Source: Phycisphaerales bacterium | Lineage (GTDB): Bacteria; Planctomycetota; Phycisphaerae; SM23-33 | DNA length: 64,000 nucleotides | NCBI GenBank assembly: GCA_018644725.1 | Contig: JABGPZ010000069.1 | Span: forward strand, 84,238-148,237 | Reading direction: 5' to 3' | Shown here: in pieces, positions 1 through 64,000 of the stretch | Layout of the letters: every line of letters starts with the position of its first letter | How positions within the stretch are numbered: the stretch's first letter is position 1 | Notes under the pieces: generated by a model | What the model saw: the letters and a program-made list of their open reading frames with translations, nothing else | Databases searched by the model: none | What the model was told of the DNA's origin: nothing | Position numbers and translations under genes: made by a program

Positions 1-342
1 CGCCTCGCCAAAGACCCCAACTGCAAACACCGCACCTCCGGCCCGATGCTCAAAGAGTGTACACTCAAAGGCAGCAAGGCCGCACTGGAATTCTATGCCG
101 CCGGTGATGCACTGGCCATCCGCGGGGATGGAGACCTCAAGGGCTTTGGTGTGTGCGATAAGGATGGCAAGTGGCACTGGGCGACGGCCAAGATTACCGG
201 CAAGCTGACCATTGAACTCACCGCGCCTGCGGGTGTGACGATCACGCGCGTCTGCTACAATTGGGGCGGTAATCCCAGGGGCAACTTGGTCGATGGCGCT
301 GGCCACCCGGCCGGGCTGTTCCGTTCCGAACTCGAAAAATAG
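1..342 (+). CDS. 3' end (C-terminal ~113 aa) of a sialate O-acetylesterase/SGNH-like carbohydrate esterase; ORF enters from upstream of window
   Basis: Reading frame open from nt 1 (no stop before the Met at 46). The C-terminal motif NLVDGAGHPAGLFRSE resembles the conserved tail (…nLyN.eGLPA.PFRtD) of the sialate O-acetylesterase family. Confidence 0.4.
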   Translation, partial: RLAKDPNCKHRTSGPMLKECTLKGSKAALEFYAAGDALAIRGDGDLKGFGVCDKDGKWHWATAKITGKLTIELTAPAGVTITRVCYNWGGNPRGNLVDGAGHPAGLFRSELEK

Positions 343-411
343 AGGGCGAATTCAAACGCACTATCGCGCTTCGTCGTGATCTCAGGGCACCCCGTGTGGG
401 TGTCCTTTTTT

Positions 412-549
412 TGTGTCGTAGGGAAAAATAATCATTTGCCCATTTTTCTTTGTTTCCTGTGTCGTAGGGGCGAAAAATATTTCGCCCTTGTTTCTCTGTT
501 TTCTGTATCGTAGGGTGAGGTTTGCCCCGCCCAGGGTGATCGATCAAGC
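412..549. repeat. Three imperfect 46-bp tandem repeats (TGTRTCGTAGGG + GC hairpin + T-rich tail) in an AT-rich intergenic region
   Basis: Units start at 412, 458 and 504 with an exact 46-bp period. Unit 2 contains a perfect hairpin GGGCGAAA-AATA-TTTCGCCC. Unit 3 ends in ttgccccgcccagggtgat, which recurs at 10673-10708. Confidence 0.6.
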
Positions 550-761
550 GTTATACAAAGGGTGCCGTGGTTTGCGAAGCGTACTCGCGACGCAACCGCG
601 CAGATTCAATCGTGTATGGAAAATGGAAAACGGGGACAGGTACCTGACAACAAACAGGAATCGAGAAAACAGGACAGAAAAAGGGTACCAGTCCCCATTT
701 TCCTGTCTTATTTTTTTGTCCTTTCGACATGACAGAGGAAAAAGGGAAACAGAATATGAAG

Positions 762-794
762 AATACAAAAAGGGGCACCCACAATGGATGCCCC
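762..794 (-). terminator. Rho-independent terminator for the membrane-protein gene 842..1570
   Basis: On the minus strand: GGGGCATCC-ATTGT-GGGTGCCCC followed by TTTTTGTATTCTT, about 45 nt after the stop codon. Confidence 0.55.
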
Positions 795-841
795 TAGAAA
801 CGTCAGGTGGTATTTCTATCGCGCTTCAATCGTCCCGCGCG

Positions 842-1570
842 CTAGATGTCGTCGTCGGCTTCGGCGTGTTTTTTCTTGGGACTGGTGACAAAGAACTGCA
901 CGAGGATCCCGCCGACCGCGAGCCCAACCGTGGTCCAGGCCATGAACTTGTTCTGTTGGTAGAGGGCACGGTAGGAGACTGGCTGGGCGAAGGTGCTCAG
1001 CGAGCGGATGTTCATGAAGTGTGCCAGGCCCAGGACCAGCAGCGGTGCGCCCTTGGCAGAGGTGATGAGGATGATGATGAACTTCCGCAGGAAGATGGTG
1101 ATCACACCGCCGCCGACGGCCGACGCAAGGCAGATGCCTTGTTGGTTCGCGGTGATGTTGGCCGAGGCAATGACAATGATCGCCACGGCATAGCCCACCC
1201 CCGCGCCCACCAGGAACACCCCGACAATATACAGCAGGGAAAATAGGAGCAACCCCGCAAGCGCCCCCACGCCCAAACCGACCCAAAGCCCCACGGGGAT
1301 CGCGTTGACGGTGGTGATGTTGGCTACGGCGTTGGGATTGATGCCCGCGATTTTTGCAGCGACATAGACTCCCACCACCGCGCCGATGACCATGCCGATA
1401 AAGCCGAGATAGGCGCGGAAGAGACGGAACCCCAAAAAGCACCACAGCGCGCCAATGGCGATCAGGCTGCCCGCGACAATCGAAAGGGTCGTCGCGTCGG
1501 CGTTTTGGAGCATCGGGAAGTGGATCACGGTTGTGTTGAATTGCGGTATGGTGACTTGGGCAAGCATCAT
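842..1570 (-). CDS. Polytopic integral membrane protein (DUF4203/TM7S3-like, about 7 TM helices), function unknown
   Basis: 242-aa ORF dominated by hydrophobic G/A/V/I-rich segments. Terminator immediately downstream. GC-rich codon usage like the neighbouring genes. Confidence 0.6.
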   Translation of the reverse strand: MMLAQVTIPQFNTTVIHFPMLQNADATTLSIVAGSLIAIGALWCFLGFRLFRAYLGFIGMVIGAVVGVYVAAKIAGINPNAVANITTVNAIPVGLWVGLGVGALAGLLLFSLLYIVGVFLVGAGVGYAVAIIVIASANITANQQGICLASAVGGGVITIFLRKFIIILITSAKGAPLLVLGLAHFMNIRSLSTFAQPVSYRALYQQNKFMAWTTVGLAVGGILVQFFVTSPKKKHAEADDDI

Positions 1571-1710
1571 AATGGTCTCCTGTCGCTGGAGGAAATTGAG
1601 TCTTCCTATACATATTGATTGGTAGGCGGTTCATTGTCAAGATGATTTTAGCGCCCTGTTGCGACAAAACTTGCTTCTGGGTTCTGTAGTGGAAGGCGGG
1701 ATGTGGTACA

Positions 1711-2295
1711 ATGAATGTGATGATTCCTGATAAGAAAATAATCCGACGGGAACTTTTCGAGGCGATCGCCGCGATTCCGCCCGAGGTGCGCGCTGACAAA
1801 TCGCGGGCAATTTGCGAGGCCGTCGCGGCGTTGGACGAATTTCACGCGGCCAAGGTCGTGATGCTCTATTTGCCGATTGCGGGCGAGGTGGACACGGCAT
1901 TGCTGGCGGACCTGGCGTGGGAGGCGGGAAAGCAAGTCTGCGCGCCGAAGTTCTGCGGCGATTCGCGCCGGATGTCCCCGCGGGAAATCCTGTCGCATCA
2001 CGCATGCAGTTTTCACAATGGTCATGGCCTGCGCAGTCCGGCCTCAACGGTGGAACTCCTGCTCGCGGAGATCGACGTGGTGATCGTCCCGGCCGTGGGG
2101 TTCGACCCTTCGTGTAATCGCCTCGGACGCGGCGGGGGGTTCTATGACCGGTTCCTCCAGCAGGCGGAATTGCACGCGACGACAATTGGTGTCGGATTTT
2201 CCGAACAAATTTGCCCGAAATTGCCGATAGAACCACATGACACGCCGCTGGATGCGGTCGTGGTGGACGGCGCAGTGTATCGCTGCGGCGGATAA
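1711..2295 (+). CDS. 5-formyltetrahydrofolate cyclo-ligase (MTHFS)
   Basis: ATP-binding motif GRGGGFYDRFL, size about 190 aa and conserved C-terminal region typical of MTHFS/YgfA. An alternative ATG at 1720 is possible. Confidence 0.8.
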   Translation: MNVMIPDKKIIRRELFEAIAAIPPEVRADKSRAICEAVAALDEFHAAKVVMLYLPIAGEVDTALLADLAWEAGKQVCAPKFCGDSRRMSPREILSHHACSFHNGHGLRSPASTVELLLAEIDVVIVPAVGFDPSCNRLGRGGGFYDRFLQQAELHATTIGVGFSEQICPKLPIEPHDTPLDAVVVDGAVYRCGG

Positions 2296-2330
2296 TTGCA
2301 TAACTACTTTATTTGCAAAGGAATGCGACC

Positions 2331-3563
2331 ATGAGAATGCAACACGATGGACGGCGCGGACACTCCAATTTGCCCAAGATTCTCTTTGGTGCGGCCGGGG
2401 TGCTGATGGTGATTGCACTGGTGATTATCATGACGAGCGATGATAAATCGACCGAGCAACCTGGCCCCAAACCCGGCGAACCCACCAAGACCGACCCCAA
2501 GGCCGGCACAAAAACAGGCGCAAAGACCGGGACCCAAACCGGGACCAAGACCGGGGTAAAAACCGGCACCAAGACTGGCATTCGACCGGTCCCGCAGACG
2601 CCCAAGGCGCTTGAGGCCGCAATGAACAAGCTGGTCGGTCCCAGTCCGATCACCACGCCCACCGACGACAAGGCCACGGCGATCAAGAGCTATGTCGAAG
2701 GGATGAGGCTGTATAAAAACGCGGGCAGTTTTCTCAAAGCGCGGACGCTGCTCAATAAAGCCTATCGTGCGGGGCTTCGTGGCGGCGTGCTTTCGACGAC
2801 CGACCTGAATACCTGTCGCACGGCACTGTTGGACCTGTCGGCCAAAACGGTTCTGCATCGCACCGCGGCGTACAACCCAGAAGATCCCTATATTGTCGGC
2901 CATCGCTGGGCACCGGGTGAGTTGCTGAATTCCACGCGGAACCCCGCGACTCGCATGGTCACTCGTGAGGGCATTATCGCCAAGTGTGATTTGTGTACGG
3001 GGACGAAAATTGTCCCGTGGTACAATGGCCTCGCCAGCGCGACGCAATTCCGTGCGGGGGACTACTACAAGTTGCTCATCGGCCCGTTCCATATGGTGGT
3101 CTACCGTAGCCAGTGTGTCGCGGATATCTATTTGCAGGACTTGCTGGTCAAGCGGATTCGCGTCGCCGTCGGCAAAGCCGACACGCCCACGCCGCTGGGG
3201 GAATTCCGTCTTCCCAGTTGGGGCGACAAGAGTGCGAAGAGCCCCTATACGCCGCCCGTGACAGCCGGTCGCGGGAGCGGACAGATCTATCCCGGCGAGC
3301 CAGGATACCCGCTCGGGGCGAAAGGCTACTATGTCAAGATTGAGGGTATCAAAGAAAAGGGCACGGACATTCCCGTTTCGCGCGGCTATGCCATTCACGG
3401 CACGAGCGACCCGTCGAGCATCGGCACGCCTGCGAGCTATGGCTGCATTCGTGTTGGCGCGGCCGACATGGAATTCCTCTATTACGCGCTGATCGGCTAT
3501 GCCGACCCGAACGACCCCACGGTCAACTGGAAACGCTTCTCGACGATCTCCATCCAGAAATAG
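2331..3563 (+). CDS. L,D-transpeptidase (YkuD domain) with N-terminal TM anchor and (K/T)TG repeat linker
   Basis: C-terminal catalytic block YAIHGTSDPSSIGTPASYGCIRV has the HG(S/T)…SxGCIR signature of L,D-transpeptidases. The N-terminus has one TM helix then TKTGAKTGTQTGTKTGVKTGTKTG repeats. The ORF track starts at an upstream TTG (2313); ATG 2331 follows an AAAGGA RBS. Confidence 0.75.
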   Translation: MRMQHDGRRGHSNLPKILFGAAGVLMVIALVIIMTSDDKSTEQPGPKPGEPTKTDPKAGTKTGAKTGTQTGTKTGVKTGTKTGIRPVPQTPKALEAAMNKLVGPSPITTPTDDKATAIKSYVEGMRLYKNAGSFLKARTLLNKAYRAGLRGGVLSTTDLNTCRTALLDLSAKTVLHRTAAYNPEDPYIVGHRWAPGELLNSTRNPATRMVTREGIIAKCDLCTGTKIVPWYNGLASATQFRAGDYYKLLIGPFHMVVYRSQCVADIYLQDLLVKRIRVAVGKADTPTPLGEFRLPSWGDKSAKSPYTPPVTAGRGSGQIYPGEPGYPLGAKGYYVKIEGIKEKGTDIPVSRGYAIHGTSDPSSIGTPASYGCIRVGAADMEFLYYALIGYADPNDPTVNWKRFSTISIQK

Positions 3564-3683
3564 CGAGACCACGCGAAGAGCAATTCAAATTGCGATCATT
3601 CAAACGCCCGGCGAGTTTTCCTCGTCGGGTGTTTTTGTGTAAGTTTGGATTGTCGCTTGTTCTGTGGGGTCGGGAGGGATAGA

Positions 3684-5099
3684 ATGGACTCCATGACTGA
3701 ACCACGAACAGAACGAGACCTGCTGGGCGAGAAATCGATTCCCGCCGATGCACTGTGGGGGATTCACACTCTCCGCGCGGTGGAAAATTTTCCGCTGTCT
3801 GGCCGGAGCGTGCATCCCGCGCTCATCGCGGCCTATGGGCAGGTCAAGCGCGCGTGCGCCCAGGCGAACTTCGAGCTGGGCTACCTCACCGACGAGCAGT
3901 TCTCCGCGCTGGGGATCGCCTGTGACGAGATGACCGCCGGTGCGTTGAACGATTCGATTCGCGTCGACGCGCTCCAGGGCGGGGCGGGCACGAGTCTGAA
4001 CATGAACGTTAACGAGGTGCTCGCCAATCGCGCACTGACCCACATGGGTCGCGCGCCGGGCGATTATGACGCGCTCGATCCGCTCGACCATGTCAACCTG
4101 CATCAGTCCACCAACGATACTTTTCCCACGGCGATGCGCGTGGCGGCGATGCAACTCCTCGCCGCGCTCGAGCCCGCCGTCGTCGCGCTGCAGGAAGCGT
4201 TCCAAGCCAAGGAGCGCGAATTCGCCCACGTCGTTCGCGTTGCGCGGACCCAGCTCCAGGACGCGGTACTCACCACGCTTGGCCGGCAGATGGGTGCGTA
4301 CGCCGAAGCGTTCAACCGCGACCGCTGGCGGATCTACAAATGCAACGAGCGGCTGCGCGTGATCAACCTCGGCGGCACGGCCATTGGTACCGGCCTCGAC
4401 GCGCCGCGCCAATACATTTTCGCCGCGACCGAACGGCTGCGCGAAGCGACGGGCCTGGGCCTGGCGCGGGGCGAAAACCTCATCGACGCGACGCAGAACT
4501 TTGACGTGTTCGTCGAGGTCAGCGGGATCCTCAAATCGCTCGCCGCGTCGCTGTGTAAAATTGCGACCGATCTGCGGTTGCTTGCATCGGGTCCGTCGGC
4601 GGGCTTCGGGGAGATTCGTCTTCCGGCCGTCCAGCCTGGCAGCAGCATCATGCCCGGCAAGGTCAACCCCGTGATTCCCGAAGCCGTCACCCAGGCCGCG
4701 CTGGCGACGATGGCCAACGACACCGCCATCACGTCCGCCGCCGCGATGGGGAATTTGGAACTCAACGCGTTCGGGCCGCTGGTCGCCGACAAACTGCTCG
4801 AATCGATTTCGCTCCTGACGGCCGCGTGCGAACTGTTCACGACCCGCTGCGTCACCGGGATCGAGGCCGACGAAGACCGCTGCCGCGAGTTGGCGGAATC
4901 GTCCACGGCGATTCTCACCGCGCTCGTCCAGCATATCGGCTATCAGGCCGCCAGCGATCTGGCCAAACAGGCGGCAGAAACCGCCAAGCCGATCCGCACG
5001 CTGGCCATCGACAGCGGGCTGGTGGACGAGGCGACATTTGATCAATTGACTTCCCCCGAGGCCGTCACGGCACTGGGGTTTCGGACCAAGAAAGACTAG
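3684..5099 (+). CDS. aspA: Aspartate ammonia-lyase (class II fumarase/aspartase superfamily)
   Basis: GSSIMPGKVNP signature and QGGAGTSLNMNVNEVLAN (aspartase-type rather than the fumarase GSGTQ form). N-terminus ERDLLGEKSIPADALWGIHTLRAVENF resembles E. coli AspA. ATG 3684 is preceded by GGGAGGG. Confidence 0.8.
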   Translation: MDSMTEPRTERDLLGEKSIPADALWGIHTLRAVENFPLSGRSVHPALIAAYGQVKRACAQANFELGYLTDEQFSALGIACDEMTAGALNDSIRVDALQGGAGTSLNMNVNEVLANRALTHMGRAPGDYDALDPLDHVNLHQSTNDTFPTAMRVAAMQLLAALEPAVVALQEAFQAKEREFAHVVRVARTQLQDAVLTTLGRQMGAYAEAFNRDRWRIYKCNERLRVINLGGTAIGTGLDAPRQYIFAATERLREATGLGLARGENLIDATQNFDVFVEVSGILKSLAASLCKIATDLRLLASGPSAGFGEIRLPAVQPGSSIMPGKVNPVIPEAVTQAALATMANDTAITSAAAMGNLELNAFGPLVADKLLESISLLTAACELFTTRCVTGIEADEDRCRELAESSTAILTALVQHIGYQAASDLAKQAAETAKPIRTLAIDSGLVDEATFDQLTSPEAVTALGFRTKKD

Positions 5100-5102
5100 A
5101 CG

Positions 5103-6329
5103 ATGTTAAAAACCCCCAAAGGATTCCGCCTGCACATCGGCCTGTTTGGCCGCCGCAATGTGGGAAAAAGCTCGCTGCTGAACGCGATCACGCACCAGGA
5201 CGTATCGATTGTGTCGGACACGGCCGGGACGACGACCGACCCCGTCGAAAAGCCGATGGAGCTTCTGCCGCTCGGGCCGGTGCTGTTTATCGATACCGCC
5301 GGCGTGGATGATGTCGGTGCGCTCGGTCAGCAGCGCGTGGAGAAAACCCGTCAGGCGTTCGACCGCACCGACGTGGGGCTGATCCTCGTCGCCGCCGGCG
5401 AGTGGGGCGAGTTTGAAGACGCGCTCCTTGCCGAGTTGCAAGGCCGCGATGTGCCCGTCGTTGTCGTGTTCAACAAGTCCGACCTCGCCGAGCCGCACGC
5501 GGACCTGGTCCAGCGGCTGACGCATGACGACATTCCGCACCTCTACACCAACGCCGCCACGGGCGAGGGCGTGGGCGATGTCCGCGAGACGCTGGTGGCG
5601 ATTGCGCCGGACGACTTCATTCGCCCGGCCGCCATTGTCGGCGACTTGCTGCCGCCGGGGGGCTGTGCCGTGCTGGTGGTGCCCATCGACAAAGAAGCGC
5701 CCAAGGGCCGGCTGATTCTTCCGCAGGTCCAGACCATCCGCGATTTGCTCGACAGCGACAGCTATTGCATGGTCGTCAAGGAACGCGAGTTGCGCGACGC
5801 GCTGGACCGCCTCGTCGATCCGCCGGAGCTGGTGATTACCGATTCGCAGGCGTTCCTCAAGGTCGCCGCCGACACGCCGCCAGCCGTGCCGTTGACGAGT
5901 TTTTCCGTCCTGTTTGCACGCGCCAAGGGCAACCTCGCCGAGTTCGTGCGCGGCGCGATGGCGATTGATTCGCTCCAAAGCGGCGACGACGTACTTGTCG
6001 CCGAGGCGTGTAGCCACCACCCCATTGGCGAGGACATCGGCCGGGTGAAAATCCCGCGCTGGCTTCGTCAATATGTCGGCGGTGAGCTGAATTTCAAAAC
6101 CGTTCAGGGCCACGATTTTCCCGACGACCTCGAAAAATACAAGCTCGTGATCCACTGTGGCGCGTGCATGTGGAACCGCCGCGAAGTCCTCAGTCGCCAG
6201 ATGCATTGCCGCAACGCGGGCGTGCCGATGACGAATTATGGCCTGGCGATTGCCTATTCCCTCGGCATCTTCGAGCGCGCGCTCGGGCCGTTCCCCGAAG
6301 CGCTGGAGCTGTACCGCTCGCTGAAATAA
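5103..6329 (+). CDS. hydF: [FeFe]-hydrogenase maturation GTPase HydF homologue (orphan)
   Basis: N-terminal GTPase with GRRNVGKSSLLNA…SIVSD.AGTTTDPV…DTAGVDD, close to Thermotoga HydF. The C-terminal domain has CSH…(47 aa)…HCGAC, the HydF FeS-binding CxHx46-53HCxxC motif. Start is 1 nt after the aspA stop. Confidence 0.65.
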   Translation: MLKTPKGFRLHIGLFGRRNVGKSSLLNAITHQDVSIVSDTAGTTTDPVEKPMELLPLGPVLFIDTAGVDDVGALGQQRVEKTRQAFDRTDVGLILVAAGEWGEFEDALLAELQGRDVPVVVVFNKSDLAEPHADLVQRLTHDDIPHLYTNAATGEGVGDVRETLVAIAPDDFIRPAAIVGDLLPPGGCAVLVVPIDKEAPKGRLILPQVQTIRDLLDSDSYCMVVKERELRDALDRLVDPPELVITDSQAFLKVAADTPPAVPLTSFSVLFARAKGNLAEFVRGAMAIDSLQSGDDVLVAEACSHHPIGEDIGRVKIPRWLRQYVGGELNFKTVQGHDFPDDLEKYKLVIHCGACMWNRREVLSRQMHCRNAGVPMTNYGLAIAYSLGIFERALGPFPEALELYRSLK

Positions 6330-6462
6330 TTGTCGAAGATCCAAATTTTTGCACGGGGAAGATCGTTTTTTCTTTCCCGGCGATGGTCTGGGCGCTATAC
6401 TCCGGTCTCGTCGCATACAGCGGCCAATTAATGTACGAATTCACGCATGAAAGGATAAATCC

Positions 6463-7044
6463 ATGAGCAAAGTTGTCGCATTTACCGCCAGTCCCCGTCG
6501 CGAGGGCAATACGTTCCAGTCCCTCCAGATGGCCATTGCCCCGCTCGAAGCAGCCGGGATCGAAGTCGAGGTCATCGACGTCTGTGCCGCCCGGCCTCGT
6601 GGGTGCATGGCGTGTTTTTATTGCCTGCGCGAGAAGAATAGCACCTGCGTGATCAACGAGGATCCGGTCAACGAATGGATCGCCAAGGCCGTCGAGGCCG
6701 ACGGTGTGATCTTCGCGTCGCCGACCTATTTCGCGAATGTCACTTCTGAGATGAAAGCGCTGATCGACCGCATGGGCATGGTCAGCCGCGTCAATGGGTC
6801 GCTGCTGAAGCGCAAGCCGTTCGCAGCCATCACCGCCGTCCGTCGCGGTGGGGCGGTTCCCGCGTTTGACGCAATGAACCACATGGCGCAGATCAACGAG
6901 ATGATCGTGGTCGGCTCGTGCTATTGGAATTTTGCATTCGGCCTCGAGCAGGGCGATGTCCAAAATGATGAGGAAGGGATCAAGACGATGGTCACGCTGG
7001 GCGAGACCATGGCATGGCTGATCCAGGCGATTGAAGGAAAATAA
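6463..7044 (+). CDS. Flavodoxin-like fold NAD(P)H-dependent FMN reductase / iron-sulfur flavoprotein family
   Basis: N-terminal VVAFTASPRREGNT and ASPTYFANVTSEMKALIDR are typical of the FMN_red / Isf family. Four N-proximal Cys residues (CAARPRGCMACFYC) suggest an FeS site as in Isf. Confidence 0.7.
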   Translation: MSKVVAFTASPRREGNTFQSLQMAIAPLEAAGIEVEVIDVCAARPRGCMACFYCLREKNSTCVINEDPVNEWIAKAVEADGVIFASPTYFANVTSEMKALIDRMGMVSRVNGSLLKRKPFAAITAVRRGGAVPAFDAMNHMAQINEMIVVGSCYWNFAFGLEQGDVQNDEEGIKTMVTLGETMAWLIQAIEGK

Positions 7045-7061
7045 AGATTTCGCAGAGATTT

Positions 7062-7096
7062 CGCCGCGTCCAGCAGAAGTGGGCGCGGCTTTTTTA
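7062..7096 (+). terminator. Probable intrinsic terminator after the flavoprotein gene
   Basis: GCCGCG-(15 nt loop)-CGCGGC followed by TTTTTT. Confidence 0.45.
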
Positions 7097-7140
7097 TGGA
7101 TCGCGTTCACATCGGGCCGGGAAATTGCTATACTACACGC

Positions 7141-7905
7141 ATGACTGCATCTACCGACAACCCGCCGCTTCGCGCGATTCTGTTTGACCTCGGCGATACG
7201 CTGCTCGACTTCGGGCCGATCAGCCACGACGAGATGTTTCGTCTCGGCGCGAAAGAGGCGTACGAGTATCTTCTCGAGCTCGGCCACCGCTTGCCATCGT
7301 GGCGGCGCTATCACTGGCGCCATTGGCTGGCGATTCGCTGGCACGTGATTTTGGCCGTACTGCAACGGCGGGAGTTTCATTCCTTGCCCGTGCTGGTGCG
7401 CTGTTGCAAGCGCCTGGGCATTGAGCTCTCGCCCGAAGAACAGCTCGAATTGTGCTGGCGATTCTATCTGCCGCTGCGGAACATTGCGACCGTCGAACCG
7501 GGCCTCGCGGACATGCTCGTGGATCTTCAGGCGCGCGGGCTGACAATCTCCATCGTCTCCAATACGTTCGTGCCGGGGGAAATCCTCGACCGTCATCTGC
7601 GCGAAGAGGGCCTGCTCGAGCATCTGCCGCTGCGGGTCTATTCGTGCGACGTGGGCTATCGCAAACCGCACATCGAGATTTATCGGCGCGCGCTGGAAAC
7701 CGTCGGGACAAAACCCGAAGAAACGATGTTCATCGGTGACACGCCCAAGGCCGACGTGATTGGCCCGGGGAAGCTGGGGATGATCACGGTCCTCAAAGAC
7801 CCCACCACCCAGCGCAAAGGCCGCCAGCACGCGGACTATTGCCTGACGAAAATTATGGACCTGCCAACGATCCTTGAACACTATCAACTCGGAGGCGCGG
7901 ACTGA
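7141..7905 (+). CDS. HAD-superfamily hydrolase
   Basis: Motif I ILFDLGDTLLDF, motif II IVSNT and motif IV FIGDTPKADV. The upstream start at 7096 in the ORF track lies inside the terminator T-run, so ATG 7141 is preferred. Stop overlaps the murD start by 1 nt. Confidence 0.7.
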   Translation: MTASTDNPPLRAILFDLGDTLLDFGPISHDEMFRLGAKEAYEYLLELGHRLPSWRRYHWRHWLAIRWHVILAVLQRREFHSLPVLVRCCKRLGIELSPEEQLELCWRFYLPLRNIATVEPGLADMLVDLQARGLTISIVSNTFVPGEILDRHLREEGLLEHLPLRVYSCDVGYRKPHIEIYRRALETVGTKPEETMFIGDTPKADVIGPGKLGMITVLKDPTTQRKGRQHADYCLTKIMDLPTILEHYQLGGAD

Positions 7906-9206
7906 TGCAAACCACAGATGACCTGTTGCGCGGAATGCGAGTGACTGTTGTGGGCCTTGGCCGCTTTGGCGGCGGAGTGGGCGCGGCGAATTTCCTCGCA
8001 TCGCGCGGCGCGAAGGTGACCGTGTCCGATCAGGCCGACGAAGAGATTCTTTCCGAGTCGGTGGCGCAGTTGACGGATGATTCGATTTCACTCGCCCTCG
8101 GCGGCCATCGCGAATGCGACTTTTTCGACACCGAGTTGCTGGTGGTCAATCCGGCGTTTCCCAAGACCCATCCGCTGCTCGTGGAGGCCACGCGTCGGGG
8201 CGTGCCGCGTACCAGCGAGATCAATTTGTTCCTCGAACGGTGTCCCGCCGACATGGTGGGCATCACTGGCAGCGTCGGAAAAAGTACGACGGTGTCGATG
8301 TGTGGCGAGGTGCTTTCGCGGCGCTATCGCACGCACGTCGGCGGCAACATTGGCCGCTCGCTTCTGGGCGATCTCGAGCAGATCGGCCCGGAGGATATCG
8401 TGGTGCTGGAGCTGTCGAGTTTTCAGTTGGAGGACATTCCGCTGGTGGGTGTGTCGCCGCGAGTGGGGCTGGTGACGAACCTGATTCCCAACCATCTCGA
8501 CCGCCACGGCACGATGGAGGCCTATGCGAGCGCCAAGCAGAACCTGTTGCGGTATCGCGCCCAGCGGGGCGTGACGTTGCTGAATGCGGCCGCGCCGGAA
8601 TTGGCTGATTGGCCCGCCGTAGCGGGTGGTCGCGTGGAGTGGTACAACCTGCCCGACGATGAACCGTTCGATCTGCGCGTGCCCGGTGACCATAATCAGG
8701 CCAACGCACAGGCGGCCTGGGCCGTCGGTCGGGCGCTCGGCATCGAACGTCACGACGCCGAAGACGCGCTGAAGAATTTCCATGGCCTCGCGCATCGGCT
8801 GGAGCTGGTGGCGGACCATGATGGCGTGCAATATTTCAACGATTCCAAGTGTACCACGCCACGCGGCGCCGAGGTCGCGCTGACGGCGTTTGAGCCCGAG
8901 ACGGCCGTGATTTTGCTCGGCGGCTATGACAAGGGAGCGACGTGGGACGAACTTGGCCGAGAGGTGTCCAAGCGCGCCAAACGGGCCGTGTGCTTCGGCC
9001 AGACCGGACCTGCCATCGCCGAGGCAATCCGCACTGCCGGCATGGAACCGTTCACCGCCGACACCCTCGACGAAGCATTCGCTCTCGCCCAGCGCGAAGC
9101 CGCCGACGGCGATACCGTCCTCCTCAGCCCCGCCTGCGCGAGCTGGGACCAGTTCACAAACTACGAAGAACGCGGCGAACGATTCACCCAACTCGCCAAG
9201 GGATAA
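7905..9206 (+). CDS. murD: UDP-N-acetylmuramoyl-L-alanine--D-glutamate ligase
   Basis: VTVVGLGRFGGG Rossmann N-terminus, Mur ligase P-loop GITGSVGKSTT, and a conserved Mur ligase C-terminal domain. Confidence 0.85.
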   Translation: MQTTDDLLRGMRVTVVGLGRFGGGVGAANFLASRGAKVTVSDQADEEILSESVAQLTDDSISLALGGHRECDFFDTELLVVNPAFPKTHPLLVEATRRGVPRTSEINLFLERCPADMVGITGSVGKSTTVSMCGEVLSRRYRTHVGGNIGRSLLGDLEQIGPEDIVVLELSSFQLEDIPLVGVSPRVGLVTNLIPNHLDRHGTMEAYASAKQNLLRYRAQRGVTLLNAAAPELADWPAVAGGRVEWYNLPDDEPFDLRVPGDHNQANAQAAWAVGRALGIERHDAEDALKNFHGLAHRLELVADHDGVQYFNDSKCTTPRGAEVALTAFEPETAVILLGGYDKGATWDELGREVSKRAKRAVCFGQTGPAIAEAIRTAGMEPFTADTLDEAFALAQREAADGDTVLLSPACASWDQFTNYEERGERFTQLAKG

Positions 9207-9255
9207 TGACGGGTAACAAGTAGTTCGCCTTACATGACTAATGGGAGAATTGGCA

Positions 9256-10113
9256 ATGGAACAGCAAGAACTTGGAATACTTGACCTCTTGAAAATCAGG
9301 GGGCTTGATGTTACCGCAAAAGCAAAAATGCTTCGGCATCAAGACAAGCGCTTCGATGTAGATCAGCTTATTCGCGATGGCTGGCTTGAGGTGTATCAAG
9401 GCCATCAGGCAAAACCTCGCTTGAAGGGGTGTGAATATTTTTTGGCCTTCAAGGGTGATGGTGGAACCCGTGCGAGATTTCTTGGCGTGTATCGTATTTT
9501 GAAAGAACGAAAAAGTACCCGCAAGGACATGCCCAAAGGATGTCCACTGGCGAGATTTACTAATCCATGGGAATATTATTATGAGCATGAGTTGGACAAG
9601 CGTTTCGATGACCTGAGGGGCCGAATTGTAATTGAATGGGGTAAGGGGACACTTGCGTGGGCTCAGAACTTAAGAAACAAACCGATACTTGAAATTTACC
9701 CGCCTGGCCGCGTTCTTGCGCCATTTACGGATTACATGGATTTCATTTTATCGTACCAAGAGCTTCAAGACCTTATGAAGAATCCTGGGGCTCACCGCGA
9801 TTGGAAATCGAGCCTTTCGGCGGTGGCCGGGGTCTATTTGATTTGGTGTGAATCCACCGGTCAGCAATACATTGGCTCAGCTTATGGTTCGGATGGTATA
9901 TGGGGCCGATGGGAGCAGTATGCGAAGAAGGCTCACGGCGGGAATAAGCTGCTCCGGGAACTACTTAAGAAGGATCCTGATGCGGCCGAAACGTTCCGTT
10001 TTTCAATTCTGCAGGTGTTGCCAAAAACGACGAAAAATTCAGAAGTGATCCGCTGGGAAACCCAATACAAACGGAAGCTTGGCACAATTGCGATCGGATT
10101 GAACGCTAATTGA
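9256..10113 (+). CDS. Unknown N-terminal domain (~190 aa) fused to a C-terminal GIY-YIG nuclease domain; on a low-GC island
   Basis: C-terminus GVYLIWCESTGQQYIGSAYGSDGIWGRWEQY…NKLLRELLKK…IRWETQYKRKLG carries the GIY…YIG, catalytic Arg, and Glu motifs. GGGAGA RBS sits 9 nt before ATG 9256. Local GC is about 40-45% versus about 60% in flanks, with AT-rich codon usage. Confidence 0.7.
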   Translation: MEQQELGILDLLKIRGLDVTAKAKMLRHQDKRFDVDQLIRDGWLEVYQGHQAKPRLKGCEYFLAFKGDGGTRARFLGVYRILKERKSTRKDMPKGCPLARFTNPWEYYYEHELDKRFDDLRGRIVIEWGKGTLAWAQNLRNKPILEIYPPGRVLAPFTDYMDFILSYQELQDLMKNPGAHRDWKSSLSAVAGVYLIWCESTGQQYIGSAYGSDGIWGRWEQYAKKAHGGNKLLRELLKKDPDAAETFRFSILQVLPKTTKNSEVIRWETQYKRKLGTIAIGLNAN

Positions 10114-10126
10114 AAGGAGCATACTC

Positions 10127-10420
10127 ATGGGGCAATCCTATACAGCTAAATGTAAGAAGTGTGGCGAAGAGTTTGAGTGCTGTGAAGGCGATAGTTCCAT
10201 GGCCCGATTGATCAAATGCGATATGTGTGGCAAGGATTGTTGGTGCCGAAACCCTTTAAGGAAAGGGCCAGCTATCGAGATGCTAGATTTGTCCGAGAAG
10301 CCTCCAGCGCAATGTGAATGCGGCGGGAAGTTTATACTCGGAGCCCCGTCGAGATGCCCGAAATGCCGAAGCACCGAGATAGGTGTGGCTCTTGGTTACG
10401 GCGTGACCATGTATGATTGA
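10127..10420 (+). CDS. Cys-rich multi-zinc-ribbon small protein (97 aa), partner of the GIY-YIG gene
   Basis: Six Cys pairs: CKKC, CC, CDMC, CWC, CEC and CPKC. Starts 13 nt after the upstream stop with GGAG RBS. Same low-GC composition. Confidence 0.55.
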   Translation: MGQSYTAKCKKCGEEFECCEGDSSMARLIKCDMCGKDCWCRNPLRKGPAIEMLDLSEKPPAQCECGGKFILGAPSRCPKCRSTEIGVALGYGVTMYD

Positions 10421-10672
10421 CGGGCCCATGCGGATTGGGTGTTGCCCGCCGTTGGTGATCTGATTACATTCAAATTGAAGGGTGCCGTGGCCTGTAGAGC
10501 GGTACTCCGCGAGGCAGCCACGAAGATCGTATTGCATTTCAAAATTGCGAAACAGACAACGGAATACGAAGCACTATCGGCCGGGGCTTGCCTTAGTCTT
10601 TCCGCTCGCAAGCTCGCTCCAAGAACCTAAGGCCCCGGCCAATAGTGTGGGTGGTCAGCGTCGGGGGGATTT

Positions 10673-10708
10673 GTAGGGGCGGGGCTTGCCCCGCCCAGGG
10701 TGATTCAA
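10673..10708. repeat. REP-like GC hairpin element GTAGGGGCGGGGC-TT-GCCCCGCCCAGGGTGAT
   Basis: 9-10 bp perfect inverted repeat. Its 3' half (ttgccccgcccagggtgat, 19/19) is identical to unit 3 of the 412-549 tandem repeat, and both share the GTAGGG 5' box. Lies between the island and the stop of the LolA-like gene. Confidence 0.55.
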
Positions 10709-10748
10709 CGGGGCGAGGAAAAACCTATCCCCGATTTTTCCAAAATAG

Positions 10749-11654
10749 CTACGGTTTGGGTGTTGGTTTTGCAGCCGGTGTGGGTTTGGCGAGGGGTTCG
10801 CGGGTCTCGGTATAGCCGGCGGGCTTTTTGAGTTTGAACAGGGTATCGGCGAGCTTGTCGGCCTTCTTGATGTTGGAAAACGTCGCCGTCGTATAGGCCT
10901 TGTTCTTGTCGCGAGTCTTGACCTTCACGGGCAGAAACGTCTTGGTGTCGATCCAGAGTTCCATGCGGGTGAACTGGATGGACTCGGCATTTTCTGCGCG
11001 CGGCACGAGGCGCAAATAGCCGGAATTCTTCGGGTCGCTGCTGCGGGGTGCGCGCGTGGTGACCTCAAAAAGCTTGATGACGTCGTCGGCCTTTTGGCCG
11101 AAGGGCAACGGGAAGGGCCCCTTGCCGATTTTCAGCACGTCGGCCTCTTGCCCGAGGCGGACGACTTCGATGCGTGTGACGGTTTTCTGGCGGTGCTTGG
11201 CGATGTGCAGCCAGTGGCCGTCGAAAATGTAGTCGAGCTTGCTTTCGGCGACTTTGCCCTTGGCGAGCTGGAGGGTCTCAAAGCGGATCGCAAACCGCGC
11301 GGGGACTTTGAGCGTGCGGTTCTGGAAGGCGACGCTGCCGGTGCGGGTTTCCTCGTCGCCAGTGAGGCGGTCGATGACGTTGTAGTTCACGTCGGCGGTG
11401 AGGACGGGATAGTTTTTCCCTGCGAGCTCGAGCGCCTGGAGCATTTTCATCGCCAGGGGGTCGAACTTGGTCGCGGGCACGGCGGCGGCGGTGGGTAGGG
11501 GCGGCGAGGGCGGCCGAAGCAGCGGATGGGTCGGCCCGACGGCGGCGGCTTCGGGGCAGCAGGGCGCTTTGGGCGGTTCGGGGTTCGCGGCAGGTTGGGC
11601 CATGGCCAGCGAGGCCAGCAGCACGACGGTCAGGATGGTACGAAGGTGGGTCAT
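10749..11654 (-). CDS. Secreted LolA-like (outer-membrane lipoprotein carrier-like) beta-barrel domain protein with Pro-rich termini
   Basis: Signal peptide MTHLRTILTVVLLASLAMA, then a Pro-rich linker, a ~200-aa β-rich core, and a C-terminal PAAKPTPKP tail. Start overlaps the larE stop by 4 nt. Confidence 0.4.
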   Translation of the reverse strand: MTHLRTILTVVLLASLAMAQPAANPEPPKAPCCPEAAAVGPTHPLLRPPSPPLPTAAAVPATKFDPLAMKMLQALELAGKNYPVLTADVNYNVIDRLTGDEETRTGSVAFQNRTLKVPARFAIRFETLQLAKGKVAESKLDYIFDGHWLHIAKHRQKTVTRIEVVRLGQEADVLKIGKGPFPLPFGQKADDVIKLFEVTTRAPRSSDPKNSGYLRLVPRAENAESIQFTRMELWIDTKTFLPVKVKTRDKNKAYTTATFSNIKKADKLADTLFKLKKPAGYTETREPLAKPTPAAKPTPKP

Positions 11655-12484
11655 GACATGTCTTTCTGCAAAAGCATATTCAGCGAGCCGGTTTGCAGGC
11701 CCGCGAGGTCGAGGGTGATGTAGGTGTAGCCGAGGTCGGTGAGTTTTTCGCGCAGCATGTCCCGCAGGAGCGTGGCTTTGTGGAACAGCTCGGGCGGTAG
11801 TTCGATGCGGGCGACGGGGTGGTGGTCGCGGCAGCGGCAGGGCGTAAGCCCCAACGACGCGAGGGTCGCTTCGGCGAGTTCGACTCGGCGGAGGGCTTCA
11901 GGGGTGAGGCGCGTGTGATAGGGGATGCGGCTGGCGAGGCAGGCGGCCGAGGCTTTGTTCGCCAGTGCGGCGAGGTCGAAGCGCGCGGCGAGTGCGCGAA
12001 TGTCGGACTTGGTGAAGTTGGCTTCGAGGAACGGCCGAAGGATCTGGAGTTCTTTCTCGGCCACCAGGCCCGGGCGATAGTCGCCCAGATCGTCAGCGTT
12101 GGTGCCCGACGCGACGGCGGAAACGTTTCGGCGGGTGGCGATCTCCACGACCTGCGAAAAAATGTAGCGCTTGCAGTGGTAGCAGCGGTCGGGCGGGTTG
12201 GAAAGGATATCCTCTTCGGCGCAGTCGGTCATGTCGACTTCGACGAGTTCGACCCCGAGATGTGCGGCGATATTCCGCGCGGCGGCAGTTTCGCTGTCGG
12301 CGTGGATCAGTCCGGTCGCGGTCACTGCCAGCACATTTTCATGCCCGAGGGTCTCGGCCGCAATCGCGCACAGCACACCGCTGTCGACCCCGCCAGAGAG
12401 GCCGATGGCCACGCGCCCCGCCCGCGCAAGAAGGCGTTGGCAGTGAGCGAGCTTGATCTCGAGTTGGTCGGCGGTGTCGGTCAT
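11651..12484 (-). CDS. larE: PP-loop ATP pyrophosphatase, LarE-type sacrificial sulfur transferase family (TIGR00268)
   Basis: PP-loop SGGVDS, conserved catalytic Cys context CAEEDIL…CYHCK, length about 277 aa. Confidence 0.7.
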   Translation of the reverse strand: MTDTADQLEIKLAHCQRLLARAGRVAIGLSGGVDSGVLCAIAAETLGHENVLAVTATGLIHADSETAAARNIAAHLGVELVEVDMTDCAEEDILSNPPDRCYHCKRYIFSQVVEIATRRNVSAVASGTNADDLGDYRPGLVAEKELQILRPFLEANFTKSDIRALAARFDLAALANKASAACLASRIPYHTRLTPEALRRVELAEATLASLGLTPCRCRDHHPVARIELPPELFHKATLLRDMLREKLTDLGYTYITLDLAGLQTGSLNMLLQKDMS

Positions 12485-13506
12485 TTGGATTTTGCTTTGG
12501 TCGCGGGTTGAAGTTTCGCCGGGTCGCCGCCGAGTTTGCGATAGCTTTTCTCGGCGAAGTCGGCCTCGGCGGTGAGGTTGTGCTTCCTATAGAAGCTAAC
12601 GAGTTGGACGAAGCGATATTTCGGATCGCAACCACATGCGAAGCATAATTTTGCGAGGCAGTGCGGCCCCATCGCGATCGGCCGACGGTCGGATTCGTCC
12701 TGATTGTTCGATCCGCAGAGGTTGCATTCATAGGCGATGCAGTGGTACATGCCGATCATGTGCCCGGCTTCGTGGGTCGCGGTTTGCAGCGCCCGTTTGA
12801 GCGCGAGGGTCTCGATGTTTTTTTTCTGGGCGGGCGTGGCGTTGGCGGGAATCGTTGGCAGGACGCGATAGAAACTCTGGACGCCGATGCGCTCTCGCAG
12901 CGAGGCCATGCCGAAGACGAAATTCCACCCGCGCCCGGGCCAAAGGTCTGTCGCGGTGATTCCGAAGAGGCACAGCGCGTCTTTGGGAAGTTTGGGTTTC
13001 AGCAGGCGATCCATGATCCACCCGGCGAGATATTGCTTCATGCCCCATTGGGGGTGGGTGCGTCGCGCGGCGGCGGGAATGGCTTTGTCCCCGGTGGCGG
13101 GCAGGAGTTTGGCGGGGAGCTGATAGTAGAGTCCGAGAAATTCGACGGTGGTTTCGAGAATTTTTTTCTGCTGCGGCGAAAATGGCCCGATGGGTATGAC
13201 ATAGATGGTGCGTCGCTTGGCGGTGGGGACGACGGGTTTGCTGGCGACGTATTGGGCGAAGGTTTGGCCGGACTCCTTGTGCTGGCTGAGCCAGTCGCCG
13301 GGGCGCGGTTTGGCGAGTTTGGTGTGGAGCGGCGTGAGGGTGGTGATTACCCGCTCGAGATTGGTGGGGTTGCAGGGGTGCTTGGGGGTGTAGGCGGGTT
13401 GGCGGGGCGTGGTGGCCCAGAGATAGCCCCCGGCCGCGAGGGTCAGGGCGAGAAGCAGCATCAATCGAAGGCTGCGGTGGGTCCGGATGGTGTGGAGAAT
13501 GTTCAT
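12481..13506 (-). CDS. amzA: Archaemetzincin-like zinc metalloprotease (peptidase M54), secreted or membrane-anchored
   Basis: HEAGHMIGMYHC zinc motif followed by the Cys-rich CNLCGS…CLAKLCFACGC structural zinc site typical of archaemetzincins. N-terminal signal/TM. Stop overlaps the larE start. Confidence 0.7.
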   Translation of the reverse strand: MNILHTIRTHRSLRLMLLLALTLAAGGYLWATTPRQPAYTPKHPCNPTNLERVITTLTPLHTKLAKPRPGDWLSQHKESGQTFAQYVASKPVVPTAKRRTIYVIPIGPFSPQQKKILETTVEFLGLYYQLPAKLLPATGDKAIPAAARRTHPQWGMKQYLAGWIMDRLLKPKLPKDALCLFGITATDLWPGRGWNFVFGMASLRERIGVQSFYRVLPTIPANATPAQKKNIETLALKRALQTATHEAGHMIGMYHCIAYECNLCGSNNQDESDRRPIAMGPHCLAKLCFACGCDPKYRFVQLVSFYRKHNLTAEADFAEKSYRKLGGDPAKLQPATKAKSK

Positions 13507-13616
13507 AATTGTAGTATAGCCAATCGGCCGGCGGGGGCAATGGGGAAGTCGCCCGGAAAAAAGGCAAATTTAACTATTGTGGCGGTTGACCTGCTTTCGC
13601 TACAATATGCACTCAA

Positions 13617-14750
13617 ATGGCTACCACTCGAAAAACACAATCTGCAGCCGATGTTTTTGCCTCCCGCCGGACGCGACTGTATCGCCAACTGTGCAAAGAC
13701 TCCAAGGCCACCGCGTACGTTGTGACGCGTGTCGCGGACGTGCGCTATCTCACGGGCTTTAGCGGCGAGGGCCTTGTGCTGCTCGCGCCGGGCGATGACG
13801 CGCTCGTGCCCTATTGGTTCTTCGGCGAACAGGCCCAGACTGAATGCGGCGCGCAGCCCAAGCTGACCGTGGTCGACCCTACACGCAATCCCTTCGAGAA
13901 TGTGGCGAAACACATTCGCGGAAAGGGTGTGCGGGCGGTGGGAGTCCAGGCCGAAGAGCTGACGGTGGTCCGCCAGACGGCATTGCAAAAGGCCATCGGC
14001 AAAAAAACACTCACCCCCATGCCGAACCTGCAGGGGTATCTGCGTCTGCTGAAAACCGATGCCGAAGTGCGGACAATCCGCAAGGCAGTTCGCGTTGCAC
14101 AAACCGCACTGGGCGACATGGCCAATCTCGGCGCGAGCTATCTCGTCGGGCGCAGCGAGCTGGACATTGCGGCTGAATTGGAATGCCGCATGAAGCAACT
14201 CGGCGCGAACGGTCTCGGCTTTCCGTCGATTGTTGCGGCCGGTTCGAACTCCTCGCGATGCCACCATAGTCCCTCGAATCGCAAGCTCAAAATGGGCGAT
14301 CCTTTGCTGATTGACTGGGGCGCGATGGTCGGTGGCTATCGAAGTGACTTGACGCGGACGCTGTTTATGGGTACCATTCCGCCAAAGATTGCCGCGATTT
14401 ATCCGGTTGTGCTCGAAGCAAACCGCGAAGCGATCAAGGCCGTCCGCTCGGGGATCACCTGTGCGACGCTCGACGGCATCGCGCGGAAGGTGATCGAAGA
14501 CGCTGGCTATGGCAAGGAATTTTGCCACGGCCTGGGGCATGGCCTGGGACTCGATGTCCACGAACAGCCCTTTCTCGGAAAACAAAACAAGACCCGTCTC
14601 AAGGCGGGAATGCTGATTACCATCGAGCCTGGGATTTACTTCCCTGGCATCGGCGGTGTACGAATTGAAGATGACGTGCTGGTGACACCCGATGGGTATA
14701 AACTCCTCAGCACATTCCCCAAAGACCTGGACCACGTCGTACTCGACTGA
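13617..14750 (+). CDS. pepP: Xaa-Pro aminopeptidase / M24 family metallopeptidase
   Basis: Pita-bread fold motifs DWGAMVGGYRSDLTRT, HGLGHGLGLDVHEQP and GMLITIEPGIY, plus the N-terminal creatinase-like domain. Confidence 0.8.
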   Translation: MATTRKTQSAADVFASRRTRLYRQLCKDSKATAYVVTRVADVRYLTGFSGEGLVLLAPGDDALVPYWFFGEQAQTECGAQPKLTVVDPTRNPFENVAKHIRGKGVRAVGVQAEELTVVRQTALQKAIGKKTLTPMPNLQGYLRLLKTDAEVRTIRKAVRVAQTALGDMANLGASYLVGRSELDIAAELECRMKQLGANGLGFPSIVAAGSNSSRCHHSPSNRKLKMGDPLLIDWGAMVGGYRSDLTRTLFMGTIPPKIAAIYPVVLEANREAIKAVRSGITCATLDGIARKVIEDAGYGKEFCHGLGHGLGLDVHEQPFLGKQNKTRLKAGMLITIEPGIYFPGIGGVRIEDDVLVTPDGYKLLSTFPKDLDHVVLD

Positions 14751-14779
14751 CCCCTGACCGAAGGACAAGGAAAGGAATC

Positions 14780-15403
14780 ATGGCCAAAAAACCTACCAAA
14801 AAACCCGCCAAGAAAGCTACGAAGAAGAAGGCCCCTAAAAAGGCATCTCCCAAGAAGCGCGTAGCCAAGAAGGCCCCCAAGGGCGTAGCCAAGAAAAAGG
14901 CTCCCGCCAAGAAGCCCGCTCCCACAGCACCCGCGAACAAGAAGATCGCCGACGTCGAACACTTGATGTTGATGATGGCGGAATATGGCGTCACGGAGCT
15001 GAACATGGAAGACGGGAAGAACAAGATCGAGCTCAAGCGTGGCACGGTTTCCCCCGTTGCTGTTGGCGCACCAGTGATCGCTCCGGCCGTAGCTCTGGCT
15101 GCTGCTCCGGTTGCGGCTGCTCCCGCGGCTACCCCGGCCGATGCGCCCGCCGTCGATGACGGTCTGGTCGAGATCACCAGCCCGATGGTTGGCACGTTCT
15201 ATGCCGCGCCGAGCCCCGATAGCCCAGACTTCGCCAAGGTTGGCGACACCATCAACGACTCGAGCGTCGTCTGCATCGTCGAAGCGATGAAGGTGATGAA
15301 CGAAATCGAAGCCGAGTGCAGTGGCACGATTGCGGAAGTCTGCGTCAAGAAAGCTGAACCCGTCGAATTCGGGCAAGTGCTCTTCAAAGTCAAACCCGCA
15401 TAA
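14780..15403 (+). CDS. accB: Acetyl-CoA carboxylase biotin carboxyl carrier protein with ~55-aa Lys/Ala/Pro-rich histone-H1-like N-terminal extension
   Basis: Biotinyl-lysine motif EAMKVMNEIEAE and Ala/Pro-rich linker. N-terminus MAKKPTKKPAKKATKKKAPKK…. Confidence 0.8.
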   Translation: MAKKPTKKPAKKATKKKAPKKASPKKRVAKKAPKGVAKKKAPAKKPAPTAPANKKIADVEHLMLMMAEYGVTELNMEDGKNKIELKRGTVSPVAVGAPVIAPAVALAAAPVAAAPAATPADAPAVDDGLVEITSPMVGTFYAAPSPDSPDFAKVGDTINDSSVVCIVEAMKVMNEIEAECSGTIAEVCVKKAEPVEFGQVLFKVKPA

Positions 15404-15417
15404 CGCAGGAGAACGAT

Positions 15418-16761
15418 ATGATTTCTCGCGTACTGATTGCGAACCGTGGCGAAATTGCGCTACGGATCATTCGCGCCTGTAAGGAACTGGGTCTCGAAAC
15501 GGTCGCCGTCTATTCCGAAGCCGACCGCGACGCCAGCTATTTGCATCTCGCCGACGAGGCGATCTGCATCGGCAAAGGGCCCAGCGCCGACAGCTATCTC
15601 AACATCCCACGCATCATCGCGGCGGCTGAAATCGCCGACGTTGATGCCATCCACCCCGGCTACGGGTTCCTCGCGGAAAATTCGCACTTTGCCGAAATTT
15701 GCCGCGATTGCAAGATCAAGTTCATCGGCCCGACGGTCGAGAACATGGAACTCCTCGGCGACAAAATTGCCGCCAAGGCTCTTGCGCTCGAAGCCAACGT
15801 ACCGACCACGCCCGCCAGTGATGGCGCGCTCTCGACAGTGGCCGAATGCGTCGCGTGTGCCAACAAAATCGGCTACCCCGTCGCGCTCAAAGCCGCCGCG
15901 GGTGGCGGTGGACGAGGCATCCGCTTCGCCCACAACGAAGCCACGCTCCGCAGCATCTTCCCCCAGGCTGTGGCCGAGGCGGAAGTGTCGTTCGGCGATG
16001 GCCGGGTGTTCATGGAAAAATGTGTCGAGAACTTCCGCCACATCGAAGTGCAAATCCTCGCCGATGAGCACGGCAATGTGGTGCACTGCTGGGAGCGAGA
16101 ATGCTCGGTCCAGCGGCGCAACCAGAAGGTCATCGAACAGACCCCCGCGCCGGGCCTCAGCGACAAACTCCGCAAAGAAATCTGCGAAGCGTCGGTGCGT
16201 CTCTCGGCCGAGGCAGGCTACCAGAACGCTGGCACGGTCGAGTACATGCTCGACCAAAATGGCGAGTTCTACTTTCTCGAAATGAACACGCGCATCCAGG
16301 TCGAACACTGCGTGACCGAACAGGTGACCGGCATTGACCTCGTGCAGTGGCAACTCCGCGTGGCGATGGGCGAAAAACTCGCCTTCACCCAGGACGAAGT
16401 GCCGCAGGATGGCGTCGCCATTGAATGCCGGATCTGTGCGGAAGACCCCGCGAAAAACTTCATGCCCCAGCCGGGCAAGATCAGCCACTTTGTCGCCCCT
16501 GGCGGCCTGGGTGTGCGCTGGGATTCCCACGTCTATCAGGGCTACACGATTCCGCCCACCTACGACAGCATGGTCGGCAAGTTGATCGTCCACCGCGCGA
16601 CGCGCTCCGAGGCGATTGCCACGACCAAGCGCGCGCTCGATGAATTCGTCTTCGGGCCAGGCAAGACCACCATCTCACTCTGCCGGCAGATCCTCGACCA
16701 CGAGGCATTTGTCAACGGCACATGGGATACGAAGATGATCGAACGCGACATCCTGAACTAA
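15418..16761 (+). CDS. accC: Acetyl-CoA carboxylase biotin carboxylase subunit
   Basis: ATP-grasp biotin carboxylase: RVLIANRGEIALRIIRA…, EMNTRIQVEH, length 447 aa. Confidence 0.9.
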   Translation: MISRVLIANRGEIALRIIRACKELGLETVAVYSEADRDASYLHLADEAICIGKGPSADSYLNIPRIIAAAEIADVDAIHPGYGFLAENSHFAEICRDCKIKFIGPTVENMELLGDKIAAKALALEANVPTTPASDGALSTVAECVACANKIGYPVALKAAAGGGGRGIRFAHNEATLRSIFPQAVAEAEVSFGDGRVFMEKCVENFRHIEVQILADEHGNVVHCWERECSVQRRNQKVIEQTPAPGLSDKLRKEICEASVRLSAEAGYQNAGTVEYMLDQNGEFYFLEMNTRIQVEHCVTEQVTGIDLVQWQLRVAMGEKLAFTQDEVPQDGVAIECRICAEDPAKNFMPQPGKISHFVAPGGLGVRWDSHVYQGYTIPPTYDSMVGKLIVHRATRSEAIATTKRALDEFVFGPGKTTISLCRQILDHEAFVNGTWDTKMIERDILN

Positions 16762-16782
16762 GGATCTGCGACGAACGAATAC

Positions 16783-16817
16783 GCGGCGGGCTTCTAACGA
16801 AGTCCGTCGCTTTTTTT
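16783..16817 (+). terminator. Intrinsic terminator after accC
   Basis: GCGGCGGGC-UUCUAACGAA-GUCCGUCGC (two G-U wobbles) followed by TTTTTTT. Confidence 0.55.
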
Positions 16818-16938
16818 GATGGACGAGAAAACTCCAAGCCCGCCCTTGTAATATAGGCCTATAATGGGTATCATCTTGCCGAAAATATCAAACGCCGGAC
16901 GAGTGTCCAGCGCACCCCGAACCCCAGGAGATTCTGAC

Positions 16939-18165
16939 ATGACCGACCTGATCAAAGGCAACGCTGTGATCGGCCAAAGTGGTGGCCCGACCGCCGTCAT
17001 CAACCAATCCCTCGTAGGCATTGTGGAGACACTGAAGTCCTGCCGCAAAATCCCGAAGATTCTCGGCGCCAACCACGGCGTGGACGGGATCGTCAACAAC
17101 AAATTCTTCGACCTCAAGAAACTCAAGAAGGCCGAACTCGAGCGCCTCGCGCTGAGCCCCGCCGCCGCGTTGGGTTCCAGCCGCACCAAGCCCACCCCCG
17201 AATTCTGCAAGAAGATTTTCGCCAGCCTCGAAGCCAACGACGTGCGCTACTTCTTCTACATCGGCGGCAACGACTCGGCCGACACCTGCCGCATCGTCAA
17301 CGAAATGGCGAACGAGTCGGGCTATGAGCTGCGCTGCTTCCACGTCCCCAAGACCATCGACAACGACCTGCGCGTCACCGACCACACCCCCGGCTACGGC
17401 TCGGCGGCCAAGTTCGTCGCGTCGGCATTCGCTGGCGAAGACCGCGACAACGCGTCGCTGCCCGGTGTGAAAATTTCGGTCGTCATGGGCCGCGATGCCG
17501 GCTGGCTGACCGCCGCAAGCGTCCTCGGCAAAATCGACAACACTTGCGGCCCGCACCTTGTCTACGTCCCCGAAGTCGCGTTTGACGAAAAGAAATTCGT
17601 CGAAGACGTCGCCAAGACCTACAAGAAATACGGCCGCTGCCTCGTCGCTGTCTCCGAAGGCATCAAGAACAAAAAGGGCACCCCGATGGCCGTCGCCCTC
17701 TGCGAAAAAATGGGCAAGGAAATCGAACGTGACTCCCACGGCAACGCGCAGCTCTCCGGCAGCGGGATGCTCGGCGATATGCTCAGCGAACTCGTCAAGG
17801 CCAAGGCCCCGCGCAAGCTCGGCGTCAAGAGCCTCCGCGTCCGCGCCGACACCTATGGCTACCTCCAGCGCAGCTTCGCTGGCTACGCCTCGGAAGTCGA
17901 CCAGTACGAAGCCCGCATGTGTGGCAAGACGGCTGCCGAGCTCGCCATGAGCGGCAACCTCGACGGCTCGGTCGTCATGAAGCGCGCCAAGACCAAGAAA
18001 TACAAGGTCACCTTCGAACGCGCCGAACTGGCCCAGGTCGCTCGCGTGACCAAGGAACTCCCGCGCAGCTTCGTCAACAAGGCTGGCAACGGGATCACCA
18101 AGTCCTACGTCAACTACGCGCTGCCCCTCGTCGGCAAACTGCCGACCCTCGGCAAATTGTTCTAA
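16939..18165 (+). CDS. pfp: Pyrophosphate-dependent phosphofructokinase (PPi-PFK, group II/III PFK family)
   Basis: GGPTAVINQS and FFYIGGNDSADT motifs, plus a PFK-family catalytic region. AGGAGA RBS before ATG 16939; the track's 16864 start is an upstream extension. Confidence 0.8.
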   Translation: MTDLIKGNAVIGQSGGPTAVINQSLVGIVETLKSCRKIPKILGANHGVDGIVNNKFFDLKKLKKAELERLALSPAAALGSSRTKPTPEFCKKIFASLEANDVRYFFYIGGNDSADTCRIVNEMANESGYELRCFHVPKTIDNDLRVTDHTPGYGSAAKFVASAFAGEDRDNASLPGVKISVVMGRDAGWLTAASVLGKIDNTCGPHLVYVPEVAFDEKKFVEDVAKTYKKYGRCLVAVSEGIKNKKGTPMAVALCEKMGKEIERDSHGNAQLSGSGMLGDMLSELVKAKAPRKLGVKSLRVRADTYGYLQRSFAGYASEVDQYEARMCGKTAAELAMSGNLDGSVVMKRAKTKKYKVTFERAELAQVARVTKELPRSFVNKAGNGITKSYVNYALPLVGKLPTLGKLF

Positions 18166-18187
18166 GACGACGGATCGAACGATTCCA

Positions 18188-18218
18188 GCGGCGGCCTCTT
18201 CGGAGGTCGTCGCTTTTT
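18188..18218 (+). terminator. Intrinsic terminator after pfp
   Basis: GCGGCGGCCUC-UUCG-GAGGUCGUCGC (UUCG tetraloop) followed by TTTTTT. The stem design resembles the accC terminator. Confidence 0.55.
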
Positions 18219-18289
18219 TGTGGCGATTGTCCGGCCGGGCCGCTAGAATGTTTGACCCGTCGCGTTGTGCGGTGGTCCTAAGGAGATCG

Positions 18290-19705
18290 ATGATGAAACG
18301 ACTGATTGTTTTGACGCTTCTACTGGCCGGAGTTGCTGCACAGATGTCTCCCCCCGCGATGGCGCTGGGCCGATATGATCGCACGCAAAAATGGTATTGT
18401 GGGAACACCCACATGCACTCGTTCTGGTCCGATGGCAACCACTTTCCCGAAATGGCCGCGTCGTGGTACAAGAACAACGGCTACCAGTTCGTCGTTCTCA
18501 CCGACCATAACAATCGTCCGACGGAAGAAGGCTGGAAAGATATTTCTCGTTACAAGGCCGAGGATCCCGCCGGGACGCTCGCGAACGAATTCGGCCACGA
18601 TCACGTCAAAACCAAGCAGGATGCCAAAGGCAAGACGCTCCATCGCTTGCTGAGTTATGATGCGGTTTCGAAACTGGTGAATGCTCATGGGGAATTCCTG
18701 TTCATCCCTGGCGAAGAACTCACGAGCAAAGCGGGGCGCAATCCTGTCCATATGTCCGCGATCAACACCGGCAAGACCATCGGTGTGGTGCAAAAGGGGA
18801 CGGTTCTCGAAACCGCCAAGGCCAATGCCGCCCGTGCTCGCGCTCACGAAAAATCGTACACGCCGCCCAATACCCTGCGCCAGATGGATCACCCCGATAC
18901 GCGACCTTTGTTCCTCCAGCTGAATCACCCCAACTGGCGCTGGGACATGACGGCCGAGGTGCTCGCCGCGACGACCGACGCGGATGGCTTTGAGCTGATC
19001 AATCCCGGGTGTCATAATCTGGGCGATGCGCATTCGCCCTCCACCGAGCGGATGTGGGACATCGCTACGACGTTGCGCTTGAAGGAATTTCTCACCAAGC
19101 CGATCTGGGCTGTCGCGTCCGACGATACGCACAACTATCACGACTTCGAGAAAAACGCCACCAAGGCCAATCCAGGCCGCGGCTTTGTCATGGTTCGCAC
19201 TACGGTCCTCTCGACATATCACATTTCCCAAGCACTCAAGGTCGGCAACTTTTACGCCTCGACGGGTGTGGTTCTCAAGACCGTCGAATTCGATCCCAAA
19301 ACGCGCGAGCTGACGGTGGAGGTTGACCCGGCCGATGGCGGCAAGAGCTATACCATCGAATTCATCGGTACGTCGAAGACTGTTTCGATGGACTCCACCC
19401 CCGCGCCCGCGCATCGCGATAAGAGCAAGGGCAAGGGCAAATCCGTCCCGCGGAAGATCACGCGCATCTATTCCAAGGAGATCGGCAAGGTTCTCCAGAC
19501 CGTCAAAGGCAAAACCGCCGCGACGTTCAAGCTTCCCGCCGATCTGCTGTATGTGCGATGCAAGGTGACCGACACCTCGCACAAGGGGTACACTTGGCGC
19601 GGCGAAACGATCCCGCGCGCGGCCTGGACCCAACCCGTCGGCTGGGAACCCGCACTGGCGGAACTCAAAGCCGCCGCAAAAACCAAGGCCAAAGCGAAGA
19701 AATAG
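18290..19705 (+). CDS. Secreted PHP-domain (polymerase/histidinol-phosphatase-like) metal-dependent phosphoesterase
   Basis: Signal peptide MMKRLIVLTLLLAGVAAQ…AMA, then GNTHMHSFWSDG (PHP HxH motif) and further His/Asp-rich blocks. AAGGAG RBS before ATG 18290. Confidence 0.6.
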   Translation: MMKRLIVLTLLLAGVAAQMSPPAMALGRYDRTQKWYCGNTHMHSFWSDGNHFPEMAASWYKNNGYQFVVLTDHNNRPTEEGWKDISRYKAEDPAGTLANEFGHDHVKTKQDAKGKTLHRLLSYDAVSKLVNAHGEFLFIPGEELTSKAGRNPVHMSAINTGKTIGVVQKGTVLETAKANAARARAHEKSYTPPNTLRQMDHPDTRPLFLQLNHPNWRWDMTAEVLAATTDADGFELINPGCHNLGDAHSPSTERMWDIATTLRLKEFLTKPIWAVASDDTHNYHDFEKNATKANPGRGFVMVRTTVLSTYHISQALKVGNFYASTGVVLKTVEFDPKTRELTVEVDPADGGKSYTIEFIGTSKTVSMDSTPAPAHRDKSKGKGKSVPRKITRIYSKEIGKVLQTVKGKTAATFKLPADLLYVRCKVTDTSHKGYTWRGETIPRAAWTQPVGWEPALAELKAAAKTKAKAKK

Positions 19706-19723
19706 TCGCCACATCATTGAAAT

Positions 19724-19758
19724 GAAAAAACGCCCGCGAGCAATCGTGGGCGTTTTTT
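19724..19758. terminator. Bidirectional intrinsic terminator between convergent genes
   Basis: AAAAAA-CGCCCGCGA-GCAA-UCGUGGGCG-TTTTTT. An A-run on one side and a T-run on the other serve both strands. Confidence 0.6.
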
Positions 19759-19767
19759 GTGGGTGGG

Positions 19768-20232
19768 CTATCGTTCCAGTGTGTCTGCGGCGGCGAGTGC
19801 TTTGGCGGCTGCGCGGTTGATGGCGTTGGAGGTACTGGTCGCGCCGGAGATGGCATCGACGGGTAGGGCGGATTTTCTCCGATCAGCGAACAGGTCGGTG
19901 TAGGCGGGCCTTGCCGCGCTTCGGCCGTGGGTGGAATTGTAGCGTGGGACCTGGAGGGAGACGATCTTGCCCGATTCGACGGCGATACGCACCGGAAAAT
20001 GTGCGGATTTGCTGCGGACGGGAATCTCCAATAGCCATCCAGGTTTGCCAGAGGAAGTGGCGTATCGCCAGCCTTTGGAAATTCCCGCCGGGAGGGTGGT
20101 CGGATCAATCACCCGCAACGCAGAACCGCCCGGAGGCGGCCCCACGCGCGGGGAGGGAGAAGTTGATGTCGGTTCGCAACCGACGAATGTGATCGTCAGC
20201 AGGGTTATGATGGGAAGTGTATAGCGGATCAT
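19768..20232 (-). CDS. Lipoprotein with FMN-binding (FMN_bind) domain
   Basis: Lipobox LTITFVGC. The C-terminal DAISGATSTSNAINRAAAKA matches the flavin-attachment Thr/Ser motif of RnfG/NqrC/NosR-type FMN_bind domains. Confidence 0.55.
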   Translation of the reverse strand: MIRYTLPIITLLTITFVGCEPTSTSPSPRVGPPPGGSALRVIDPTTLPAGISKGWRYATSSGKPGWLLEIPVRSKSAHFPVRIAVESGKIVSLQVPRYNSTHGRSAARPAYTDLFADRRKSALPVDAISGATSTSNAINRAAAKALAAADTLER

Positions 20233-20253
20233 GATATCTCCCAGTGTGCGATC

Positions 20254-21567
20254 TTAAAAACTCCAGCCGACGCCGAGGTTGAGTTTGTTATCGGGTTTGG
20301 TGGTGGATTTGTCGTCGAGAATTTGGTAGTCGGCCTTGATGACGATCTGTTTTGACTTGGTGGGGTAGAAGTTCACGCCGAGGGTCCAGCAGGTGCGCTG
20401 GGCGGATTTGTTGGCGGCAACGCCGGAGGGCATTTTGTGTTGTGTGTCGACGTGTTCGTAGCGCACAAAGCAGAGGATGTCACTGTCGGCGAGTTTGCCG
20501 GTGAGCTCGCCAGGGCGCACGACGTGATAGCCCGCTTCGACATACCAGCCGAAGATCGCCTCGGCGGTATTGTTGCCGATGGCTTTGGCGTTGGAGATCG
20601 TTTCGTAGGCGAACGCGCCGCGTGCCTCAAAGCGGCGGTTGCGATAGCTGAAGTCACCGCTGAGGATTTTGAGTTTCCCGCCGAGGCCGTTTTCTTTTCC
20701 TTTGTTGGCGTTGTCGATGCCGCCGCAATAGCCGCTGACGCCGAGGCGGAGAAATTCGTCGGGGGTGTCGATGGGTGTGTAGTCGAGTCGGCCGGTGATG
20801 GCGACATCTTGGAAGCTGCCGCGTTCTTTGATGCGTCCCTTGCGGATGCCGTTGCTTGCGTCGAACTTCGAGCCGTCAAGCCCGCCGACGAGATACGCTT
20901 TGTAGGTGAGGCTCTCGCAAATCTCGCCCCACGCGCCGATCCCGTCAACGCTCCAGGTGCTGGGAATGATGTACTTGTCGAACATTGTGCGCTCGACACC
21001 CCAGGTCAGCGGCGGCTCGTGGTTCTCGTTGGTGATGCCCAGCGGCGCGAGCATGCGCCCGGCGCGAAGGTTGAAATTCTTGTGGAGATCGAAGTCGAGG
21101 TACAGTTGCTCGATGGAAATTTCGCCGCCAGCGCCGTCGGTGACGTAGGCGTGTTCGATTTCGATTTCACTGTTGAGATGAATCCAGTCGGCAAAGTCGT
21201 ATCCGACGTAGAACACCAGGCGGTGGATGTCCATCATGTCGCTGCCGCCGGAGTTGGTGAAGTTGGCGTGGATTTCGCCATATCCGCCAAAGCGAAGCTT
21301 CTCGAATCCGCTATTGAGGTCGAGCCAGTTGTCCTTGACGGTTTGGACGTCTTTCATCATGGCTACCATCGTCGAGCGGATTTCTTCGCGCTTTTTGGTT
21401 TCGACTTCTTGCTCTTTTCGGACGGAGGCGAGGTCGACTTGGAGGATGCGGACCATCGCTTCAAGCTGGGCGACGCGGTCTTGGCCAGCCTTGGGAGCGG
21501 CCGAGAGGATTGGGGTTGCCGTCAGCAGGGCCAGGGTGGTAAGAACAATGCGGGTGGAAAATGTCAT
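20254..21567 (-). CDS. Outer-membrane beta-barrel porin (phosphate-selective porin O/P-like) with N-terminal coiled coil
   Basis: Signal peptide, then a coiled-coil segment VAQLEAMVRILQVDLASVRKEQ. Alternating amphipathic β-strands follow, with a C-terminal aromatic residue (…GVGWSF). Confidence 0.55.
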   Translation of the reverse strand: MTFSTRIVLTTLALLTATPILSAAPKAGQDRVAQLEAMVRILQVDLASVRKEQEVETKKREEIRSTMVAMMKDVQTVKDNWLDLNSGFEKLRFGGYGEIHANFTNSGGSDMMDIHRLVFYVGYDFADWIHLNSEIEIEHAYVTDGAGGEISIEQLYLDFDLHKNFNLRAGRMLAPLGITNENHEPPLTWGVERTMFDKYIIPSTWSVDGIGAWGEICESLTYKAYLVGGLDGSKFDASNGIRKGRIKERGSFQDVAITGRLDYTPIDTPDEFLRLGVSGYCGGIDNANKGKENGLGGKLKILSGDFSYRNRRFEARGAFAYETISNAKAIGNNTAEAIFGWYVEAGYHVVRPGELTGKLADSDILCFVRYEHVDTQHKMPSGVAANKSAQRTCWTLGVNFYPTKSKQIVIKADYQILDDKSTTKPDNKLNLGVGWSF

Positions 21568-21650
21568 GCCAGAGACTCCTTGTGAAAAGGGGGGTCATTG
21601 AGTCGCTGGCTTGCGCGGTGCGCTGGCTGGCTACGGGTTGGGTTGGAAGG

Positions 21651-21815
21651 CTATTTTGTGAGGATCAGTTTTTCGTTGCGGGTGATTTGAAGGCGATATT
21701 CATCCCGGCCAAAGTGGATGCGGACTTCGCGGCCACCGGAAAACAGCTGCGAGGCATCATAGGCGACAGCGCGAGAGGGGCGGGGATTGGATTTTTCTTG
21801 TGAATGGTGATGCAT
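21651..21815 (-). CDS. hemP: HemP/HmuP-family small hemin-uptake protein (54 aa), absent from ORF track (<60 aa)
   Basis: Manual translation gives MHHHSQEKSNPRPSRAVAYDASQLFSGGREVRIHFGRDEYRLQITRNEKLILTK. The C-terminus matches the HemP signature (…G.EV.I.H.G..YRLR.T..GKLILTK). AAGGAAT RBS sits 9 nt upstream. Lies directly upstream of the porin gene on the same strand. Confidence 0.5.
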   Translation of the reverse strand: MHHHSQEKSNPRPSRAVAYDASQLFSGGREVRIHFGRDEYRLQITRNEKLILTK

Positions 21816-22082
21816 TGCTGATCATTCCTTGGGTTGGCCTGTTCAGCGGGGAACAGGAGTGTTCGGTCGCTCTCGTTAATGAGAACTTGTCTCAACAGGG
21901 GGAGTATAGCGAGCAGGTTCCGCTTTGTCAACTAATAAGACAAGATTCTATTAAGAAAATTGGGACTAGAGTAGAGCGGAATGAAAGGCAGGCCGTAGCC
22001 TATGGATTTTGGGGCGCGACAGCCGGAAGTTTTCGACTTTGGTTACAGGAAATTTTCGGCTCATCTGTGATTCGTGCGGAGA

Positions 22083-22128
22083 AAAAAAAACACCCCGAAA
22101 CGAGAAGGAGTGCAACTCGTTTCGGGGT
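22083..22128 (-). terminator. Strong intrinsic terminator after sulfatase gene
   Basis: On the minus strand: CCCCGAAACGAG-(11 nt)-CTCGTTTCGGGG (12-bp perfect stem) followed by TTTTTTTTT. Confidence 0.7.
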
Positions 22129-22150
22129 GGGGGTGTTACTTCAATTTGCT

Positions 22151-23560
22151 CTAGCTGCGTTTTTTGACGCCTTTGGTGACGTCGGCCATCCATGCGTTGA
22201 GTTTGACGCGGAGAGCTTTGACGACGGTGGGGTTCTGGGCGGCGACGTTTTTCCTTTCGCCGATGTCCTTCGAGAGATCATAGAGTTGCACGCCTTTGGC
22301 GACGGCCTTGGCGGAAGCTTTCTTTTTTGCGGAGGCACCGGAGGCGATCAGCTTCCATTTGCCCGAGCGGATGGCGATGCCCTTGTTGACGCCCCAGAAC
22401 AGATCGCGCTTGGCGAGGGCCTTGCCGGTGGTCCAATGGTCCATCAGGCTCACGCCGTCGAATTTGCGTTCGGCGGGGAGCTTCGCGCCGCCTGCATCGG
22501 CGAGTGTCACCAGCACATCTGCGCCCATCATCGTCTCTGCGGATTCGGTGCCGGCCTTGATCTTGCCCGGCCATTGCACACATGCGGGGACGCGGTGGCC
22601 GCCTTCGTTGATCGAGCCTTTGCGCCCTTTGAGTCCCCCGGACGAGCCCTCGTGGGCGGGGCCATTGTCGCTGAAGAACAGCACGATGGTGTCGTTCTCG
22701 AGTTTGCATTCGCGCAACGTTTCGAGGACTTTGCCGATGCCTTCGTCCATGACCTCAATCATTTCGGTATAGGCGCGCATGGCTTTTGCGCCTTTGGGGA
22801 CCGCGTCGCGGTCCACGACGAGTTGGCCGTCTTTGCCATCTTTGCGGCTACGCTGGGGAGGGTCGTTGCGGCCTTGGAGCGGATAGTGCGGCGCTTCGTG
22901 CGGCAGGTAGAGGCAGAAGGGCGTGTCTTTGTGGCGGCGGATAAAGTCGCAGCCATATTTCGTGATCAGGTCGGTCGTATAGCCTTTGTCGTCCTCTTTC
23001 TTCAGACCGTTCCACCAGTCGAAATGGCCTTCCTGGTCGATGTGGCTGTGGAAATCAACGTTGCCACTGACGTAGCCGCGGAACTCGTCGAAGCCTTGAT
23101 GCGTCGGGTTGAATTCCTTCGCGTAGCCAGTGTGCCACTTGCCGAAGAGGGCCGTTTTGTACCCGGCGGTCTTGAGGACTTCGGCGAAGGTGACTTCGGC
23201 CTGGTCGAGGCCGGTGTGGCGGTGGGACTTGGCGGTGACCACGCCGGTGATGCCCGAGCGCTGTTGGTAGCGGCCGGTGAGGAGCGCCGCGCGCGTGGGG
23301 CTGCAGACCGCGCCGTTGGAGTGGAAGTCGGTCATGCGCAGGCCGGCTTTGGCGATGGCGTCGACGTTGGGCGTCTTGAAGCGCTTGGAGCCGAAGCAGG
23401 TGATGTCGCCATAGCCGAGGTCGTCGGCGAGGATGATCACGAAGTTCGGTTGTTTACGCAACTCATTCGCGGCGGCGGGTTCGCCGAGGGCGAGTTTCGG
23501 TGCAGCCAGTGCGGCGGCGGCGAGCGAGGTGGTCTTCAGGAAGTGGCGGCGTGAGGTCAT
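22151..23560 (-). CDS. Arylsulfatase (sulfatase family, formylglycine-dependent) with TAT signal
   Basis: Twin-arginine signal SRRHFLKTTSLAAAALAA. Sulfatase signature CSPTRAALLTGR (the Cys converted to FGly) and metal-binding DDLGYGD. Confidence 0.85.
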   Translation of the reverse strand: MTSRRHFLKTTSLAAAALAAPKLALGEPAAANELRKQPNFVIILADDLGYGDITCFGSKRFKTPNVDAIAKAGLRMTDFHSNGAVCSPTRAALLTGRYQQRSGITGVVTAKSHRHTGLDQAEVTFAEVLKTAGYKTALFGKWHTGYAKEFNPTHQGFDEFRGYVSGNVDFHSHIDQEGHFDWWNGLKKEDDKGYTTDLITKYGCDFIRRHKDTPFCLYLPHEAPHYPLQGRNDPPQRSRKDGKDGQLVVDRDAVPKGAKAMRAYTEMIEVMDEGIGKVLETLRECKLENDTIVLFFSDNGPAHEGSSGGLKGRKGSINEGGHRVPACVQWPGKIKAGTESAETMMGADVLVTLADAGGAKLPAERKFDGVSLMDHWTTGKALAKRDLFWGVNKGIAIRSGKWKLIASGASAKKKASAKAVAKGVQLYDLSKDIGERKNVAAQNPTVVKALRVKLNAWMADVTKGVKKRS

Positions 23561-23633
23561 GCGAATCTCCGTGGTTTGCGTTGATGTCCGTGTACATTGA
23601 TCCTGGCTTCTGCGCGCAGAGCTCAGGCATGGG

Positions 23634-23692
23634 CTACCAGTATAACGAATCCCGCCGGGATTTATTCACCCTTCTCGCAGTCATTTTCGGAG
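23634..23692 (-). promoter_or_regulatory. Conserved 55-bp upstream element, copy 1 (78-132 nt upstream of sulfatase start)
   Basis: 47/55 nt identical to 26238-26292. Minus strand reads CTCCGAAAATGACTGCGAGAAGGGTGAATAAATCCCGCCGGGATTCGTTATACTG. It contains the palindrome ATCCCG-C-CGGGAT, a TATACT -10-like hexamer, and a 16-codon uORF MTARRVNKSRRDSLYW. Confidence 0.5.
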
Positions 23693-24709
23693 ATGGTGTT
23701 TCAACTCGTTTGCGAGCAGGCGGGTAAATGTGGCGGCGCCGTCGTGGTTGAGGTGGCTCCCGTCGGGACAGCGGATCTCCCGTGCGGCGGGGATGTCGAG
23801 GAAGTGAATGCTGTCTACGTCCAGCTCGCGCACCATCTCGTCCCACAGCGGCCGATTGGTTTGGTGGATCGGCAGGCGCACGAAAATGACCTGCCCGCCC
23901 GATGCCTTGATCGCATCGATGTCCCGTTTGATGGTTGCGACCTGCTTCCCCCACGCCTCCTTGGCGGCCTGGGTTTTCCACAACGGTGTTTGCTGCGGGG
24001 TCACCCAGCGGATCGCAAGGCGGCGGCCATACTGTTGTTCGAGTTGGGCGGGGGTGAAGAATCGGTCGTAGAACGCTTTGCGCTGGCGGCTGGGCTGGTC
24101 TACCCAAAACGCATCGGGATGGTCGCGCTTGAGAACGTGCGCGAGGCTTTTCCAGCAGGAATAGTTCCATGCGTGGACGTGCTGTTGGAGTTTGGCACGG
24201 ATCAATTCGTTCGCGATTTTTTCGTGTTTGCCGAGATTGCCGAACATGCTGGTGTAGATGTCAACGAGGGGCTGTTGGGACTCGCGCCGGGCGCGGCCGG
24301 GGGAAGGATTGATCCACGCGGGCTCGAACGAGACGATCACCGTGCCGCTGTAGTTTTCTTCGGCGAGATAGTGTAGCGTGGCCTTGGGGTTTTTTCCGAA
24401 CATCGCCAGCAGGAATGTCGGCCGGTCGGGGAATTCCCCGGCAAAGACCTCCGCGTCAAATCCAAGTTGCGCCCGCGAAGCACCCAACATGGCGATGGTG
24501 GTTTTTGGGGCGGGGTGGGCCATCAACCGGTCCATCTCAATCGCCCAGCGGTAGACGCTGTCGCCCGCTTGGGCCTGGGTCGGCCCGGTGCGATAGTACC
24601 AACTCAGCCCCAGCGTGAGCGTAGCAAAAACGATTGCCCCCGTGAGCCATTGCGCACGATAGCCAATCTTCGGCAGGCGGTGGTTAGAACTGGAAATAGA
24701 GGAAGGCAT
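23681..24709 (-). CDS. SGNH/AlgX-AlgJ-like periplasmic partner of the MBOAT O-acyltransferase
   Basis: N-terminal TM anchor. The C-terminal DGSHLNHDGAATFTRLL resembles SGNH block V (DGxHLN..G). The 26-nt overlap with the upstream MBOAT gene suggests translational coupling. The architecture matches AlgI/AlgJ, PatA/PatB and DltB/DltD pairs. Confidence 0.55.
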   Translation of the reverse strand: MPSSISSSNHRLPKIGYRAQWLTGAIVFATLTLGLSWYYRTGPTQAQAGDSVYRWAIEMDRLMAHPAPKTTIAMLGASRAQLGFDAEVFAGEFPDRPTFLLAMFGKNPKATLHYLAEENYSGTVIVSFEPAWINPSPGRARRESQQPLVDIYTSMFGNLGKHEKIANELIRAKLQQHVHAWNYSCWKSLAHVLKRDHPDAFWVDQPSRQRKAFYDRFFTPAQLEQQYGRRLAIRWVTPQQTPLWKTQAAKEAWGKQVATIKRDIDAIKASGGQVIFVRLPIHQTNRPLWDEMVRELDVDSIHFLDIPAAREIRCPDGSHLNHDGAATFTRLLANELKHHLRK

Positions 24710-26108
24710 TGCCTGCTCCTTGTGCGGTCATTTCAGCGAAAATGGCGAAGACCATCGCGCCCAGAATCAGTCCGCGTAGCCATCCGGGCAGGCGGGCGAA
24801 TGTTTCTTCCATCGTTTTGTTTCGCGAGTACCAGTGGACCCCGAGCGTTACGCCCGTGAACAGCAGAACCTGCAGAAGGTGGTGCGTGGGGAGCGTGCTG
24901 GCACAAGAGCTTTGGCCGGTCATGCTGGCGATCATCGTTCCCGCCGCGTGGAAACTTCGCGCACGGAAGAACACCCACGCAAAACAGACGGCGATAAATG
25001 TCAGCGCGCACAGCAGGATCTGCATGGGATAGCTCGCCCAGAGTCGTTGGGGCGCGAACCATTTTCGCAGGAGCTGTTCGAGGACGAGATAGCTCCCGTG
25101 CAGGCCGCCCCAGACGATAAACGTCCAGCTCGCGCCATGCCACAGCCCGCCCAGAAGCATCGTCAGCGCGAGGTTGCGGTAGGTCTTGAGTTTGCTGCAG
25201 CGACTGCCGCCGAGGGGGATGTAGAGATAGTCCCGCAGCCAGGTCGACAGCGACAGGTGCCAGCGTCGCCAGAAGTCGGAAAACCCGATCGCCGCGTAGG
25301 GGAAGTGAAAGTTGTCGGGCAGGATGAAGCCCAGACACAGCGCCGCGCCGATGGCGATGGTGGAATAGCCCGCGAAGTCGCAGAAGATCTGCACCGAAAA
25401 CGCCAGCGTCCCCGCCCACGCGTCGACGAAGGAGTGGGCCGTTTGGAAGTCGTAGACCGATTCGACGATCGGCGCGAGTGTGTCGGCGATGGCGGTTTTG
25501 CAGAACAGGCCGATGATCATCAGCGTCAGACCCCATTGAAATTGCTTGCGCGAGGCGCGCTTGGGCTCATCGCATTGGGGCAGGAAGTCCACCGCGCGCA
25601 CAATCGGCCCGGCGACGAGCTGGGGAAAGAAGGTGACGTACAGGGCGTAGTCGAGGAAGCAGTGCCACGGCGTGGCTTTGCGGCGGTAAATGTCGATGGT
25701 GTAGGAAAGCGTCTGGAAGGTGTAAAACGAAATCCCCACCGGCAGGACGATGCTCATCGTCGCGGGGTGCCAGTCGAGCCCGAGGCTCTGGGAGAGCGCG
25801 ACCAGATTGTTGACGAAGAAGTTGGCGTATTTGAAGTACCCCAGCATGCCGAGGTTAATCCCCAGGCTCGCCCACAGGTAGAGCCGGCGGCGGCGTAGGC
25901 TGTCGCTGGTGTGGATGGCGCGGGCGAGATGCCAGTCCGCAAGGGTCGAAATCCAGAGCAAAATCACGAACGGGGGATTCCATGCGGCGTAAAACAGGTA
26001 GCTGATCAGGAGCAGGAACGATTTGCGCAGCGTCCAGCTTTTCATGGACCGCGAGACCACCATCACGGCGGCAAAGAAGATCAGGAAGGTGAATGAGTTG
26101 AAAAGCAT
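24684..26108 (-). CDS. MBOAT-family membrane-bound O-acyltransferase (AlgI/DltB-like)
   Basis: 474-aa polytopic protein with conserved MBOAT blocks (…WRRWHLSLSTWLRDYLYIPLGG…, an invariant His in a TM region, and C-terminal LWHG). Confidence 0.85.
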   Translation of the reverse strand: MLFNSFTFLIFFAAVMVVSRSMKSWTLRKSFLLLISYLFYAAWNPPFVILLWISTLADWHLARAIHTSDSLRRRRLYLWASLGINLGMLGYFKYANFFVNNLVALSQSLGLDWHPATMSIVLPVGISFYTFQTLSYTIDIYRRKATPWHCFLDYALYVTFFPQLVAGPIVRAVDFLPQCDEPKRASRKQFQWGLTLMIIGLFCKTAIADTLAPIVESVYDFQTAHSFVDAWAGTLAFSVQIFCDFAGYSTIAIGAALCLGFILPDNFHFPYAAIGFSDFWRRWHLSLSTWLRDYLYIPLGGSRCSKLKTYRNLALTMLLGGLWHGASWTFIVWGGLHGSYLVLEQLLRKWFAPQRLWASYPMQILLCALTFIAVCFAWVFFRARSFHAAGTMIASMTGQSSCASTLPTHHLLQVLLFTGVTLGVHWYSRNKTMEETFARLPGWLRGLILGAMVFAIFAEMTAQGAGNAFLYFQF

Positions 26109-26236
26109 GGAGTGGTCCTCAGGGTTCTAATTCACGGAGTGTAAATGATTTCAGGAGAGCTTTCAACCGATTTTCTCACGTTTGACCATCGAGGGGACAG
26201 AGGATTTGCCAGAGGGAATGACCGCCCTGCGAGTCA

Positions 26237-26292
26237 TCAGTATAGCGATTTCCGCCGGAATGGATTCACCCTTCTCACCGTCATTTTCGGAG
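26237..26292 (-). promoter_or_regulatory. Conserved 55-bp upstream element, copy 2 (130-184 nt upstream of MBOAT start)
   Basis: Minus strand reads CTCCGAAAATGACGGTGAGAAGGGTGAATCCATTCCGGCGGAAATCGCTATACTG. Its palindrome TTCCG-G-CGGAA carries a compensatory change relative to copy 1. The uORF is MTVRRVNPFRRKSLY. It sits exactly 2600 bp from copy 1. Confidence 0.5.
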
Positions 26293-26307
26293 GTCGATCC
26301 TGATTCC

Positions 26308-26333
26308 TTCGGTTGGTACTACTGTATAGAAGG
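26308..26333 (-). promoter_or_regulatory. Shared motif B (CTTCTATAYAGTAGTACCAACC), copy upstream of MBOAT operon
   Basis: 24/26 nt identical to 26870-26896. Contains TATACA/TATATA -10-like hexamers. Confidence 0.35.
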
Positions 26334-26858
26334 CTGCGGAACGGCTTGGGGTTTGTGCCAGCCCTCGCGCAGGCCCTGTTGGAGAAAGGCTTCGAAGCGG
26401 GTGTGGAGAGCGGGGTTGGCCTTTTTGAGTTCGATGACCGACTTTCCCAACGGAAGCTCACCGACTCCGAACTCAAAGTAGATGTGGCTGAGGATCGATT
26501 CCTGCTTGGCTTTCGGCAGGCGGTCGAACGCGGCGTTGAACGTCGTGGGTTTGCCTTTGAAGATGATCTTCATAAGGTCTGCGCAAAAAAGTTCAGCAGG
26601 TCCGCCGTCGACTTCCTCACAGATTGACAGAAAGTCGTAGGTGACATTGGGGTCGTCGGATTCAATCACGACCTCGGTCAGATAGGATCGTCCTTCCAGG
26701 TCCGAAGACAAGCAACGGAATGCTGCGCCCAGGAGTTTTCCATCGGTAGGGCGATGTGCGGCCGGGGCGGTGGGGGGTGCGGGCTTGTTCTTCCCGCCGC
26801 AGCCAGCGAGGATTACAGCCGAAATTAACAGCGCGGCGAATGTGATTGTGCGTTTCAT
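26319..26858 (-). CDS. Hypothetical lipoprotein (179 aa)
   Basis: Signal/lipobox MKRTITFAALLISAVILAGC. AAGGGAG RBS sits 6 nt upstream of ATG 26858. Motif B lies immediately upstream of the RBS. Confidence 0.5.
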   Translation of the reverse strand: MKRTITFAALLISAVILAGCGGKNKPAPPTAPAAHRPTDGKLLGAAFRCLSSDLEGRSYLTEVVIESDDPNVTYDFLSICEEVDGGPAELFCADLMKIIFKGKPTTFNAAFDRLPKAKQESILSHIYFEFGVGELPLGKSVIELKKANPALHTRFEAFLQQGLREGWHKPQAVPQPSIQ

Positions 26859-26869
26859 GTCAAACTCCC

Positions 26870-26896
26870 TTTGGTTGGTACTACTATATAGAAGCA
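26870..26896 (-). promoter_or_regulatory. Shared motif B copy, putative promoter of the lipoprotein gene
   Basis: GCTTCTATATAGTAGTACCAACC followed by AAAGGGAG and ATG within about 15 nt. Spacing fits a -10 followed by a short leader. Confidence 0.35.
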
Positions 26897-27053
26897 AGCG
26901 GGGGGAATGCAAGGGGGAGGGTTTGAAAAAGGGGATTCGGCGCGGGATGGTCCGGCGAGACGGCCAAAATCGCGTGAAAACGGTATTTTTTGCTGTTTTT
27001 AGGGTTAGTGGGGGTTGTTGCGATAAAAAAAGTGAAAAAAAAACGAAAGAGAA

Positions 27054-27081
27054 TTGACTTCATTGGGGATGTCTGTATAAT
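27054..27081 (+). promoter_or_regulatory. Consensus sigma70-type promoter with A-tract UP element for the tRNA-Thr-tuf operon
   Basis: TTGACT-16 nt-TATAAT, preceded by gcgataaaaaaagtgaaaaaaaaacgaaagagaa, about 130 nt upstream of the tRNA. Confidence 0.6.
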
Positions 27082-27210
27082 TTTGCGTCCTGTCATCGGA
27101 ATGGTGTGGCTGTAGCCAGATCGCCGAAAACGGGTAACATCCTAGAAAAAAAGGGCCTTGCCGACGCATCGGAATAGCTATTTCGGTAGTTTGCATGGCT
27201 TTGAATGACC

Positions 27211-27282
<72 letters not shown>

Positions 27283-27411
27283 TTCCGACGATATCGTATC
27301 GTCGGGCCGAACCCAAAGGCGGTGAGTGGCGTGTGCTTCTTACCTGGCGATTGAATGATCGAAAAGCCTTCTATGGGAGCAATATCAAACGCTTCTTTTA
27401 AGGAGAACAAA

Positions 27412-28614
27412 ATGGCTAAGGAAGTATTCGAACGCACCAAGCCGCACATGAACGTTGGCACGATTGGCCACGTTGACCACGGTAAAACCACCCTCACCTG
27501 CGCGATCACGAGCGTCTGCGAAGCCCAAGGCTGGTCGAAGGCCAAGAGCTACGACGACATCGCCAAGGCTTCGGAAAGCCAAGGCCGCCGCGACGCAAGC
27601 AAGATTGTGACCATCGCATCGGCACACGTCGAGTACGAGTCGGCCAACCGCCACTACGCTCACGTTGACTGCCCTGGTCACGCTGACTATGTCAAGAACA
27701 TGATCACCGGTGCCGCCCAAATGGACGGCGCGATCCTCGTAGTGTCGGCCTTTGACGGCCCGATGCCCCAGACCCGCGAACACGTCCTCTTGGCCCGCCA
27801 AGTGAACGTGCCGAACCTGGTTGTCTTCCTCAACAAGTGCGACCTCGTCGAAGACGAAGAACTGCTTGAACTGGTTGACATGGAAGTTCGCGAACTTCTC
27901 AGCATGTACGACTTCGACGGCGACAACGCTCCCGTGATCCAAGGTTCGGCCACCGCCGCAATCTCCGATCCCGGTGGCGACGGTGCCAAGTCGATCATCG
28001 AGCTGCTCGACGCGCTTGACGCGCTTCCCCAGCCCCCCCGTGAAACCGACAAGCCTTTCTTGATGCCCATCGAAGACGTCTTCTCGATCAAGGGTCGTGG
28101 TACCGTTGGTACCGGCCGTATCGAACGTGGCGTTGTCAAGGTCGGCGACAAGATCGAAATCATCGGTCTCGGCGAAACCCGCGAAACCACCATTACCGGC
28201 GTTGAAATGTTCAACAAGGAAATGAACGAAGGCGAAGCGGGCGACAACTGTGGTTGCCTCCTGCGTGGCATCGACAAAGAAGAACTCGGCCGCGGCATGG
28301 TCCTCTGCAAGCCCGGCTCGGTGACCCCGCACTCCAAGTGCGAAGGCGAAGTCTACGTCCTGACCAAGGAAGAAGGCGGTCGTCACAGCCCGTTCTTCAC
28401 CGGCTACCGCCCCCAGTTCTACTTCCGGACCACCGACGTGACCGGCACCGTGACGCTGCCCGAAGGCACCGAAATGTGCATGCCCGGCGATAACGTCCAG
28501 ATGACGATTGAACTGCTGAACACCAAGATTGCTATGGAAGATGGCCTGCGCTTCGCGATTCGCGAAGGTGGCCGTACCGTGGCTTCGGGTGTTGTGACCA
28601 AGATTCTCGAGTAG
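27412..28614 (+). CDS. tuf: Elongation factor Tu
   Basis: [28 protein letters not shown]… and [22 protein letters not shown]; the track start at 27355 is an upstream extension. Confidence 0.95.
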
Positions 28615-28675
28615 TCTTGGACCTAAAGATCCCCAGGGCTTTCTGACAAAGTCCGATACCACGAGGTAAATCCAC

Positions 28676-28843
28676 ATGGCAAAGTCAAAAGCCCGCGAAT
28701 ACGTTTGGCTCCAGTGCAAAGAGTGCAAGGACCTGAATTACCGCACGAACGTCCGCGTCCAAGGCGGAGTTCCCAAGCTGGAATTCAACAAGTTCTGCCC
28801 GCGTGAACGTAAAGTCACCACGCACAAGATCAAACGTAAATAG
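28676..28843 (+). CDS. rpmG: 50S ribosomal protein L33 (55 aa; below ORF-track cutoff)
   Basis: Manual translation gives MAKSKAREYVWLQCKECKDLNYRTNVRVQGGVPKLEFNKFCPRERKVTTHKIKRK, with a CxxC…CxxR zinc ribbon. GAGGT RBS. The tuf-rpmG-tRNA-Trp-secE-nusG order is conserved. Confidence 0.85.
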   Translation: MAKSKAREYVWLQCKECKDLNYRTNVRVQGGVPKLEFNKFCPRERKVTTHKIKRK

Positions 28844-28888
28844 ACAATGACAACCCCGTCCCGATGGTTCGCCGTCGGGACGGGATAC

Positions 28889-28961
<73 letters not shown>

Positions 28962-29356
28962 CTGAACTCGCTTCGGCGAGTCTCAACACAACATAGCCGG
29001 GTCGGCGACGCGATTGGCGCGCGTCTTGAACCGATCCGGGGTGCATACGCACCGATTGTATTCCAAACAGAATGTCCCCCGTCGTCGCCAACGATGCGGT
29101 GGCAGACGATTGGAATCCAGCCGGAACTCGTTACTTCGGGCGAAGACTCGCCTGAATGTCACGGGTTTATTTTCGTATCTGTCTCGATACGGGCTCGCCA
29201 ATGCCCATCCGAGACACTGCGAATACGACAGATGCTGTAGATTGAGCATTGCATTGTAATGATGCCAACTCTCTTGCTTGCAAGGAGTTGTGCGAAAAAC
29301 AATGTACATCCTTGATCGTTCGGGACATTCGAAACCCCCTATGGAAAGGGACCACG

Positions 29357-29752
29357 ATGAAGATTTACAAACGGAATCAGGGAAAATACACCCGTGGCGT
29401 CACTGCCGCAATTGTCATGGTTATGGCATTGTGGCTGTGTTGGTCACTGAAAAACACTCTTCTGAGCAGTGTCGGGGCTGGCCAGTCCGGAACGTATATT
29501 GCGTTCGGCGTGCCGCTTGCGGTCTTTGCGCTGTTGGGGTTGCTGGTCTACCGGATCCTCAACCGCCAGAAGTCGGCCGATTTCCTGATCGCGACCGAAA
29601 ACGAAATGAAAAAAGTCAGCTGGTCGAGCAAGAAAGAAGTCATTGGCTCCACAAAAGTGGTTGTCGTGACGACCTTTCTGATGGCTGGCATGCTGTTCCT
29701 CGTGGATATGCTGTTCCTCGGGATTTTCAAGCTTATTAAAGTTCAGGGCTAG
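29357..29752 (+). CDS. secE: Preprotein translocase subunit SecE (extended, 3 TM)
   Basis: Position between tRNA-Trp and nusG. Multi-TM protein with the conserved C-terminal SecE helix (…KKVSWSSKKEVIGSTKVVVVTTFLMAGMLFLVD…). ATG 29357; the track start at 29249 is an extension. Confidence 0.75.
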   Translation: MKIYKRNQGKYTRGVTAAIVMVMALWLCWSLKNTLLSSVGAGQSGTYIAFGVPLAVFALLGLLVYRILNRQKSADFLIATENEMKKVSWSSKKEVIGSTKVVVVTTFLMAGMLFLVDMLFLGIFKLIKVQG

Positions 29753-29776
29753 CCCCGAGCTCCGAAAGGCAAACTA

Positions 29777-30523
29777 ATGACCGACCAGAACGATGCAAAA
29801 AGTATTGACGAGACGATCGCCGAAGCCGACGCGACCATCCAGCAGGCAGACCCTGCCCCCGAAGCACCGGCCGAAGAGGCTGTTGTGACTGAAGAGGCTG
29901 CGCCCGCAGAGGCTCCGGCCGAAGCGCCCGCTCCGGATGTCAAAATGGTGGGCGATCAGCCCCTCGTCGCGCCGGGCATGGTTTGGACCGTGCTACGCGT
30001 GGCAAGCAACAAAGAAGACATGGTCCGCGAAACTCTCGTCCGCAAGGTCAAGATGGAAGGCCTCGCTGGCAGCGTGAACCGGATTCTCGTGCCGACCGAA
30101 AAGCGCCCCGTTCAGCGTGGCCGCGGCAAGGCCAAGATGGTCGAGCGCAAGCTTTACCCCGGCTACGTCTTCGTGGAAGTCAAACTGGACTCCAACGGTA
30201 GCATTGACGAAAAAACCTGGTTCGCCATCAAGGAAACCACTGGCGTGGGTGACTTCATCGGCGCGGGCGGCAAGCCGGCTCCGATGGGCCTCGACGACGT
30301 CGAAAAGATGCTCCTCCAGGTCGTCAAGGCGCAAGAAGGCGCACCGGTGACCGTGGAATTCGAAGCGGGCCAGACCGTGAAAATCAAAGAGGGCCCGTTC
30401 GAGAACATCGAAGGCTCTGTCGACGAAGTCCTGCCCGACAAGGGCCTCGTGCGCGTAGTCGTGACGATCTTCGGTCGCAGCACGCCCGTCGAACTCGAAT
30501 ACTGGCAAGTCGAAAAAGTCTAA
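29777..30523 (+). CDS. nusG: Transcription termination/antitermination factor NusG with acidic Ala/Pro/Glu-rich N-terminal extension
   Basis: NGN domain (VWTVLRVASNKEDMVRE…) and C-terminal KOW (GQTVKIKEGPFENIEGSVDEV). Conserved secE-nusG-rplK synteny. Confidence 0.9.
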   Translation: MTDQNDAKSIDETIAEADATIQQADPAPEAPAEEAVVTEEAAPAEAPAEAPAPDVKMVGDQPLVAPGMVWTVLRVASNKEDMVRETLVRKVKMEGLAGSVNRILVPTEKRPVQRGRGKAKMVERKLYPGYVFVEVKLDSNGSIDEKTWFAIKETTGVGDFIGAGGKPAPMGLDDVEKMLLQVVKAQEGAPVTVEFEAGQTVKIKEGPFENIEGSVDEVLPDKGLVRVVVTIFGRSTPVELEYWQVEKV

Positions 30524-30628
30524 TCTCATCCCTCGGGATGATGCAATGCATTGACCGGGTCGCCGGACAGCCGCGAATGGTTCGCGGGGCCTCCGGAATC
30601 CCTAAACTTCAAAGAAGGAAGTGATATC

Positions 30629-31054
30629 ATGGCCAAGGAACTGAAACAAAAGCTGAAGCTGCAAGCCCCCGGTGGCAAGGCAACCCCCGCGCCCCCGATT
30701 GGGCCTGCGCTGGGTGCTGCGAACGTCAACATTGGGCAGTTTGTCCAGGCATTCAACGACAAGACCTCCGACCTCAACGGGATGATCGTCCCGGTGGAAA
30801 TCTCGGTCTACGTCGATGGCAGCTTCGATTTCGTCGTTAAGAGCCCCCCGGCTGCGGTCCTGCTGAAAAAGGCCGCTGGCGTGGACAAGGGTAGCGGCGA
30901 ACCCAACATGCTGAAGGTGGGCACGGTAACCATCGCCCAGTGCCGCGAAATCGCGGAACGCAAGATGGAAGACCTCTCGGCGCGTGACCTCGACGCCGGT
31001 GCGGAAATCATCGCGGGCACAGCCCGGAGCATGGGCCTGATCGTCGAGCGCTAA
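30629..31054 (+). CDS. rplK: 50S ribosomal protein L11
   Basis: [29 protein letters not shown]…. AAGGAAG RBS. The track start at 30551 is an extension. Confidence 0.95.
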
Positions 31055-31183
31055 GCGCAGACGACCCAGACAAAACAACCATTGATCGGCCTCGGCCGAT
31101 TCCCGCCGTGTGGCGGGCGCTAAACCACGGGCGACTCGTGGGAGACCGGCGCGAGCCGGATCGAACGATAAGGAGTGCATATT

Positions 31184-31870
31184 ATGGCCAAACGCTATCC
31201 CAAGCGATACGGCAAGGCGCTCGAGATGCAACCAGCGGATAAATTGACCGTGGCGGAAGCCGTCAAAACGATCAAAGCTTATCCGGCCCCGAAGTTTGAC
31301 CAGAGTGTCGAGCTTTGCATGCATCTCGGGATCGACCCCCGACAAGCAGACCAAGCCCTGCGCGGCAGCCTCTCGCTGCCCCACGGTATTGGTAAAACCA
31401 AGAAGGTGATTGCCTTCTGTGATGAAGGATCTGCCGCCGAAGCCGCTTTGGCTGCTGGCGCGACCGAAGCCGGGCTCGAAGAGCTCGTCGACAAGGTCGC
31501 CAAGGGCTGGATGGATTTCGACGTCGCAATCGCACACCCCGCAGCAATGCGCGTGGTGTCCAAGCTCGGTCGGGCCCTCGGCCCGAGCGGCAAGATGCCC
31601 AGCCCCAAAGCGGGCACGGTATCGCCGGACGTTGCAACGGCCGTCAAGGAATTCGCAGCTGGCAAGCTCGAATACCGCAACGACGACTTCGGCAACCTTC
31701 ACGTTGTGGTTGGCAAGTGCAGCTTTGACGAACAACAACTGATCGAGAACATCGAGTTCTTCGTGAAGTTCGTTAAGAAGTCCAAGCCCGCGACCACCAA
31801 GGGTCACTACATCAAAAAGATTTCCCTTTCGGCCTCGATGACCCCATCGGCTGAAATTGCGGAATTTTAG
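31184..31870 (+). CDS. rplA: 50S ribosomal protein L1
   Basis: [15 protein letters not shown]…. AAGGAG RBS. The track start at 31175 is a GTG extension. Confidence 0.95.
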
Positions 31871-31880
31871 GAGCTGAACC

Positions 31881-32399
31881 ATGAGTAAACCTATCAAGGA
31901 AATGATGCGCGACGAGCTGATCCAGCGTTTTGATGACGCTGATTCGGTTGCGATTTGCGGTTTTACTGGGCTCGATGCCGAAGCGACCTACAACATGCGT
32001 GGTCGTCTGCAGGACAAAGAGATCAACTTCACGGTTGTGAAGAACTCCCTGGCCCGCGCCGCCTTTAAGAAGGTTGGCCTGGACACAGCCATCGACATGC
32101 TCGACGGGCCTTGCGCGGTTGCGTGGGGCAGTGACAGCATCGTGACGGTTGTTCGCGAACTGCTGGACATCCAGAAGAACTCCGGAGCTCTGACGATCAA
32201 GGGCGCAGTCCTCGACGGCGACGTGTTCGCTGGCGACGCTGCGGTCAAACAACTCAGCACCTTCCCGACCCGCGACGAGGCCATTGCCGACGTTGTTGGT
32301 TGCGTGCTGTCGGCTGGCGCGAACCTCGCTGGCTGCCTGATGGGACCCAGCGGCCAAGTTGCTGGCATCCTCAAGACCATCGAAGAAAAAGGCGAGTAG
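31881..32399 (+). CDS. rplJ: 50S ribosomal protein L10
   Basis: Conserved L10 N-terminal domain. Position between rplA and rplL. Confidence 0.9.
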   Translation: MSKPIKEMMRDELIQRFDDADSVAICGFTGLDAEATYNMRGRLQDKEINFTVVKNSLARAAFKKVGLDTAIDMLDGPCAVAWGSDSIVTVVRELLDIQKNSGALTIKGAVLDGDVFAGDAAVKQLSTFPTRDEAIADVVGCVLSAGANLAGCLMGPSGQVAGILKTIEEKGE

Positions 32400-32488
32400 T
32401 TGTTCCCCGGCTGACGGCTGGGAGACACAACAGACTCAGGAAAAAAAGGCGAGTAAGCCTTTCCCGGCCGATGTGGCTGGGAGACAAC
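32385..32488 (+). repeat. Imperfect ~54-bp tandem duplication spanning the rplJ stop codon and rplJ-rplL spacer
   Basis: gaaaaaggcgagtagttgttccccggctgacggctgggagacacaa is followed by gaaaaaaaggcgagtaagcctttcccggccgatgtggctgggagacaac. Confidence 0.5.
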
Positions 32489-32602
32489 TTAGATACGACA
32501 AATACACTTGTCGGCCGCGGATTGGGCGAGACTGCTCTCGCTTAAACGGAACCAGCGGGGTTCCTCCTATCAAGCCGACACCTACTCCACAGGAGACAGA
32601 CA

Positions 32603-33007
32603 ATGACCGAAGAAGCAACCAAAGAATTCGACGCAGCGATCAAGGAACTCGGCGACAAGATTTCCGCCCTGACCCTCAAAGAAGCTGTTGACCTCAAAGA
32701 TTACCTCGCCGACGCATACGGCATCGAACCCGCCGCTGGTGGCGCGGTTGTGATGGCTGGCCCCGCTGGTGGTGGCGAAGAAGAAGCCGAAGAAAAGACG
32801 GCATTCGACGTCGTTCTCACCGGTGACGGTGGCAACAAGATCGCCGTGATCAAGGTCGTTCGCAGCATGACCGGCCTGGGCCTCAAGGAAGCCAAGGAAT
32901 TGGTCGAATCCGCGCCCGCCAAGATCAAAGAAGGCATCACGAAGGACGAATCCGAAGAAGCCGTCAAGGAAATCGAAGCCGCTGGCGGTACCGCCAAGGT
33001 CGAGTAG
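32603..33007 (+). CDS. rplL: 50S ribosomal protein L7/L12
   Basis: N-terminal dimerisation helix, Ala/Gly/Glu hinge, and C-terminal domain [24 protein letters not shown]. Confidence 0.95.
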
Positions 33008-33068
33008 TTCCGACGCTCCGGGCTTCGGCCTGGGCAGGAGATTGAACCTGCAATAAAAACACTCTGTA

Positions 33069-33100
33069 CCATCCGTTCTACCGGACGGATGGTGCTTTCG
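33069..33100 (+). terminator. Hairpin between rplL and rpoB (candidate partial terminator/attenuator, as in the E. coli rplL-rpoB spacer)
   Basis: CCATCCGT-TCTACCGG-ACGGATGG followed by TGCTTTCG. No long U-run, so partial termination is more likely. Confidence 0.4.
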
Positions 33101-33248
33101 CGAGTCGCGCGCGGTGAAAATCGCCCGGTTCGCGCACAAGACATGAACACTTCGCCCCACCCGACGGGATAGAATGGCAGCCAGTGGATGGCCTTGCCAG
33201 AGGGCCCGCCGGGATCGGGAAACGAGAACTCCAACTGGAGACTAACGA

Positions 33249-37079
<3,831 letters not shown>

Positions 37080-37191
37080 GGCCCGGAACAGGAGACGGAA
37101 GAATGACATCCAGGATGCTACATTCTACAACTCCCACGGCCAAGCAAAAAAGTCCACGACCTGCTAACTACCCTCAACATGGAGTATAACC

Positions 37192-40100
37192 ATGGCTGAA
37201 AGCGTTTTCGAACGAATCAATGACTATGGCTCGGTAAAAATCCAGCTTGCCTCGCCCAACGACATCCGCAGTTGGTCGTTTGGTGAAGTCAAGAAACCCG
37301 AGACCATCAACTACCGTACCTACCGCCCCGAAAAGGACGGCTTGTTTTGCGAGCGCATTTTTGGTCCTGAAAAGGACTGGGAATGCTCGTGCGGCAAGTA
37401 CAAGGGAACCAAGCACAAAGGCATCATTTGTGATCGCTGTGGCGTGAAAGTGACGCACTCGCGCGTCCGCCGCAAGCGCATGGGGCACATCAACCTCGCC
37501 GCGCCGGTCGTTCACATCTGGTTCTTCAAGGCATTGCCCTCGCGTTTGGGCACGCTGCTGGCGATGCGCACGGCCGACCTCGAGAAAGTGATCCTCTTCC
37601 AGGATTACGTCGTGGTCGAACCCGGCGACACGCCGCTGAAATTCAAGCAAGTCCTCACCGACGAAGAATATCGCTCTGCCGCAGAAAAGTACGGCAGCGA
37701 CTTCAAGGCGATGATGGGCGCGGAAGCAATTCGCGTTCTGCTGGACAAGCTGGACATGGAGCTTCTCGTTGGCGAACTTCGCGACGACCTGAGCAAGACC
37801 GCCAGCAAGCAGAAAATCAAAGACATCACCAAGCGTCTTCGCCTCGTCGAAGGCCTCAAGGGCTCGGGCAACGATCCGGCCTGGCTGGTGATGGAAGTCG
37901 TTCCGGTCATCCCGCCGGACCTGCGTCCGTTGGTCCACCTGGAAAATGGCAACTTCGCCACCAGTGACCTCAACGACCTCTACCGCCGCATCATCAACCG
38001 CAACAACCGCTTGCGGAAACTGATGGACCTCAACGCACCGGAAGTCATTATCCGCAACGAAAAGCGGATGCTGCAACAGGCTGTCGACGCCTTGTTCGAC
38101 AATGGCCGTTGCCGCCGCCCGGTCCAAGGCACGTCCAACCGCCCCCTCAAGTCGCTCACCGACATGATCAAGGGCAAGCAGGGTCGCTTCCGCGAAAACC
38201 TGCTCGGGAAACGTGTTGACTACTCCGGCCGTAGTGTGATCGTCGTCGGTCCCGACCTGCTGCTGAACCAGTGTGGTCTTCCGAAGAAAATCGCGCTGGA
38301 ACTCTTCCAGCCTTTCATCATCCGCAAGCTCAAAGATCGCGGCCTCGCCGATACGATCAAATCGGCCAAGCGGATGCTCGAACGTCGTGACCGCGAAATC
38401 TGGGACGTCCTCGAAGAGGTCATCTACCAGCACCCGGTCATGCTCAACCGTGCACCCACGCTTCACCGCATGGGGATCCAGGCCTTCGAGCCGGTTCTCG
38501 TGGAAGGCAACGCCATCCGCCTGCACCCGCTGGTCTGTAAAGGCTTCAACGCTGACTTTGATGGTGACCAAATGGCGGTTCACCTTCCGTTGTCGGTCGA
38601 AGCCCAGGCTGAAGCACACGTGCTGATGCTGGCGACGAACAATATTTTCGCGCCGTCGAACGGCTCGCCGATTATGTCGCCGACGCAGGATATGGTCTTG
38701 GGGATCTACTATCTCACCAGTGATCGCGGTCGTGAAAACGTCTCCGAGAAGCTGCTGAAAGTCGACTTCAATGGCCAAAAGCTTCCCGCGTTTTCCTGCA
38801 TGAAGGAAGCAATCATGGCGTGGGATCAGGGCCTGCTGGGAATGCACGCACCGCTGGTGGTTCGCATCGATTCCCGCTTCGAAACCATTGCCGAAGAATC
38901 CGGCATCCGCGCGCTTGACGGTGGCAAGGCCATCACGACCGTGGGTCGCTTGATCTTCAATGACATGTTGCCCGAAGGCATGAGCTACTACAACACGCCG
39001 CTGGGCAGCAAGGGCTGTGGCCGCGTGATTAGCGATTGCTACGCCGTTCTCGGCCGTCGCGACACCCTCGACCTGCTCGACAATATCAAGAAGCTTGGCT
39101 TCCGGTATTCGACGCTTGCGGGTCTGTCGTTCGGCATCACCGACGCGGCCATTCCTGCCGAAAAGGCCGAGATTCTCGGTGCGGCTCAGAAGCGCGTCAA
39201 CAAGATCGAAAACGACTATGCCGCCGACGTCATCACCGCCGGCGAACGCTACAACCAGATCATCGACGAATGGGTCCACGCCAACGAAGAGGTCAAAAAG
39301 CACCTCATTCAGACGCTCAAGGACGACAGTCGCGCCGACGACCCGGGGTACCTCAACCCGGTGTTCCTGATGACCGATTCGGGCGCACGTGGCAAGATCG
39401 ACCAGATCCGTCAGTTGGCGGGGATGCGTGGTCTGATGTCCAAGCCGTCTGGTGAAATTATTGAAACCCCGATTAAGGCAAACTTCCGCGAAGGCCTGAC
39501 CGTTCTGGAGTATTTCTCCTCGACGCACGGTGCGCGTAAGGGTCTGGCCGATACGGCTTTGAAAACCGCTGACTCGGGTTACCTCACTCGTAAACTCGCT
39601 GACGTCGCGCAAAATGTGATCGTCAACGAACTCAACTGTGGTACCGTTCGCGGCATCACCAAGTCGACGATCCGCAAGGGCGAACAGATCGACCTCGCAT
39701 TGCGCGAGATGATCATCGGCCGTGTCGCGCTCGACTCGATCCGCAACCCCATCAGCGACGAAGTCGTCGTCAAGTCTGCCCAGGTGATTACCGCCGAGAT
39801 GGCTGACAAGATCGAAGACCTCGGCATTGAAGAAATCCGCGTCCGTAGCCCGTTGACGTGCGAAAGCCCCTTGGGCTGCTGCGCGAAGTGCTACGGCCTG
39901 GATATGTCCACGGGCCTGCTCGTGGAAGAAGGCCTCGCGGTCGGCATCATCGGCGCCCAGTCGATTGGTGAGCCTGGCACGCAGCTGACCATGCGTACGT
40001 TCCACACCGGTGGTACCGCGACGCGTGCGCTGGTGGAAAACACCCTTAACGCTCCGATGGGCGGAACGGTGAAATACCGCGACCTCAACGCAGTGCCCAA

Positions 40101-41550
40101 TCCCGACGGCGACGGCTTTATTGCCCTCAAGCGCCAAGGGGAACTGGTCCTGGTCGATGCCAAGGACCGCGAACTCGAGAAGTTCAAGGTTCAGTATGGT
40201 TCGCTGATTTCCGCGAAGGAAGGCCAGAAGGTCAAAGCCGGCGCCAAGCTGGTCGAATGGGACCCGCACGTCCTTCCGATTCTCGCCGAAGCCAAGGGTA
40301 CCGTCCGCTTCGAAGACGTTAAAGAAGGCGAAACTGTCCGCGTTGAAGACGCTGGCCACTCCGTCCGCATGATCGTCATCGAGCACAAAGGTGACTTGCA
40401 CCCGCGAATCGTTATCGAAGACAAAGACGGCAAAATCCTCGACTTCCACTACCTGCCCGCCAAGGCGCGCATCGAAGTGGAAGAAGGCGACACCGTCAAG
40501 CCGGGTAACCTCCTCGCGCGTCAACCGCGTGAAACGTCGGGTACCCAGGATATCACCGGTGGTCTGCCGCGTGTTACGGAAATTTTCGAAGCACGCCGTC
40601 CGAAAGACCCCGCAGCGATGGCCGAAATCTCCGGCCGGGTCGAATTGCGCACCGACAAACGTCGTGGCAAGATGACCGTCATCGTCCGCAGCGACAGCGG
40701 CATGGAACGCGAACACCACGTTCCCAAGGACCGCCACCTGCTGGTGCACACCGGCGACTACGTCGAAGCGGGTGAACCGCTGACCGAAGGTCCGCTCGTG
40801 CCGCACGACATCCTCGACATCCGTGGTGAAGAGGCGCTCCAGCAGTACCTCCTCAGCGAAGTCCAGGGCGTTTACCGCAGCCAGGGTGTGGGCATCAATG
40901 ACAAGCACATCGAAGTGATTGTCAACCAGATGCTCCGCAAGGTCCAGATTGACCAGGTGGGGGACTCGAATCTCCTGCCGGGCGAAATCGTCGACCGCTA
41001 TCGCTTCCAGTTCGAGAACGCTCGTCTGAGCAAGGGCCTCAAGATCATCGAGCCGGGTGACACCGCGCTCAAGGGTGACGAGATCTACAGCCGCGACGAC
41101 ATCGAACAGGCCAACATCGACGCCGAAGCACTCGGTGGCGAGCCCGCGAAGACCAAAAAGCCCAAGCCCGCAACGGCCAAGACGTTGCTGCTGGGGATTA
41201 CCAAAGCGTCGCTGCAGAGCGAATCGTTCCTCTCGGCTGCGAGTTTCCAGGAGTCGACCAAGGTCTTCACCGAAGCATCGCTGTCGGGCAAGATCGACGA
41301 ATTGCGCGGCCTGAAAGAAAACGTCATTCTCGGCCACTTGATCCCTGCCGGTACAAGCTTCAAACCGTACCTCGACATGCAGATGATCAAGGACATCCCC
41401 GAGGAAGACATCGAACCGACCTTCGAAACCCCCGAAGCCGCTGGTCCCGAATCGGCGATGAGCGACGACGAAATCACCGCCGCCGTGCAGCAAGCCCTCG
41501 GCGCGCTGGGTTTCGGTGACGAACAGGTCGAAGAAATCGAAGAAGTCTAA
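37192..41550 (+). CDS. rpoC: DNA-directed RNA polymerase subunit beta'
   Basis: 1452 aa. Zinc finger [21 protein letters not shown], catalytic NADFDGDQM, bridge helix and trigger loop regions. Confidence 0.97.
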
Positions 41551-41689
41551 CGCACTGAAGAGTAAAAGGTCGGATTGGAGTTGCAAAATTCCTTGAGAAC
41601 CTTTATTCTTTCGGCGCAAAAAAACTACAACGCCTCGAACCACCGTGGTTCGGGGCATACCCCTCATACTGGTACATGAAGGAGATCGA

Positions 41690-42064
<375 letters not shown>

Positions 42065-42217
42065 TCCCCTCAGGCCCGAACAGCCTGACCCAATGTTCAT
42101 CCCTTCTGCAAGGTGCAGAAGGACTCACGCTCGACGCGATCGCCGAGAGTACTGATTTATAAAAGGGCGGCATGACTCCATGTCCGCCACAGGAACGATG
42201 AGTGAAAGGAACCCATC

Positions 42218-42694
42218 ATGGGACGCAAAAAATACACTGCTAGTGCTGAACAGTTGAAACCCGATCCCCAATTCGGGAGCAAACTGTTGGCGAAATTTAT
42301 CAACGTGATGATGCTGGACGGCAAAAAATGGGCTGCCCAAAAATTCATGTACCAGGCCCTCGATATCATCTCTGAGCGGATCAAAGAAGAAAAGCCGCTC
42401 GACGTGTTCGAAAAGGCAATTGAAAACCTCAAGCCCCGCCTCGAAGTCCGATCCAAGCGCGTTGGTGGCGCAAACTACCAGGTCCCGATGCCCGTGAACC
42501 AGAAGCGTCAGCTCTCGCTGGCAATGCGTTGGTTGCGGGACTCGATCCGCGCCGGCAAGGGCCGCCCCACGGCGATCCGCGCTGCTGACGAAATCGCCGC
42601 CGCATTCCGCGGTGAAGGTGCCGCCATGACCACTCGCGAAAACATCCACCGCATGGCCGAAGCCAACAAGGCCTTCGCCCACTTCGCGTGGTAA
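42218..42694 (+). CDS. rpsG: 30S ribosomal protein S7
   Basis: Typical S7 length and motifs (…ANYQVPMPV…). Follows rpsL. No fusA follows. Confidence 0.95.
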
Positions 42695-42725
42695 CGATTC
42701 GCAGGATCGCTTACGCGACATCACG

Positions 42726-42778
42726 AAAAAATCCCCGACGAGCTTCACAGCTTGCCGGGGATTTTTCTATGTCGAGTG
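42726..42778. terminator. Bidirectional terminator between rpsG (+) and the M20 peptidase gene (-)
   Basis: AAAAAA-ATCCCCG-(18 nt)-CGGGGAT-TTTTCT. Confidence 0.55.
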
Positions 42779-42784
42779 TCGTGG

Positions 42785-44167
42785 TTACAGTCCCTTGGCG
42801 ATTTCGGCGATGAGGCGCGCGGAAAATTCGATGCCGCCGTAGAATTGGCTGAGTTTGAATTTCTCGTTGGGCGAGTGGATGTTGTCTTCGTGTAGGCCGA
42901 CGCCAGCGAGGATCGCATCGAGGCCGAGGATGTCCTGGAAGTGTTTCGTGATCGGGATCGACGCCCCCGCGCGAATCGTGAGAGCTTCGGCCCCGAAGGC
43001 CGCCAACATGGCCGCTTTGACCGCGTCAATGGCGGGCGAACTGACCGGGAATTCCACCGCGCCGACGCCCGCTTTGGGTTCGACGGTCATCGTGATGCCT
43101 TCGGGCGTGTTCGCTTCGATGTGACGCACGATACAGTCCAGCACGTGCTGTGGGTCTTGGCGCGGAACGAGGCGGCAGGAAATTTTCACTGATGCGGTGG
43201 ATGGGATGATCGTTTTTTGTCCCGGGCCTTGATAGCCGCCGGTGATGCCGTTGCAGTCGAGTGTCGGCCGGGCCCAGTTGCGAACCAGTGCGGGCAGGTG
43301 ACGTTCGCCGCCGCCGAGAGCGGGTGCGCCCAGTTCTGCCGCGTGGGCCGCTTCGTCATAGTTCAGCGAGTTCCACACCGCAAGCTCTTCGTCGGTGGGA
43401 TCGAGGATATTGTCGTTGAATCCGTCGATGGCGATTCGTCCCGTTTCGTCGTGCAAGGACGCGATGATGCGGCAGAGCGCGTTGATCGGGTTGGCGACCA
43501 TGCCGCCCTCGGAGCCGGAATGAAGGTCGCGGTCCGGTCCGGTGGCGGTGACTTCGACAGCCGCGAGTCCGCGCAGGGCGGTGGTGATCGACGGTTGGCC
43601 CTCGGCGAAAAATGCCGTGTCAGACACGACCAGTACGTCGGCGGCGAGTTTGTCTTTGTGAAGTTCGAGTAGCTCGGGCATGTGGTTCGAGCCGATTTCC
43701 TCTTCGCCCTCGATGAAGAGCTTGAGGTTGATGCCCATGGGTGTGTCGGTTTTGAGATAGGCGCAGGCGGCCGAGACGTGGGTGAACAATTGCCCCTTGT
43801 CATCGTCGGCTCCGCGGGCGAAAATCCACCCGTCGCGCACTTCGGGCTCGAACGGCGCGCTGTCCCACAGCTCGAGTGGGTCGGCCGGCTGGACGTCATA
43901 GTGGCCATAGATCAGCAGCGTCGGCAGATCGTCGCCTTCGTGGTGTTCGGCGAAGACGGCCGGCTGGGCCTCGGGCAATTCCAGAAGCTCGGTCGCAAAG
44001 CCCGCCTTGGCGAGGTACTCCGCCAGCCACTGTGCGCAGGGGGTGCAGCCGTCGGGATCGGCGACGTTGGCGATGGAGGGAAACCCAAGCAGCGCAAAGA
44101 GCGATTCGAGCGCGGCGTCGCGGTGGGAGTCAATGTAGGTTTGCACGGCAGTGGGGATCATATTCAT
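42785..44167 (-). CDS. M20-family dipeptidase / peptidase (ArgE/DapE/CPG2 fold)
   Basis: LIYGHYDVQPADP…GADDDKGQ…LFIEGEEEIGS metal-binding blocks. The start is set at MNMIPTAVQ (44167). The 90-aa upstream extension in the ORF track (MVSWTSNPMVSWTSNP…) is the antisense of the neighbouring repeat gene. Confidence 0.75.
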   Translation of the reverse strand: MNMIPTAVQTYIDSHRDAALESLFALLGFPSIANVADPDGCTPCAQWLAEYLAKAGFATELLELPEAQPAVFAEHHEGDDLPTLLIYGHYDVQPADPLELWDSAPFEPEVRDGWIFARGADDDKGQLFTHVSAACAYLKTDTPMGINLKLFIEGEEEIGSNHMPELLELHKDKLAADVLVVSDTAFFAEGQPSITTALRGLAAVEVTATGPDRDLHSGSEGGMVANPINALCRIIASLHDETGRIAIDGFNDNILDPTDEELAVWNSLNYDEAAHAAELGAPALGGGERHLPALVRNWARPTLDCNGITGGYQGPGQKTIIPSTASVKISCRLVPRQDPQHVLDCIVRHIEANTPEGITMTVEPKAGVGAVEFPVSSPAIDAVKAAMLAAFGAEALTIRAGASIPITKHFQDILGLDAILAGVGLHEDNIHSPNEKFKLSQFYGGIEFSARLIAEIAKGL

Positions 44168-44291
44168 ATTCCAGAAAGAGAAATGCGTTTCACTCCATAT
44201 AGCATAGGGAATGAGGAAAGCAGACGAAAGGCCAAAAAAAGAACGCGACGAAGAATACTCTTTGCCGCGTTCTTGGAAGTGCAGGGTTTGC

Positions 44292-44690
44292 TTAGCCGGG
44301 GAGCAATAATCCGTCGTCGTCACCGGTCTCCGCAGGATCTTCGAGCTCGGGTTCTGGATCGAGATCGGGTTCGAGATTCGCCTCCTCACCGGGTTCGAGG
44401 TCCAACTCACCATCGGATTCGAGGTCCAGCTCACCATCGGATTCGGGCATATCCAGAGTATCGGGTGTGTCCGGCGTGTCGGGTGTATCCGAAGTCTCGG
44501 GAGTATCGGAGGTTTCCTTTTCGCCGAACGTTGAGGTCGCGAGATAGGTGTTTTTTACGGCTGCGGGTTCTGCGTCATACATGGACGTGGGCGCGGGGTC
44601 GATTGTAGGGGTGTCGGTGTCGCGCTCAGGGCGGGAGCAACCCACCGTAACCACGGCCGAGAGAATCAGCAGGAAGGACATGAATTTCAT
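44292..44690 (-). CDS. Small acidic repeat lipoprotein (low-complexity D/E/T/P-rich tail)
   Basis: Lipobox MKFMSFLLILSAVVTVGC with AAGGAG RBS. Tail has TSDTPETSDTPDTPDTPDT and two SDGELDLE repeats, then EPDLDPEPELEDPAETGDDDG. Confidence 0.45.
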   Translation of the reverse strand: MKFMSFLLILSAVVTVGCSRPERDTDTPTIDPAPTSMYDAEPAAVKNTYLATSTFGEKETSDTPETSDTPDTPDTPDTLDMPESDGELDLESDGELDLEPGEEANLEPDLDPEPELEDPAETGDDDGLLLPG

Positions 44691-44774
44691 TCTTGATCTC
44701 CTTGAAGGGGAATGGTATATGCAGGATTCCATTATCGGCGAACGGTCACAAAAATCAAGCTTGAAACGCGGAAC

Positions 44775-45548
44775 TTACGAAAACAACGAACCGAATCGTT
44801 TTAACTCGCCGTGATCGGTGTTGTCGATGGTGATAGGTGTGATGGTAATGTGGCCATTTCGGAGCCATTCGACGTCGGTGTCGGACGAGGGGGAATCAAA
44901 TTCGAACTTGTCACCGATGTGGAAACGATGGCCGAGGTCGTCGGATTGTTCTTCGCGATAGGTGTCCTGCACGCGGGCCTGGGATTGGCGGCAGACGCGC
45001 GGGGCCTTGGGCGCGGGGTGGCGTTGCTGGTTGGGCAGGTTGATGTTGATCAGCTCGCCGGGGGCGATGCCCGCGTCGAGCAACGTCGCCAGCAGGGTCG
45101 TGAACGGTTCGATGGCGACGTTCATGTCCGGCTGAAATTCTTTGTCGAAGGGCGTGGCGACGCTGAAGGCGACGGCGGGGACGTTGTACATGGCCGCTTC
45201 GGCGGCGGCACCGACCGTGCCGGAATAGTGGATGTTCATCCCGACGTTTGCGCCAGCGTTGATGCCCGAGAGCACCAGGTCTGGCGGCGCGTCGAGCAGG
45301 TTCCGCATCGAAAGGCGGACGCAGTCGGCGGGGTGGCCTTCGAGGCCAATCGCACGGACGGCGGGGAAGGCGTCGAAGCAGAATTTGTGCGCGACGAGCG
45401 GCTGGGTAAGCGTGATGGCGTGGCTTTGGGCGGATTGGTGGGTGTGGGGCGCGACGACGGTGACCTCGCCAAATTGCGTCGCGACCGCGAGCAGGGCTTC
45501 GAGCCCGGCCGCTTCGATGCCATCGTCATTGGTGAGGAGGATCCGCAT
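44775..45548 (-). CDS. surE: 5'/3'-nucleotidase SurE
   Basis: MRILLTNDDGIEAAGLEAL… and the GINAGANVG signature block. Confidence 0.85.
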   Translation of the reverse strand: MRILLTNDDGIEAAGLEALLAVATQFGEVTVVAPHTHQSAQSHAITLTQPLVAHKFCFDAFPAVRAIGLEGHPADCVRLSMRNLLDAPPDLVLSGINAGANVGMNIHYSGTVGAAAEAAMYNVPAVAFSVATPFDKEFQPDMNVAIEPFTTLLATLLDAGIAPGELININLPNQQRHPAPKAPRVCRQSQARVQDTYREEQSDDLGHRFHIGDKFEFDSPSSDTDVEWLRNGHITITPITIDNTDHGELKRFGSLFS

Positions 45549-45552
45549 TGGC

Positions 45553-46410
45553 TTACTTTTTCCCGTGGCGCTGGAAGGCCTTGTCAAAATCGTCGTTGTC
45601 GACCGGTCCGCCCGAGGGCGCTTTGCAGCGCGTCAGCAGCAGCTGGCAGGACTTGGCATTGCCGGAGTCGGTATCGACGGTGACTTTCAGGGCGTACATG
45701 CGCGGGTCGGTGAGTGCGACGTCGAACTTCTGCGGCAGTTGCGTGACCATGTGTTTGACGACGCGGTCTTTGCGGCGTCCTAGGACCGAGTCGTAGGGTC
45801 CGGTCATGCCCACGTCGCAGATGAACGCGGTGCCGCAGGGCAGCACGCGCGAGTCGGCTGTGGGAACGTGGGTGTGCGTGCCGAATACGACGGATACTTT
45901 TCCGTCCGCGTGCCAGCCCATTGCGATTTTCTCGCTGGTGGTCTCGGCGTGGAAGTCGACGATGGAGATGTCGGCGTGCTCGGCTTCGGCGGCAAACTTG
46001 TCGAGCGCTTCCCACGGATTGTCGGCGTGGGTGTGCATGTTGTATTGCCCGAGGATCGAGCAGACCGCGACGGTGGCCTTGCCGGATTTGGTCTTGACCA
46101 GGCAGGTTCCGTGGCCGACGGCCCGGTTGGGGAAATTGACCGGCCGAAGGATGATCTCTTCGTCGTCTAGGGTTTCGTGGATGTCCTTCTTGCGGAAGGA
46201 GTGATCGCCGAGGGTGACCACGTCGACGCCCCAGTCGATGAGCTTCTTGACGATCTGCGGCGTGATGCCGCTGCCGCCTGCGGCATTTTCGGCGTTGCAG
46301 ACCACGAAGTCGATGTTGTGGTCGGTAATCAGCGCGGGGAGGGTTTGTTGGATGACGGCGCGGCCGGCGCGGCCGACGACATCGCCGATGCAGAGGATAT
46401 TGAGTTCCAT
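45553..46410 (-). CDS. ymdB: YmdB-like metallophosphoesterase (TIGR00282; 2',3'-cNMP phosphodiesterase family)
   Basis: MELNILCIGDVVGRAGR…NAENAAGGSGIT…GDHSF…GTHTHVPTAD. Stop is 4 nt from the surE start, forming a ymdB-surE operon. Confidence 0.8.
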   Translation of the reverse strand: MELNILCIGDVVGRAGRAVIQQTLPALITDHNIDFVVCNAENAAGGSGITPQIVKKLIDWGVDVVTLGDHSFRKKDIHETLDDEEIILRPVNFPNRAVGHGTCLVKTKSGKATVAVCSILGQYNMHTHADNPWEALDKFAAEAEHADISIVDFHAETTSEKIAMGWHADGKVSVVFGTHTHVPTADSRVLPCGTAFICDVGMTGPYDSVLGRRKDRVVKHMVTQLPQKFDVALTDPRMYALKVTVDTDSGNAKSCQLLLTRCKAPSGGPVDNDDFDKAFQRHGKK

Positions 46411-46608
46411 TAGTTCACTTTCCAGCCGGGTTGCGGCAAAGAGGAGCACAGATTATAGAGGCCCGGCGAGGGGGTTGAAAGAAAAATGTTTCCTTGCATG
46501 TGAAAACTCCACCGAGTAAAGTGATTCGTTGATGAAATATCCAATTCAGGAAAGCGTTACCCACATAGAATAAACCGATCTTTCCCCCTCGAAACAAGGA
46601 GATATCAG

Positions 46609-48042
46609 ATGAATCAAATTACCCGTCGTGGCTTTGTCAAAGCTACCGCTGTTGCGTCCGTCGCTGTCGGCGCACCGTCGATCCTCTCGGCCCAGAATGC
46701 CGGCAACAAACTGCACATTGCCTATGTGGGCGTGGGCGGCAAGGGCGCCACGGACCTAGGCGCGACCAGCTCCCACAAGAAGACCGTTACCGTCGCCCTG
46801 TGTGACACCGACAAGAATATCCTCAATGGTCAGCTCCGCAGTAAAACCAAGGCCGGCAAGAAAAACTTCACCCAGGCCAAAGGGTTCACGGACTGGCGCG
46901 AAATGCTCGACAAGCTCGGCAATAAAATTGATGCTGTGGTGTGTTCCACGCCCGACCACATGCACGCTCCGGTGTGCGTGTCGGCGATGAATCTTGGCAA
47001 GCACATTTACTGCCAAAAACCGCTCACCTGGAGCGTCTACGAATCGCGCCGCATGGCGGAGATCAGCAAGGACAAAGGTGTCATCACCCAGATGGGCACG
47101 CAGAACGCATCGAAGCAGGGCAAACAGCTCGGCGTGGAATTGCTCAAGGCGAACGTCCTTGGCAAGGTCAAGAAGATTTATGCCTGGAGCGATCGTCCAA
47201 TCTGGCCTCAGGGCGGTCCGAACAATTTCGGCAGTGATCCGGTTCCGGCGAATCTCGACTGGGACAAGTGGCTGGGCGTTGCACCCAAGCGAGCTTACAA
47301 AGACAAATACCCCAAGAAGTGGCTCAATAGGCACTGGAAGAACAAGCGCGTTGGCCGCGGAAGTGTGTATCACTCGTTCGGTTGGCGCGGCTGGTATGAC
47401 TTTGGCTGTGGCGCGGTGGGCGACATGTGCTGCCACATTGTGGACACGGCGTTTTATGCCTATGGCCTGACGCACCCGTTGACGATTATTGCAGAGCCCA
47501 ATGGCGTTTCGGCCGATGGGGAAATGTGCCCGGCCTCGCAGACGATCCACTTTACCTTCGCTGGCAATAAGCACACCGTCGGCGACACGCTGCCGATTAC
47601 CTGGATGGACGGCGGACTCAAGCCGAGCTGGGAAGCGATCGGCTTTCCCGAAAGCAAAGTAGCCGTCCCGCAGAACTGGATGGCAGTGGTCTGCGAAAAT
47701 GGTACCTTCATGCTGGAAATGGGCGGCGGGATGAAGTTCAGCACCGCCGAGGCCAAGGCCAAGGCTCGTACGTTCATCAAGACCCAGACCCAGATTAAAT
47801 CCCAAAGCCACTACCACTCTTGGGTGGATGGCTGCTTCGCGGGCAAGAAGGTCATCGCCGATTTTGAATTCGGCGGCAACCTCACCGAGACGCTCTTGCT
47901 GGGGACGCTGGCAAGCAAGTTCCCCAAGATGGAACTCAAGTGGGACCCCAAGGCGATGAAGATCACCAACAGCGCCAAAGCGACCGGCATGCTGCGCCGC
48001 AAGCCGCGTAAGGGCTGGGAAGTCAAAGGGCTCGACGACTAA
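46609..48042 (+). CDS. Gfo/Idh/MocA-family NAD(P)-dependent oxidoreductase with TAT signal
   Basis: TRRGFVKATAVASVAVGAPSILSA twin-arginine signal, then the Rossmann stretch HIAYVGVGGKGATD. Confidence 0.8.
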   Translation: MNQITRRGFVKATAVASVAVGAPSILSAQNAGNKLHIAYVGVGGKGATDLGATSSHKKTVTVALCDTDKNILNGQLRSKTKAGKKNFTQAKGFTDWREMLDKLGNKIDAVVCSTPDHMHAPVCVSAMNLGKHIYCQKPLTWSVYESRRMAEISKDKGVITQMGTQNASKQGKQLGVELLKANVLGKVKKIYAWSDRPIWPQGGPNNFGSDPVPANLDWDKWLGVAPKRAYKDKYPKKWLNRHWKNKRVGRGSVYHSFGWRGWYDFGCGAVGDMCCHIVDTAFYAYGLTHPLTIIAEPNGVSADGEMCPASQTIHFTFAGNKHTVGDTLPITWMDGGLKPSWEAIGFPESKVAVPQNWMAVVCENGTFMLEMGGGMKFSTAEAKAKARTFIKTQTQIKSQSHYHSWVDGCFAGKKVIADFEFGGNLTETLLLGTLASKFPKMELKWDPKAMKITNSAKATGMLRRKPRKGWEVKGLDD

Positions 48043-48101
48043 CGAGCGATCAGAAAAACAAACACACCCGTTGGAGCGATCCAGCGGGTGTTTTTTTGTG
48101 G

Positions 48102-49502
48102 CTATTGTTTCCCGTGATAGCGTTTTACAGCGCGGAATTTCGGTTTCGCGTGGGCAGTGAACTTTGGATCGGTGACGGGGGAGTGGCAGGTGGTGCATAC
48201 GGCGGTGGCCGGTTTGGCGAGGGCCGGGTTGGCCTTGAACAAGAGGTCCGCCTTGGTTTTGCTGGCGTGTTCGTCGACGCCCATGCGATGGCAACTCTGG
48301 CAGTGGACGCCGCCGAGGGCAGGCGTTGTTTCGTGGGTATAGAACCCGCCCTCGAGCCCGAAGCCCAGGCTGTGGCACGAGACGCAGTTCGGGTCGCCGG
48401 TGCGTTTGGCGGTTTGCAGCGTTTTGTAGGCACGCGCGTGACGCGAGGTCGCCCAGCCGGCGTATTCCTGTTTGTGGCATCGCCCGCAGGCGCTGGAGGG
48501 GACGAGTTCGAAGCTCGCGGTGTTGCGTTCGGCATCGAGCGCGGAACGCATGGCATCGCGGGCGTAGGCCTGGTAGATGTCGAGCATGCGCTTGTCGAGT
48601 GGCCACTCGTCGTTGACGAGTTCGGCGCGATAGTCCAGCGCGGTGATGCGGCCTGCGGGGTCGGTGGTGATGGCCACCGCACCGACGGCATCGCTGTTGG
48701 ATGCGTGAATCAGCCAGGCGTTTTGGACGCGGGTGGCGGCGGATTTGAAGTGGACCGAGTGTCCGCGGAGATAGAGGTCGGCGCCGAGGGTGTTTGCGGC
48801 GGCCAGGGTGTCGTCGCCGTCGGCGTGAACCGCGACGAGGACGGTATAGCCGGCGGCTTTGCGTTGGGCGATGTGGGTTTTCAGCGCGGCGTGGGCGGTG
48901 AAGCGAAGTTGTGCGAGGCGCGATTTGTCCATGAAGAGTACGCTGTCGCGCTGGAGGTCGGAGAGGACGCAGAGTTTTTTTCCGCTGGGGAGGGTCCGTA
49001 GGAGTTCGCTCGCCAGGGGAAGGGTTTTTCCGGTGGGGGTGATCGATGCCGTCGTCGTCGAAAGCCACGTGGTTTTCCCCGCTGGCATGGCCTTGCGGAG
49101 GGTCGCGTCGCTGGCGGCCCATTCCTGATCGCCGAGGACCACCGCGTCATAGCCCATCAGGCGGTAGGCCTGCATAAGATAGAGGTTGCACAAATCGCTC
49201 GGCTCGGCCCAGAACGAATCGCCGACGCTTACCAGCAGCGCGCCCGGAAACGCGGTGCGATAACTCAGCACCAGTCCGCTGCGCCGCGCCTGACCGCCGG
49301 GCATGGGCCCTTGGCAGTTGCACACTTCCAGCCGGCCATTCGTGCCGCCCGTGACCAGAATCACTGCGTCGGGATTGGCGATGGCGAAGGGGGCCACGGC
49401 GACGGGCGTCGGTGGGTTCGAGTCCGAGCGGCCGTGATGGGACCCAATTTCGCACCCCAAAACTGCCACGAATCCAGCCAAGATGAAAACAAATCGCATC
49501 AT
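48102..49502 (-). CDS. Secreted multiheme (4x CxxCH) c-type cytochrome with large N-terminal domain of uncertain fold
   Basis: CGRCH, CVSCH, CQSCH and CTTCH motifs in the C-terminal ~130 aa. N-terminal signal peptide. The N-terminal ~330 aa weakly resembles the metallophosphoesterase/5'-nucleotidase fold but lacks clear metal ligands. Confidence 0.6.
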   Translation of the reverse strand: MMRFVFILAGFVAVLGCEIGSHHGRSDSNPPTPVAVAPFAIANPDAVILVTGGTNGRLEVCNCQGPMPGGQARRSGLVLSYRTAFPGALLVSVGDSFWAEPSDLCNLYLMQAYRLMGYDAVVLGDQEWAASDATLRKAMPAGKTTWLSTTTASITPTGKTLPLASELLRTLPSGKKLCVLSDLQRDSVLFMDKSRLAQLRFTAHAALKTHIAQRKAAGYTVLVAVHADGDDTLAAANTLGADLYLRGHSVHFKSAATRVQNAWLIHASNSDAVGAVAITTDPAGRITALDYRAELVNDEWPLDKRMLDIYQAYARDAMRSALDAERNTASFELVPSSACGRCHKQEYAGWATSRHARAYKTLQTAKRTGDPNCVSCHSLGFGLEGGFYTHETTPALGGVHCQSCHRMGVDEHASKTKADLLFKANPALAKPATAVCTTCHSPVTDPKFTAHAKPKFRAVKRYHGKQ

Positions 49503-49594
49503 GTGCGAATTGTAATTGTTTTCCCCCCATCAGAGCAATACAATACCTTCAGAATTGGACAAACCGTCCGAATAGTCTGAAAGGAACGATTTTC

Positions 49595-50050
49595 ATGATT
49601 TATGACACGATTGATCACGCCGCGCTCTATGCCCCGATTTGCGACGCGCTGAAGACGATTCTGGATTTTGCCGCAGGGGTGACGGCTTCGACCGAAACCG
49701 GCAAGCATGAACTGGGTGACGGCCTGTTTGCGATGGTCGGACGCTATGCCACCGAGCCGGCGGAGGAGCGGTTGTTCGAGTCGCACCGGAAGTACATCGA
49801 CGTGCAGATTGTTGTCGAAGGGCGCGAGCGCCTCGACGTTGCGCCGCTGGCGGTGGCGGTGGAGAATGATCCGTATGATGCCGAGAGCGATTGTGCGTTC
49901 TATCACGCCCCGGCCGAGTTTACCACCCAGGTCGCACTTCAAGAGGGCGCGTTCATCGTGCTATATCCCCACGATGCGCACAAACCCAACTGCACCCTCG
50001 AGGAAATCGAAAACATCACTAAAGTCGTCGGAAAAATCCCGGTGGAATAA
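49595..50050 (+). CDS. YhcH/YjgK/YiaL (DUF386) family beta-sandwich protein
   Basis: HRKYIDVQIVVEGRE and PHDAHKPNC align to E. coli YhcH HEQYIDIQLLLNGEE / PGEPHKPGC. Confidence 0.7.
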   Translation: MIYDTIDHAALYAPICDALKTILDFAAGVTASTETGKHELGDGLFAMVGRYATEPAEERLFESHRKYIDVQIVVEGRERLDVAPLAVAVENDPYDAESDCAFYHAPAEFTTQVALQEGAFIVLYPHDAHKPNCTLEEIENITKVVGKIPVE

Positions 50051-50051
50051 T

Positions 50052-50312
50052 TTATCCCGCCGCTTGGACGAAGATTTTTTCGGCCATGGTTTTTCCGATC
50101 ATCAGCTTCGCGTCGTGCACGCGGACCACGCACGGGCCGTTGGGCTGGCGGGAGACCAGCTCGAACTCGGACCCGACGGTCAATCCCATCTCCGCAAGGC
50201 GGTGACGAAGCCCATTGCCCCCGCGCACTTCTCCCACACGAAGCACTCGGCCTGGCTGGGCGAGGCGCAACGGCATCATGGGAATCTCGGGATGGGGCGG
50301 GGTGCTTGGCAT
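50052..50312 (-). CDS. feoA: FeoA-domain protein (start may be the internal MM at 50279)
   Basis: SH3-like FeoA pattern L.L..G..L.V..V.G…RL.EMGL.VG.E.ELV…GP.VV.V…K..IG…A..I.V. No feoB in the window. Confidence 0.5.
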   Translation of the reverse strand: MPSTPPHPEIPMMPLRLAQPGRVLRVGEVRGGNGLRHRLAEMGLTVGSEFELVSRQPNGPCVVRVHDAKLMIGKTMAEKIFVQAAG

Positions 50313-50476
50313 GTCTGTTGAGACAATATCTTAATAAAGCAATCTCTGCGGGTCAAGTGAAACTTTCTGCCAGCCCTGCAAGACCCGCATCGTATACACG
50401 TTTGTTCTTGTATAAAGGGCTAAAACCCCGTACAATGCTCCCGAAAATTGACACCCTATTCCATGGAGAACTTCAC

Positions 50477-51424
50477 ATGTTTCGCAAAAAAGTCAACGTA
50501 GTAGACTGCACCATTCGCGATGGCGGATTGATGAATGACTCGAATTTCGACCTTGAAACGGTTCGCACCGTGGTGGCGGCCACCTGTGCTGCTGGCATCG
50601 ATTATTGCGAGATCGGCTATCGCAACAGCAAGGATCAGTTCGACCCCAAGCAGTTTGGCAAATGGCGCTTTTGCGACGAGGAAGACCTAGTCGCAGCCAC
50701 CGAAGGTATTGACCTGGGGACCACCAAGATGGGCGTGATGATGGATGCCCACAAGTCCGACAAGAACGACCTGCTGCCCGCCAGCGAGTCGGTGATTGAT
50801 ATGGTTCGCGTGGCGACCTATTGCAAGGACGTTCACAAGGCGATTGATATTGCCCAGCATGCCGACGAGCTTGGCTATGAGACGGCCGTGAATATCATGG
50901 CGATTTCCCACGCCTACATGAACGAGCTTGAGCAGGTTCTCGAATTGCTCGACAAAGAAACCAACTGCAAGGTCGTCAATATCGTCGACAGCTTCGGCGC
51001 ACTCTATCAGGATCAGTTGCACTTTATCATCTCGAAGTTCCAGATGCACCTGGAGACCAAGGCCGTCGGCTGCCACTTCCACAACAACCAGCAGCTGGCG
51101 TTCGCGAACACGATTGAAGCGATCCTCAAGGGTTGCACCTGGGCCGACTCGACGATCTACGGCTTCGGCCGCGCGGCGGGCAACTGCTGCACCGAACTGC
51201 TCCTCGGGTTCCTCAAAGACCCCAACCACGACATCCTTCCGATCCTCGACGTTCTCGGCAGCCACATTGTGCCGCTGAAGAAGTCCATCGAGTGGGGCTA
51301 TCACATCCCCTACATGGTCACTGGCATACTCAATCAGCACCCCACGGCCGCGATGAACTTCATGGGCCTGCCGGAAGACGAAAAGTACGATTACCGCAAG
51401 TTCTACACCATGGCTGACGAATAG
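50477..51424 (+). CDS. DRE-TIM metallolyase (HMGL-like / pyruvate carboxyltransferase-domain) aldolase-type enzyme
   Basis: N-terminal [10 protein letters not shown] (the DxxxRDG metal/substrate motif shared by HMG-CoA lyase, 4-hydroxy-2-oxovalerate aldolase and isopropylmalate synthase). Candidate promoter TTGTAT-17-TACAAT at about 50404-50438. The track start at 50306 is an extension. Confidence 0.6.
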
Positions 51425-51432
51425 GGACACAC

Positions 51433-53217
51433 ATGAGCGACGACACGACCCCCGCGGACGAACCCAAACGTAAAGACTTTATCCGCCAGTGGATCGACCG
51501 GGACAACGAATCCGGCCGGTTTGGTGGTGAGGTGCATACGCGGTTTCCGCCCGAGCCCAACGGCTATCTTCACATTGGTCACGCCAAGAGCATTTGTCTG
51601 AACTTTGCCCTCGCGGAAGACTATAGCGGCACGTGCAATCTTCGCTTTGACGACACCAACCCCTGCAAAGAAGAGCAGGAGTATGTTGATTCGATCCAGG
51701 AGGATTTGGCGTGGCTGGGCATGACCCCCACGAAGGTGTGCTATGCGAGTGACTATTTTCAGCAGCTCTACGACTGGGCGATTCAGCTCATCGAACAAGG
51801 CGTAGCGTACGTTGACGAATCGACGCCAGACGCGATCGCCGAAATGCGCGGCGGCGGGCTCGACGAGGGGACCAACAGTCCCTATCGGGATCGACCTGTC
51901 GAAGAAAGCCTCGACCTGTTTGCGCGCATGAAGGCCGGCGAATTTTCCGACGGCAGCATGGTTCTGCGCGCGAAGATCGACATGGCCAGCGCGAACATCA
52001 ATCTGCGCGACCCGATCATGTACCGCGTGCTTCACGCCCACCATCATCGTCAGGGCGACGCGTGGTGCGTCTATCCGATGTACGACTGGGCGCACGGCCT
52101 CGAGGACAGCATCGAGGGGATTACCCACTCGGTCTGCACGCTGGAGTTCGAGAACCACCGCCCGCTGTATGACTGGTTCATCGACCAACTCACCGACATC
52201 AATCATCCCCAGCAAATCGAATTCGCACGGCTGAACCTGACGTACACCGTCATGTCCAAACGCAAGCTGCTGCGGTTGGTTCAAGAGAATCTCGTGACGG
52301 GCTGGGACGATCCGCGGATGCCGACGATTTCTGGCCTGCGCCGACGCGGGTATTCGCCCGAGGCAATCCGGAAATTCTGCAAGACCATCGGCGTGGCGAA
52401 ATTCAATTCCACCATCGACATTCAACTGCTCGATCACTGCCTGCGCGAAGATCTCAACAAGACCTCGCCACGCGTGATGGCGGTGCTTGACCCGCTGAAG
52501 GTGACGATCACCAATTTTTCCGAGGGCGACGTGGATCAGCTCGAAGCGATCAACAATCCCGAGGACGAATCGGCCGGAACGCGGATGGTTCCGTTCACGA
52601 AGGAAATTTATATCGAGCGCGCCGACTTCATGGAAGATGCGCCGAAGAAGTTTTTCCGCCTCAGCCAGGGCCGCGAAGTGCGTCTGCGCTATGCCTACTT
52701 TGTCACTTGCGACGAGGTGCTCAAGGATGACGCAGGCGAAATTGTCGAGCTGAAATGCAGCTACGACCCGGCCACGCGCGGCGGCGATGCCCCCGACGGC
52801 CGGAAGGTCAAAGGGACACTGCATTGGGTCTCGGCGAGCGAATGCCTCGACGCCGAGGTGCGCTTGTATGACCACCTGTTCACGAAGGAAAACCCCGACG
52901 CCACCGAAGAGGGCCAGGATTTTATAGCGAACCTGAACCCCGATTCGCTCAAGACGATTACCGCCAAGGTCGAGCCGTATCTCGCGGCCTCCACGCCCGG
53001 CGACCGTGTTCAGTTTGAGCGCACGGGGTACTTCTGCGTGGATACCGACTCGGCCGCAGATGCGCTGGTGTTCAACCGGACCGTCACGCTGAAGGACAAG
53101 TGGAAGAAGATCCAGAGCAAGCAGGGCGGCCAGCAGAAAAAGAAAAAGAAGCAGGGCGGCCAGCAAAAGAAAAAGCCCCGCCTGGACTATTCCCAGTTCA
53201 AGAACAAAAAGAAGTAG
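51433..53217 (+). CDS. glnS: Glutaminyl-tRNA synthetase with Lys/Gln-rich C-terminal tail
   Basis: HIGH-type [14 protein letters not shown] and VMSKRKL (KMSKS). The GlnRS-specific anticodon-binding β-barrels are present. Tail reads [41 protein letters not shown]. Confidence 0.85.
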
Positions 53218-53220
53218 ATC

Positions 53221-54483
53221 ATGGCTCGTAGCGAGAGGACAATTCGACACGCTGAGCTCGCGAAGGGGTGGTTCAAACGGATAGCTCCGTTTGCGTGGCT
53301 ACCCGTGTTGTTGGTGTCGCTGGCGAGTTGTGAGTGGTTCTGTTTGCCCACCGAGATCGCGACGATGCCGACGGTGGATGCCCAGGTCGACCGCAACGCT
53401 CAAGGGATTGTGGCCCCGCGTTCGACGGTGAAATCGACCGAAGAGCCCGTCGTGATGTTGCCCAACCATACTCGCTCGATTCGCGGGGCGTATTGGTTCA
53501 ACGCCGAGGTCGCTTCGATTCCCGCCCGCTATTACACGCACGTCTATCACGCGTTTTTGCGCTCGGACAACAATGGTAATTTGCTGTTGAATGCCGCCTC
53601 GACGCCGACGGCGAGCTTTGCCCAGACGGCCGCGAAGTTTGTCGCCCATGTCCACAAGGGCGGGGCCTATGCGATGCTGTCGCTCGGCGGGGGAATGGAC
53701 AAGTCGTTCCATGTGTTCACGCCCAATGCTGTCAAGCGCCGGCGATATGTCAACGCGGTTCTCGCCGTGGTGCAGAAGTATGGCTATGACGGCGTGGACC
53801 TCGATTGGGAGCATCCGCGCAACGCGACCGAAAAACGCCACTGGGCAGCACTGATGACCGACATGCGCACCGGGCTGGACATGCTGGCGCGCCGGAGTGA
53901 CAAGAAATATTGGCTGACCGCAGCGGTCGGCACGAGCAAGTGGAACGCGGGCTATTTCGACATTCCCACGATCCGCACAAAGCTCGACTTCATCAACCTG
54001 ATGGCGTATGACTATATCGGCCCGTGGGGCGGCGACCCCGCCGGAGACCAGGCCGCGCTGGCGACGGCGTCCTATGGCGGACACTCGACCTACAAGGCGC
54101 TCAAACACTGGCACGATCTGGGGATCAAAGCCGACCAGATCGTCATCGGCTTGCCGTTCTATACGCGTGCGTGCTTCGGGTACAAACCCGGGCAGATCAT
54201 CCAAAAAAACGCATCGAGCGGAAAGCGCACCATGGCGTTCGGCTATGACAGTTTTGTCGCCTATGCCGCGCAGAAGCGCTGGACCTATCGCCTTGACCCG
54301 GCCTCGAAAGTGCGCTGGTATCGTTCGCCGGGCGGAAGCCACTTCGCCGCCGTCGACGGCCCCGAGGCCATTGCCCACAAAACGCACTTTGCCGAGTCCA
54401 ACGGCTATCGAGGCGTGTTCTGCTGGGCGACCTATCACAATCCCGGCCAGCAATTGCAAAAAGCCATGGCCCGCGAGCAATAG
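53221..54483 (+). CDS. Glycoside hydrolase family 18 (chitinase-like) lipoprotein
   Basis: Catalytic DGVDLDWEHP (DxxDxDxE). Lipobox LVSLASC. TIM-barrel GH18 blocks (SLGG…, MAYDY). Confidence 0.8.
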   Translation: MARSERTIRHAELAKGWFKRIAPFAWLPVLLVSLASCEWFCLPTEIATMPTVDAQVDRNAQGIVAPRSTVKSTEEPVVMLPNHTRSIRGAYWFNAEVASIPARYYTHVYHAFLRSDNNGNLLLNAASTPTASFAQTAAKFVAHVHKGGAYAMLSLGGGMDKSFHVFTPNAVKRRRYVNAVLAVVQKYGYDGVDLDWEHPRNATEKRHWAALMTDMRTGLDMLARRSDKKYWLTAAVGTSKWNAGYFDIPTIRTKLDFINLMAYDYIGPWGGDPAGDQAALATASYGGHSTYKALKHWHDLGIKADQIVIGLPFYTRACFGYKPGQIIQKNASSGKRTMAFGYDSFVAYAAQKRWTYRLDPASKVRWYRSPGGSHFAAVDGPEAIAHKTHFAESNGYRGVFCWATYHNPGQQLQKAMAREQ

Positions 54484-54526
54484 CCGCGACGGCCTGTCCC
54501 GTTTCCCTTTAGAGATTGAGATTTCC

Positions 54527-55987
54527 ATGATCCAGATCAAGACTCGTTTTGCTCCGTCGCCGACGGGCTCGCTGCATGTCGGCGGGGCCCGCACGGCATT
54601 GGCCTGTTACCTCGTCGCGAAGAAATTCGGCGGCACGATGCTCCTGCGGATCGAAGACACCGACCGCGCTCGGCACCAGGAAGAGGCCGTCGAGAAGATT
54701 CTTGCCGACCTGGCTTGGCTGGGCATCGAGATCGACGAAGGCGTCGGTGCGGGCGGCGATAACGGCCCGTATCGCCAGTCCGAACGGCTGGAGATCTATC
54801 AGGCGCACATCCAGAAACTCCTCGACGAGGGGAAGGCCTATTACGCGTTCGACACCCCCGAAGAGCTCGAAGCGTTGCGCGACGCAGCCCGGGCGGAAAA
54901 GCGCGACTTCAAATATTCCCGCCCCCAAACGTTGCCGACCCAGGCCGACGTTGATGCCGCCCGCGCCGAGGGCCGACCCGTTGTGGTGCGGCTGCTGTCG
55001 GACAAGCGCGATGTGAGCTTCGTCGATGAAGTCTTCGGCGAGATCACCATCCCCGCCGACCAGACCGACGATTTCATCATCGCCAAAGGGGACGGCTGGC
55101 CGACCTATCACCTCGCCAACGTCGTCGATGACCACCACATGGGCGTGAATTTCATCCTCCGCGGACAGGAATTCCTCGGCCAGACCTGGCGGCATGTGCT
55201 GCTGCGCGAGGCACTTGGTTTTCCCGCGCCGCGCTATGCGCACCTCGCGTTGATTATGGACATGAAGGGTCGCAAACTTTCCAAACGCGACGGCGATGTC
55301 GAGGTCGACCTGTTCCGCCGCGCGGGCTATCTGCCCGAGGCGCTGGTGAACTTTATCGCGCTGCTGGGATGGAACCCCGGCGATGAGCGCGAATTTTTCA
55401 CGATGGACGATCTCGCCGAGGCGTTTGAGATTTCGCGCGTGAGCAAGACCAATGCCAAGTTTGACCGCGACAAGCTGATGTCGTTCAATACCGATTGGGC
55501 GGCCGCGCTGGAGGCGGATCGTTTGCTCGGCGCGTTCACTGATTATCTTTCGACGACCGATTCGCCGCTGGCAGATCAAGACGAAGCGACGCTTTCCGCC
55601 GTTCTCGCCGCCTGTTCGGGCTTCCGACGTTTCGACGAAGTACTCGCCAAAGTCGCGCCGATTTTCATGGCCGACGACGCGTACGAGTATGACCCCAAGG
55701 CCGTCAAGAAGGGACTCGAAAAAGGTGAAGGCGCGGGTTATGCGCGGCTGGAATTGATCCTGCCCGAAATCGAAGCGCTCGGCGACTGGACGGCTGAGGC
55801 GATTCATAACTGGATGGGCGCATACTGCGAAGCGAACGAGATCGGCTTCGGCAAGATCGGCCAACCTATGCGCGTGGCACTCGCGGGCGGGATGTTCGGC
55901 CCGGCGATTCCCGAGATGATGGTCCTGCTCGGCAAAGAGCGAGCGATGGCCCGCATTCAGCGCACGATTGCGATGCGCGGCGAATAG
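54527..55987 (+). CDS. gltX: Glutamyl-tRNA synthetase
   Basis: MIQIKTRFAPSPTGSLHVGGARTA (HIGH) and KLSKRDG (KMSKS). The track's 54008 start is an Arg-rich extension overlapping the GH18 gene. Confidence 0.9.
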   Translation: MIQIKTRFAPSPTGSLHVGGARTALACYLVAKKFGGTMLLRIEDTDRARHQEEAVEKILADLAWLGIEIDEGVGAGGDNGPYRQSERLEIYQAHIQKLLDEGKAYYAFDTPEELEALRDAARAEKRDFKYSRPQTLPTQADVDAARAEGRPVVVRLLSDKRDVSFVDEVFGEITIPADQTDDFIIAKGDGWPTYHLANVVDDHHMGVNFILRGQEFLGQTWRHVLLREALGFPAPRYAHLALIMDMKGRKLSKRDGDVEVDLFRRAGYLPEALVNFIALLGWNPGDEREFFTMDDLAEAFEISRVSKTNAKFDRDKLMSFNTDWAAALEADRLLGAFTDYLSTTDSPLADQDEATLSAVLAACSGFRRFDEVLAKVAPIFMADDAYEYDPKAVKKGLEKGEGAGYARLELILPEIEALGDWTAEAIHNWMGAYCEANEIGFGKIGQPMRVALAGGMFGPAIPEMMVLLGKERAMARIQRTIAMRGE

Positions 55988-56067
55988 AAAAACAAAAATC
56001 ACTCTTGAATTTCGACGGGGGGTCGGTATAATATCCGACCTCCAAGGAATAGAATTCCTTGGGAATG

Positions 56068-56140
56068 GGGCCTTTAGCTCAGTTGGTTAGAGCGCACGGA
56101 TCACACCCGTGAGGCCACTGGTTCGAATCCAGTAAGGCCC
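56068..56140 (+). tRNA. tRNA-Val (anticodon CAC)
   Basis: Acceptor GGGCCTT/AAGGCCC, D-arm GCTC-AGTTGGTTA-GAGC, anticodon stem CACGG/CCGTG with loop AUCACAC, T-arm ACTGG-TTCGAAT-CCAGT, discriminator A. Confidence 0.8.
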
Positions 56141-56146
56141 ATCGAA

Positions 56147-56182
56147 CGCGGATACTTGCGAATTGCAGGTATCCGCTTTTTT
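56147..56182 (+). terminator. Intrinsic terminator after tRNA-Val
   Basis: GCGGATAC-(13 nt)-GTATCCGC followed by TTTTTT. Confidence 0.65.
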
Positions 56183-56341
56183 GTGGAAAGTGGGTACAGA
56201 TCATCTCGGATGAGCGAAAGAAAACGCTTGCCCGGAATGGGGCCATGACGGTACAATCCCAGCAGAATTTCAGCACTGTACACCAGATACCCGGCGATTG
56301 TTCGCAGGGCAGGGTGGTGTATATTCCTTGGAAGGATTCCC

Positions 56342-57478
56342 TTGACTGATCGAACACCCATACCGCTGTCGAGCCAGGACATTACCGAACGCGAAATCCA
56401 GGCCGTCGTCGACGTACTTCGTGGCAACCGCCTGAGCATTGGCCCGCGCACCGAAGCGTTTGAATCCGCCTGCGCCGCCGCCAGTGGCCGCTCCTATGGC
56501 GTGGCCGTCAACTCCGGCACGTCGGCGCTGCATCTGTGCGTCAACGGTCTGGGCATCGGCGAGGGCGACGAGGTCATTACCTCGCCGTTCAGCTTTGTCG
56601 CGACGACCAACTGCATTCTCTTTGAAAACGCGACGCCCGTGTTCGTGGACATCGATCCCGAGAGCTACAACATGGATCCCGCCGCGACCGAGGCCGCCGT
56701 CAACGACCGCACCAAAGCGCTGCTTCCGGTGGAGGTCTTCGGCAACACGGCACACTTCGACACCTACGAATCCATCGCTCAGCGCAACGAGCTGAAGATG
56801 ATCGAAGATTCCTGCGAGGCCCTCGGCGGGCGACTTGGTGATCGCAAGGCCGGGAGCTTTGGCGACGCGGGGACCTTCGCGTTCTATCCCAACAAGCAGG
56901 TCACCACCGGCGAAGGCGGGATGCTCGTGACCGACAACGAGGAACTGCGCGACATGGCGCGGGCGCTTCGCAATCAGGGCCGCCACCCGCGCGACGCCTG
57001 GCTGCAACACACCTACATGGGCTACAATTTCCGCATCAGTGAAATCACCGCCGCCCTTGGCGAAGTGCAGCTTTCGCGTCTTGACGAGATCGTTTCCAAG
57101 CGCCGGGCCGTGAGCGCGCTATATGATGAAGCGCTTTTGGGGCTTGTTGAGAAGGGGTTATTGCACTTGCCGCCGATGGCCCAGCGCGAATCGGCGAGCT
57201 TCTTCGTGTATGTCATTCGCCTTGCGGACCGGTTCAGCGAGGCCGACCGCGACGATGTTCGCGCAAAGCTCACCGCCGCGGGCATTGGCAACAATTGCTA
57301 CTTCGTGCCGATCCATTATCAGCCCTACATTCAGGAGCGGCTTGGCTATCAGAAAGGCCAGTTCCCCGTCACCGAACACCTTGCCGCGCGGACGATCGCG
57401 ATTCCGTTTTTCTCGAACATGACCGAGTCCCAAGTTGGACAGGTCGTCGACACTCTTACCGAAATTCTCACGGCCTAG
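56342..57478 (+). CDS. DegT/DnrJ/EryC1/StrS-family PLP-dependent sugar aminotransferase (PglE/WecE-like); TTG start
   Basis: IPLSSQDITEREIQAVVDVLRGNRLSIGPRTEAFE N-terminus typical of the family, with the PLP-lysine region later. GGAAGGA SD before TTG 56342. TATATT -10 at about 56319. Confidence 0.8.
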   Translation: MTDRTPIPLSSQDITEREIQAVVDVLRGNRLSIGPRTEAFESACAAASGRSYGVAVNSGTSALHLCVNGLGIGEGDEVITSPFSFVATTNCILFENATPVFVDIDPESYNMDPAATEAAVNDRTKALLPVEVFGNTAHFDTYESIAQRNELKMIEDSCEALGGRLGDRKAGSFGDAGTFAFYPNKQVTTGEGGMLVTDNEELRDMARALRNQGRHPRDAWLQHTYMGYNFRISEITAALGEVQLSRLDEIVSKRRAVSALYDEALLGLVEKGLLHLPPMAQRESASFFVYVIRLADRFSEADRDDVRAKLTAAGIGNNCYFVPIHYQPYIQERLGYQKGQFPVTEHLAARTIAIPFFSNMTESQVGQVVDTLTEILTA

Positions 57479-57479
57479 C

Positions 57480-58112
57480 ATGAACGCATGGACCGAAAAA
57501 CCCGTACACCGTTTCCTCAAGCGCGCGATGGACATTTCGGCGGCGCTGTTGGTGATCCTGTTGGCGTCCCCGCTTTTGCTGGTGACGGTGGTGTTGGTGC
57601 GTTGGCGCCTGGGAAGTCCGATCCTGTTCCGTCAGACCCGCCCGGGCCTGGGCGCGAAACCCTTTTCCATTGCGAAATTTCGCACGATGCGCGATGCAGT
57701 GGATGGGGATGGCAATCCACTGCCGGATGACGTTCGGCTGACCAAGTTCGGCAAACTTCTTCGCAAGCTCAGCATTGACGAGCTGCCGCAGTTGTGGAAC
57801 GTGCTGAAGGGGGAGATGTCGCTCGTGGGCCCCAGGCCGCTGCGGATGCATTATGTCGAGCGCTATAACGCCCGCCAGGCGCGCCGGATGGATATGCGTC
57901 CGGGGATTACGGGCTGGGCGCAAATCAAGGGGCGAAATTCGATATCCTGGGAAGAGAAGTTCGAGTTTGACGGGTATTACATCGAGAACTTTTCGATCTG
58001 GCTGGATATTAAAATTCTGTTTCTCACTGTGGTGAAGGTGTTCAAGGTCGAGGGGATTTCCCAAGGTGGTCAGGCCACGATGAAAGAATTCATGGGTACG
58101 GACGAATCTTGA
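57480..58112 (+). CDS. Small bacterial sugar transferase (PglC/WbaP C-terminal domain-type initiating phosphoglycosyltransferase)
   Basis: Single re-entrant N-terminal helix, then KRAMDISAALLVILLASPLLLV…, RPGITGWAQI, and PRPL…SLVGPRPL motifs. ATG 57480 is 1 nt after the upstream stop. Confidence 0.75.
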   Translation: MNAWTEKPVHRFLKRAMDISAALLVILLASPLLLVTVVLVRWRLGSPILFRQTRPGLGAKPFSIAKFRTMRDAVDGDGNPLPDDVRLTKFGKLLRKLSIDELPQLWNVLKGEMSLVGPRPLRMHYVERYNARQARRMDMRPGITGWAQIKGRNSISWEEKFEFDGYYIENFSIWLDIKILFLTVVKVFKVEGISQGGQATMKEFMGTDES

Positions 58113-58217
58113 GAATTGCCGGTGCTTTCGCGTTGACAATGTTGCTCTATGCCCATACCATGAAGAAATGTGGAGTCTTCATACGAAGTAGCTTCCTTGT
58201 TGAAAGAAAGTGAATTC

Positions 58218-59249
58218 ATGTCAGCACTGCCATCCAATTCTCCCGCCTTCGCTTCTGTTCGAGACGTGATGTCATTTTTTCCTGAAGGGCGATTGACCAA
58301 CGAGGATATTTCCGCGCAGTTTCCCGATTGGACGGCGGATAAAATTTATGAGAAGACGGGTTTCCGTAGCCGCAATATCGCCGCGAGCGATGAGACGGCC
58401 TCTGACCTGGCCTATGGGGCCGCCGTAAAATTGTTGGCCGCCCATCCCGGCCTTGCCGATCAAATTGACTTGCTCGTGTTTTGCACCCAGAGCCCAGACT
58501 ATGTCCTGCCCACCAGCGCGTGTGTCTTGCAGGATCGTTTGGGGCTTGCGACGACATGCGCGGCGTTTGATTTCAATCTTGGCTGCAGCGGGTATGTCTA
58601 TGGGCTGTCGATCGTCAAGTCGATGATCGAATCCGGCCAGGCGACAAAAGCATTGTTTCTGACGGGGGAGACCTATTCCAAGTGGATGGGGCCGACGGCC
58701 CGCTCCGTGATGACCATTTTTGGCGATGCTGGAACGGCCACGCTCGTTGAGGCCTGCCAGGCCGAGGCGCAGAAGATCGGCCCGTTTGTCTATGGGACCG
58801 ATGGCCGCGGGAAAAACGATCTTATCGTCCACGGCAGCGCCACGCGCCCTCTGGACAGTGATGCTCAGAGCGACTCGCTTCCGCCTGAGGGGAATTTGCC
58901 AGACCGGCTGTATATGGACGGGCCGGAAATCTTCTCGTTCACGATTCGCTCGGTCCCCAAGGCCGTTCAGGCGTTGCTCACCAAGTCCGAGATGACGTAT
59001 GACGACTTGGACTGGGTGATTTTCCATCAGGCCAACAAGTTTATGCTCGACCACCTGCGTCGCCAATGCCACATCCCAGAAGAGAAATTTGTCTTCGCGA
59101 TGGAGAACTACGGCAATACGGTGTCCAATACGATCCCGGTCGTCTTGGTCGACATGCTTGCCGCAGGAACACTTCAGCGCGGACAAAAACTGATGCTTGT
59201 TGGTTTTGGGGTTGGATATTCCTGGTCGGCGTGTATACTGGAGTGGTAA
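58218..59249 (+). CDS. 3-oxoacyl-ACP synthase III-like (KAS III/FabH family)
   Basis: Cys-His-Asn triad context: AAFDFNLGCSGYVYGL, VIFHQANKFMLDH, ENYGNTVSNTIP. Possible internal promoter TTGACA-17-TACCAT at about 58131-58163. Confidence 0.75.
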   Translation: MSALPSNSPAFASVRDVMSFFPEGRLTNEDISAQFPDWTADKIYEKTGFRSRNIAASDETASDLAYGAAVKLLAAHPGLADQIDLLVFCTQSPDYVLPTSACVLQDRLGLATTCAAFDFNLGCSGYVYGLSIVKSMIESGQATKALFLTGETYSKWMGPTARSVMTIFGDAGTATLVEACQAEAQKIGPFVYGTDGRGKNDLIVHGSATRPLDSDAQSDSLPPEGNLPDRLYMDGPEIFSFTIRSVPKAVQALLTKSEMTYDDLDWVIFHQANKFMLDHLRRQCHIPEEKFVFAMENYGNTVSNTIPVVLVDMLAAGTLQRGQKLMLVGFGVGYSWSACILEW

Positions 59250-59280
59250 CCCTCTATGAACTCTTGTGAAGGATTGAAGA

Positions 59281-59520
59281 ATGAATCAAGCTGAATTTCT
59301 CGAAGAACTCGAAGTTGTCCTCGACGAAGATGCCGGTACGCTGGCACCTGCGACCCTCATTGCTGACATTGAAGGATGGGACTCGACGGGCTTGTTGAGC
59401 GTGATCGCGCTTCTCGACGGCGACCTGGGAGTTCATGTGAACATTGACACCCTTCGAGCGTGTAAGACGCTCGCGGACCTGATTGCGTTGCTGGGCGATA
59501 CCATTACTGAATCCAACTGA
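59281..59520 (+). CDS. Dedicated acyl carrier protein
   Basis: 79 aa and acidic, with the phosphopantetheine attachment motif IEGWDSTGLLSVIA (the DS(L/T) Ser). Confidence 0.7.
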   Translation: MNQAEFLEELEVVLDEDAGTLAPATLIADIEGWDSTGLLSVIALLDGDLGVHVNIDTLRACKTLADLIALLGDTITESN

Positions 59521-59529
59521 GGGCGATCT

Positions 59530-60285
59530 GTGAGCATTTCATTTGACTTGACGGACAAACAGATTTTAGTCACGGGTGCCTCCAGCGGCCTGGGGCAGTC
59601 GATTGCGATTCATGCCGCTCAGGCGGGCGCGAACGTGATCCTGCTCGGGCGCAACCCAGAGCGCCTGGACGAAACGGCGTCTCAATGTGATGGGCGCGGC
59701 GTGTGTGTCCAGATGGACCTGATGGACCTCGATGCGTTGCCCAAATTGGTGCAGTCACTCGCCAAGGAACACGGGCCGCTGTCGGGCCTGGTTCACAGCG
59801 CGGGAGTGTATCAAAATGTCCCGCTTCGGGCCATTCGCGGCGAGAAGTTGCAATCCACTCTGGCGCTCAATGTCTCTGCGGGTGTGATGTTGCTCAAGGG
59901 CCTGTCCGTTCGCGGGTGCCACGCTGAAACGGCTTCTGCGGTGTTCCTCAGTTCCGTGATGGGCAAGGTAGGCCAGCCTGGCCTGGCGGGGTATTGCATG
60001 AGCAAAGGGGCCGTGGAACAGGCCGTCAAGGCCCTGGCGCTGGAACTACAGCCCGACGGGATCCGCGTGAATGCCATTGCGCCCTCGGCCATCCAGACGC
60101 CGATGATCGACGCTGCCTTCGCCACATTGGGCGAACCCGAACGCGAAGCCATTCTCAGCACTCTTCCCAGTGGACTCGGCCAGCCTGAGGACGTTGCGGC
60201 CGCGGCGATCTATCTTCTTTCGGACGCCAGCAAATTTGTCACCGGAACCAGTATGCTCGTCGATGGCGGGTATTGCGCACAATAG
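59530..60285 (+). CDS. SDR-family oxidoreductase (3-oxoacyl-ACP reductase FabG-like)
   Basis: TGASSGLGQSIA (TGxxxGxG), NAG-like HSAGV, and the catalytic YCMSKGAVE (YxxxK). Confidence 0.8.
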   Translation: MSISFDLTDKQILVTGASSGLGQSIAIHAAQAGANVILLGRNPERLDETASQCDGRGVCVQMDLMDLDALPKLVQSLAKEHGPLSGLVHSAGVYQNVPLRAIRGEKLQSTLALNVSAGVMLLKGLSVRGCHAETASAVFLSSVMGKVGQPGLAGYCMSKGAVEQAVKALALELQPDGIRVNAIAPSAIQTPMIDAAFATLGEPEREAILSTLPSGLGQPEDVAAAAIYLLSDASKFVTGTSMLVDGGYCAQ

Positions 60286-60293
60286 GAATTATC

Positions 60294-60980
60294 ATGACCG
60301 AGAATTCAACCATTTCGTTTTTGCTTGCGGGCGCTGGCGGCTTTGGCCGAGGGGTTTATCATTGGCTGTGCGATTATGCCACCGCTACCTATGGCCCGCG
60401 CGGTGAAGCGTGGGAGGTTCGCGGTTTCCTTGATGACGACCTTACCGCGCTGGAGGGGTTTTCTGGATTTCCGCCGATTGTGTCCACGATTCAAGACTAT
60501 CGCCCCGAGCCTGGTGACCGGGTGGTTCTGGCGATCGGTATCCCGCGGATTCGCAAGGCCGTCGTGAAGAAATTACTCGAAGTCGACGCGACGTTCGAGA
60601 CCCTGATTCATCCCCAAGCGTTGGTGCTGTCCACGGCGAAAGTTGGTTTGGGCAGCATTGTTGGGCCGTTCAGTACGATCAGCGACCATGCGGAAGTGGG
60701 CGACTATGCGTTGGTGAATTCCTATTCCAGCATCGGGCACGATGTGAAAATCGGCGCGTTTTGTGACCTGTGTCCGCACGCGGCGCTTTCGGGGTTCGCT
60801 CGCATCGACGATGACGTGTTTTTCGGCACGAGCTCGGTGGTGGTTCCCGGAAAATCTGTTGGTCGCGGGGCCCAGGTGGCTGCGGGGTCGACGGTCGTAC
60901 GCAATACACGACCCTACTCGTTTGTACAAGGTGTTCCAGGCAAAGAAGTTCGCGACTTTTTTCCCAAAGACGACGCGTAA
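60294..60980 (+). CDS. NeuD/PglD-family hexapeptide-repeat sugar N-acyltransferase
   Basis: N-terminal Rossmann-like FLLAGAGGFGRGV…FLDDD, and a C-terminal left-handed β-helix (…IGHDVKIGAFCDLCPHAALSG…) typical of PglD/NeuD/WbpD. Confidence 0.7.
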   Translation: MTENSTISFLLAGAGGFGRGVYHWLCDYATATYGPRGEAWEVRGFLDDDLTALEGFSGFPPIVSTIQDYRPEPGDRVVLAIGIPRIRKAVVKKLLEVDATFETLIHPQALVLSTAKVGLGSIVGPFSTISDHAEVGDYALVNSYSSIGHDVKIGAFCDLCPHAALSGFARIDDDVFFGTSSVVVPGKSVGRGAQVAAGSTVVRNTRPYSFVQGVPGKEVRDFFPKDDA

Positions 60981-60989
60981 GCTGTCGGG

Positions 60990-62219
60990 CTATTTCTCTG
61001 CGGCCGCTTCGAGGGTTTCGACGAATCGTTTCCCGAGGATGTCGCGGCTGAAGGTGGACTCTGCCAGAGCGCGGGCATTTGTTCCCATCGCGGGCAGCTC
61101 GCTCCGTTTGGCCATCAGCTCTTCCACGGTGTCCGCGAAGGCTGTCGCGTTGTCGGGCTCGACCACCACGCCGCACTGATTGTCGGAAATGTATTCGCCG
61201 ACCCAGCCGGGATAATTATTGAGGATCGGCAGGCCGCACGCGAGGTAGTCGAAAAACTTGTTCGGGCTCGTGCCGCGATAGAAGGCCGGGACGTTTTTCA
61301 GGATCATCATCCCCACGTCAAACTGCGGCAGCAGGCGCGCGAGTTCGCGTTTTTTGATCGGGTCCACCCAGCAGGTGTACTCTTCAAGCCCCTCGGCCTC
61401 GACGCGCTGAAGCAGGTGAGGCTTTTTGCCGCCACCGCCAATGAAGCAGAACTTCACGCCGGTGATGCCGCGTTGTTTGATTTCAGCGACGGCATCGAGA
61501 ACCGCGTCGAGCCCGTTGGCGAGGCCATGGGCACCGGTGAACACCATGCGGAAATCGCCGGGCGAGCCAAAGCGCGGATCGTTGTCCACTTCCGAGTGGT
61601 CCGTCGCGGGCTGAAACAGATCGATGTCGGACGAGTTGGGCACCATCGCGACGTGGTCGGGGTTGACGCCGCTTGCGAGGATGCCCTTGCAGATGCCCGG
61701 CGCGAGGCCGATGATCCGCTTGGCGGCGCGATAGGCGCGCTGCTCCATCCGCTTGAGATAGACCTTCAGCGGCCAGGGTTTCACCAAGCCCATTGCGATG
61801 GGCAGCTCCGGCCAGAGGTCGCGCACTTCAAACACGAACGGGCAGTTGTGGTGCTTCGCGGACTTGCGGCCGATGTCGCCGGTGGTCAATGGCGTCGAGG
61901 TTGCGAACACCAGATCGACGTCTTGGAAGGTCTTGATCAGCTTGGTCGCACGTTTGGCGAATTTCAGGAACGTCATCCAGCGCTTGGGGAAACTCATCGC
62001 ATTGGAGTAGGACTGGATGATGCGGAAGACGTCGATCCCGTCGATGGTCTCGCGCTGGACTTCGCCGAGTTTGCCTTCCACCGCCGTCAGGTCGCGCGTG
62101 CCGAAAACCATTGATACGCGGTGGCCTGCCTGGATCAGGCGGCGGGCCATTTCGTAGCTGCGGGTTCCGCCTTTTTGGTCGGGCGTTGTGAAATATTGGT
62201 GGATGTAGACAATGTGCAT
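60990..62219 (-). CDS. Glycosyltransferase family 4 (GT-B)
   Basis: MHIVYIHQYFTTPDQKGGTRSYEMARRL N-terminus and a C-terminal E-x7-E containing region. Convergent with the acyltransferase gene. Confidence 0.8.
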   Translation of the reverse strand: MHIVYIHQYFTTPDQKGGTRSYEMARRLIQAGHRVSMVFGTRDLTAVEGKLGEVQRETIDGIDVFRIIQSYSNAMSFPKRWMTFLKFAKRATKLIKTFQDVDLVFATSTPLTTGDIGRKSAKHHNCPFVFEVRDLWPELPIAMGLVKPWPLKVYLKRMEQRAYRAAKRIIGLAPGICKGILASGVNPDHVAMVPNSSDIDLFQPATDHSEVDNDPRFGSPGDFRMVFTGAHGLANGLDAVLDAVAEIKQRGITGVKFCFIGGGGKKPHLLQRVEAEGLEEYTCWVDPIKKRELARLLPQFDVGMMILKNVPAFYRGTSPNKFFDYLACGLPILNNYPGWVGEYISDNQCGVVVEPDNATAFADTVEELMAKRSELPAMGTNARALAESTFSRDILGKRFVETLEAAAEK

Positions 62220-62339
62220 GGCAAGCCTCGGTTGTGAGAAATAGGATGCGCCAATTCAGCGGGCGCGCAGACACCAGTATAGGGATTTTCGCTGCGGCTG
62301 GCAATGCCTTCTCTGGCGGCGTGGGGGCGGGGGGCTGTA

Positions 62340-63314
62340 TTAGCGTCGCTTGGGGGGGCTGGACTTGCGCGGGATGGTGCGGGCACCGGAGGCGTTCTTG
62401 GGGCCTCGCTTGTTCTTGGGGCGGCGCAGGTCGGGCTTTTTGGGTTTCGCGGCCTTGGCCAGGCGCTTGTTGGCGACGGCGGCGTTGGGGAACTCGCCGG
62501 GCTTGTACATGATGAACAGGTAGTTGAACCCGCGCAGGAAAAAGTTCCCCTCCTCGGCCGACTTGCGATAGTTGCCCATCTCCAGCGTCTTGTTGTGGCG
62601 CGTGACGGCGATGACGTCCACCGGCGCGAAGGCGTCGCACATCATCGCGAACAGCTCGAGGCCGATGGGGAAAAACCCCTTGCCCGTCTCGAACGAGTCG
62701 CTGACGTAGAGCCCCATGTAGCTGTCGGGTTTCAGGATGCGGTGGATGTCCTGCAGAACGTCGCCCATCGCGTCATAGTACCCTCCGTCGACGGCGGAGA
62801 GCTTGCCGATGCAGGCCGGGTCGTCGGAATATTCCAGGTGCGTCGAGTAGGGCGGATCAATGAACACGAAGTCGACGCTCTCGTCGCCCTGCGGCATGTT
62901 TCGCGAGTCGGCATAGGTAATGTCGCCGCGCTGGGGATCGACGTCAAAGCCGATGCCTTTTCGGCCGAGATCTTTGCACACGTCCAGCGTCGTACCCGAT
63001 CCGCAGCAGGGGTCAACGACCGTATCTCCTGGTTTGGTATAGCGTTGCAGCAGATTCCAGATGATGTAGCTCGGCGTCGCGCCGCGGTAGTTCGGGTCGC
63101 CCTGAAGCTCGTTGCCGTAGTGCTGGGAGGGGTAGTCCCACAGCGTGGTCGGCTGAATTGCCAGCGACGGCTTTTTCGCCCCGGCATGTGTATTGAACGG
63201 TTTTTTGCCGGGATAGGGTTTTCGCCCGCCCGAGTTGTGGGATTTTGCGGCGTGATTCGCCAGCGGATTGCGGCCGGGGCGATTGTTGCGGTTGGATTTT
63301 TTGTAGTCACTCAT
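62340..63314 (-). CDS. Site-specific DNA methyltransferase (N6-adenine/N4-cytosine, PF01555-like) with highly basic N- and C-terminal tails
   Basis: Motif I VVDPCCGSGTT precedes motif IV FIDPPYS. Tails KKSNRNNRPGRN… and …AKAAKPKKPDLRRPKNKRGPKNASGARTIPRKSSPPKRR. No restriction endonuclease is adjacent. Confidence 0.7.
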   Translation of the reverse strand: MSDYKKSNRNNRPGRNPLANHAAKSHNSGGRKPYPGKKPFNTHAGAKKPSLAIQPTTLWDYPSQHYGNELQGDPNYRGATPSYIIWNLLQRYTKPGDTVVDPCCGSGTTLDVCKDLGRKGIGFDVDPQRGDITYADSRNMPQGDESVDFVFIDPPYSTHLEYSDDPACIGKLSAVDGGYYDAMGDVLQDIHRILKPDSYMGLYVSDSFETGKGFFPIGLELFAMMCDAFAPVDVIAVTRHNKTLEMGNYRKSAEEGNFFLRGFNYLFIMYKPGEFPNAAVANKRLAKAAKPKKPDLRRPKNKRGPKNASGARTIPRKSSPPKRR

Positions 63315-63439
63315 GGCCCTATCGTAGCAGAACCACGCAAAAAACGCACGATTTTTCATTTTTTGCGAACGGATTTGCCCCTCGGACGACTAAACTTATA
63401 TGGAACTTCCCCGACATGCATCTATATAAGGAGATCGCG

Positions 63440-64000
63440 ATGAAACGACTGATGATGGTAGCGGTATTGCTGGCGATGGCCAGCCCGTCGATGGCGGCAC
63501 TGTGTAAGAAATGCAACGGTCAGCCCACGATTATGAGCATCGGCCAATGTACGGCCTGCAAAGGCCACACCTCCAGCGGCGCGAACAAGCTCTGTCCTAA
63601 GTGCAGCGTCAAGCAGGGCAAGTGTGAACGCTGCCTCGTAGCGCTCAAGCCCGCGAAGAACCCCGCGCCCAAGCCCGCGCCAGGGATCGCGGCCGGCGGT
63701 GGCTGCGTCCAGCCTCCCAAGCTGCCCGCCAAACCCGCGCCGTTCAAAAAGCAGTCCTGGGGTGAGTACAGCAAGGACCGCGCGCCGATGGCCAAGGTCA
63801 AAACGCTCCTCGGCGGTAACGATTTTATCGCCGACGCGGAAACGTTTGCGAAGGTGTGGAAGGCGCTGAATGGCAAAAAGGCCGCGCCGAAGATCGAATG
63901 GAAGAGCGAACTCGTACTCTATTTCAGCGTGATTGCGAATAACCGCCTGCGGCCGTTCGTGAAGAACACCAAGGGCGCTGTGCAAGCGAGAGCGATGTCG
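63440..64000 (+). CDS. Secreted Cys-rich protein, 5' part (ORF runs off window end)
   Basis: AAGGAG RBS, signal peptide MKRLMMVAVLLAMASPSMAA, then CKKC…CTAC…CPKC…CERC, then a Pro/Ala/Lys linker. No stop before nt 64000. Confidence 0.5.
   Translation, partial: MKRLMMVAVLLAMASPSMAALCKKCNGQPTIMSIGQCTACKGHTSSGANKLCPKCSVKQGKCERCLVALKPAKNPAPKPAPGIAAGGGCVQPPKLPAKPAPFKKQSWGEYSKDRAPMAKVKTLLGGNDFIADAETFAKVWKALNGKKAAPKIEWKSELVLYFSVIANNRLRPFVKNTKGAVQARAMS

Follow-up and report, generated by a model that had tools for sequence, protein, structure and literature searches.

A Uzume defence gene with a predicted modified-base sensor and a zinc-ribbon neighbour, next to murD in a planctomycete

Introduction

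Uzume has been described as a single-gene anti-phage system, which reviews attribute to Millman et al. 2022 and whose mechanism they give as unknown. The preprint of Millman et al. 2022 does not mention Uzume, and our literature search found neither a mechanism nor a phage specificity for it. [quoted passage not shown] Other type IV enzymes join a sensor of the PUA superfamily to a nuclease, as in the EVE-HNH proteins VcaM4I and TspA15I, the SRA-type enzymes PvuRts1I and AbaSI, and the YTH/EVE-McrB fusions. Type IV reader domains occur with different nucleases (PMC7641849, PMC6765204); in particular, the predicted type IV enzymes listed by Bell et al. 2020 include fusions of EVE domains to nucleases of the PD-(D/E)XK, HNH, PLD and GIY-YIG types (PMC7641849).

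Here we analysed a 64-kb stretch of planctomycete DNA (the window, meaning this whole stretch), in which a sequence-only reading had singled out two genes as a candidate uncharacterised defence or selfish module. We found that the locus is a known defence gene and not a new system. What is new is a concrete proposal of how Uzume may work, namely type IV restriction by means of a CMoRE-like or PUA-like sensor, and, as a minor lead, a sporadic zinc-ribbon neighbour of uzuA.

Results

A low-GC gene pair follows murD

Downstream of murD lie two co-oriented, tightly spaced genes on the plus strand (9241/9256-10113 and 10127-10420, 13 nt apart; Table 1), as the sequence-only reading had it, and a domain scan agreed with both of the flanks that it had named, the LolA-like match being weak. 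The drop in GC content that it had noticed is also real: 9207-10420 is the lowest-GC 1200-bp window within the 64 kb (z about -3.9), although the segment, put at 40-45% GC earlier, measured 48.3%, compared to 58.9% for the whole window. GC3 is lower in both insert genes as well, at 0.49 in uzuA and 0.53 in the zinc-ribbon gene as against 0.74-0.82 in six flanking genes. Further genes in the flanks encode a PP-loop ATPase, an M54-like peptidase, a HAD hydrolase and an FMN reductase. In the flanking ORFs scanned (6.4-13.5 kb) we found no match to an integrase, transposase or DNA methyltransferase, in agreement with what had been noted from the letters, and no defence gene apart from one marginal QueC match; the uzuA of the window stands alone among housekeeping genes, outside any defence island. 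The two genes of the pair are probably co-transcribed.

Table 1. Features of the uzuA locus, in window coordinates (L001 is the relative GCA_029935835.1)
Feature	Position	Strand	Details
murD (upstream flank)	7905-9206		Mur ligase domains (Pfam)
uzuA (Uzume defence gene)	9256-10113	+	285 aa; PADLOC UzuA PDLC03973
UzuA N-terminal domain (aa 1-168), predicted modified-base sensor	9256-9759	+	invariant residues in family alignment
UzuA C-terminal domain (about aa 191-285), GIY-YIG nuclease	9826-10110	+	Y194 (GVY), Y205-G207 (YIG), R218, N230, E268, N283
Spacer between uzuA and zinc-ribbon gene	10114-10126	+	13 nt; Shine-Dalgarno-like AAGGAG at 10114-10119; gap identical in length in L001
Small double zinc-ribbon protein, DUF8255-like	10127-10420	+	97 aa, 12 Cys; orthologue in L001
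Long stem-loop, inverted repeat I3	10572-10647	.	arms of 16 nt with 94% complementarity; forms in the predicted fold of either strand
GC-rich hairpin GGGGCGGGGC-TT-GCCCCGCCC	10676-10697	.	sole site in 64 kb with up to 3 mismatches
Weak LolA-like gene	10749-11654	-	domain scan of flanks

The insert is older than had been thought. Its acquisition had been called recent; in L001, however, uzuA is 93% identical and occupies the same place after murD, a context shared with this relative only. Between the two genomes murD has a dS of about 0.85 and uzuA one of about 0.99, so that the insert predates the split of both lineages and has been inherited vertically since. Despite that divergence, the GC3 of the uzuA insert is near 0.47-0.53 in both genomes, and a foreign origin is plausible. 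Every contig with an identical MurD or LolA-like protein also carries the insert, and we found no empty murD/LolA-like junction among these contigs. The ends of the insert are not marked by direct repeats, a tRNA or a recombinase; the short direct repeats D1-D3 around it look like chance and were dismissed, and Rfam, tRNA and promoter scans of the surroundings returned nothing relevant. Purifying selection on uzuA is strong, with a dN/dS of 0.041 against its L001 orthologue, compared to 0.15 for murD.

The convergent zinc-ribbon and LolA-like genes are separated by a spacer of 328 bp with a host-like GC content of 57%. It holds a hairpin, 256 nt past the end of the zinc-ribbon gene's coding sequence, which had been taken for a REP-like element closing the island. 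The hairpin exists but is single-copy within the 64-kb window, and because it also lies in host-like sequence the window does not support the REP-like label; a REP element, of which many dispersed copies are expected, was rejected. No T-run follows the hairpin on either strand, and a scan for terminator-like sites passed over it. The long stem-loop nearer to the zinc-ribbon gene, for which the window holds no convincing further copy, is probably part of a terminator region in host sequence outside the insert. Within this one window, the spacer with both hairpins looks like a terminator region and not like a REP family.

The large protein belongs to the UzuA family

The product of the first gene is almost certainly a member of the UzuA family. 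It matched the PADLOC UzuA model PDLC03973 over nearly its full length (E 2.5e-89, 297.5 bits; residues 11-290 of the 290-aa form against positions 3-278 of the 278 in the profile) as well as a second UzuA model, PDLC03974 (E 7.7e-51), and at E <= 1 the PADLOC scan returned for it only the UzuA models and a weak ThsB match. UzuA alone defines the Uzume system in PADLOC. The label uncharacterised must therefore be dropped for this protein, a full-length member of a catalogued system, while the suggestion of a defence gene of foreign composition appears sound, judging from this membership together with the low GC and GC3. The 290-aa form would begin at an in-frame ATG at 9241. The true start is likely ATG 9256, since relatives are typically 284 aa long and align from 'MxxxLGILDLL'; GGGAG at 9243-9247, eight bases ahead of this ATG, is a likely ribosome-binding site.

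UzuA is widespread. A word-indexed protein search gave 363 homologues, typically of 284 aa, and 578 uzuA loci were confirmed among species-representative genomes; the best 80 of these 578 are spread over Planctomycetota, Acidobacteriota, Chloroflexota, Proteobacteria, Firmicutes and Bacteroidota, among other phyla. The GC content of uzuA was below that of its surroundings in 60 of 67 loci, as expected of a horizontally moving gene. Relatives occur in 420 plasmid records, among them copies in Bacillus thuringiensis about 41% identical to the UzuA of the window, and in only 3 of 50,697 phage records, so the family is not one found only in phage genomes. In a hand-picked sample, some homologues adjoin a type I methyltransferase or the PADLOC candidate systems PDC-S01 and PDC-S61.

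UzuA joins an intact GIY-YIG domain to a predicted modified-base sensor

The C-terminal GIY-YIG domain read from the letters was recovered by Pfam (PF01541, E 2e-6 over residues 197-281 of the 290-aa form, exceeding the gathering score), and its fold is closest to that of I-TevI. The residues given for this domain in Table 1 are invariant across 25 homologues with 48-93% identity to the UzuA of the window. We take them to include the catalytic positions, on general knowledge of GIY-YIG nucleases and on the match of the family profile to I-TevI; with these positions invariant, the UzuA nuclease should be active. In particular, the Arg and Glu whose loss would mark a dead nuclease are present as R218 and E268 and are invariant in the family alignment.

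The N-terminal domain, in contrast to the nuclease domain, had been described as matching nothing. This holds for the roughly 170 residues themselves, which gave nothing meaningful in Pfam or PDB sequences, and not for the protein as a whole, which falls in PADLOC UzuA. Nor did PADLOC, Pfam or PDB sequences provide a sequence-level link of the domain to CMoRE, PUA, EVE, YTH or ASCH. The assignment of the domain as a sensor is drawn from predicted structure. An AlphaFold2 model of full UzuA was confident (pLDDT 88), and fold comparison with its N-terminal half returned a long series of PUA-like readers of modified bases. To split the domains, residues 1-168 were modelled separately (pLDDT 86.5, pTM 0.80). 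Foldseek placed CMoRE first (E 2.6e-3, probability 0.99); its PUA-like matches were non-significant (E 0.4-1). In the fold list of the N-terminal domain, CMoRE was followed by ASCH (5.7), YTH (5.0-5.6) and EVE (5.3) domains and, lower down, by McrB N-terminal domains (4.5; 3.8 for one solved with m5C DNA) and THYN1 on 5mC DNA (4.4). The tool does not report the aligned target residues; since the list contains no other GIY-YIG protein, the match should fall on the non-nuclease part of CMoRE, that is, on its sensing domain. These models support the architecture first proposed, a sensor-like domain with a GIY-YIG effector, and we regard the N-terminal domain as a predicted sensor of modified bases. 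YTH and ASCH domains are often readers of RNA and not of DNA, which counts against a DNA sensor.

Residues invariant in the N-terminal domain include R27, H28, D30, W43, Y47, Q48, Q51, Y79, Y109, R123, W128, W135 and Q137; the aromatic and polar ones among them (W43, Y47, Y79, Y109, W128, W135, R27, H28 and D30) could form a base-binding site. A profile search with the domain found 1075 cluster representatives at E <= 1e-3, mostly UzuA or fragments of it. In one protein (P0350) a UzuA-type N-terminal domain (E 6e-30) is joined to an HNH nuclease (PF13391, E 3e-13; PADLOC HNH and REase_II models), and in three others (P0287, P0336 and P0375) it is joined to other sequences. That the domain is found with both HNH and GIY-YIG nucleases, P0350 being the single clearest case, fits the modularity of type IV readers.

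The zinc-ribbon gene is a rare neighbour of uzuA

The small ORF is a real gene, to judge from its divergence: the L001 orthologue has 98 aa, is 64% identical and gives a dN/dS of 0.144. Its product, which had been read as Cys-rich with multiple zinc ribbons, is indeed rich in Cys; the six Cys pairs counted in the letters did not hold up, as only 7 of the 12 Cys are invariant among relatives (C9, C12, C31, C34, C63, C77 and C80), with C65 present in three of four aligned sequences. This pattern suggests two Cys4 zinc ribbons.

Among 80 other species (the best 80 of the 578 loci), a related gene lies directly 3' of uzuA in only two, both metagenome-assembled genomes (MAGs). The Tepidisphaerales MAG (L027) has a ribbon ORF of 109 aa after an 11-nt gap, and the Bacteroidales MAG (L074) one of 94 aa, 32% identical, after a 4-nt gap. 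Two Desulfosporosinus loci encode, 45 nt 3' of uzuA, a protein of 206 aa that has a CxxC near its N terminus; the ribbon profile does not recognise it. Given that the surveyed loci hold no other convincing ribbon copy elsewhere, the adjacency of ribbon and uzuA is not random, though it is rare. A metagenome scan with a degenerate ribbon pattern gave a single match (L087), which we discarded as an archaeal protein resembling a release factor, with a CxxC ribbon inserted in it and uzuA absent.

A profile built from the four ribbon proteins found 143 relatives, mostly labelled PF26783 (DUF8255); the precomputed annotation gives the window protein itself the PF26783 label too, which was 'faint' in two contig look-ups. 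Seven look-ups of DUF8255-like genes, made irrespective of uzuA, found none adjoining uzuA, and no UzuA-like domain was present in the genes upstream of other DUF8255 genes. Instead, DUF8255-like genes follow a conserved protein of about 480 aa together with either Nmad2 and Nmad3 or a 188-aa protein, or lie beside a phage-type integrase or among metabolic and housekeeping genes. The search for homologous gene pairs thus showed that the partner is not conserved beside the effector, being confined to the lineage of the window and 2 of 80 other species, and the proposal of a two-gene system was not upheld, with relatives of the ribbon gene in unrelated contexts. As the ribbon is rare beside uzuA and occurs in several neighbourhoods, the gene appears to be a facultative accessory and not a core component of Uzume; an obligate toxin-antitoxin pair was rejected on the same lack of conservation.

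Discussion

On balance we lean, by a modest degree, towards UzuA being a modification-dependent (type IV) restriction endonuclease with the domains of CMoRE in reverse order. When phage DNA enters the cell, the N-terminal domain of about 165 aa would bind a modified base in it, leaving cleavage to the C-terminal GIY-YIG domain. Host DNA would be spared for want of the modification, and UzuA would on that account need no partner methyltransferase. E. coli PD-T4-3/CMoRE follows the same logic with its two domains in the opposite order. In this reading UzuA would depend on modified DNA, read a particular base and defend the cell directly, not by abortive infection. The zinc-ribbon protein would be an optional accessory and not a required subunit. 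The type IV reading is supported by the flanks, which hold neither a methyltransferase nor a clear defence gene; by the distribution of UzuA, which is rare in phages, common on plasmids and mostly of lower GC than its flanks; and by the dN/dS of uzuA, 0.04, lower than that of murD. Against it counts that it gives the conserved, tightly linked zinc-ribbon gene no role.

That gene is the reason to consider a two-component variant, in which UzuA works together with the zinc-ribbon protein (for example as a DNA-binding subunit for targeting, as an inhibitor or antitoxin that keeps the nuclease in check, or as a sensor of the trigger) and the pair, not UzuA alone, is the functional unit in the lineage of the window. 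The small gene follows uzuA by 13 nt with its own Shine-Dalgarno sequence, the pair has been kept at the same site in L001 with the small gene under constraint (dN/dS 0.14), related ORFs sit 4-11 nt 3' of uzuA in the Tepidisphaerales and Bacteroidales MAGs, and the ribbon profile finds no other convincing copy elsewhere in the 81 loci. Uzume, however, was described as a single-gene system; 78 of the 80 loci from other species have no ribbon gene, none of the seven independently chosen DUF8255-like genes adjoins uzuA, and the small protein has no PADLOC or PHROG match. We therefore consider this variant rather unlikely. UzuA could also be an abortive-infection nuclease, whose N-terminal domain, instead of reading target DNA, senses a cue of infection (such as RNA with a modification, a nucleotide or a protein of the phage) and sets off non-specific cleavage by the GIY-YIG domain, with death or arrest of the cell as the outcome. 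Many sensor-nuclease defence proteins work in this way, and a mechanism given as unknown in reviews leaves room for it; the sequence-only reading likewise proposed toxin/immunity or abortive infection. The closest structural match of the sensor, however, is a direct-acting type IV enzyme, which is not allosterically activated by 5hmC DNA or 5hm-dCTP (PMC12923530). In addition, the joining of the sensor to an HNH nuclease matches the type IV pattern and most members of the UzuA family have no antitoxin-like neighbour, and we hold abortive infection to be unlikely.

A role outside defence, as a selfish free-standing GIY-YIG homing endonuclease or a UvrC-like or Slx1-like housekeeping repair nuclease, is very improbable. 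It could draw on the nuclease fold, nearest to I-TevI, on a weak match to the NCBIfam model grpIintron_endo (E 5.5e-5, 23 bits against a cut-off of 56) and on plasmid records that annotate some UzuA homologues as 'excinuclease ABC subunit C'. We rejected the homing endonuclease because the domain order is reversed, there is no NUMOD, HTH or zinc-finger DNA-binding tail, and relatives are nearly absent from the phage records; intron or intein context, flanking repeats and a nearby tRNA are lacking as well. The patchy, low-GC, plasmid-rich distribution is unlike that of a housekeeping repair gene, and the family sits in a curated defence library.

If the type IV reading is true, Uzume would join the type IV restriction enzymes, about a thousand cluster representatives would be added to the sensing fold of CMoRE as a family linked to PUA-like readers, and Uzume enzymes would be candidate tools for detecting modified bases. 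A more speculative and improbable extension is that in a few scattered lineages (the planctomycete clade of the window, the Tepidisphaerales MAG and the Bacteroidales MAG) Uzume recruited the double zinc ribbon as a true second subunit that gates or targets the nuclease. In that case modified-DNA systems would have the ribbon family in common as an accessory, since it also closes an operon with the 'nucleotide-modification-associated' genes Nmad2/Nmad3; this would define a two-gene subtype of Uzume and a new adaptor family.

Compared with known systems, the small protein has four Cys pairs in common with DUF8255 (PF26783), whose typical member has 128-130 aa and stands alone, whereas the window protein has 97 aa and lies 3' of uzuA. 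UzuA shares the fold and motifs of its catalytic domain with homing endonucleases of the I-TevI type. It differs from them in its domain order, which is the reverse of the usual one as had been pointed out, in having neither a DNA-binding tail nor an intron context, and in belonging to a family almost absent from phages. In agreement with described Uzume, it is full-length on the UzuA profile, has the same two-domain layout of about 284 aa and, like most members, is low in GC relative to its flanks; it differs in its planctomycete host, in standing alone among housekeeping genes outside a defence island, and in the 3' zinc-ribbon gene, which most members do not have. CMoRE carries an N-terminal GIY-YIG domain followed by a C-terminal sensor, an arrangement opposite to that of UzuA (PMC12923530). 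The motifs differ as well, with GVYLI...YIGSA and no third Tyr in UzuA compared to 'GIYxY-YIG' in CMoRE, no PD-T4-3 model was among the PADLOC matches at E <= 1, and 9u75 was not returned by profile searches of PDB sequences. Judged by the predicted structure, UzuA looks like the two-module design of CMoRE in reverse.

Conservation of uzuA and a possible divergent allele

We compared the murD-uzuA segment of the window (7905-10113) with its counterpart (3062-5250) in L001, a relative that carries uzuA and the zinc-ribbon gene at the same place after murD. The UzuA proteins are 93% identical with a dN/dS of 0.04, and the MurD proteins are 83% identical with a dN/dS of 0.15. The acquired uzuA is thus better conserved than the adjoining housekeeping gene. 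Although dS is about 1, the GC3 of uzuA is still near 0.47-0.49 in this comparison.

A metagenomic contig, L086, matches the window exactly across murD and into uzuA for ~29 codons, as far as 9342; from 9343 to the contig end it diverges abruptly, with 75 mismatches, and its UzuA shares 69% identity with that of the window over aa 1-91. The window allele was also found in the same sample (as L082), and the source assembly has 2.3x coverage. Either a recombinant uzuA allele co-exists with that of the window at this site, or L086 is an assembly chimera.

Features of the window and compared loci
Feature	Locus	Coordinates
Possible divergent uzuA allele (ENA ERZ508549 NODE_56814)	L086	equivalent to window 7884-9528
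14-nt direct repeat, CGGATTGGGTGTTG / CGGTTTGGGTGTTG	window	10431-10444 and 10752-10765
tRNA-Thr	window	27211-27282
419-aa ORF	window	27355-28614
tRNA-Trp	window	28889-28962
GIY-YIG-like motif gene, next downstream of uzuA	L025	2707-3228
	L047	6857-7735
	L077	6993-7448
Operon with terminal DUF8255-like zinc ribbon	L088	983-4291
	L089	2008-4285
	L090	103-2449

Elsewhere in the window, a 14-nt direct repeat, probably a chance match, lies on both sides of the intergenic region that separates the zinc-ribbon and LolA-like genes. The second-lowest GC stretches (~52-53%, within 26000-28700) flank two tRNA genes and a 419-aa ORF.

Related genes and domains in other contexts

The DUF8255-like zinc ribbon also closes a recurring operon (L088, L089 and L090), in which a gene for a ~480-aa protein (52% identity between loci) is followed by Nmad2 and Nmad3 genes or by one for a 188-aa protein, and then by the ribbon gene. 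No protein of this operon at the three loci matched a PADLOC model; the L088 copy adjoins a HEPN/nucleotidyltransferase pair and ATPase_2 genes.

At several uzuA loci, among them L025, L047 and L077, the next downstream gene carries GIY-YIG-like motifs, and these may be tandem GIY-YIG genes. The L077 example reads 'SGVYIYV...YIGKA', and L077 gave a weak match to a third PADLOC UzuA model (E 7e-4).

The UzuA-type N-terminal domain was found within other architectures in P0287, P0336 and P0375, with P0336 bearing an N-terminal CxxC ribbon besides it. P0350 (324 aa) fuses this domain (aa 6-162) with a nuclease of a type other than GIY-YIG, an HNH endonuclease (aa 226-278).

Follow-up and report, generated by a model that had tools for sequence, protein, structure and literature searches.

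Why a 55-nt sequence should stand in two similar copies before two different transcription units is the question raised by this locus. In the 64-kb stretch of Phycisphaerales DNA that was analysed (the window), copy A precedes a sulfatase gene and copy B precedes the gene for an MBOAT O-acyltransferase and its SGNH-like partner; the original prediction had read the element either as a shared promoter-operator module or as a conserved leader. We consider it probable, on comparative grounds, that the element is a housekeeping (sigma-70-type) promoter of the sulfatase gene that was duplicated once, locally, when the lineage had already separated from its nearest relative in the sample. The two copies and the genes around them are as follows.

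23638-23692, minus strand: copy A of the element (55 nt), ahead of the sulfatase gene; overlaps the final three codons and stop codon of the SGNH-like gene; an ortholog copy is present in the sister species
26238-26292, minus strand: copy B of the element, upstream of the MBOAT gene; entirely intergenic; unchanged in 9 contigs of other samples
22151-23560, minus strand: sulfatase gene (TAT signal, PF00884), downstream of copy A
23681-24709, minus strand: gene for the SGNH-like partner of the MBOAT protein, with an N-terminal membrane helix
24684-26108, minus strand: MBOAT O-acyltransferase gene, downstream of copy B

The two copies are direct repeats that share the minus strand with the neighbouring genes, and they are identical without gaps at 47 of 55 nt and lie 2600 nt apart from start to start, exactly as first described. 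The flanking sequence had been called unrelated, and this was borne out both upstream and downstream, with no relatedness beyond the 55 nt (local alignment against shuffles, p = 0.93-0.98). Two degenerate patterns, one of the 27-nt core and one of the -35/-10 arrangement (33 nt), hit the 64-kb window only at copies A and B, and neither was found in 100 shuffles. Both copies had been described as intergenic, which is correct for copy B; the TGA stop codon of the SGNH-like gene (23681-23683), however, falls within copy A, which is thus only partly intergenic. The last T of the TATACT hexamer in the element is 78 nt from the ATG of the sulfatase gene (23560) in copy A and 130 nt from that of the MBOAT gene (26108) in copy B. 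The identification of the MBOAT partner as SGNH-like was upheld by the agreement of its invariant GxSR and DGSH motifs, an AlphaFold model (pLDDT 82) and Foldseek matches to TesA, PatB and rhamnogalacturonan acetylesterase. In addition, the arrangement is the same in 10 contigs with the adjacent 179-aa gene, which come from different samples and display zero polymorphism, so that no population signal can be drawn from them.

The single available relative with the element is a sister species (L025), whose sulfatase is 82% identical (ortholog P0133; about 84% for the gene at the nucleotide level) and which carries one copy in the same place before this gene. The L025 element is identical to copy A at 41 of 55 positions without gaps (P about 1e-11); the remainder of the sulfatase intergenic region of L025 cannot be aligned to the window, and homology between the 5' leaders of A or B and L025 was non-significant under three scoring schemes. 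Across the three sequences, 37 of the 55 positions are invariant and fall into three blocks with a constant 19-nt spacing, CTCC.AAAATGAC, GGGTGAAT and CGTTATACTGGT being kept in L025 at identical spacing, and all eight differences between A and B avoid the invariant positions. Overall identity makes no case for constraint, since the core matches L025 at 75% and the adjacent gene does so at 76% of its 4-fold degenerate sites; the argument comes instead from the block pattern together with the unalignable flanks. Distant sulfatase homologs (55-59% identity, L027-L033) lie in operons or have unrelated upstream DNA, and the contigs of relatives found via EF-Tu end about 190 nt before tuf, short of the locus.

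The same alignment bears on the order of events. The core has 18 non-invariant positions, and at 15 of them one pair of sequences agrees against the third (A with B at 10, A with the ortholog at 4 and B with the ortholog at 1; chi-square p = 0.015); this excess shows that A and B are sister copies, more closely related to one another than to the ortholog. Copy B and L025 have two short stretches in common that copy A lacks: TGACTCG, the 7 nt that follow TATACTGR, and GAC, the 3 nt in front of CTCC. A simple history in which A is the original and B its copy leaves this sharing unexplained.

A wider regulon gained no support from the sequences scanned. No third copy was found in the window with GGGTGAAT-N18-20-TATACT allowing mismatches, with the upstream block at up to 3 mismatches, with an ECF-like pattern or with an extended -10. 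Scans of 185,579 species genomes and of the JGI metagenomes with AAATGACNNNGAGAAGGGTGAA, which demand 19 exact bases and could miss divergent copies, yielded nothing beyond copy B of the organism itself (L011, L012 and L020) and chance matches, each inspected by eye.

The conserved blocks can be laid out as parts of a promoter.

23680-23692, minus strand: upstream block CTCCGAAAATGAC of copy A; A-rich and UP-element-like, at about -60 to -48 from the predicted start; 12/13 in L025 and 13/13 in copy B
26280-26292, minus strand: upstream block CTCCGAAAATGAC of copy B, a 13/13 match to copy A
23664-23671, minus strand: GGGTGAAT box of copy A, the same in A, B and L025; holds the weak -35 candidates TGAATA (18 nt from the -10) or GTGAAT (19 nt)
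26264-26271, minus strand: GGGTGAAT box of copy B, by pattern match
23639-23644, minus strand: TATACT of copy A, predicted -10; unchanged in A, B and L025; one of 14 TATA[AC]T sites in the window
26239-26244, minus strand: TATACT of copy B, predicted -10; has CGC in front of it, like the hemP promoter at 21908
26138-26166, minus strand: another promoter-like site from the promoter scan, TTGAAA-17-TACACT, downstream of copy B and ahead of the MBOAT start

Sigma-70-type promoters combine a -10 box near TATAAT with a -35 box near TTGACA at a distance of 17 +/- 1 nt, and transcription starts 5-9 nt past the -10. TATACT matches TATAAT at 5 of 6 positions. The element had been credited with a TATACT 18 nt downstream of a conserved box; counted from GGGTGAAT, the distance to TATACT is 19 nt, alike in A, B and L025. 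On both strands of the 64-kb window TATA[AC]T occurs 14 times, the majority of the sites precede genes or tRNAs, and many lie 16-18 nt past a TTG-type hexamer, often with GC just before; the top-scoring promoters of the window scan (hemP and a tRNA) have a -10 of the same type. This rarity and promoter-like placement make the invariant TATACT credible as a -10 box, and, with TATACT, GGGTGAAT and CTCC.AAAATGAC found at the same spacing before the sister-species sulfatase, the promoter-like part of the original prediction emerges strengthened. What speaks against it is the poor -35, for which TGAATA/TGAATC offers 3/6 consensus matches at 18-nt spacing and GTGAAT stands at 19 nt, and the reliance on a single orthologous sequence. 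A consensus promoter scan of the window made no call at either element; the tRNA promoter at 56027 has TTGAAT as its -35, similar to the element's GTGAAT. A look-alike at 10310-10338 (GTGAAT..CGGCGGGAA..TATACT) was set aside, as its spacing differs and it falls within an ORF for a Cys-rich protein of 97 aa.

Two further features of the element, a palindrome in the spacer and a short reading frame, and a second repeat pair next to copy B enter into the alternative explanations.

23648-23662, minus strand: palindrome AATCCCG-G-CGGGATT (7+1+7) of copy A, in the spacer; not kept in L025
26250-26260, minus strand: palindrome TTCCG-G-CGGAA (5+1+5) of copy B, in the spacer
23634-23684, minus strand: 16-codon ATG frame of copy A, regarded as a by-product; the start codon shares bases with the TGA that ends the SGNH-like gene (ATGA)
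26237-26284, minus strand: 15-codon ATG frame of copy B, judged a by-product
26306-26339, minus strand: right copy of the second repeat pair, which is 34 nt long and 85% identical; stands 13 nt ahead of copy B; reproduces the -10 and 5' leader found at the promoter of the 179-aa gene, whose stop codon it contains
26868-26901, minus strand: left copy of the second repeat pair, within the actual promoter (TTGCAT-16-TATATA) and leader of the lipoprotein-like 179-aa gene

The spacer palindrome invites the idea of a promoter with a lineage-specific operator, at which a dimeric regulator (a repressor that blocks the polymerase or a MerR-type activator that re-aligns GTGAAT and TATACT) would act jointly on the sulfatase and on the acyltransferase pair; we regard this as rather unlikely. 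The palindrome of copy A, originally written ATCCCG-C-CGGGAT, is 7+1+7, has a quality reached by about 2% of random 55-mers from the window and is centred near -23 in a spacer that is constant at 19 nt in three sequences, and both copies keep the core CCGGCGG with one arm pair changed from C:G to T:A; however, the 5+1+5 palindrome of copy B is ordinary (its quality is reached by 23% of random 55-mers), the dyad is absent from L025 at that position (TTTGTGGAGAGAGG), and a third A/B change in the palindrome breaks an outer pair, with one symmetric transition pair among three differences in 13 nt being expected about 1 time in 10 by our own estimate. The likeness of the A and B spacers (11/16 identical) could mean a lineage-specific binding site, but recent duplication accounts for it equally well, and among about 30 window ORFs scanned with Pfam there is no MerR-family or other regulator gene. 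The pair change had originally been taken as compensatory, in support of a dimer operator or an RNA hairpin, and this view is further undercut by pair counts similar to those of shuffles (174 of 500 reach the observed percentage paired), by folding z-scores of -0.85 to +0.63, by a consensus fold of only -4.9 kcal/mol and by the lack of visible covariation in the element; the palindrome is best read as spacer sequence that would be specific to this lineage. The other half of the hairpin idea, a cis-acting RNA in a transcribed leader, is scarcely credible, as is its companion, a leader peptide or uORF translated from the 15-16 codons: Rfam gave no gathering-score match in the window and none at E <= 1 in 23540-26420, and the scan called no intrinsic terminator in either element, the palindrome being followed by TCGTTATAC without a U run. 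The ATG frames do exist as first described, are open in A, B and L025 and end just past TATACTG, and the overlap of the copy A start with the upstream stop would suit translation, but they do not behave as a conserved peptide. No Shine-Dalgarno site precedes the ATG, where CCTCCGAAAATG has CCTCC in place of a purine-rich site, whereas all three neighbouring genes have GGAG-type sites; the peptides differ (MTARRVNKSRRDSLYW, MTVRRVNPFRRKSLY and MTRGWVNNLWREALYW), with 8 of 16 residues changed between orthologs, among them two R-to-W replacements and one of R by G. Nucleotide differences in the frame number 6, 2 and 5 at codon positions 1, 2 and 3, a frame with nine variable codons should be open in about 65% of cases (our estimate), and the frame lies upstream of the start predicted from TATACT; in our judgement it would simply fall out of the conserved nucleotide blocks. 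Recognition by an ECF-type sigma factor, with the element read as TGAAT, 16 nt and CGTTA, is very improbable. ECF promoters carry 'AAC' at -35 and 'CGT' at -10 with 14-17 nt between (PMC5758882), and CGT does stand 16 nt from TGAAT in copy A and L025, within that range; but copy B has CGC for CGT, whereas TATACT is invariant, GAAT at the -35 of all three sequences gives AAT and not the hallmark AAC, CGC or GC also precedes TATACT at ordinary promoter sites of the window, and no sigma or anti-sigma gene is present among the window ORFs scanned.

A different kind of explanation, which we hold to be unlikely, makes one copy a scar without function. The repeats would then be by-products of a rearrangement in which the MBOAT/SGNH-like pair came to lie between the sulfatase and an ancestral promoter, and at most one copy would still be a promoter. 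This explanation draws on the 34-nt, 85% identical pair that brackets the adjacent 179-aa gene, whose right copy lacks the -35 and the gene start and resembles a leftover, and on the fact that in both repeat pairs the right-hand repeat carries the stop codon of the bracketed gene. Protein searches of the database found no close ortholog of the MBOAT protein (best 63%) or of its SGNH-like partner (best 31%), unlike the sulfatase with its counterpart in the relative, so that copy B is seen in no second genome; a different gene stands ahead of the element in L025, and the MBOAT gene has a promoter-like site closer to its start. Against a scar, the promoter blocks are whole in both copies and the eight differences miss them, and the arrangement is fixed in the 10 contigs from different samples. 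TGACTCG, the ancestral 3' flank, follows the left copy (B), inside the bracketed segment, and not the right one, a placement that does not fit the geometry of a target-site duplication. Moreover, G+C is uniform along the locus without compositional anomaly, only the MBOAT and SGNH-like genes lie between the repeats, and no recombinase, transposase or integrase occurs among the window ORFs scanned, all of which agrees with the preferred promoter reading. An improbable further reading is that gene clusters were built in a manner not described before, by insertion guided by promoter homology, whereby modules (the 179-aa gene; the MBOAT/SGNH-like pair) bracketed by 85%-identical direct repeats of promoter sequence would each have received a promoter and left another to the gene behind; in its regulatory variant, the spacer palindrome would be a new operator tying the sulfatase to glycan O-acylation.

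Our preferred model is thus a duplicated housekeeping promoter, in which the sulfatase would be transcribed from the -10 TATACT and a weak -35 within the GGGTGAAT box, with a predicted start about 7 nt past TATACT, and in which the A-rich block CTCC.AAAATGAC (about -60 to -48) may serve as an UP element or activator site. Local duplication would have given the core of about 55 nt twice, once before the MBOAT/SGNH-like pair and once before the sulfatase. If both copies fire, the sulfatase and acyltransferase units would answer the same promoter-recognition signals, and co-regulation of the two units is plausible; the promoter-like site at 26138-26166 is nearer to the MBOAT start, so copy B may instead be redundant or silent. 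Suppose, however, that both are active. An exported sulfatase would in that case be expressed together with a pair of membrane O-acyltransferase proteins (PatA/PatB- or AlgI/AlgJ-like), a hint that the desulfation of external glycans and the acylation of the cell's own glycan might be connected. To our knowledge, promoters of Phycisphaerae are essentially unmapped, and our literature search returned nothing specific on mapped promoters of Planctomycetes; the blocks set by ortholog and paralog comparison would offer a concrete -10, -35 and upstream architecture for Phycisphaerae. The gains are modest and pose no challenge to current knowledge.

Compared with known systems, the locus departs from a simple tandem or target-site duplication, neither of which predicts a second bracketing repeat pair of the same identity or the stop codons in the right-hand repeats. 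MerR-family promoters have a 19-20-bp spacer with a dyad operator between the -35 and the -10. The element is similar in the 19 nt that separate GTGAAT from TATACT in A, B and L025, provided that GTGAAT is the -35, and in the dyad near -23 in A and B, but this dyad is short (11-15 nt) and is missing in L025 at the same spacing, and no MerR-type gene is nearby. With sigma-70 promoters that have an UP-like region the element shares a TATAAT-like -10 (TATACT), a position 50-130 nt before a start that bears a Shine-Dalgarno site, an A-tract near -55 and blocks at fixed spacing in the ortholog; it differs from them in its poor -35 and in the GGGTGAAT box, which lies 1-2 nt further upstream than usual. 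Finally, the pair has the appearance of a promoter duplication, or of the gain of an internal promoter, within a gene cluster, with a short direct repeat inside 2.6 kb, each copy before a transcription unit, and A and B as the closest relatives of one another.

The two 55-nt repeats, copy A and copy B, belong to a minus-strand locus of uniform G+C content, laid out as follows.

Features of the locus, in gene order (positions in the window)
26858-26319, minus: 179-aa lipoprotein-like gene, first in gene order
26292-26238, minus: copy B of the 55-nt element, between the 179-aa gene and the MBOAT gene
26108-24684, minus: MBOAT O-acyltransferase gene, after copy B
24709-23681, minus: 342-aa gene, overlapping the MBOAT gene
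23692-23638, minus: copy A of the 55-nt element, between the 342-aa gene and the sulfatase gene
23560-22151, minus: TAT-exported sulfatase gene, after copy A, followed by a terminator-like hairpin

A Pfam and NCBIfam search with the 342-aa protein gave no match; GxSR and DGSH motifs are invariant in its distant homologs (n = 15), and its AlphaFold model (pLDDT 82) structurally matches TesA, PatB and rhamnogalacturonan acetylesterase. Judged from this model together with the motifs, the protein is SGNH-like, and the gene labels of the original prediction therefore hold.

The repeat is real. As predicted, the copies are 47/55 identical without gaps, lie 2600 nt apart and have unrelated flanking sequence; degenerate versions of the core found no third match in the window and none in 100 shuffles. 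Two details are amended: TATACT lies 19 rather than 18 nt from the GGGTGAAT box, and the copies are not both strictly intergenic, as the TGA that ends the 342-aa gene falls within copy A. A sister species (contig L025; 83-89% DNA identity in the tuf-rpoB region) carries a single copy, the ortholog, immediately upstream of its sulfatase gene (82% identity by BLASTP, 85% in a global alignment), and the gene preceding that copy is different from, and unrelated to, the one at copy A. The three cores align without indels and therefore share the 19-nt spacing; 37 core positions are invariant (A shares 41 with the ortholog and B shares 38), forming three blocks, CTCC.AAAATGAC, G.GA.GGGTGAAT and TATACTG (CGTTATACTGGT in A and the ortholog). 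Under three scoring schemes, the rest of the intergenic region, the 5' leader as far as the Shine-Dalgarno site, could not be aligned between A or B and the ortholog. Since overall core identity to the ortholog (75%) is about that of the 4-fold degenerate sites of the sulfatase gene (76%), constraint is argued from the arrangement in blocks and from how the flanks differ, a moderate and not an overwhelming case.

The two strands of the window together contain only 14 TATA[AC]T sites, and most of these sit before genes or tRNAs, many of them 16-18 nt after a TTG-type hexamer and often with GC preceding the -10. Promoter-like sites include TTGACA-17-cgcTATACT before hemP, TTGACT-16-TATAAT and TTGAAT-16-TATAAT each before a tRNA, and TTGCCA and TTGCCC variants before a glycosyltransferase gene and another gene; the exceptions are two sites within coding sequence, at 10333 and 37188. 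From this placement, the organism seems to rely on canonical housekeeping promoters; the set offers a first look at those of this Phycisphaerales lineage. The element, with its invariant TATACT directly preceded by CGT or CGC, is in keeping with them. Its -35 is weak (TGAATA/C, 18 nt away, matching at 3/6; GTGAAT sits at 19 nt), which may be why a conserved A-rich block is present upstream, at about -60 to -48. The predicted leaders are 78 nt for the sulfatase, 130 nt for MBOAT and 49 nt for the ortholog. With moderate confidence, we regard a duplicated housekeeping-type promoter core as the best explanation of the repeat, and co-regulation of the sulfatase and O-acyltransferase pair would be a plausible consequence; no further copies indicating a regulon were found, in scans insensitive to divergent copies. 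Reading the element as an ECF-type promoter (TGAAT-N16-CGT) fails, as the AAC hallmark is missing and copy B also lacks the CGT. Another promoter-like site, TTGAAA-17-TACACT (26138-26166, minus), lies downstream of copy B, some 30 nt ahead of the MBOAT start codon, and MBOAT may therefore have a separate promoter.

The original prediction had also offered the palindrome as a dimeric operator site or an RNA hairpin, and a short ATG frame as a leader peptide or uORF; the single ortholog at hand supports none of these. The palindrome exists, with arms of 7 nt in copy A that correct its reported length, and is moderately unusual there, ~2% of random 55-mers having one as good, and unremarkable in copy B (23%). 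The ortholog has AATTTGTGGAGAGAGG at this position, with no dyad, and pair counts across the three sequences do not stand out from column shuffles (174/500). The one double change between A and B is accompanied by a third that breaks the outer pair; by our estimate, chance would give such a pattern in about one case in ten. Neither strand of either copy folds better than shuffles, the consensus fold reaches -4.9 kcal/mol, and Rfam gave no match at the gathering threshold or at E <= 1. The ATG frame is open in A, B and the ortholog, as would be the case about two-thirds of the time with blocks conserved in this way. It has no ribosome-binding site, the predicted transcription start lies downstream of it, and the orthologs differ at half of its residues, radical replacements included. 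A near-perfect palindrome like that of copy A, GTCCCGGCGGGAT (18564-18576), falls within overlapping 465/495-aa ORFs with no Pfam match; in coding DNA this rich in G+C, the resemblance is probably a coincidence.

Of the 18 core positions that vary, 15 have the same base in two of the sequences: A and B agree at 10, A and the ortholog at 4, and B and the ortholog at 1 (p = 0.015). A and B are therefore sisters, presumably through a duplication or homogenisation later than the separation of the species; a constraint specific to the lineage and common to both copies is the alternative. The ortholog's flanks, 3 nt before and 7 nt after the core (GAC...TGACTCG), recur at copy B and not at A, contradicting a target-site duplication as well as a history with copy A as the original. 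The protein database contains the relative's sulfatase and no ortholog of MBOAT (best 63%) or its partner (best 31%), which gives a hint, short of proof, that the sister species lacks the pair. The organism itself recurs in many samples: the stretch between the 179-aa gene and MBOAT is identical in nine contigs, and none of 10 contigs showed a variant lacking the pair.

Independent assemblies break around copy A (contigs L026, L011 and L012): two contigs of different assemblies both end exactly at 23790, and the first base of another is 23654, in the middle of the palindrome of copy A. Possible causes are that palindrome, low coverage and strain variation. Contigs of the organism and the sister species reached via tuf (L013, L014 and L015) all end ~170-190 nt upstream of tuf, at a tRNA gene, a recurrent break that conceals the locus in the relative.

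Two further sites were seen in the window. At its A/T-rich, non-coding start, a tandem array (407-520, plus) has ~46-nt units each with TGT(G/A)TCGTAGGG; two full units are 74% identical, a third motif follows, and one unit contains a GGGCGAAA...TTTCGCCC hairpin. At 9241-10420 (plus), a 290-aa protein carrying a GIY-YIG nuclease domain at its C-terminus is directly followed by a 97-aa zinc-ribbon-like ORF rich in CxxC motifs, and together they may form a small nuclease or defence-type module.

A further direct repeat, also imperfect (26306-26339 and 26868-26901; 34 nt with 85% identity), brackets the 179-aa gene. Its upstream copy, 26868-26901, is the gene's real promoter and leader (TTGCAT-16-TATATA...AAGGGAG-ATG); the downstream copy has no -35, includes the stop codon of the gene and stops 13 nt short of copy B. 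Two neighbouring modules thus each lie between promoter-derived repeats, with the same percent identity in the two pairs, and this is the one mildly odd feature of the locus. The 34-nt pair looks like a structural by-product, and this lowers the certainty of explaining the 55-nt pair by regulation alone. Taken as a duplicated promoter core, the 55-nt element is a new instance of an already known kind of feature.

Follow-up and report, generated by a model that had tools for sequence, protein, structure and literature searches.

A Phycisphaerales glycan locus with a KAS III, ACP, ketoreductase and PglD-family acyltransferase cassette: a predicted module for N-hydroxyacylation of an amino sugar

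The flagellin glycan of Pseudomonas syringae carries Qui4N(3-hydroxy-1-oxobutyl)2Me, which is lost in vioR, vioB and vioA mutants (PMC3927599). The viosamine island of this species contains vioA, vioM, vioT, vioS, vioB, vioR and acp and is grouped with the flagellar glycosylation island of P. aeruginosa PAK (orfA-D); its product, an N-(3-hydroxybutanoyl) 4-amino-4,6-dideoxy sugar, is supported by mutants and mass spectrometry. In Flavobacterium psychrophilum, two KAS genes, an ACP, a KR and a PglD homologue stand beside pglE, pglF and a PglC homologue; the O-antigen contains Qui2NAc4N(3,5-dihydroxyhexanoyl), and the two-KAS cassette correlates with this sugar (PMC6519341). The locus comprises pglE, pglF, wfpA (GT4), wfpB (PglC-like), wfpC (KAS), wfpD (ACP), wfpE (KAS), wfpF (KR) and wfpG (PglD-like), and its N-acyl bacillosamine-type sugar is the first on the carrier lipid. 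The Campylobacter Pgl pathway (PglF, PglE, PglD, PglC; UDP-diNAcBac) includes a PglD that uses acetyl-CoA. The qhbC/qhbB/gdr module of Acinetobacter baumannii (a dehydratase, an aminotransferase and a PglD/WeeI-type acyltransferase) is described for UDP-D-QuiNAc4N(3-hydroxybutanoyl). LpxA and LpxD of lipid A synthesis take 3-hydroxyacyl-ACP as donor, with long chains from the housekeeping ACP. For the enzymes of the locus considered below, the searchable literature yielded no biochemical assays from any organism.

We analysed a 64-kb stretch of DNA from a Phycisphaerales bacterium (hereafter, the window). The seven gene families named in the initial annotation were all recovered in place by ORF calls with Pfam and NCBIfam, only the start codons being slightly corrected (Table 1), and the catalytic motifs are intact in all seven proteins. 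The PGT reading frame opens at 57435, and public gene calls use the ATG at 57480, giving 210 aa; that of KAS opens at 58170, and the ATG at 58218 gives 343 aa, identical to the NCBI protein of a Phycisphaerales MAG. The acyltransferase starts with the ATG at 60294.

Table 1. Features of the glycan locus and its upstream boundary (window coordinates)
Feature	Position	Strand	Basis or remark
tRNA-Val (CAC)	56068..56141	+	ARAGORN; upstream limit of the locus, no functional role in it
Terminator-like hairpin, then T-run	56148..56176	+	Between tRNA-Val and the glycan operon
DegT/PglE-type PLP sugar aminotransferase	56342..57478	+	PF01041 DegT_DnrJ_EryC1, E = 1e-112
PglC-like small monotopic phosphoglycosyltransferase (PGT)	57480..58112	+	PF02397 Bac_transf, E = 6e-65
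KAS III (FabH-like, VioS type, "KAS-A")	58218..59249	+	ACP_syn_III + ACP_syn_III_C
Dedicated ACP, 79 aa	59281..59520	+	PP-binding, homologue profile
Classical SDR, FabG/VioR type	59530..60285	+	adh_short_C2, E = 4e-49; KR, E = 9e-17
PglD/NeuD/VioB-family N-acyltransferase	60294..60980	+	PglD_N + Hexapep; TIGR03570, 153 bits
GT4 glycosyltransferase	60990..62219	-	Glyco_transf_4 + Glycos_transf_1

The six plus-strand genes are separated by 1, 105, 31, 9 and 8 nt (ORF list and public gene calls). The GT4 gene is convergent with them, its stop codon lying 9 bp from that of the acyltransferase. The initial annotation has the locus begin directly after tRNA-Val; about 200 nt lie between them, including a strong terminator-like hairpin (stem of 13 bp with 7 GC pairs, followed by TTTTTTG). 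A direct repeat derived from the tRNA was looked for at the flanks of the locus and not found.

We consider it likely that the module initiates a surface glycan whose first sugar it decorates, most probably with 3-hydroxybutanoyl, by means of the KAS, ACP, SDR and acyltransferase. The DegT aminotransferase would form the 4-amino sugar. In parallel, the private ACP would receive its prosthetic group from a cellular phosphopantetheinyl transferase and malonate from the housekeeping FabD; the VioS-type KAS III would perform one extension with acetyl-CoA to give acetoacetyl-ACP, and the SDR would reduce it to 3-hydroxybutanoyl-ACP. The acyltransferase would pass the acyl to the sugar's 4-amino group, the PglC-like enzyme would transfer the N-acylated sugar 1-phosphate to undecaprenyl phosphate, and the GT4 would add the second sugar. 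Flipping, and polymerisation or transfer to a final acceptor, would rely on genes located elsewhere.

The proposal that a KAS III-ACP-ketoreductase trio feeds a PglD-family enzyme to yield an N-(3-hydroxyacyl) amino sugar is backed by homology to vioS/acp/vioR/vioB and by the wfp gene order. The window KAS, ACP, SDR and acyltransferase are 47, 28, 48 and 36% identical to VioS, acp, VioR and VioB, respectively, of the recovered P. syringae viosamine island (L085), whose gene sizes agree with the published table. The window and that island each combine, in a single locus, one VioS-type KAS III and a private ACP with an SDR, a DegT aminotransferase (29% identity) and an acyltransferase of the VioB/PglD family. 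Unlike the island, the window has no methyltransferase and does have a PglC-type lipid-carrier transferase and a GT4, and the P. syringae sugar is dTDP-viosamine. Given the lipid-carrier transferase and the GT4, we presume that the window sugar is the first of a lipid-linked glycan, probably UDP-linked and with a 2-acetamido group. With F. psychrophilum, compared by gene order and description, the window has in common the order PGT-KAS-ACP-(KAS)-KR-PglD-like and the presence of a GT4 and of a PglE-type aminotransferase; it differs in having one KAS and no dehydratase, while F. psychrophilum has a second KAS (WfpE), a 3,5-dihydroxyhexanoyl group and pglF in the locus.

The window KAS retains the Cys-His-Asn triad, which is invariant across 81 KAS-A and 28 KAS-B sequences; its predicted product is acetoacetyl-ACP, formed on the private ACP. 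VioS clusters with the window type (mean identity of 52% to type A and 36% to type B); the best solved relative of the window enzyme is 3GWA of B. pseudomallei (362 bits). The ACP is the weakest of the seven calls (PP-binding, 20.6 bits against a cut-off of 20.8), although a profile built from 20 of its homologues matches solved ACPs with E = 8e-9; the protein is acidic, and its phosphopantetheine Ser35, within a W-D-S motif, is invariant among the homologues. The FabH, ACP and SDR genes might instead be those of housekeeping fatty-acid initiation in the host, adjacent to glycan genes by chance, and the KAS does pass NF006829 "beta-ketoacyl-ACP synthase 3" (270 against a cut-off of 249). We find this extremely unlikely: the KAS falls below the TIGR00747 fabH cut-off (232 against 292), the ACP has no match among NCBIfam models and is far from AcpP, and neither fabD, fabF, fabZ nor plsX occurs nearby in the locus or the scanned window ORFs. 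The same KAS family is found in glycan loci of 80 species, including Pseudomonas, Burkholderia, Flavobacterium and Paenibacillus, and P. syringae is viable with vioR deleted, as are strains without vioS/vioR/acp (PMC3927599).

Having a single KAS of the VioS type, the window locus has 3-hydroxybutanoyl as the best guess for its acyl group. A different primer or repeated KAS action could instead give a longer or branched 3-hydroxyacyl and, at the extreme, a lipid-like N-acyl bacillosamine. Primer choice varies widely among KAS III enzymes, and 79 of 84 type A sequences have Leu at the position matched to Phe87 of E. coli FabH. The acyltransferase is also weakly similar in sequence to LpxD and LpxA, the users of long 3-hydroxyacyl-ACPs, and has the same left-handed beta-helix fold; however, it scores far under the cut-offs of both families, and they have no PglD-type N-terminal domain. 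The locus contains no dehydratase or enoyl reductase for full elongation cycles. Since the one-KAS homologue of P. syringae yields C4 (PMC3927599) and the C6 group of F. psychrophilum accompanies a second KAS gene (PMC6519341), a chain other than C4 appears quite improbable. The C4 length is what these two published examples, one with a single KAS and one with two, would suggest for a locus with one KAS.

The SDR, with its TGASSGLG and YCMSK motifs, is a predicted 3-ketoacyl reductase. It may act late: the amino sugar would first receive the acetoacetyl group from the ACP, and the resulting N-acetoacetyl nucleotide sugar would be the substrate that the SDR reduces. This order is implied for P. 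syringae, where the pathway is drawn with a dTDP-N-acetoacetylviosamine intermediate, listed by Yamamoto et al. as the precursor accumulating without VioR (PMC3927599). Some KAS + ACP loci have an acyltransferase and no SDR, so transfer of a 3-ketoacyl group may occur naturally. Against it, the top scores of the SDR are to FabG-like 3-oxoacyl-ACP reductase and KR models, and we hold this order to be rather unlikely. The complete loss of mVio in the vioR mutant fits either order of reduction and transfer (PMC3927599). For this locus as for all others, direct transfer from acyl-ACP, as opposed to reduction after transfer, is an inference.

The acyltransferase, a left-handed beta-helix protein, is predicted to place a 3-hydroxyacyl or 3-ketoacyl group on the 4-amino group of the sugar. 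Like Campylobacter PglD, it combines a PglD N-terminal domain with the beta-helix and a catalytic His, and a DegT aminotransferase accompanies it; unlike in that pathway, KAS, ACP and KR lie between the PGT and the acyltransferase, and PglF, an oligosaccharyltransferase and a flippase are absent from the locus. Its best solved relatives are VioB (7TXP), PerB, PglB-ATD, WeeI and PglD; the best of them work on dTDP and GDP sugars, a point against the proposed pathway. The His of its SIGHD motif, invariant in relatives, aligns with the residue that the H141N mutant entry of PerB alters. Modelled by AlphaFold with mediocre confidence (pLDDT 74), the protein has its 17 best fold matches, all weak, in the PglD/NeuD/VioB family. 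Acetyl-CoA is the donor for all the solved relatives, and the trio is also found beside acyltransferases of other folds and in loci lacking a PglD-like gene. The enzyme might then be a plain acetyl-CoA N-acetyltransferase making a diNAcBac-like sugar, with the trio serving O-acylation, a lipid anchor or another acylation. We judge this very unlikely, considering that the operon has no acyltransferase gene besides the PglD-like one, which follows the SDR by 8 nt, that a PglD-like gene is the commonest partner of the cassette (25 of 58 loci, see below), and that the N-hydroxybutanoyl sugar of P. syringae needs both the vioB and vioR homologues (PMC3927599). The A. baumannii module, whose sugar class is the one predicted for the window, has no private KAS, ACP or KR, so that its acyl donor must derive from general metabolism.

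The sugar was guessed to be of the bacillosamine or quinovosamine type, and the PglC-type signature of the PGT backs this guess. The enzyme aligns with C. concisus PglC (8G1N) without gaps over 197 residues (52.8% identity, 235 bits) and keeps the Asp-Glu dyad, the PRP motif and 5 of 5 residues of the aromatic box of UDP-diNAcBac-type enzymes (criteria from PMC10186338); the GLLLP motif is kept in part (GNPLP), and a C-terminal extension is present. At the sequence level this points to a bacillosamine-type first sugar, and the PGT is predicted to load an N-acylated amino sugar 1-phosphate onto undecaprenyl phosphate. The acceptor would be of the UDP-QuiNAc4N type. The predicted product of the aminotransferase is a nucleotide-linked 4-amino-4,6-dideoxy sugar. 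It scores below the cut-offs of the PseC, LegC and ArnB NCBIfam models, and among solved structures perosamine synthetase and ArnB match it best (about 220 bits), ahead of PseC (151) and PglE (138); with PglE no nearer than perosamine synthetase or ArnB, the sugar cannot be read from the sequence of this enzyme alone. The aminotransferases of loci L009 and L024 share 46-48% identity with it, and the L009 gene is followed by one for a PglF-like dehydratase. The GT4, predicted to extend the lipid-linked N-acyl amino sugar by a second sugar, scores under the cut-offs of the WcaI and PEP-CTERM stp3 models and has no solved relatives at E <= 1e-5. A GT4 of the same cluster is found in 28 of 81 loci, the L009 copy (38% identical) adjoining the PGT.

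The pathway was annotated as having no PglF-like 4,6-dehydratase in the window, and this holds for the 30 large ORFs scanned outside the locus (842-26912, 30602-31897, 42785-51424 and 63422-63985; between 27355 and 42694 the scan covered only 30602-31897). Nor does one appear in the gene calls of a 175-kb copy of the contig, which extend 10 kb beyond the GT4 and include a 4.6-kb stretch without a called gene, and the same ORFs and gene calls contain no flippase or polymerase.

Comparison with other genomes bears on how novel the route is. Relatives of the KAS occur in more than 599 species genomes from many phyla, mostly in glycan loci. Among the 58 loci whose sequence extends 4 kb or more to each side of the KAS gene, an ACP homologue lies within 4 kb in 46 and an SDR homologue is nearby in 40; a member of any of five acyltransferase classes accompanies the KAS in 42, and a DegT aminotransferase in 20. 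The nearest architectures (L013, L019, L003 and L063) match the window in gene set, and a PglF-like dehydratase is added in L009, L016 and L063. The closest metagenomic relative, with a KAS 66% identical, reads Wzy_C-GT-PGT-ACP-SDR-PglD-KAS-AT. The initial annotation called this a rarely characterised route, a description that does not survive the spread of the KAS family and the earlier reports of the route. The idea itself is not new, and the cassette is a fresh example of a known and widespread module for sugar N-hydroxyacylation.

All of the genes that the initial annotation had placed in the glycan locus were found in the ORF list and by the Pfam and NCBIfam searches (see the table). They form a further case of a known and very widespread system. 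The acyltransferase and GT4 genes converge at 60980-60990 with no terminator between the two stops, so close together that overlap of their transcripts, or read-through from one gene into the other, is unavoidable. No solved relative of the GT4 was found at 1e-5; none was found for the SDR at 1e-40, a threshold too strict to be informative.

Features of the glycan locus and of the rest of the window
Feature	Position	Strand	Remarks
HydF-type [FeFe]-hydrogenase maturation GTPase	5103-6329	+	
ORF of 342 aa without a Pfam match	23681-24709	-	start overlapped by the MBOAT gene
MBOAT O-acyltransferase	24684-26108	-	
Class I aminoacyl-tRNA synthetase	51433-53217		
GH18 (chitinase-like)	53221-54483	+	between the two synthetase genes
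Class I aminoacyl-tRNA synthetase	~54500-55987		
tRNA-Val	56068-56141		followed by a strong terminator-like hairpin
DegT/DnrJ/EryC1 aminotransferase	56342-57478	+	E = 1e-112
Bac_transf phosphoglycosyltransferase (PGT), 210 aa	57480-58112	+	ATG start, 1 nt past the aminotransferase stop
KAS III, 343 aa	58218-59249	+	ATG start; 100% match to an NCBI protein of a Phycisphaerales MAG
ACP, 79 aa	59281-59520	+	homologue profile against solved ACPs
Classical SDR	59530-60285	+	adh_short, KR
PglD_N + hexapeptide acyltransferase	60294-60980	+	ATG start; TIGR03570, 153 bits
GT4	60990-62219	-	stop 9 bp from the acyltransferase stop
N6/N4 DNA methyltransferase	62340-63359	-	adjoins the glycan locus

Two published systems are closest to the locus. 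The island of P. syringae pv. tabaci contains vioA (aminotransferase), vioM, vioT, vioS (KAS III), vioB (acetyltransferase family), vioR (3-oxoacyl-ACP reductase) and acp; in this pathovar Qui4N(3-hydroxy-1-oxobutyl)2Me is the terminal sugar of the flagellin glycan, and mass spectrometry found it gone in the vioR, vioB, vioA and vioT mutants (Yamamoto et al., PMC3927599). We recovered the island from a P. syringae genome (locus L085), flanked by genes for glutamine synthetase and histidine kinase; its products have 372, 241, 1175, 340, 213, 253 and 68 aa, and the first five agree with the published sizes of 372, 241, 1173, 338 and 213 aa (PMC3927599). Identity between the window and this island is 47% for the KAS, 48% for the SDR, 36% for the acyltransferase, 28% for the ACP and 29% for the aminotransferase, and VioS belongs to the same KAS type (type A) as the window enzyme. 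The KAS, ACP, SDR and acyltransferase genes of the window are contiguous on one strand, separated by gaps of 8-31 nt and located beside a sugar 4-aminotransferase gene, which places them in the VioS/acp/VioR/VioB type of cassette.

The second system, that of F. psychrophilum, comprises pglE, pglF, the GT4 gene wfpA, the PglC homologue wfpB, two KAS III genes (wfpC and wfpE), the ACP gene wfpD, the ketoreductase gene wfpF and the PglD homologue wfpG; WfpG is proposed to move 3,5-dihydroxyhexanoyl from the ACP onto UDP-Qui2NAc4N (Cisar et al., PMC6519341). The order PGT, KAS, ACP, SDR, PglD-like acyltransferase in the window is that of F. psychrophilum without the second KAS. The proposal that the trio feeds the N-acyltransferase is thus supported by homology to both cassettes. 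Acinetobacter, in contrast, makes QuiNAc4N(3-hydroxybutanoyl) with qhbC, qhbB and gdr alone, without a private cassette.

Across the precedents one KAS accompanies a C4 (3-hydroxybutanoyl) group and two a C6 (3,5-dihydroxyhexanoyl) group; so the single type A KAS of the window predicts a 3-hydroxybutanoyl product. Together with the neighbourhood survey, the window locus supports this pairing as a working rule. The chain might have another length if the KAS uses a different primer or acts more than once. We presume that the KAS and SDR would assemble 3-hydroxybutanoyl on the private ACP, that the PglD-like enzyme would transfer it to the amino group of a 4-amino sugar, and that the PglC-like enzyme would place the N-acylated sugar on the lipid carrier, where the GT4 would extend it. 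This general scheme appears to us probable, its details less so. A rival order, implied by the authors of the P. syringae study, is reduction after transfer to the sugar.

The trio could also be thought to have a housekeeping role in fatty-acid synthesis. We consider this very unlikely, because the ACP is divergent, the KAS falls below the fabH cut-off, other fab genes are absent nearby and P. syringae can do without the homologous genes (PMC3927599). The window KAS has both ACP_syn_III Pfam domains and the triad of Cys (LGCSG), His (FHQAN) and Asn (GNTVS), invariant in 18 relatives and in 109 of the 109 KAS sequences of the related loci, and is therefore a FabH-like decarboxylating condensing enzyme of the KAS III class by its triad and domains. 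Its score of 232.5 bits is below 292.1, the cut-off of the equivalog-level family of housekeeping FabH (TIGR00747), and its neighbours are glycan genes, not fabD, fabG, acpP or fabF. By far its closest solved relative is PDB 3GWA/3GWE, the Burkholderia pseudomallei "FabH" (362 bits versus 140 for E. coli FabH); this structural-genomics entry is annotated as a plain 3-oxoacyl-ACP synthase III and is probably a VioS-type enzyme rather than a housekeeping FabH.

The ACP is the sole soft gene call, with PP-binding at 20.6 bits versus a cut-off of 20.8 and no NCBIfam match. Solved ACPs are matched, at E = 8e-9, by a profile built from 20 ACP homologues of related loci, in which the Ser of the W-D-S motif (Ser35) does not vary. 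By its length of about 80 aa, this conserved Ser (in known ACPs the phosphopantetheine site, at the start of helix II) and its similarity to known ACPs it is identified as an acyl carrier protein, and its phosphopantetheinylation is predicted. The SDR contains TGASSGLG (the TGxxxGxG cofactor motif) and, with the Ser of LSSVMG and the YxxxK motif YCMSK, the catalytic residues Ser-Tyr-Lys; it matches adh_short, adh_short_C2 and KR. By these motifs it is a classical SDR of the 3-ketoacyl reductase kind, with a ketoacyl group on ACP or on the sugar as its predicted substrate.

The identity of the sugar cannot be read from the aminotransferase alone, since it is roughly equidistant from several solved relatives (perosamine synthetase and ArnB at about 220 bits, PseC at 151, PglE at 138); every NCBIfam equivalog match is under its cut-off. 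The PGT is more informative: a gap-free alignment with C. concisus PglC gives 52.8% identity over 197 residues, and the Asp-Glu dyad, the PRP motif, all five residues of the aromatic box (Y118, Y122, W150, F154, F197) and the full-length C-terminal extension are kept. The GLLLP loop is kept in part (GNPLP; GELLP in C. concisus), and the E117-K196 salt bridge is replaced by H and E. The dyad, PRP, aromatic box, C-terminal extension and GLLLP loop mark the PGTs of the PglC cluster, which use UDP-diNAcBac (Anderson et al. 2023, PMC10186338). By the motifs, the window enzyme belongs to these small monotopic PGTs. Both the aminotransferase and the PGT have their highest similarity (46-60%) to the counterparts in L009, L016 and L024, three of the loci with relatives of the window KAS in other genomes; in L009 and L016 these genes adjoin a PglF-like gene. 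The PGT signature and this similarity favour UDP-2-acetamido-4-amino-2,4,6-trideoxyhexose as the acceptor, which would then be attached to undecaprenyl phosphate as its first sugar. A sugar linked to dTDP or GDP is a less likely alternative.

The initial annotation considered the route to be rarely characterised; the scans show that it is not rare. The KAS family is large and well conserved (at least 8000 candidates, with identities of 50-66% in many phyla among the matches listed), and one genome per species yields at least 599 stretches with KAS relatives; the best KAS identity in the scan of GTDB representatives was 53% among the matches listed. The ORFs of 80 loci and of the window were clustered, recurrent clusters were named with Pfam, and neighbours were counted within 4 kb in the 58 loci whose KAS has 4 kb or more of sequence on either side. 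An ACP homologue was found in 46 of the 58 loci, an SDR homologue in 40, a PglD-like acyltransferase in 25, any of five acyltransferase classes in 42, a DegT aminotransferase in 20 and, in 23, a further KAS III of a different type (type B, which shares about 36% identity with type A). Other genes of these loci encode GT2/GT4 transferases, Wzx, ABC-2 transporters, UDP-glucose dehydrogenase and RmlB-like, FnlA/PseB-like or PglF-like dehydratases. The gene set of the window is shared by L013, L019, L003 and L063, and the closest metagenomic relative (KAS 66% identical) has the order Wzy_C-GT-PGT-ACP-SDR-PglD-KAS-aminotransferase. The trio is therefore a module of glycan loci, not a fatty-acid synthesis operon; that the cassette is modular and very widespread is a supported working rule.

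Several variants were observed in the survey. A gene for the alpha subunit of a Rieske/ring-hydroxylating oxygenase lies within the cassette in 12 loci (L017, L026, L033, L035, L036, L046, L050, L054, L058, L065, L068 and L080; e.g., L035:8159-9244); all 12 have two KAS genes and none was found in one-KAS loci, which suggests an extra oxidation of the C6 chain. The Methanosarcinales archaeon MAG locus L067, a 6.4-kb contig, contains two back-to-back acyltransferase/ACP/KAS/SDR cassettes; its archaeal assignment may be due to contamination or mis-binning. The KAS is followed by an Antibiotic_NAT-like gene in L014, L041, L044, L049 and L069, and KAS-ACP occurs with GNAT and a polysaccharide deacetylase in L053, L071, L073 and L078 and with GNAT in L004, L043 and L074. 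The KAS-ACP unit is thus paired with acyltransferases of unrelated folds, at times without an SDR, and resembles a transferable acyl-donor module more than a partner tied to the PglD-like enzyme.

The window acyltransferase matches PF17836 and PF00132, and TIGR03570 slightly below the cut-off (152.7 versus 160.8 bits). The His of its SIGHD motif is invariant in 12 relatives and aligns with the PerB residue altered in the H141N mutant entry; the PglD_N domain, hexapeptide beta-helix and catalytic His place it among the PglD/NeuD/VioB/PerB sugar N-acyltransferases. It is tempting to propose that this enzyme draws the acyl group straight from the dedicated ACP, although we hold this tentatively. 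A literature search turned up no enzyme of the NeuD/PglD/VioB family described as ACP-dependent, and the searchable literature, with subscription journals mostly outside it, contained nothing relevant on in vitro reconstitution of acyl-ACP-dependent sugar N-acylation and no apparent assays on any enzyme of this cassette type. A rival explanation is that the acyltransferase accepts only acetyl-CoA, the donor typical of its family, and the trio serves another acylation. Structure was dropped as a test of donor specificity: the AlphaFold model is moderate (pLDDT 74), and the Foldseek matches, all of the PglD family, are weak (best E = 8e-3, TM about 0.35) and do not bear on the donor.

The locus lacks a UDP-GlcNAc 4,6-dehydratase of the PglF/WbpM/Gdr type and is therefore short of a complete Pgl-like bacillosamine pathway. 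Outside the locus, 30 large ORFs were scanned (only 30602-31897 being covered within 27355-42694), and none matched Polysacc_synt_2 or Epimerase; no dehydratase was among the gene calls of the 10 kb downstream in the 175-kb public copy of the contig. The locus thus consists of seven genes without dehydratase, flippase or polymerase, and the pathway is incomplete here, as initially annotated. A 4,6-dehydratase does occur in the related loci L009, L016, L018, L062 and L063, and in L009, L016 and L063 it is PglF-like and adjoins the aminotransferase or PGT gene. In the public copy the GT4 is followed by the DNA methyltransferase, an Inhibitor_I42/YscW protein, 4.6 kb without a called gene, a GNAT and a DUF3604 protein. 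The methyltransferase may be an orphan methylase, because no restriction enzyme was recognisable in the inspected part of the window.

The idea of a genomic island targeted to the tRNA was rejected, as the 3' end of tRNA-Val is not directly repeated, the locus has no other flanking repeat and no integrase was found. GC content is 0.55-0.62 over the locus and its flanks, with no clear compositional break. The window is otherwise ordinary chromosome with accB/accC-like genes, a fumarase-type lyase, a MurD-like ligase, phosphofructokinase, peptidases and two class I aminoacyl-tRNA synthetases of the Glu/Gln type, which flank the GH18 gene. The MBOAT gene and the ORF that it overlaps may be an AlgI/DltB-type polysaccharide O-acylation pair, separate from the glycan locus; the HydF-type GTPase suggests that hydrogen metabolism of a fermentative kind may occur in this Phycisphaerales MAG.

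Among the common antigenic determinants are non-acetyl N-acyl groups carried by sugars of the bacillosamine, viosamine and fucosamine types. To our knowledge, the making and delivery of their acyl donors have so far been argued from gene content and a few mutants only. The locus adds a compact, single-KAS, PglC-coupled case from Planctomycetota; it leaves the current understanding unchanged and can guide the choice of a system to reconstitute biochemically. In annotation, "FabH/FabG/ACP" genes in this setting are to be treated as glycan-tailoring genes and not counted as fatty-acid synthesis. Beyond that, the locus is useful as a further candidate for deciding whether a PglD-family enzyme really uses acyl-ACP. 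If it does, the KAS-ACP(-KR) unit would be a portable acyl-donor cassette able to serve five or more unrelated types of acyltransferase (PglD-like, a second hexapeptide type, Antibiotic_NAT-like or aminoglycoside-3-N-acetyltransferase-like, and two kinds of GNAT) in the glycan loci of over 10 phyla and of at least one archaeal MAG, and the planctomycete member would mark a general, largely unstudied way to diversify N-acyl sugars.
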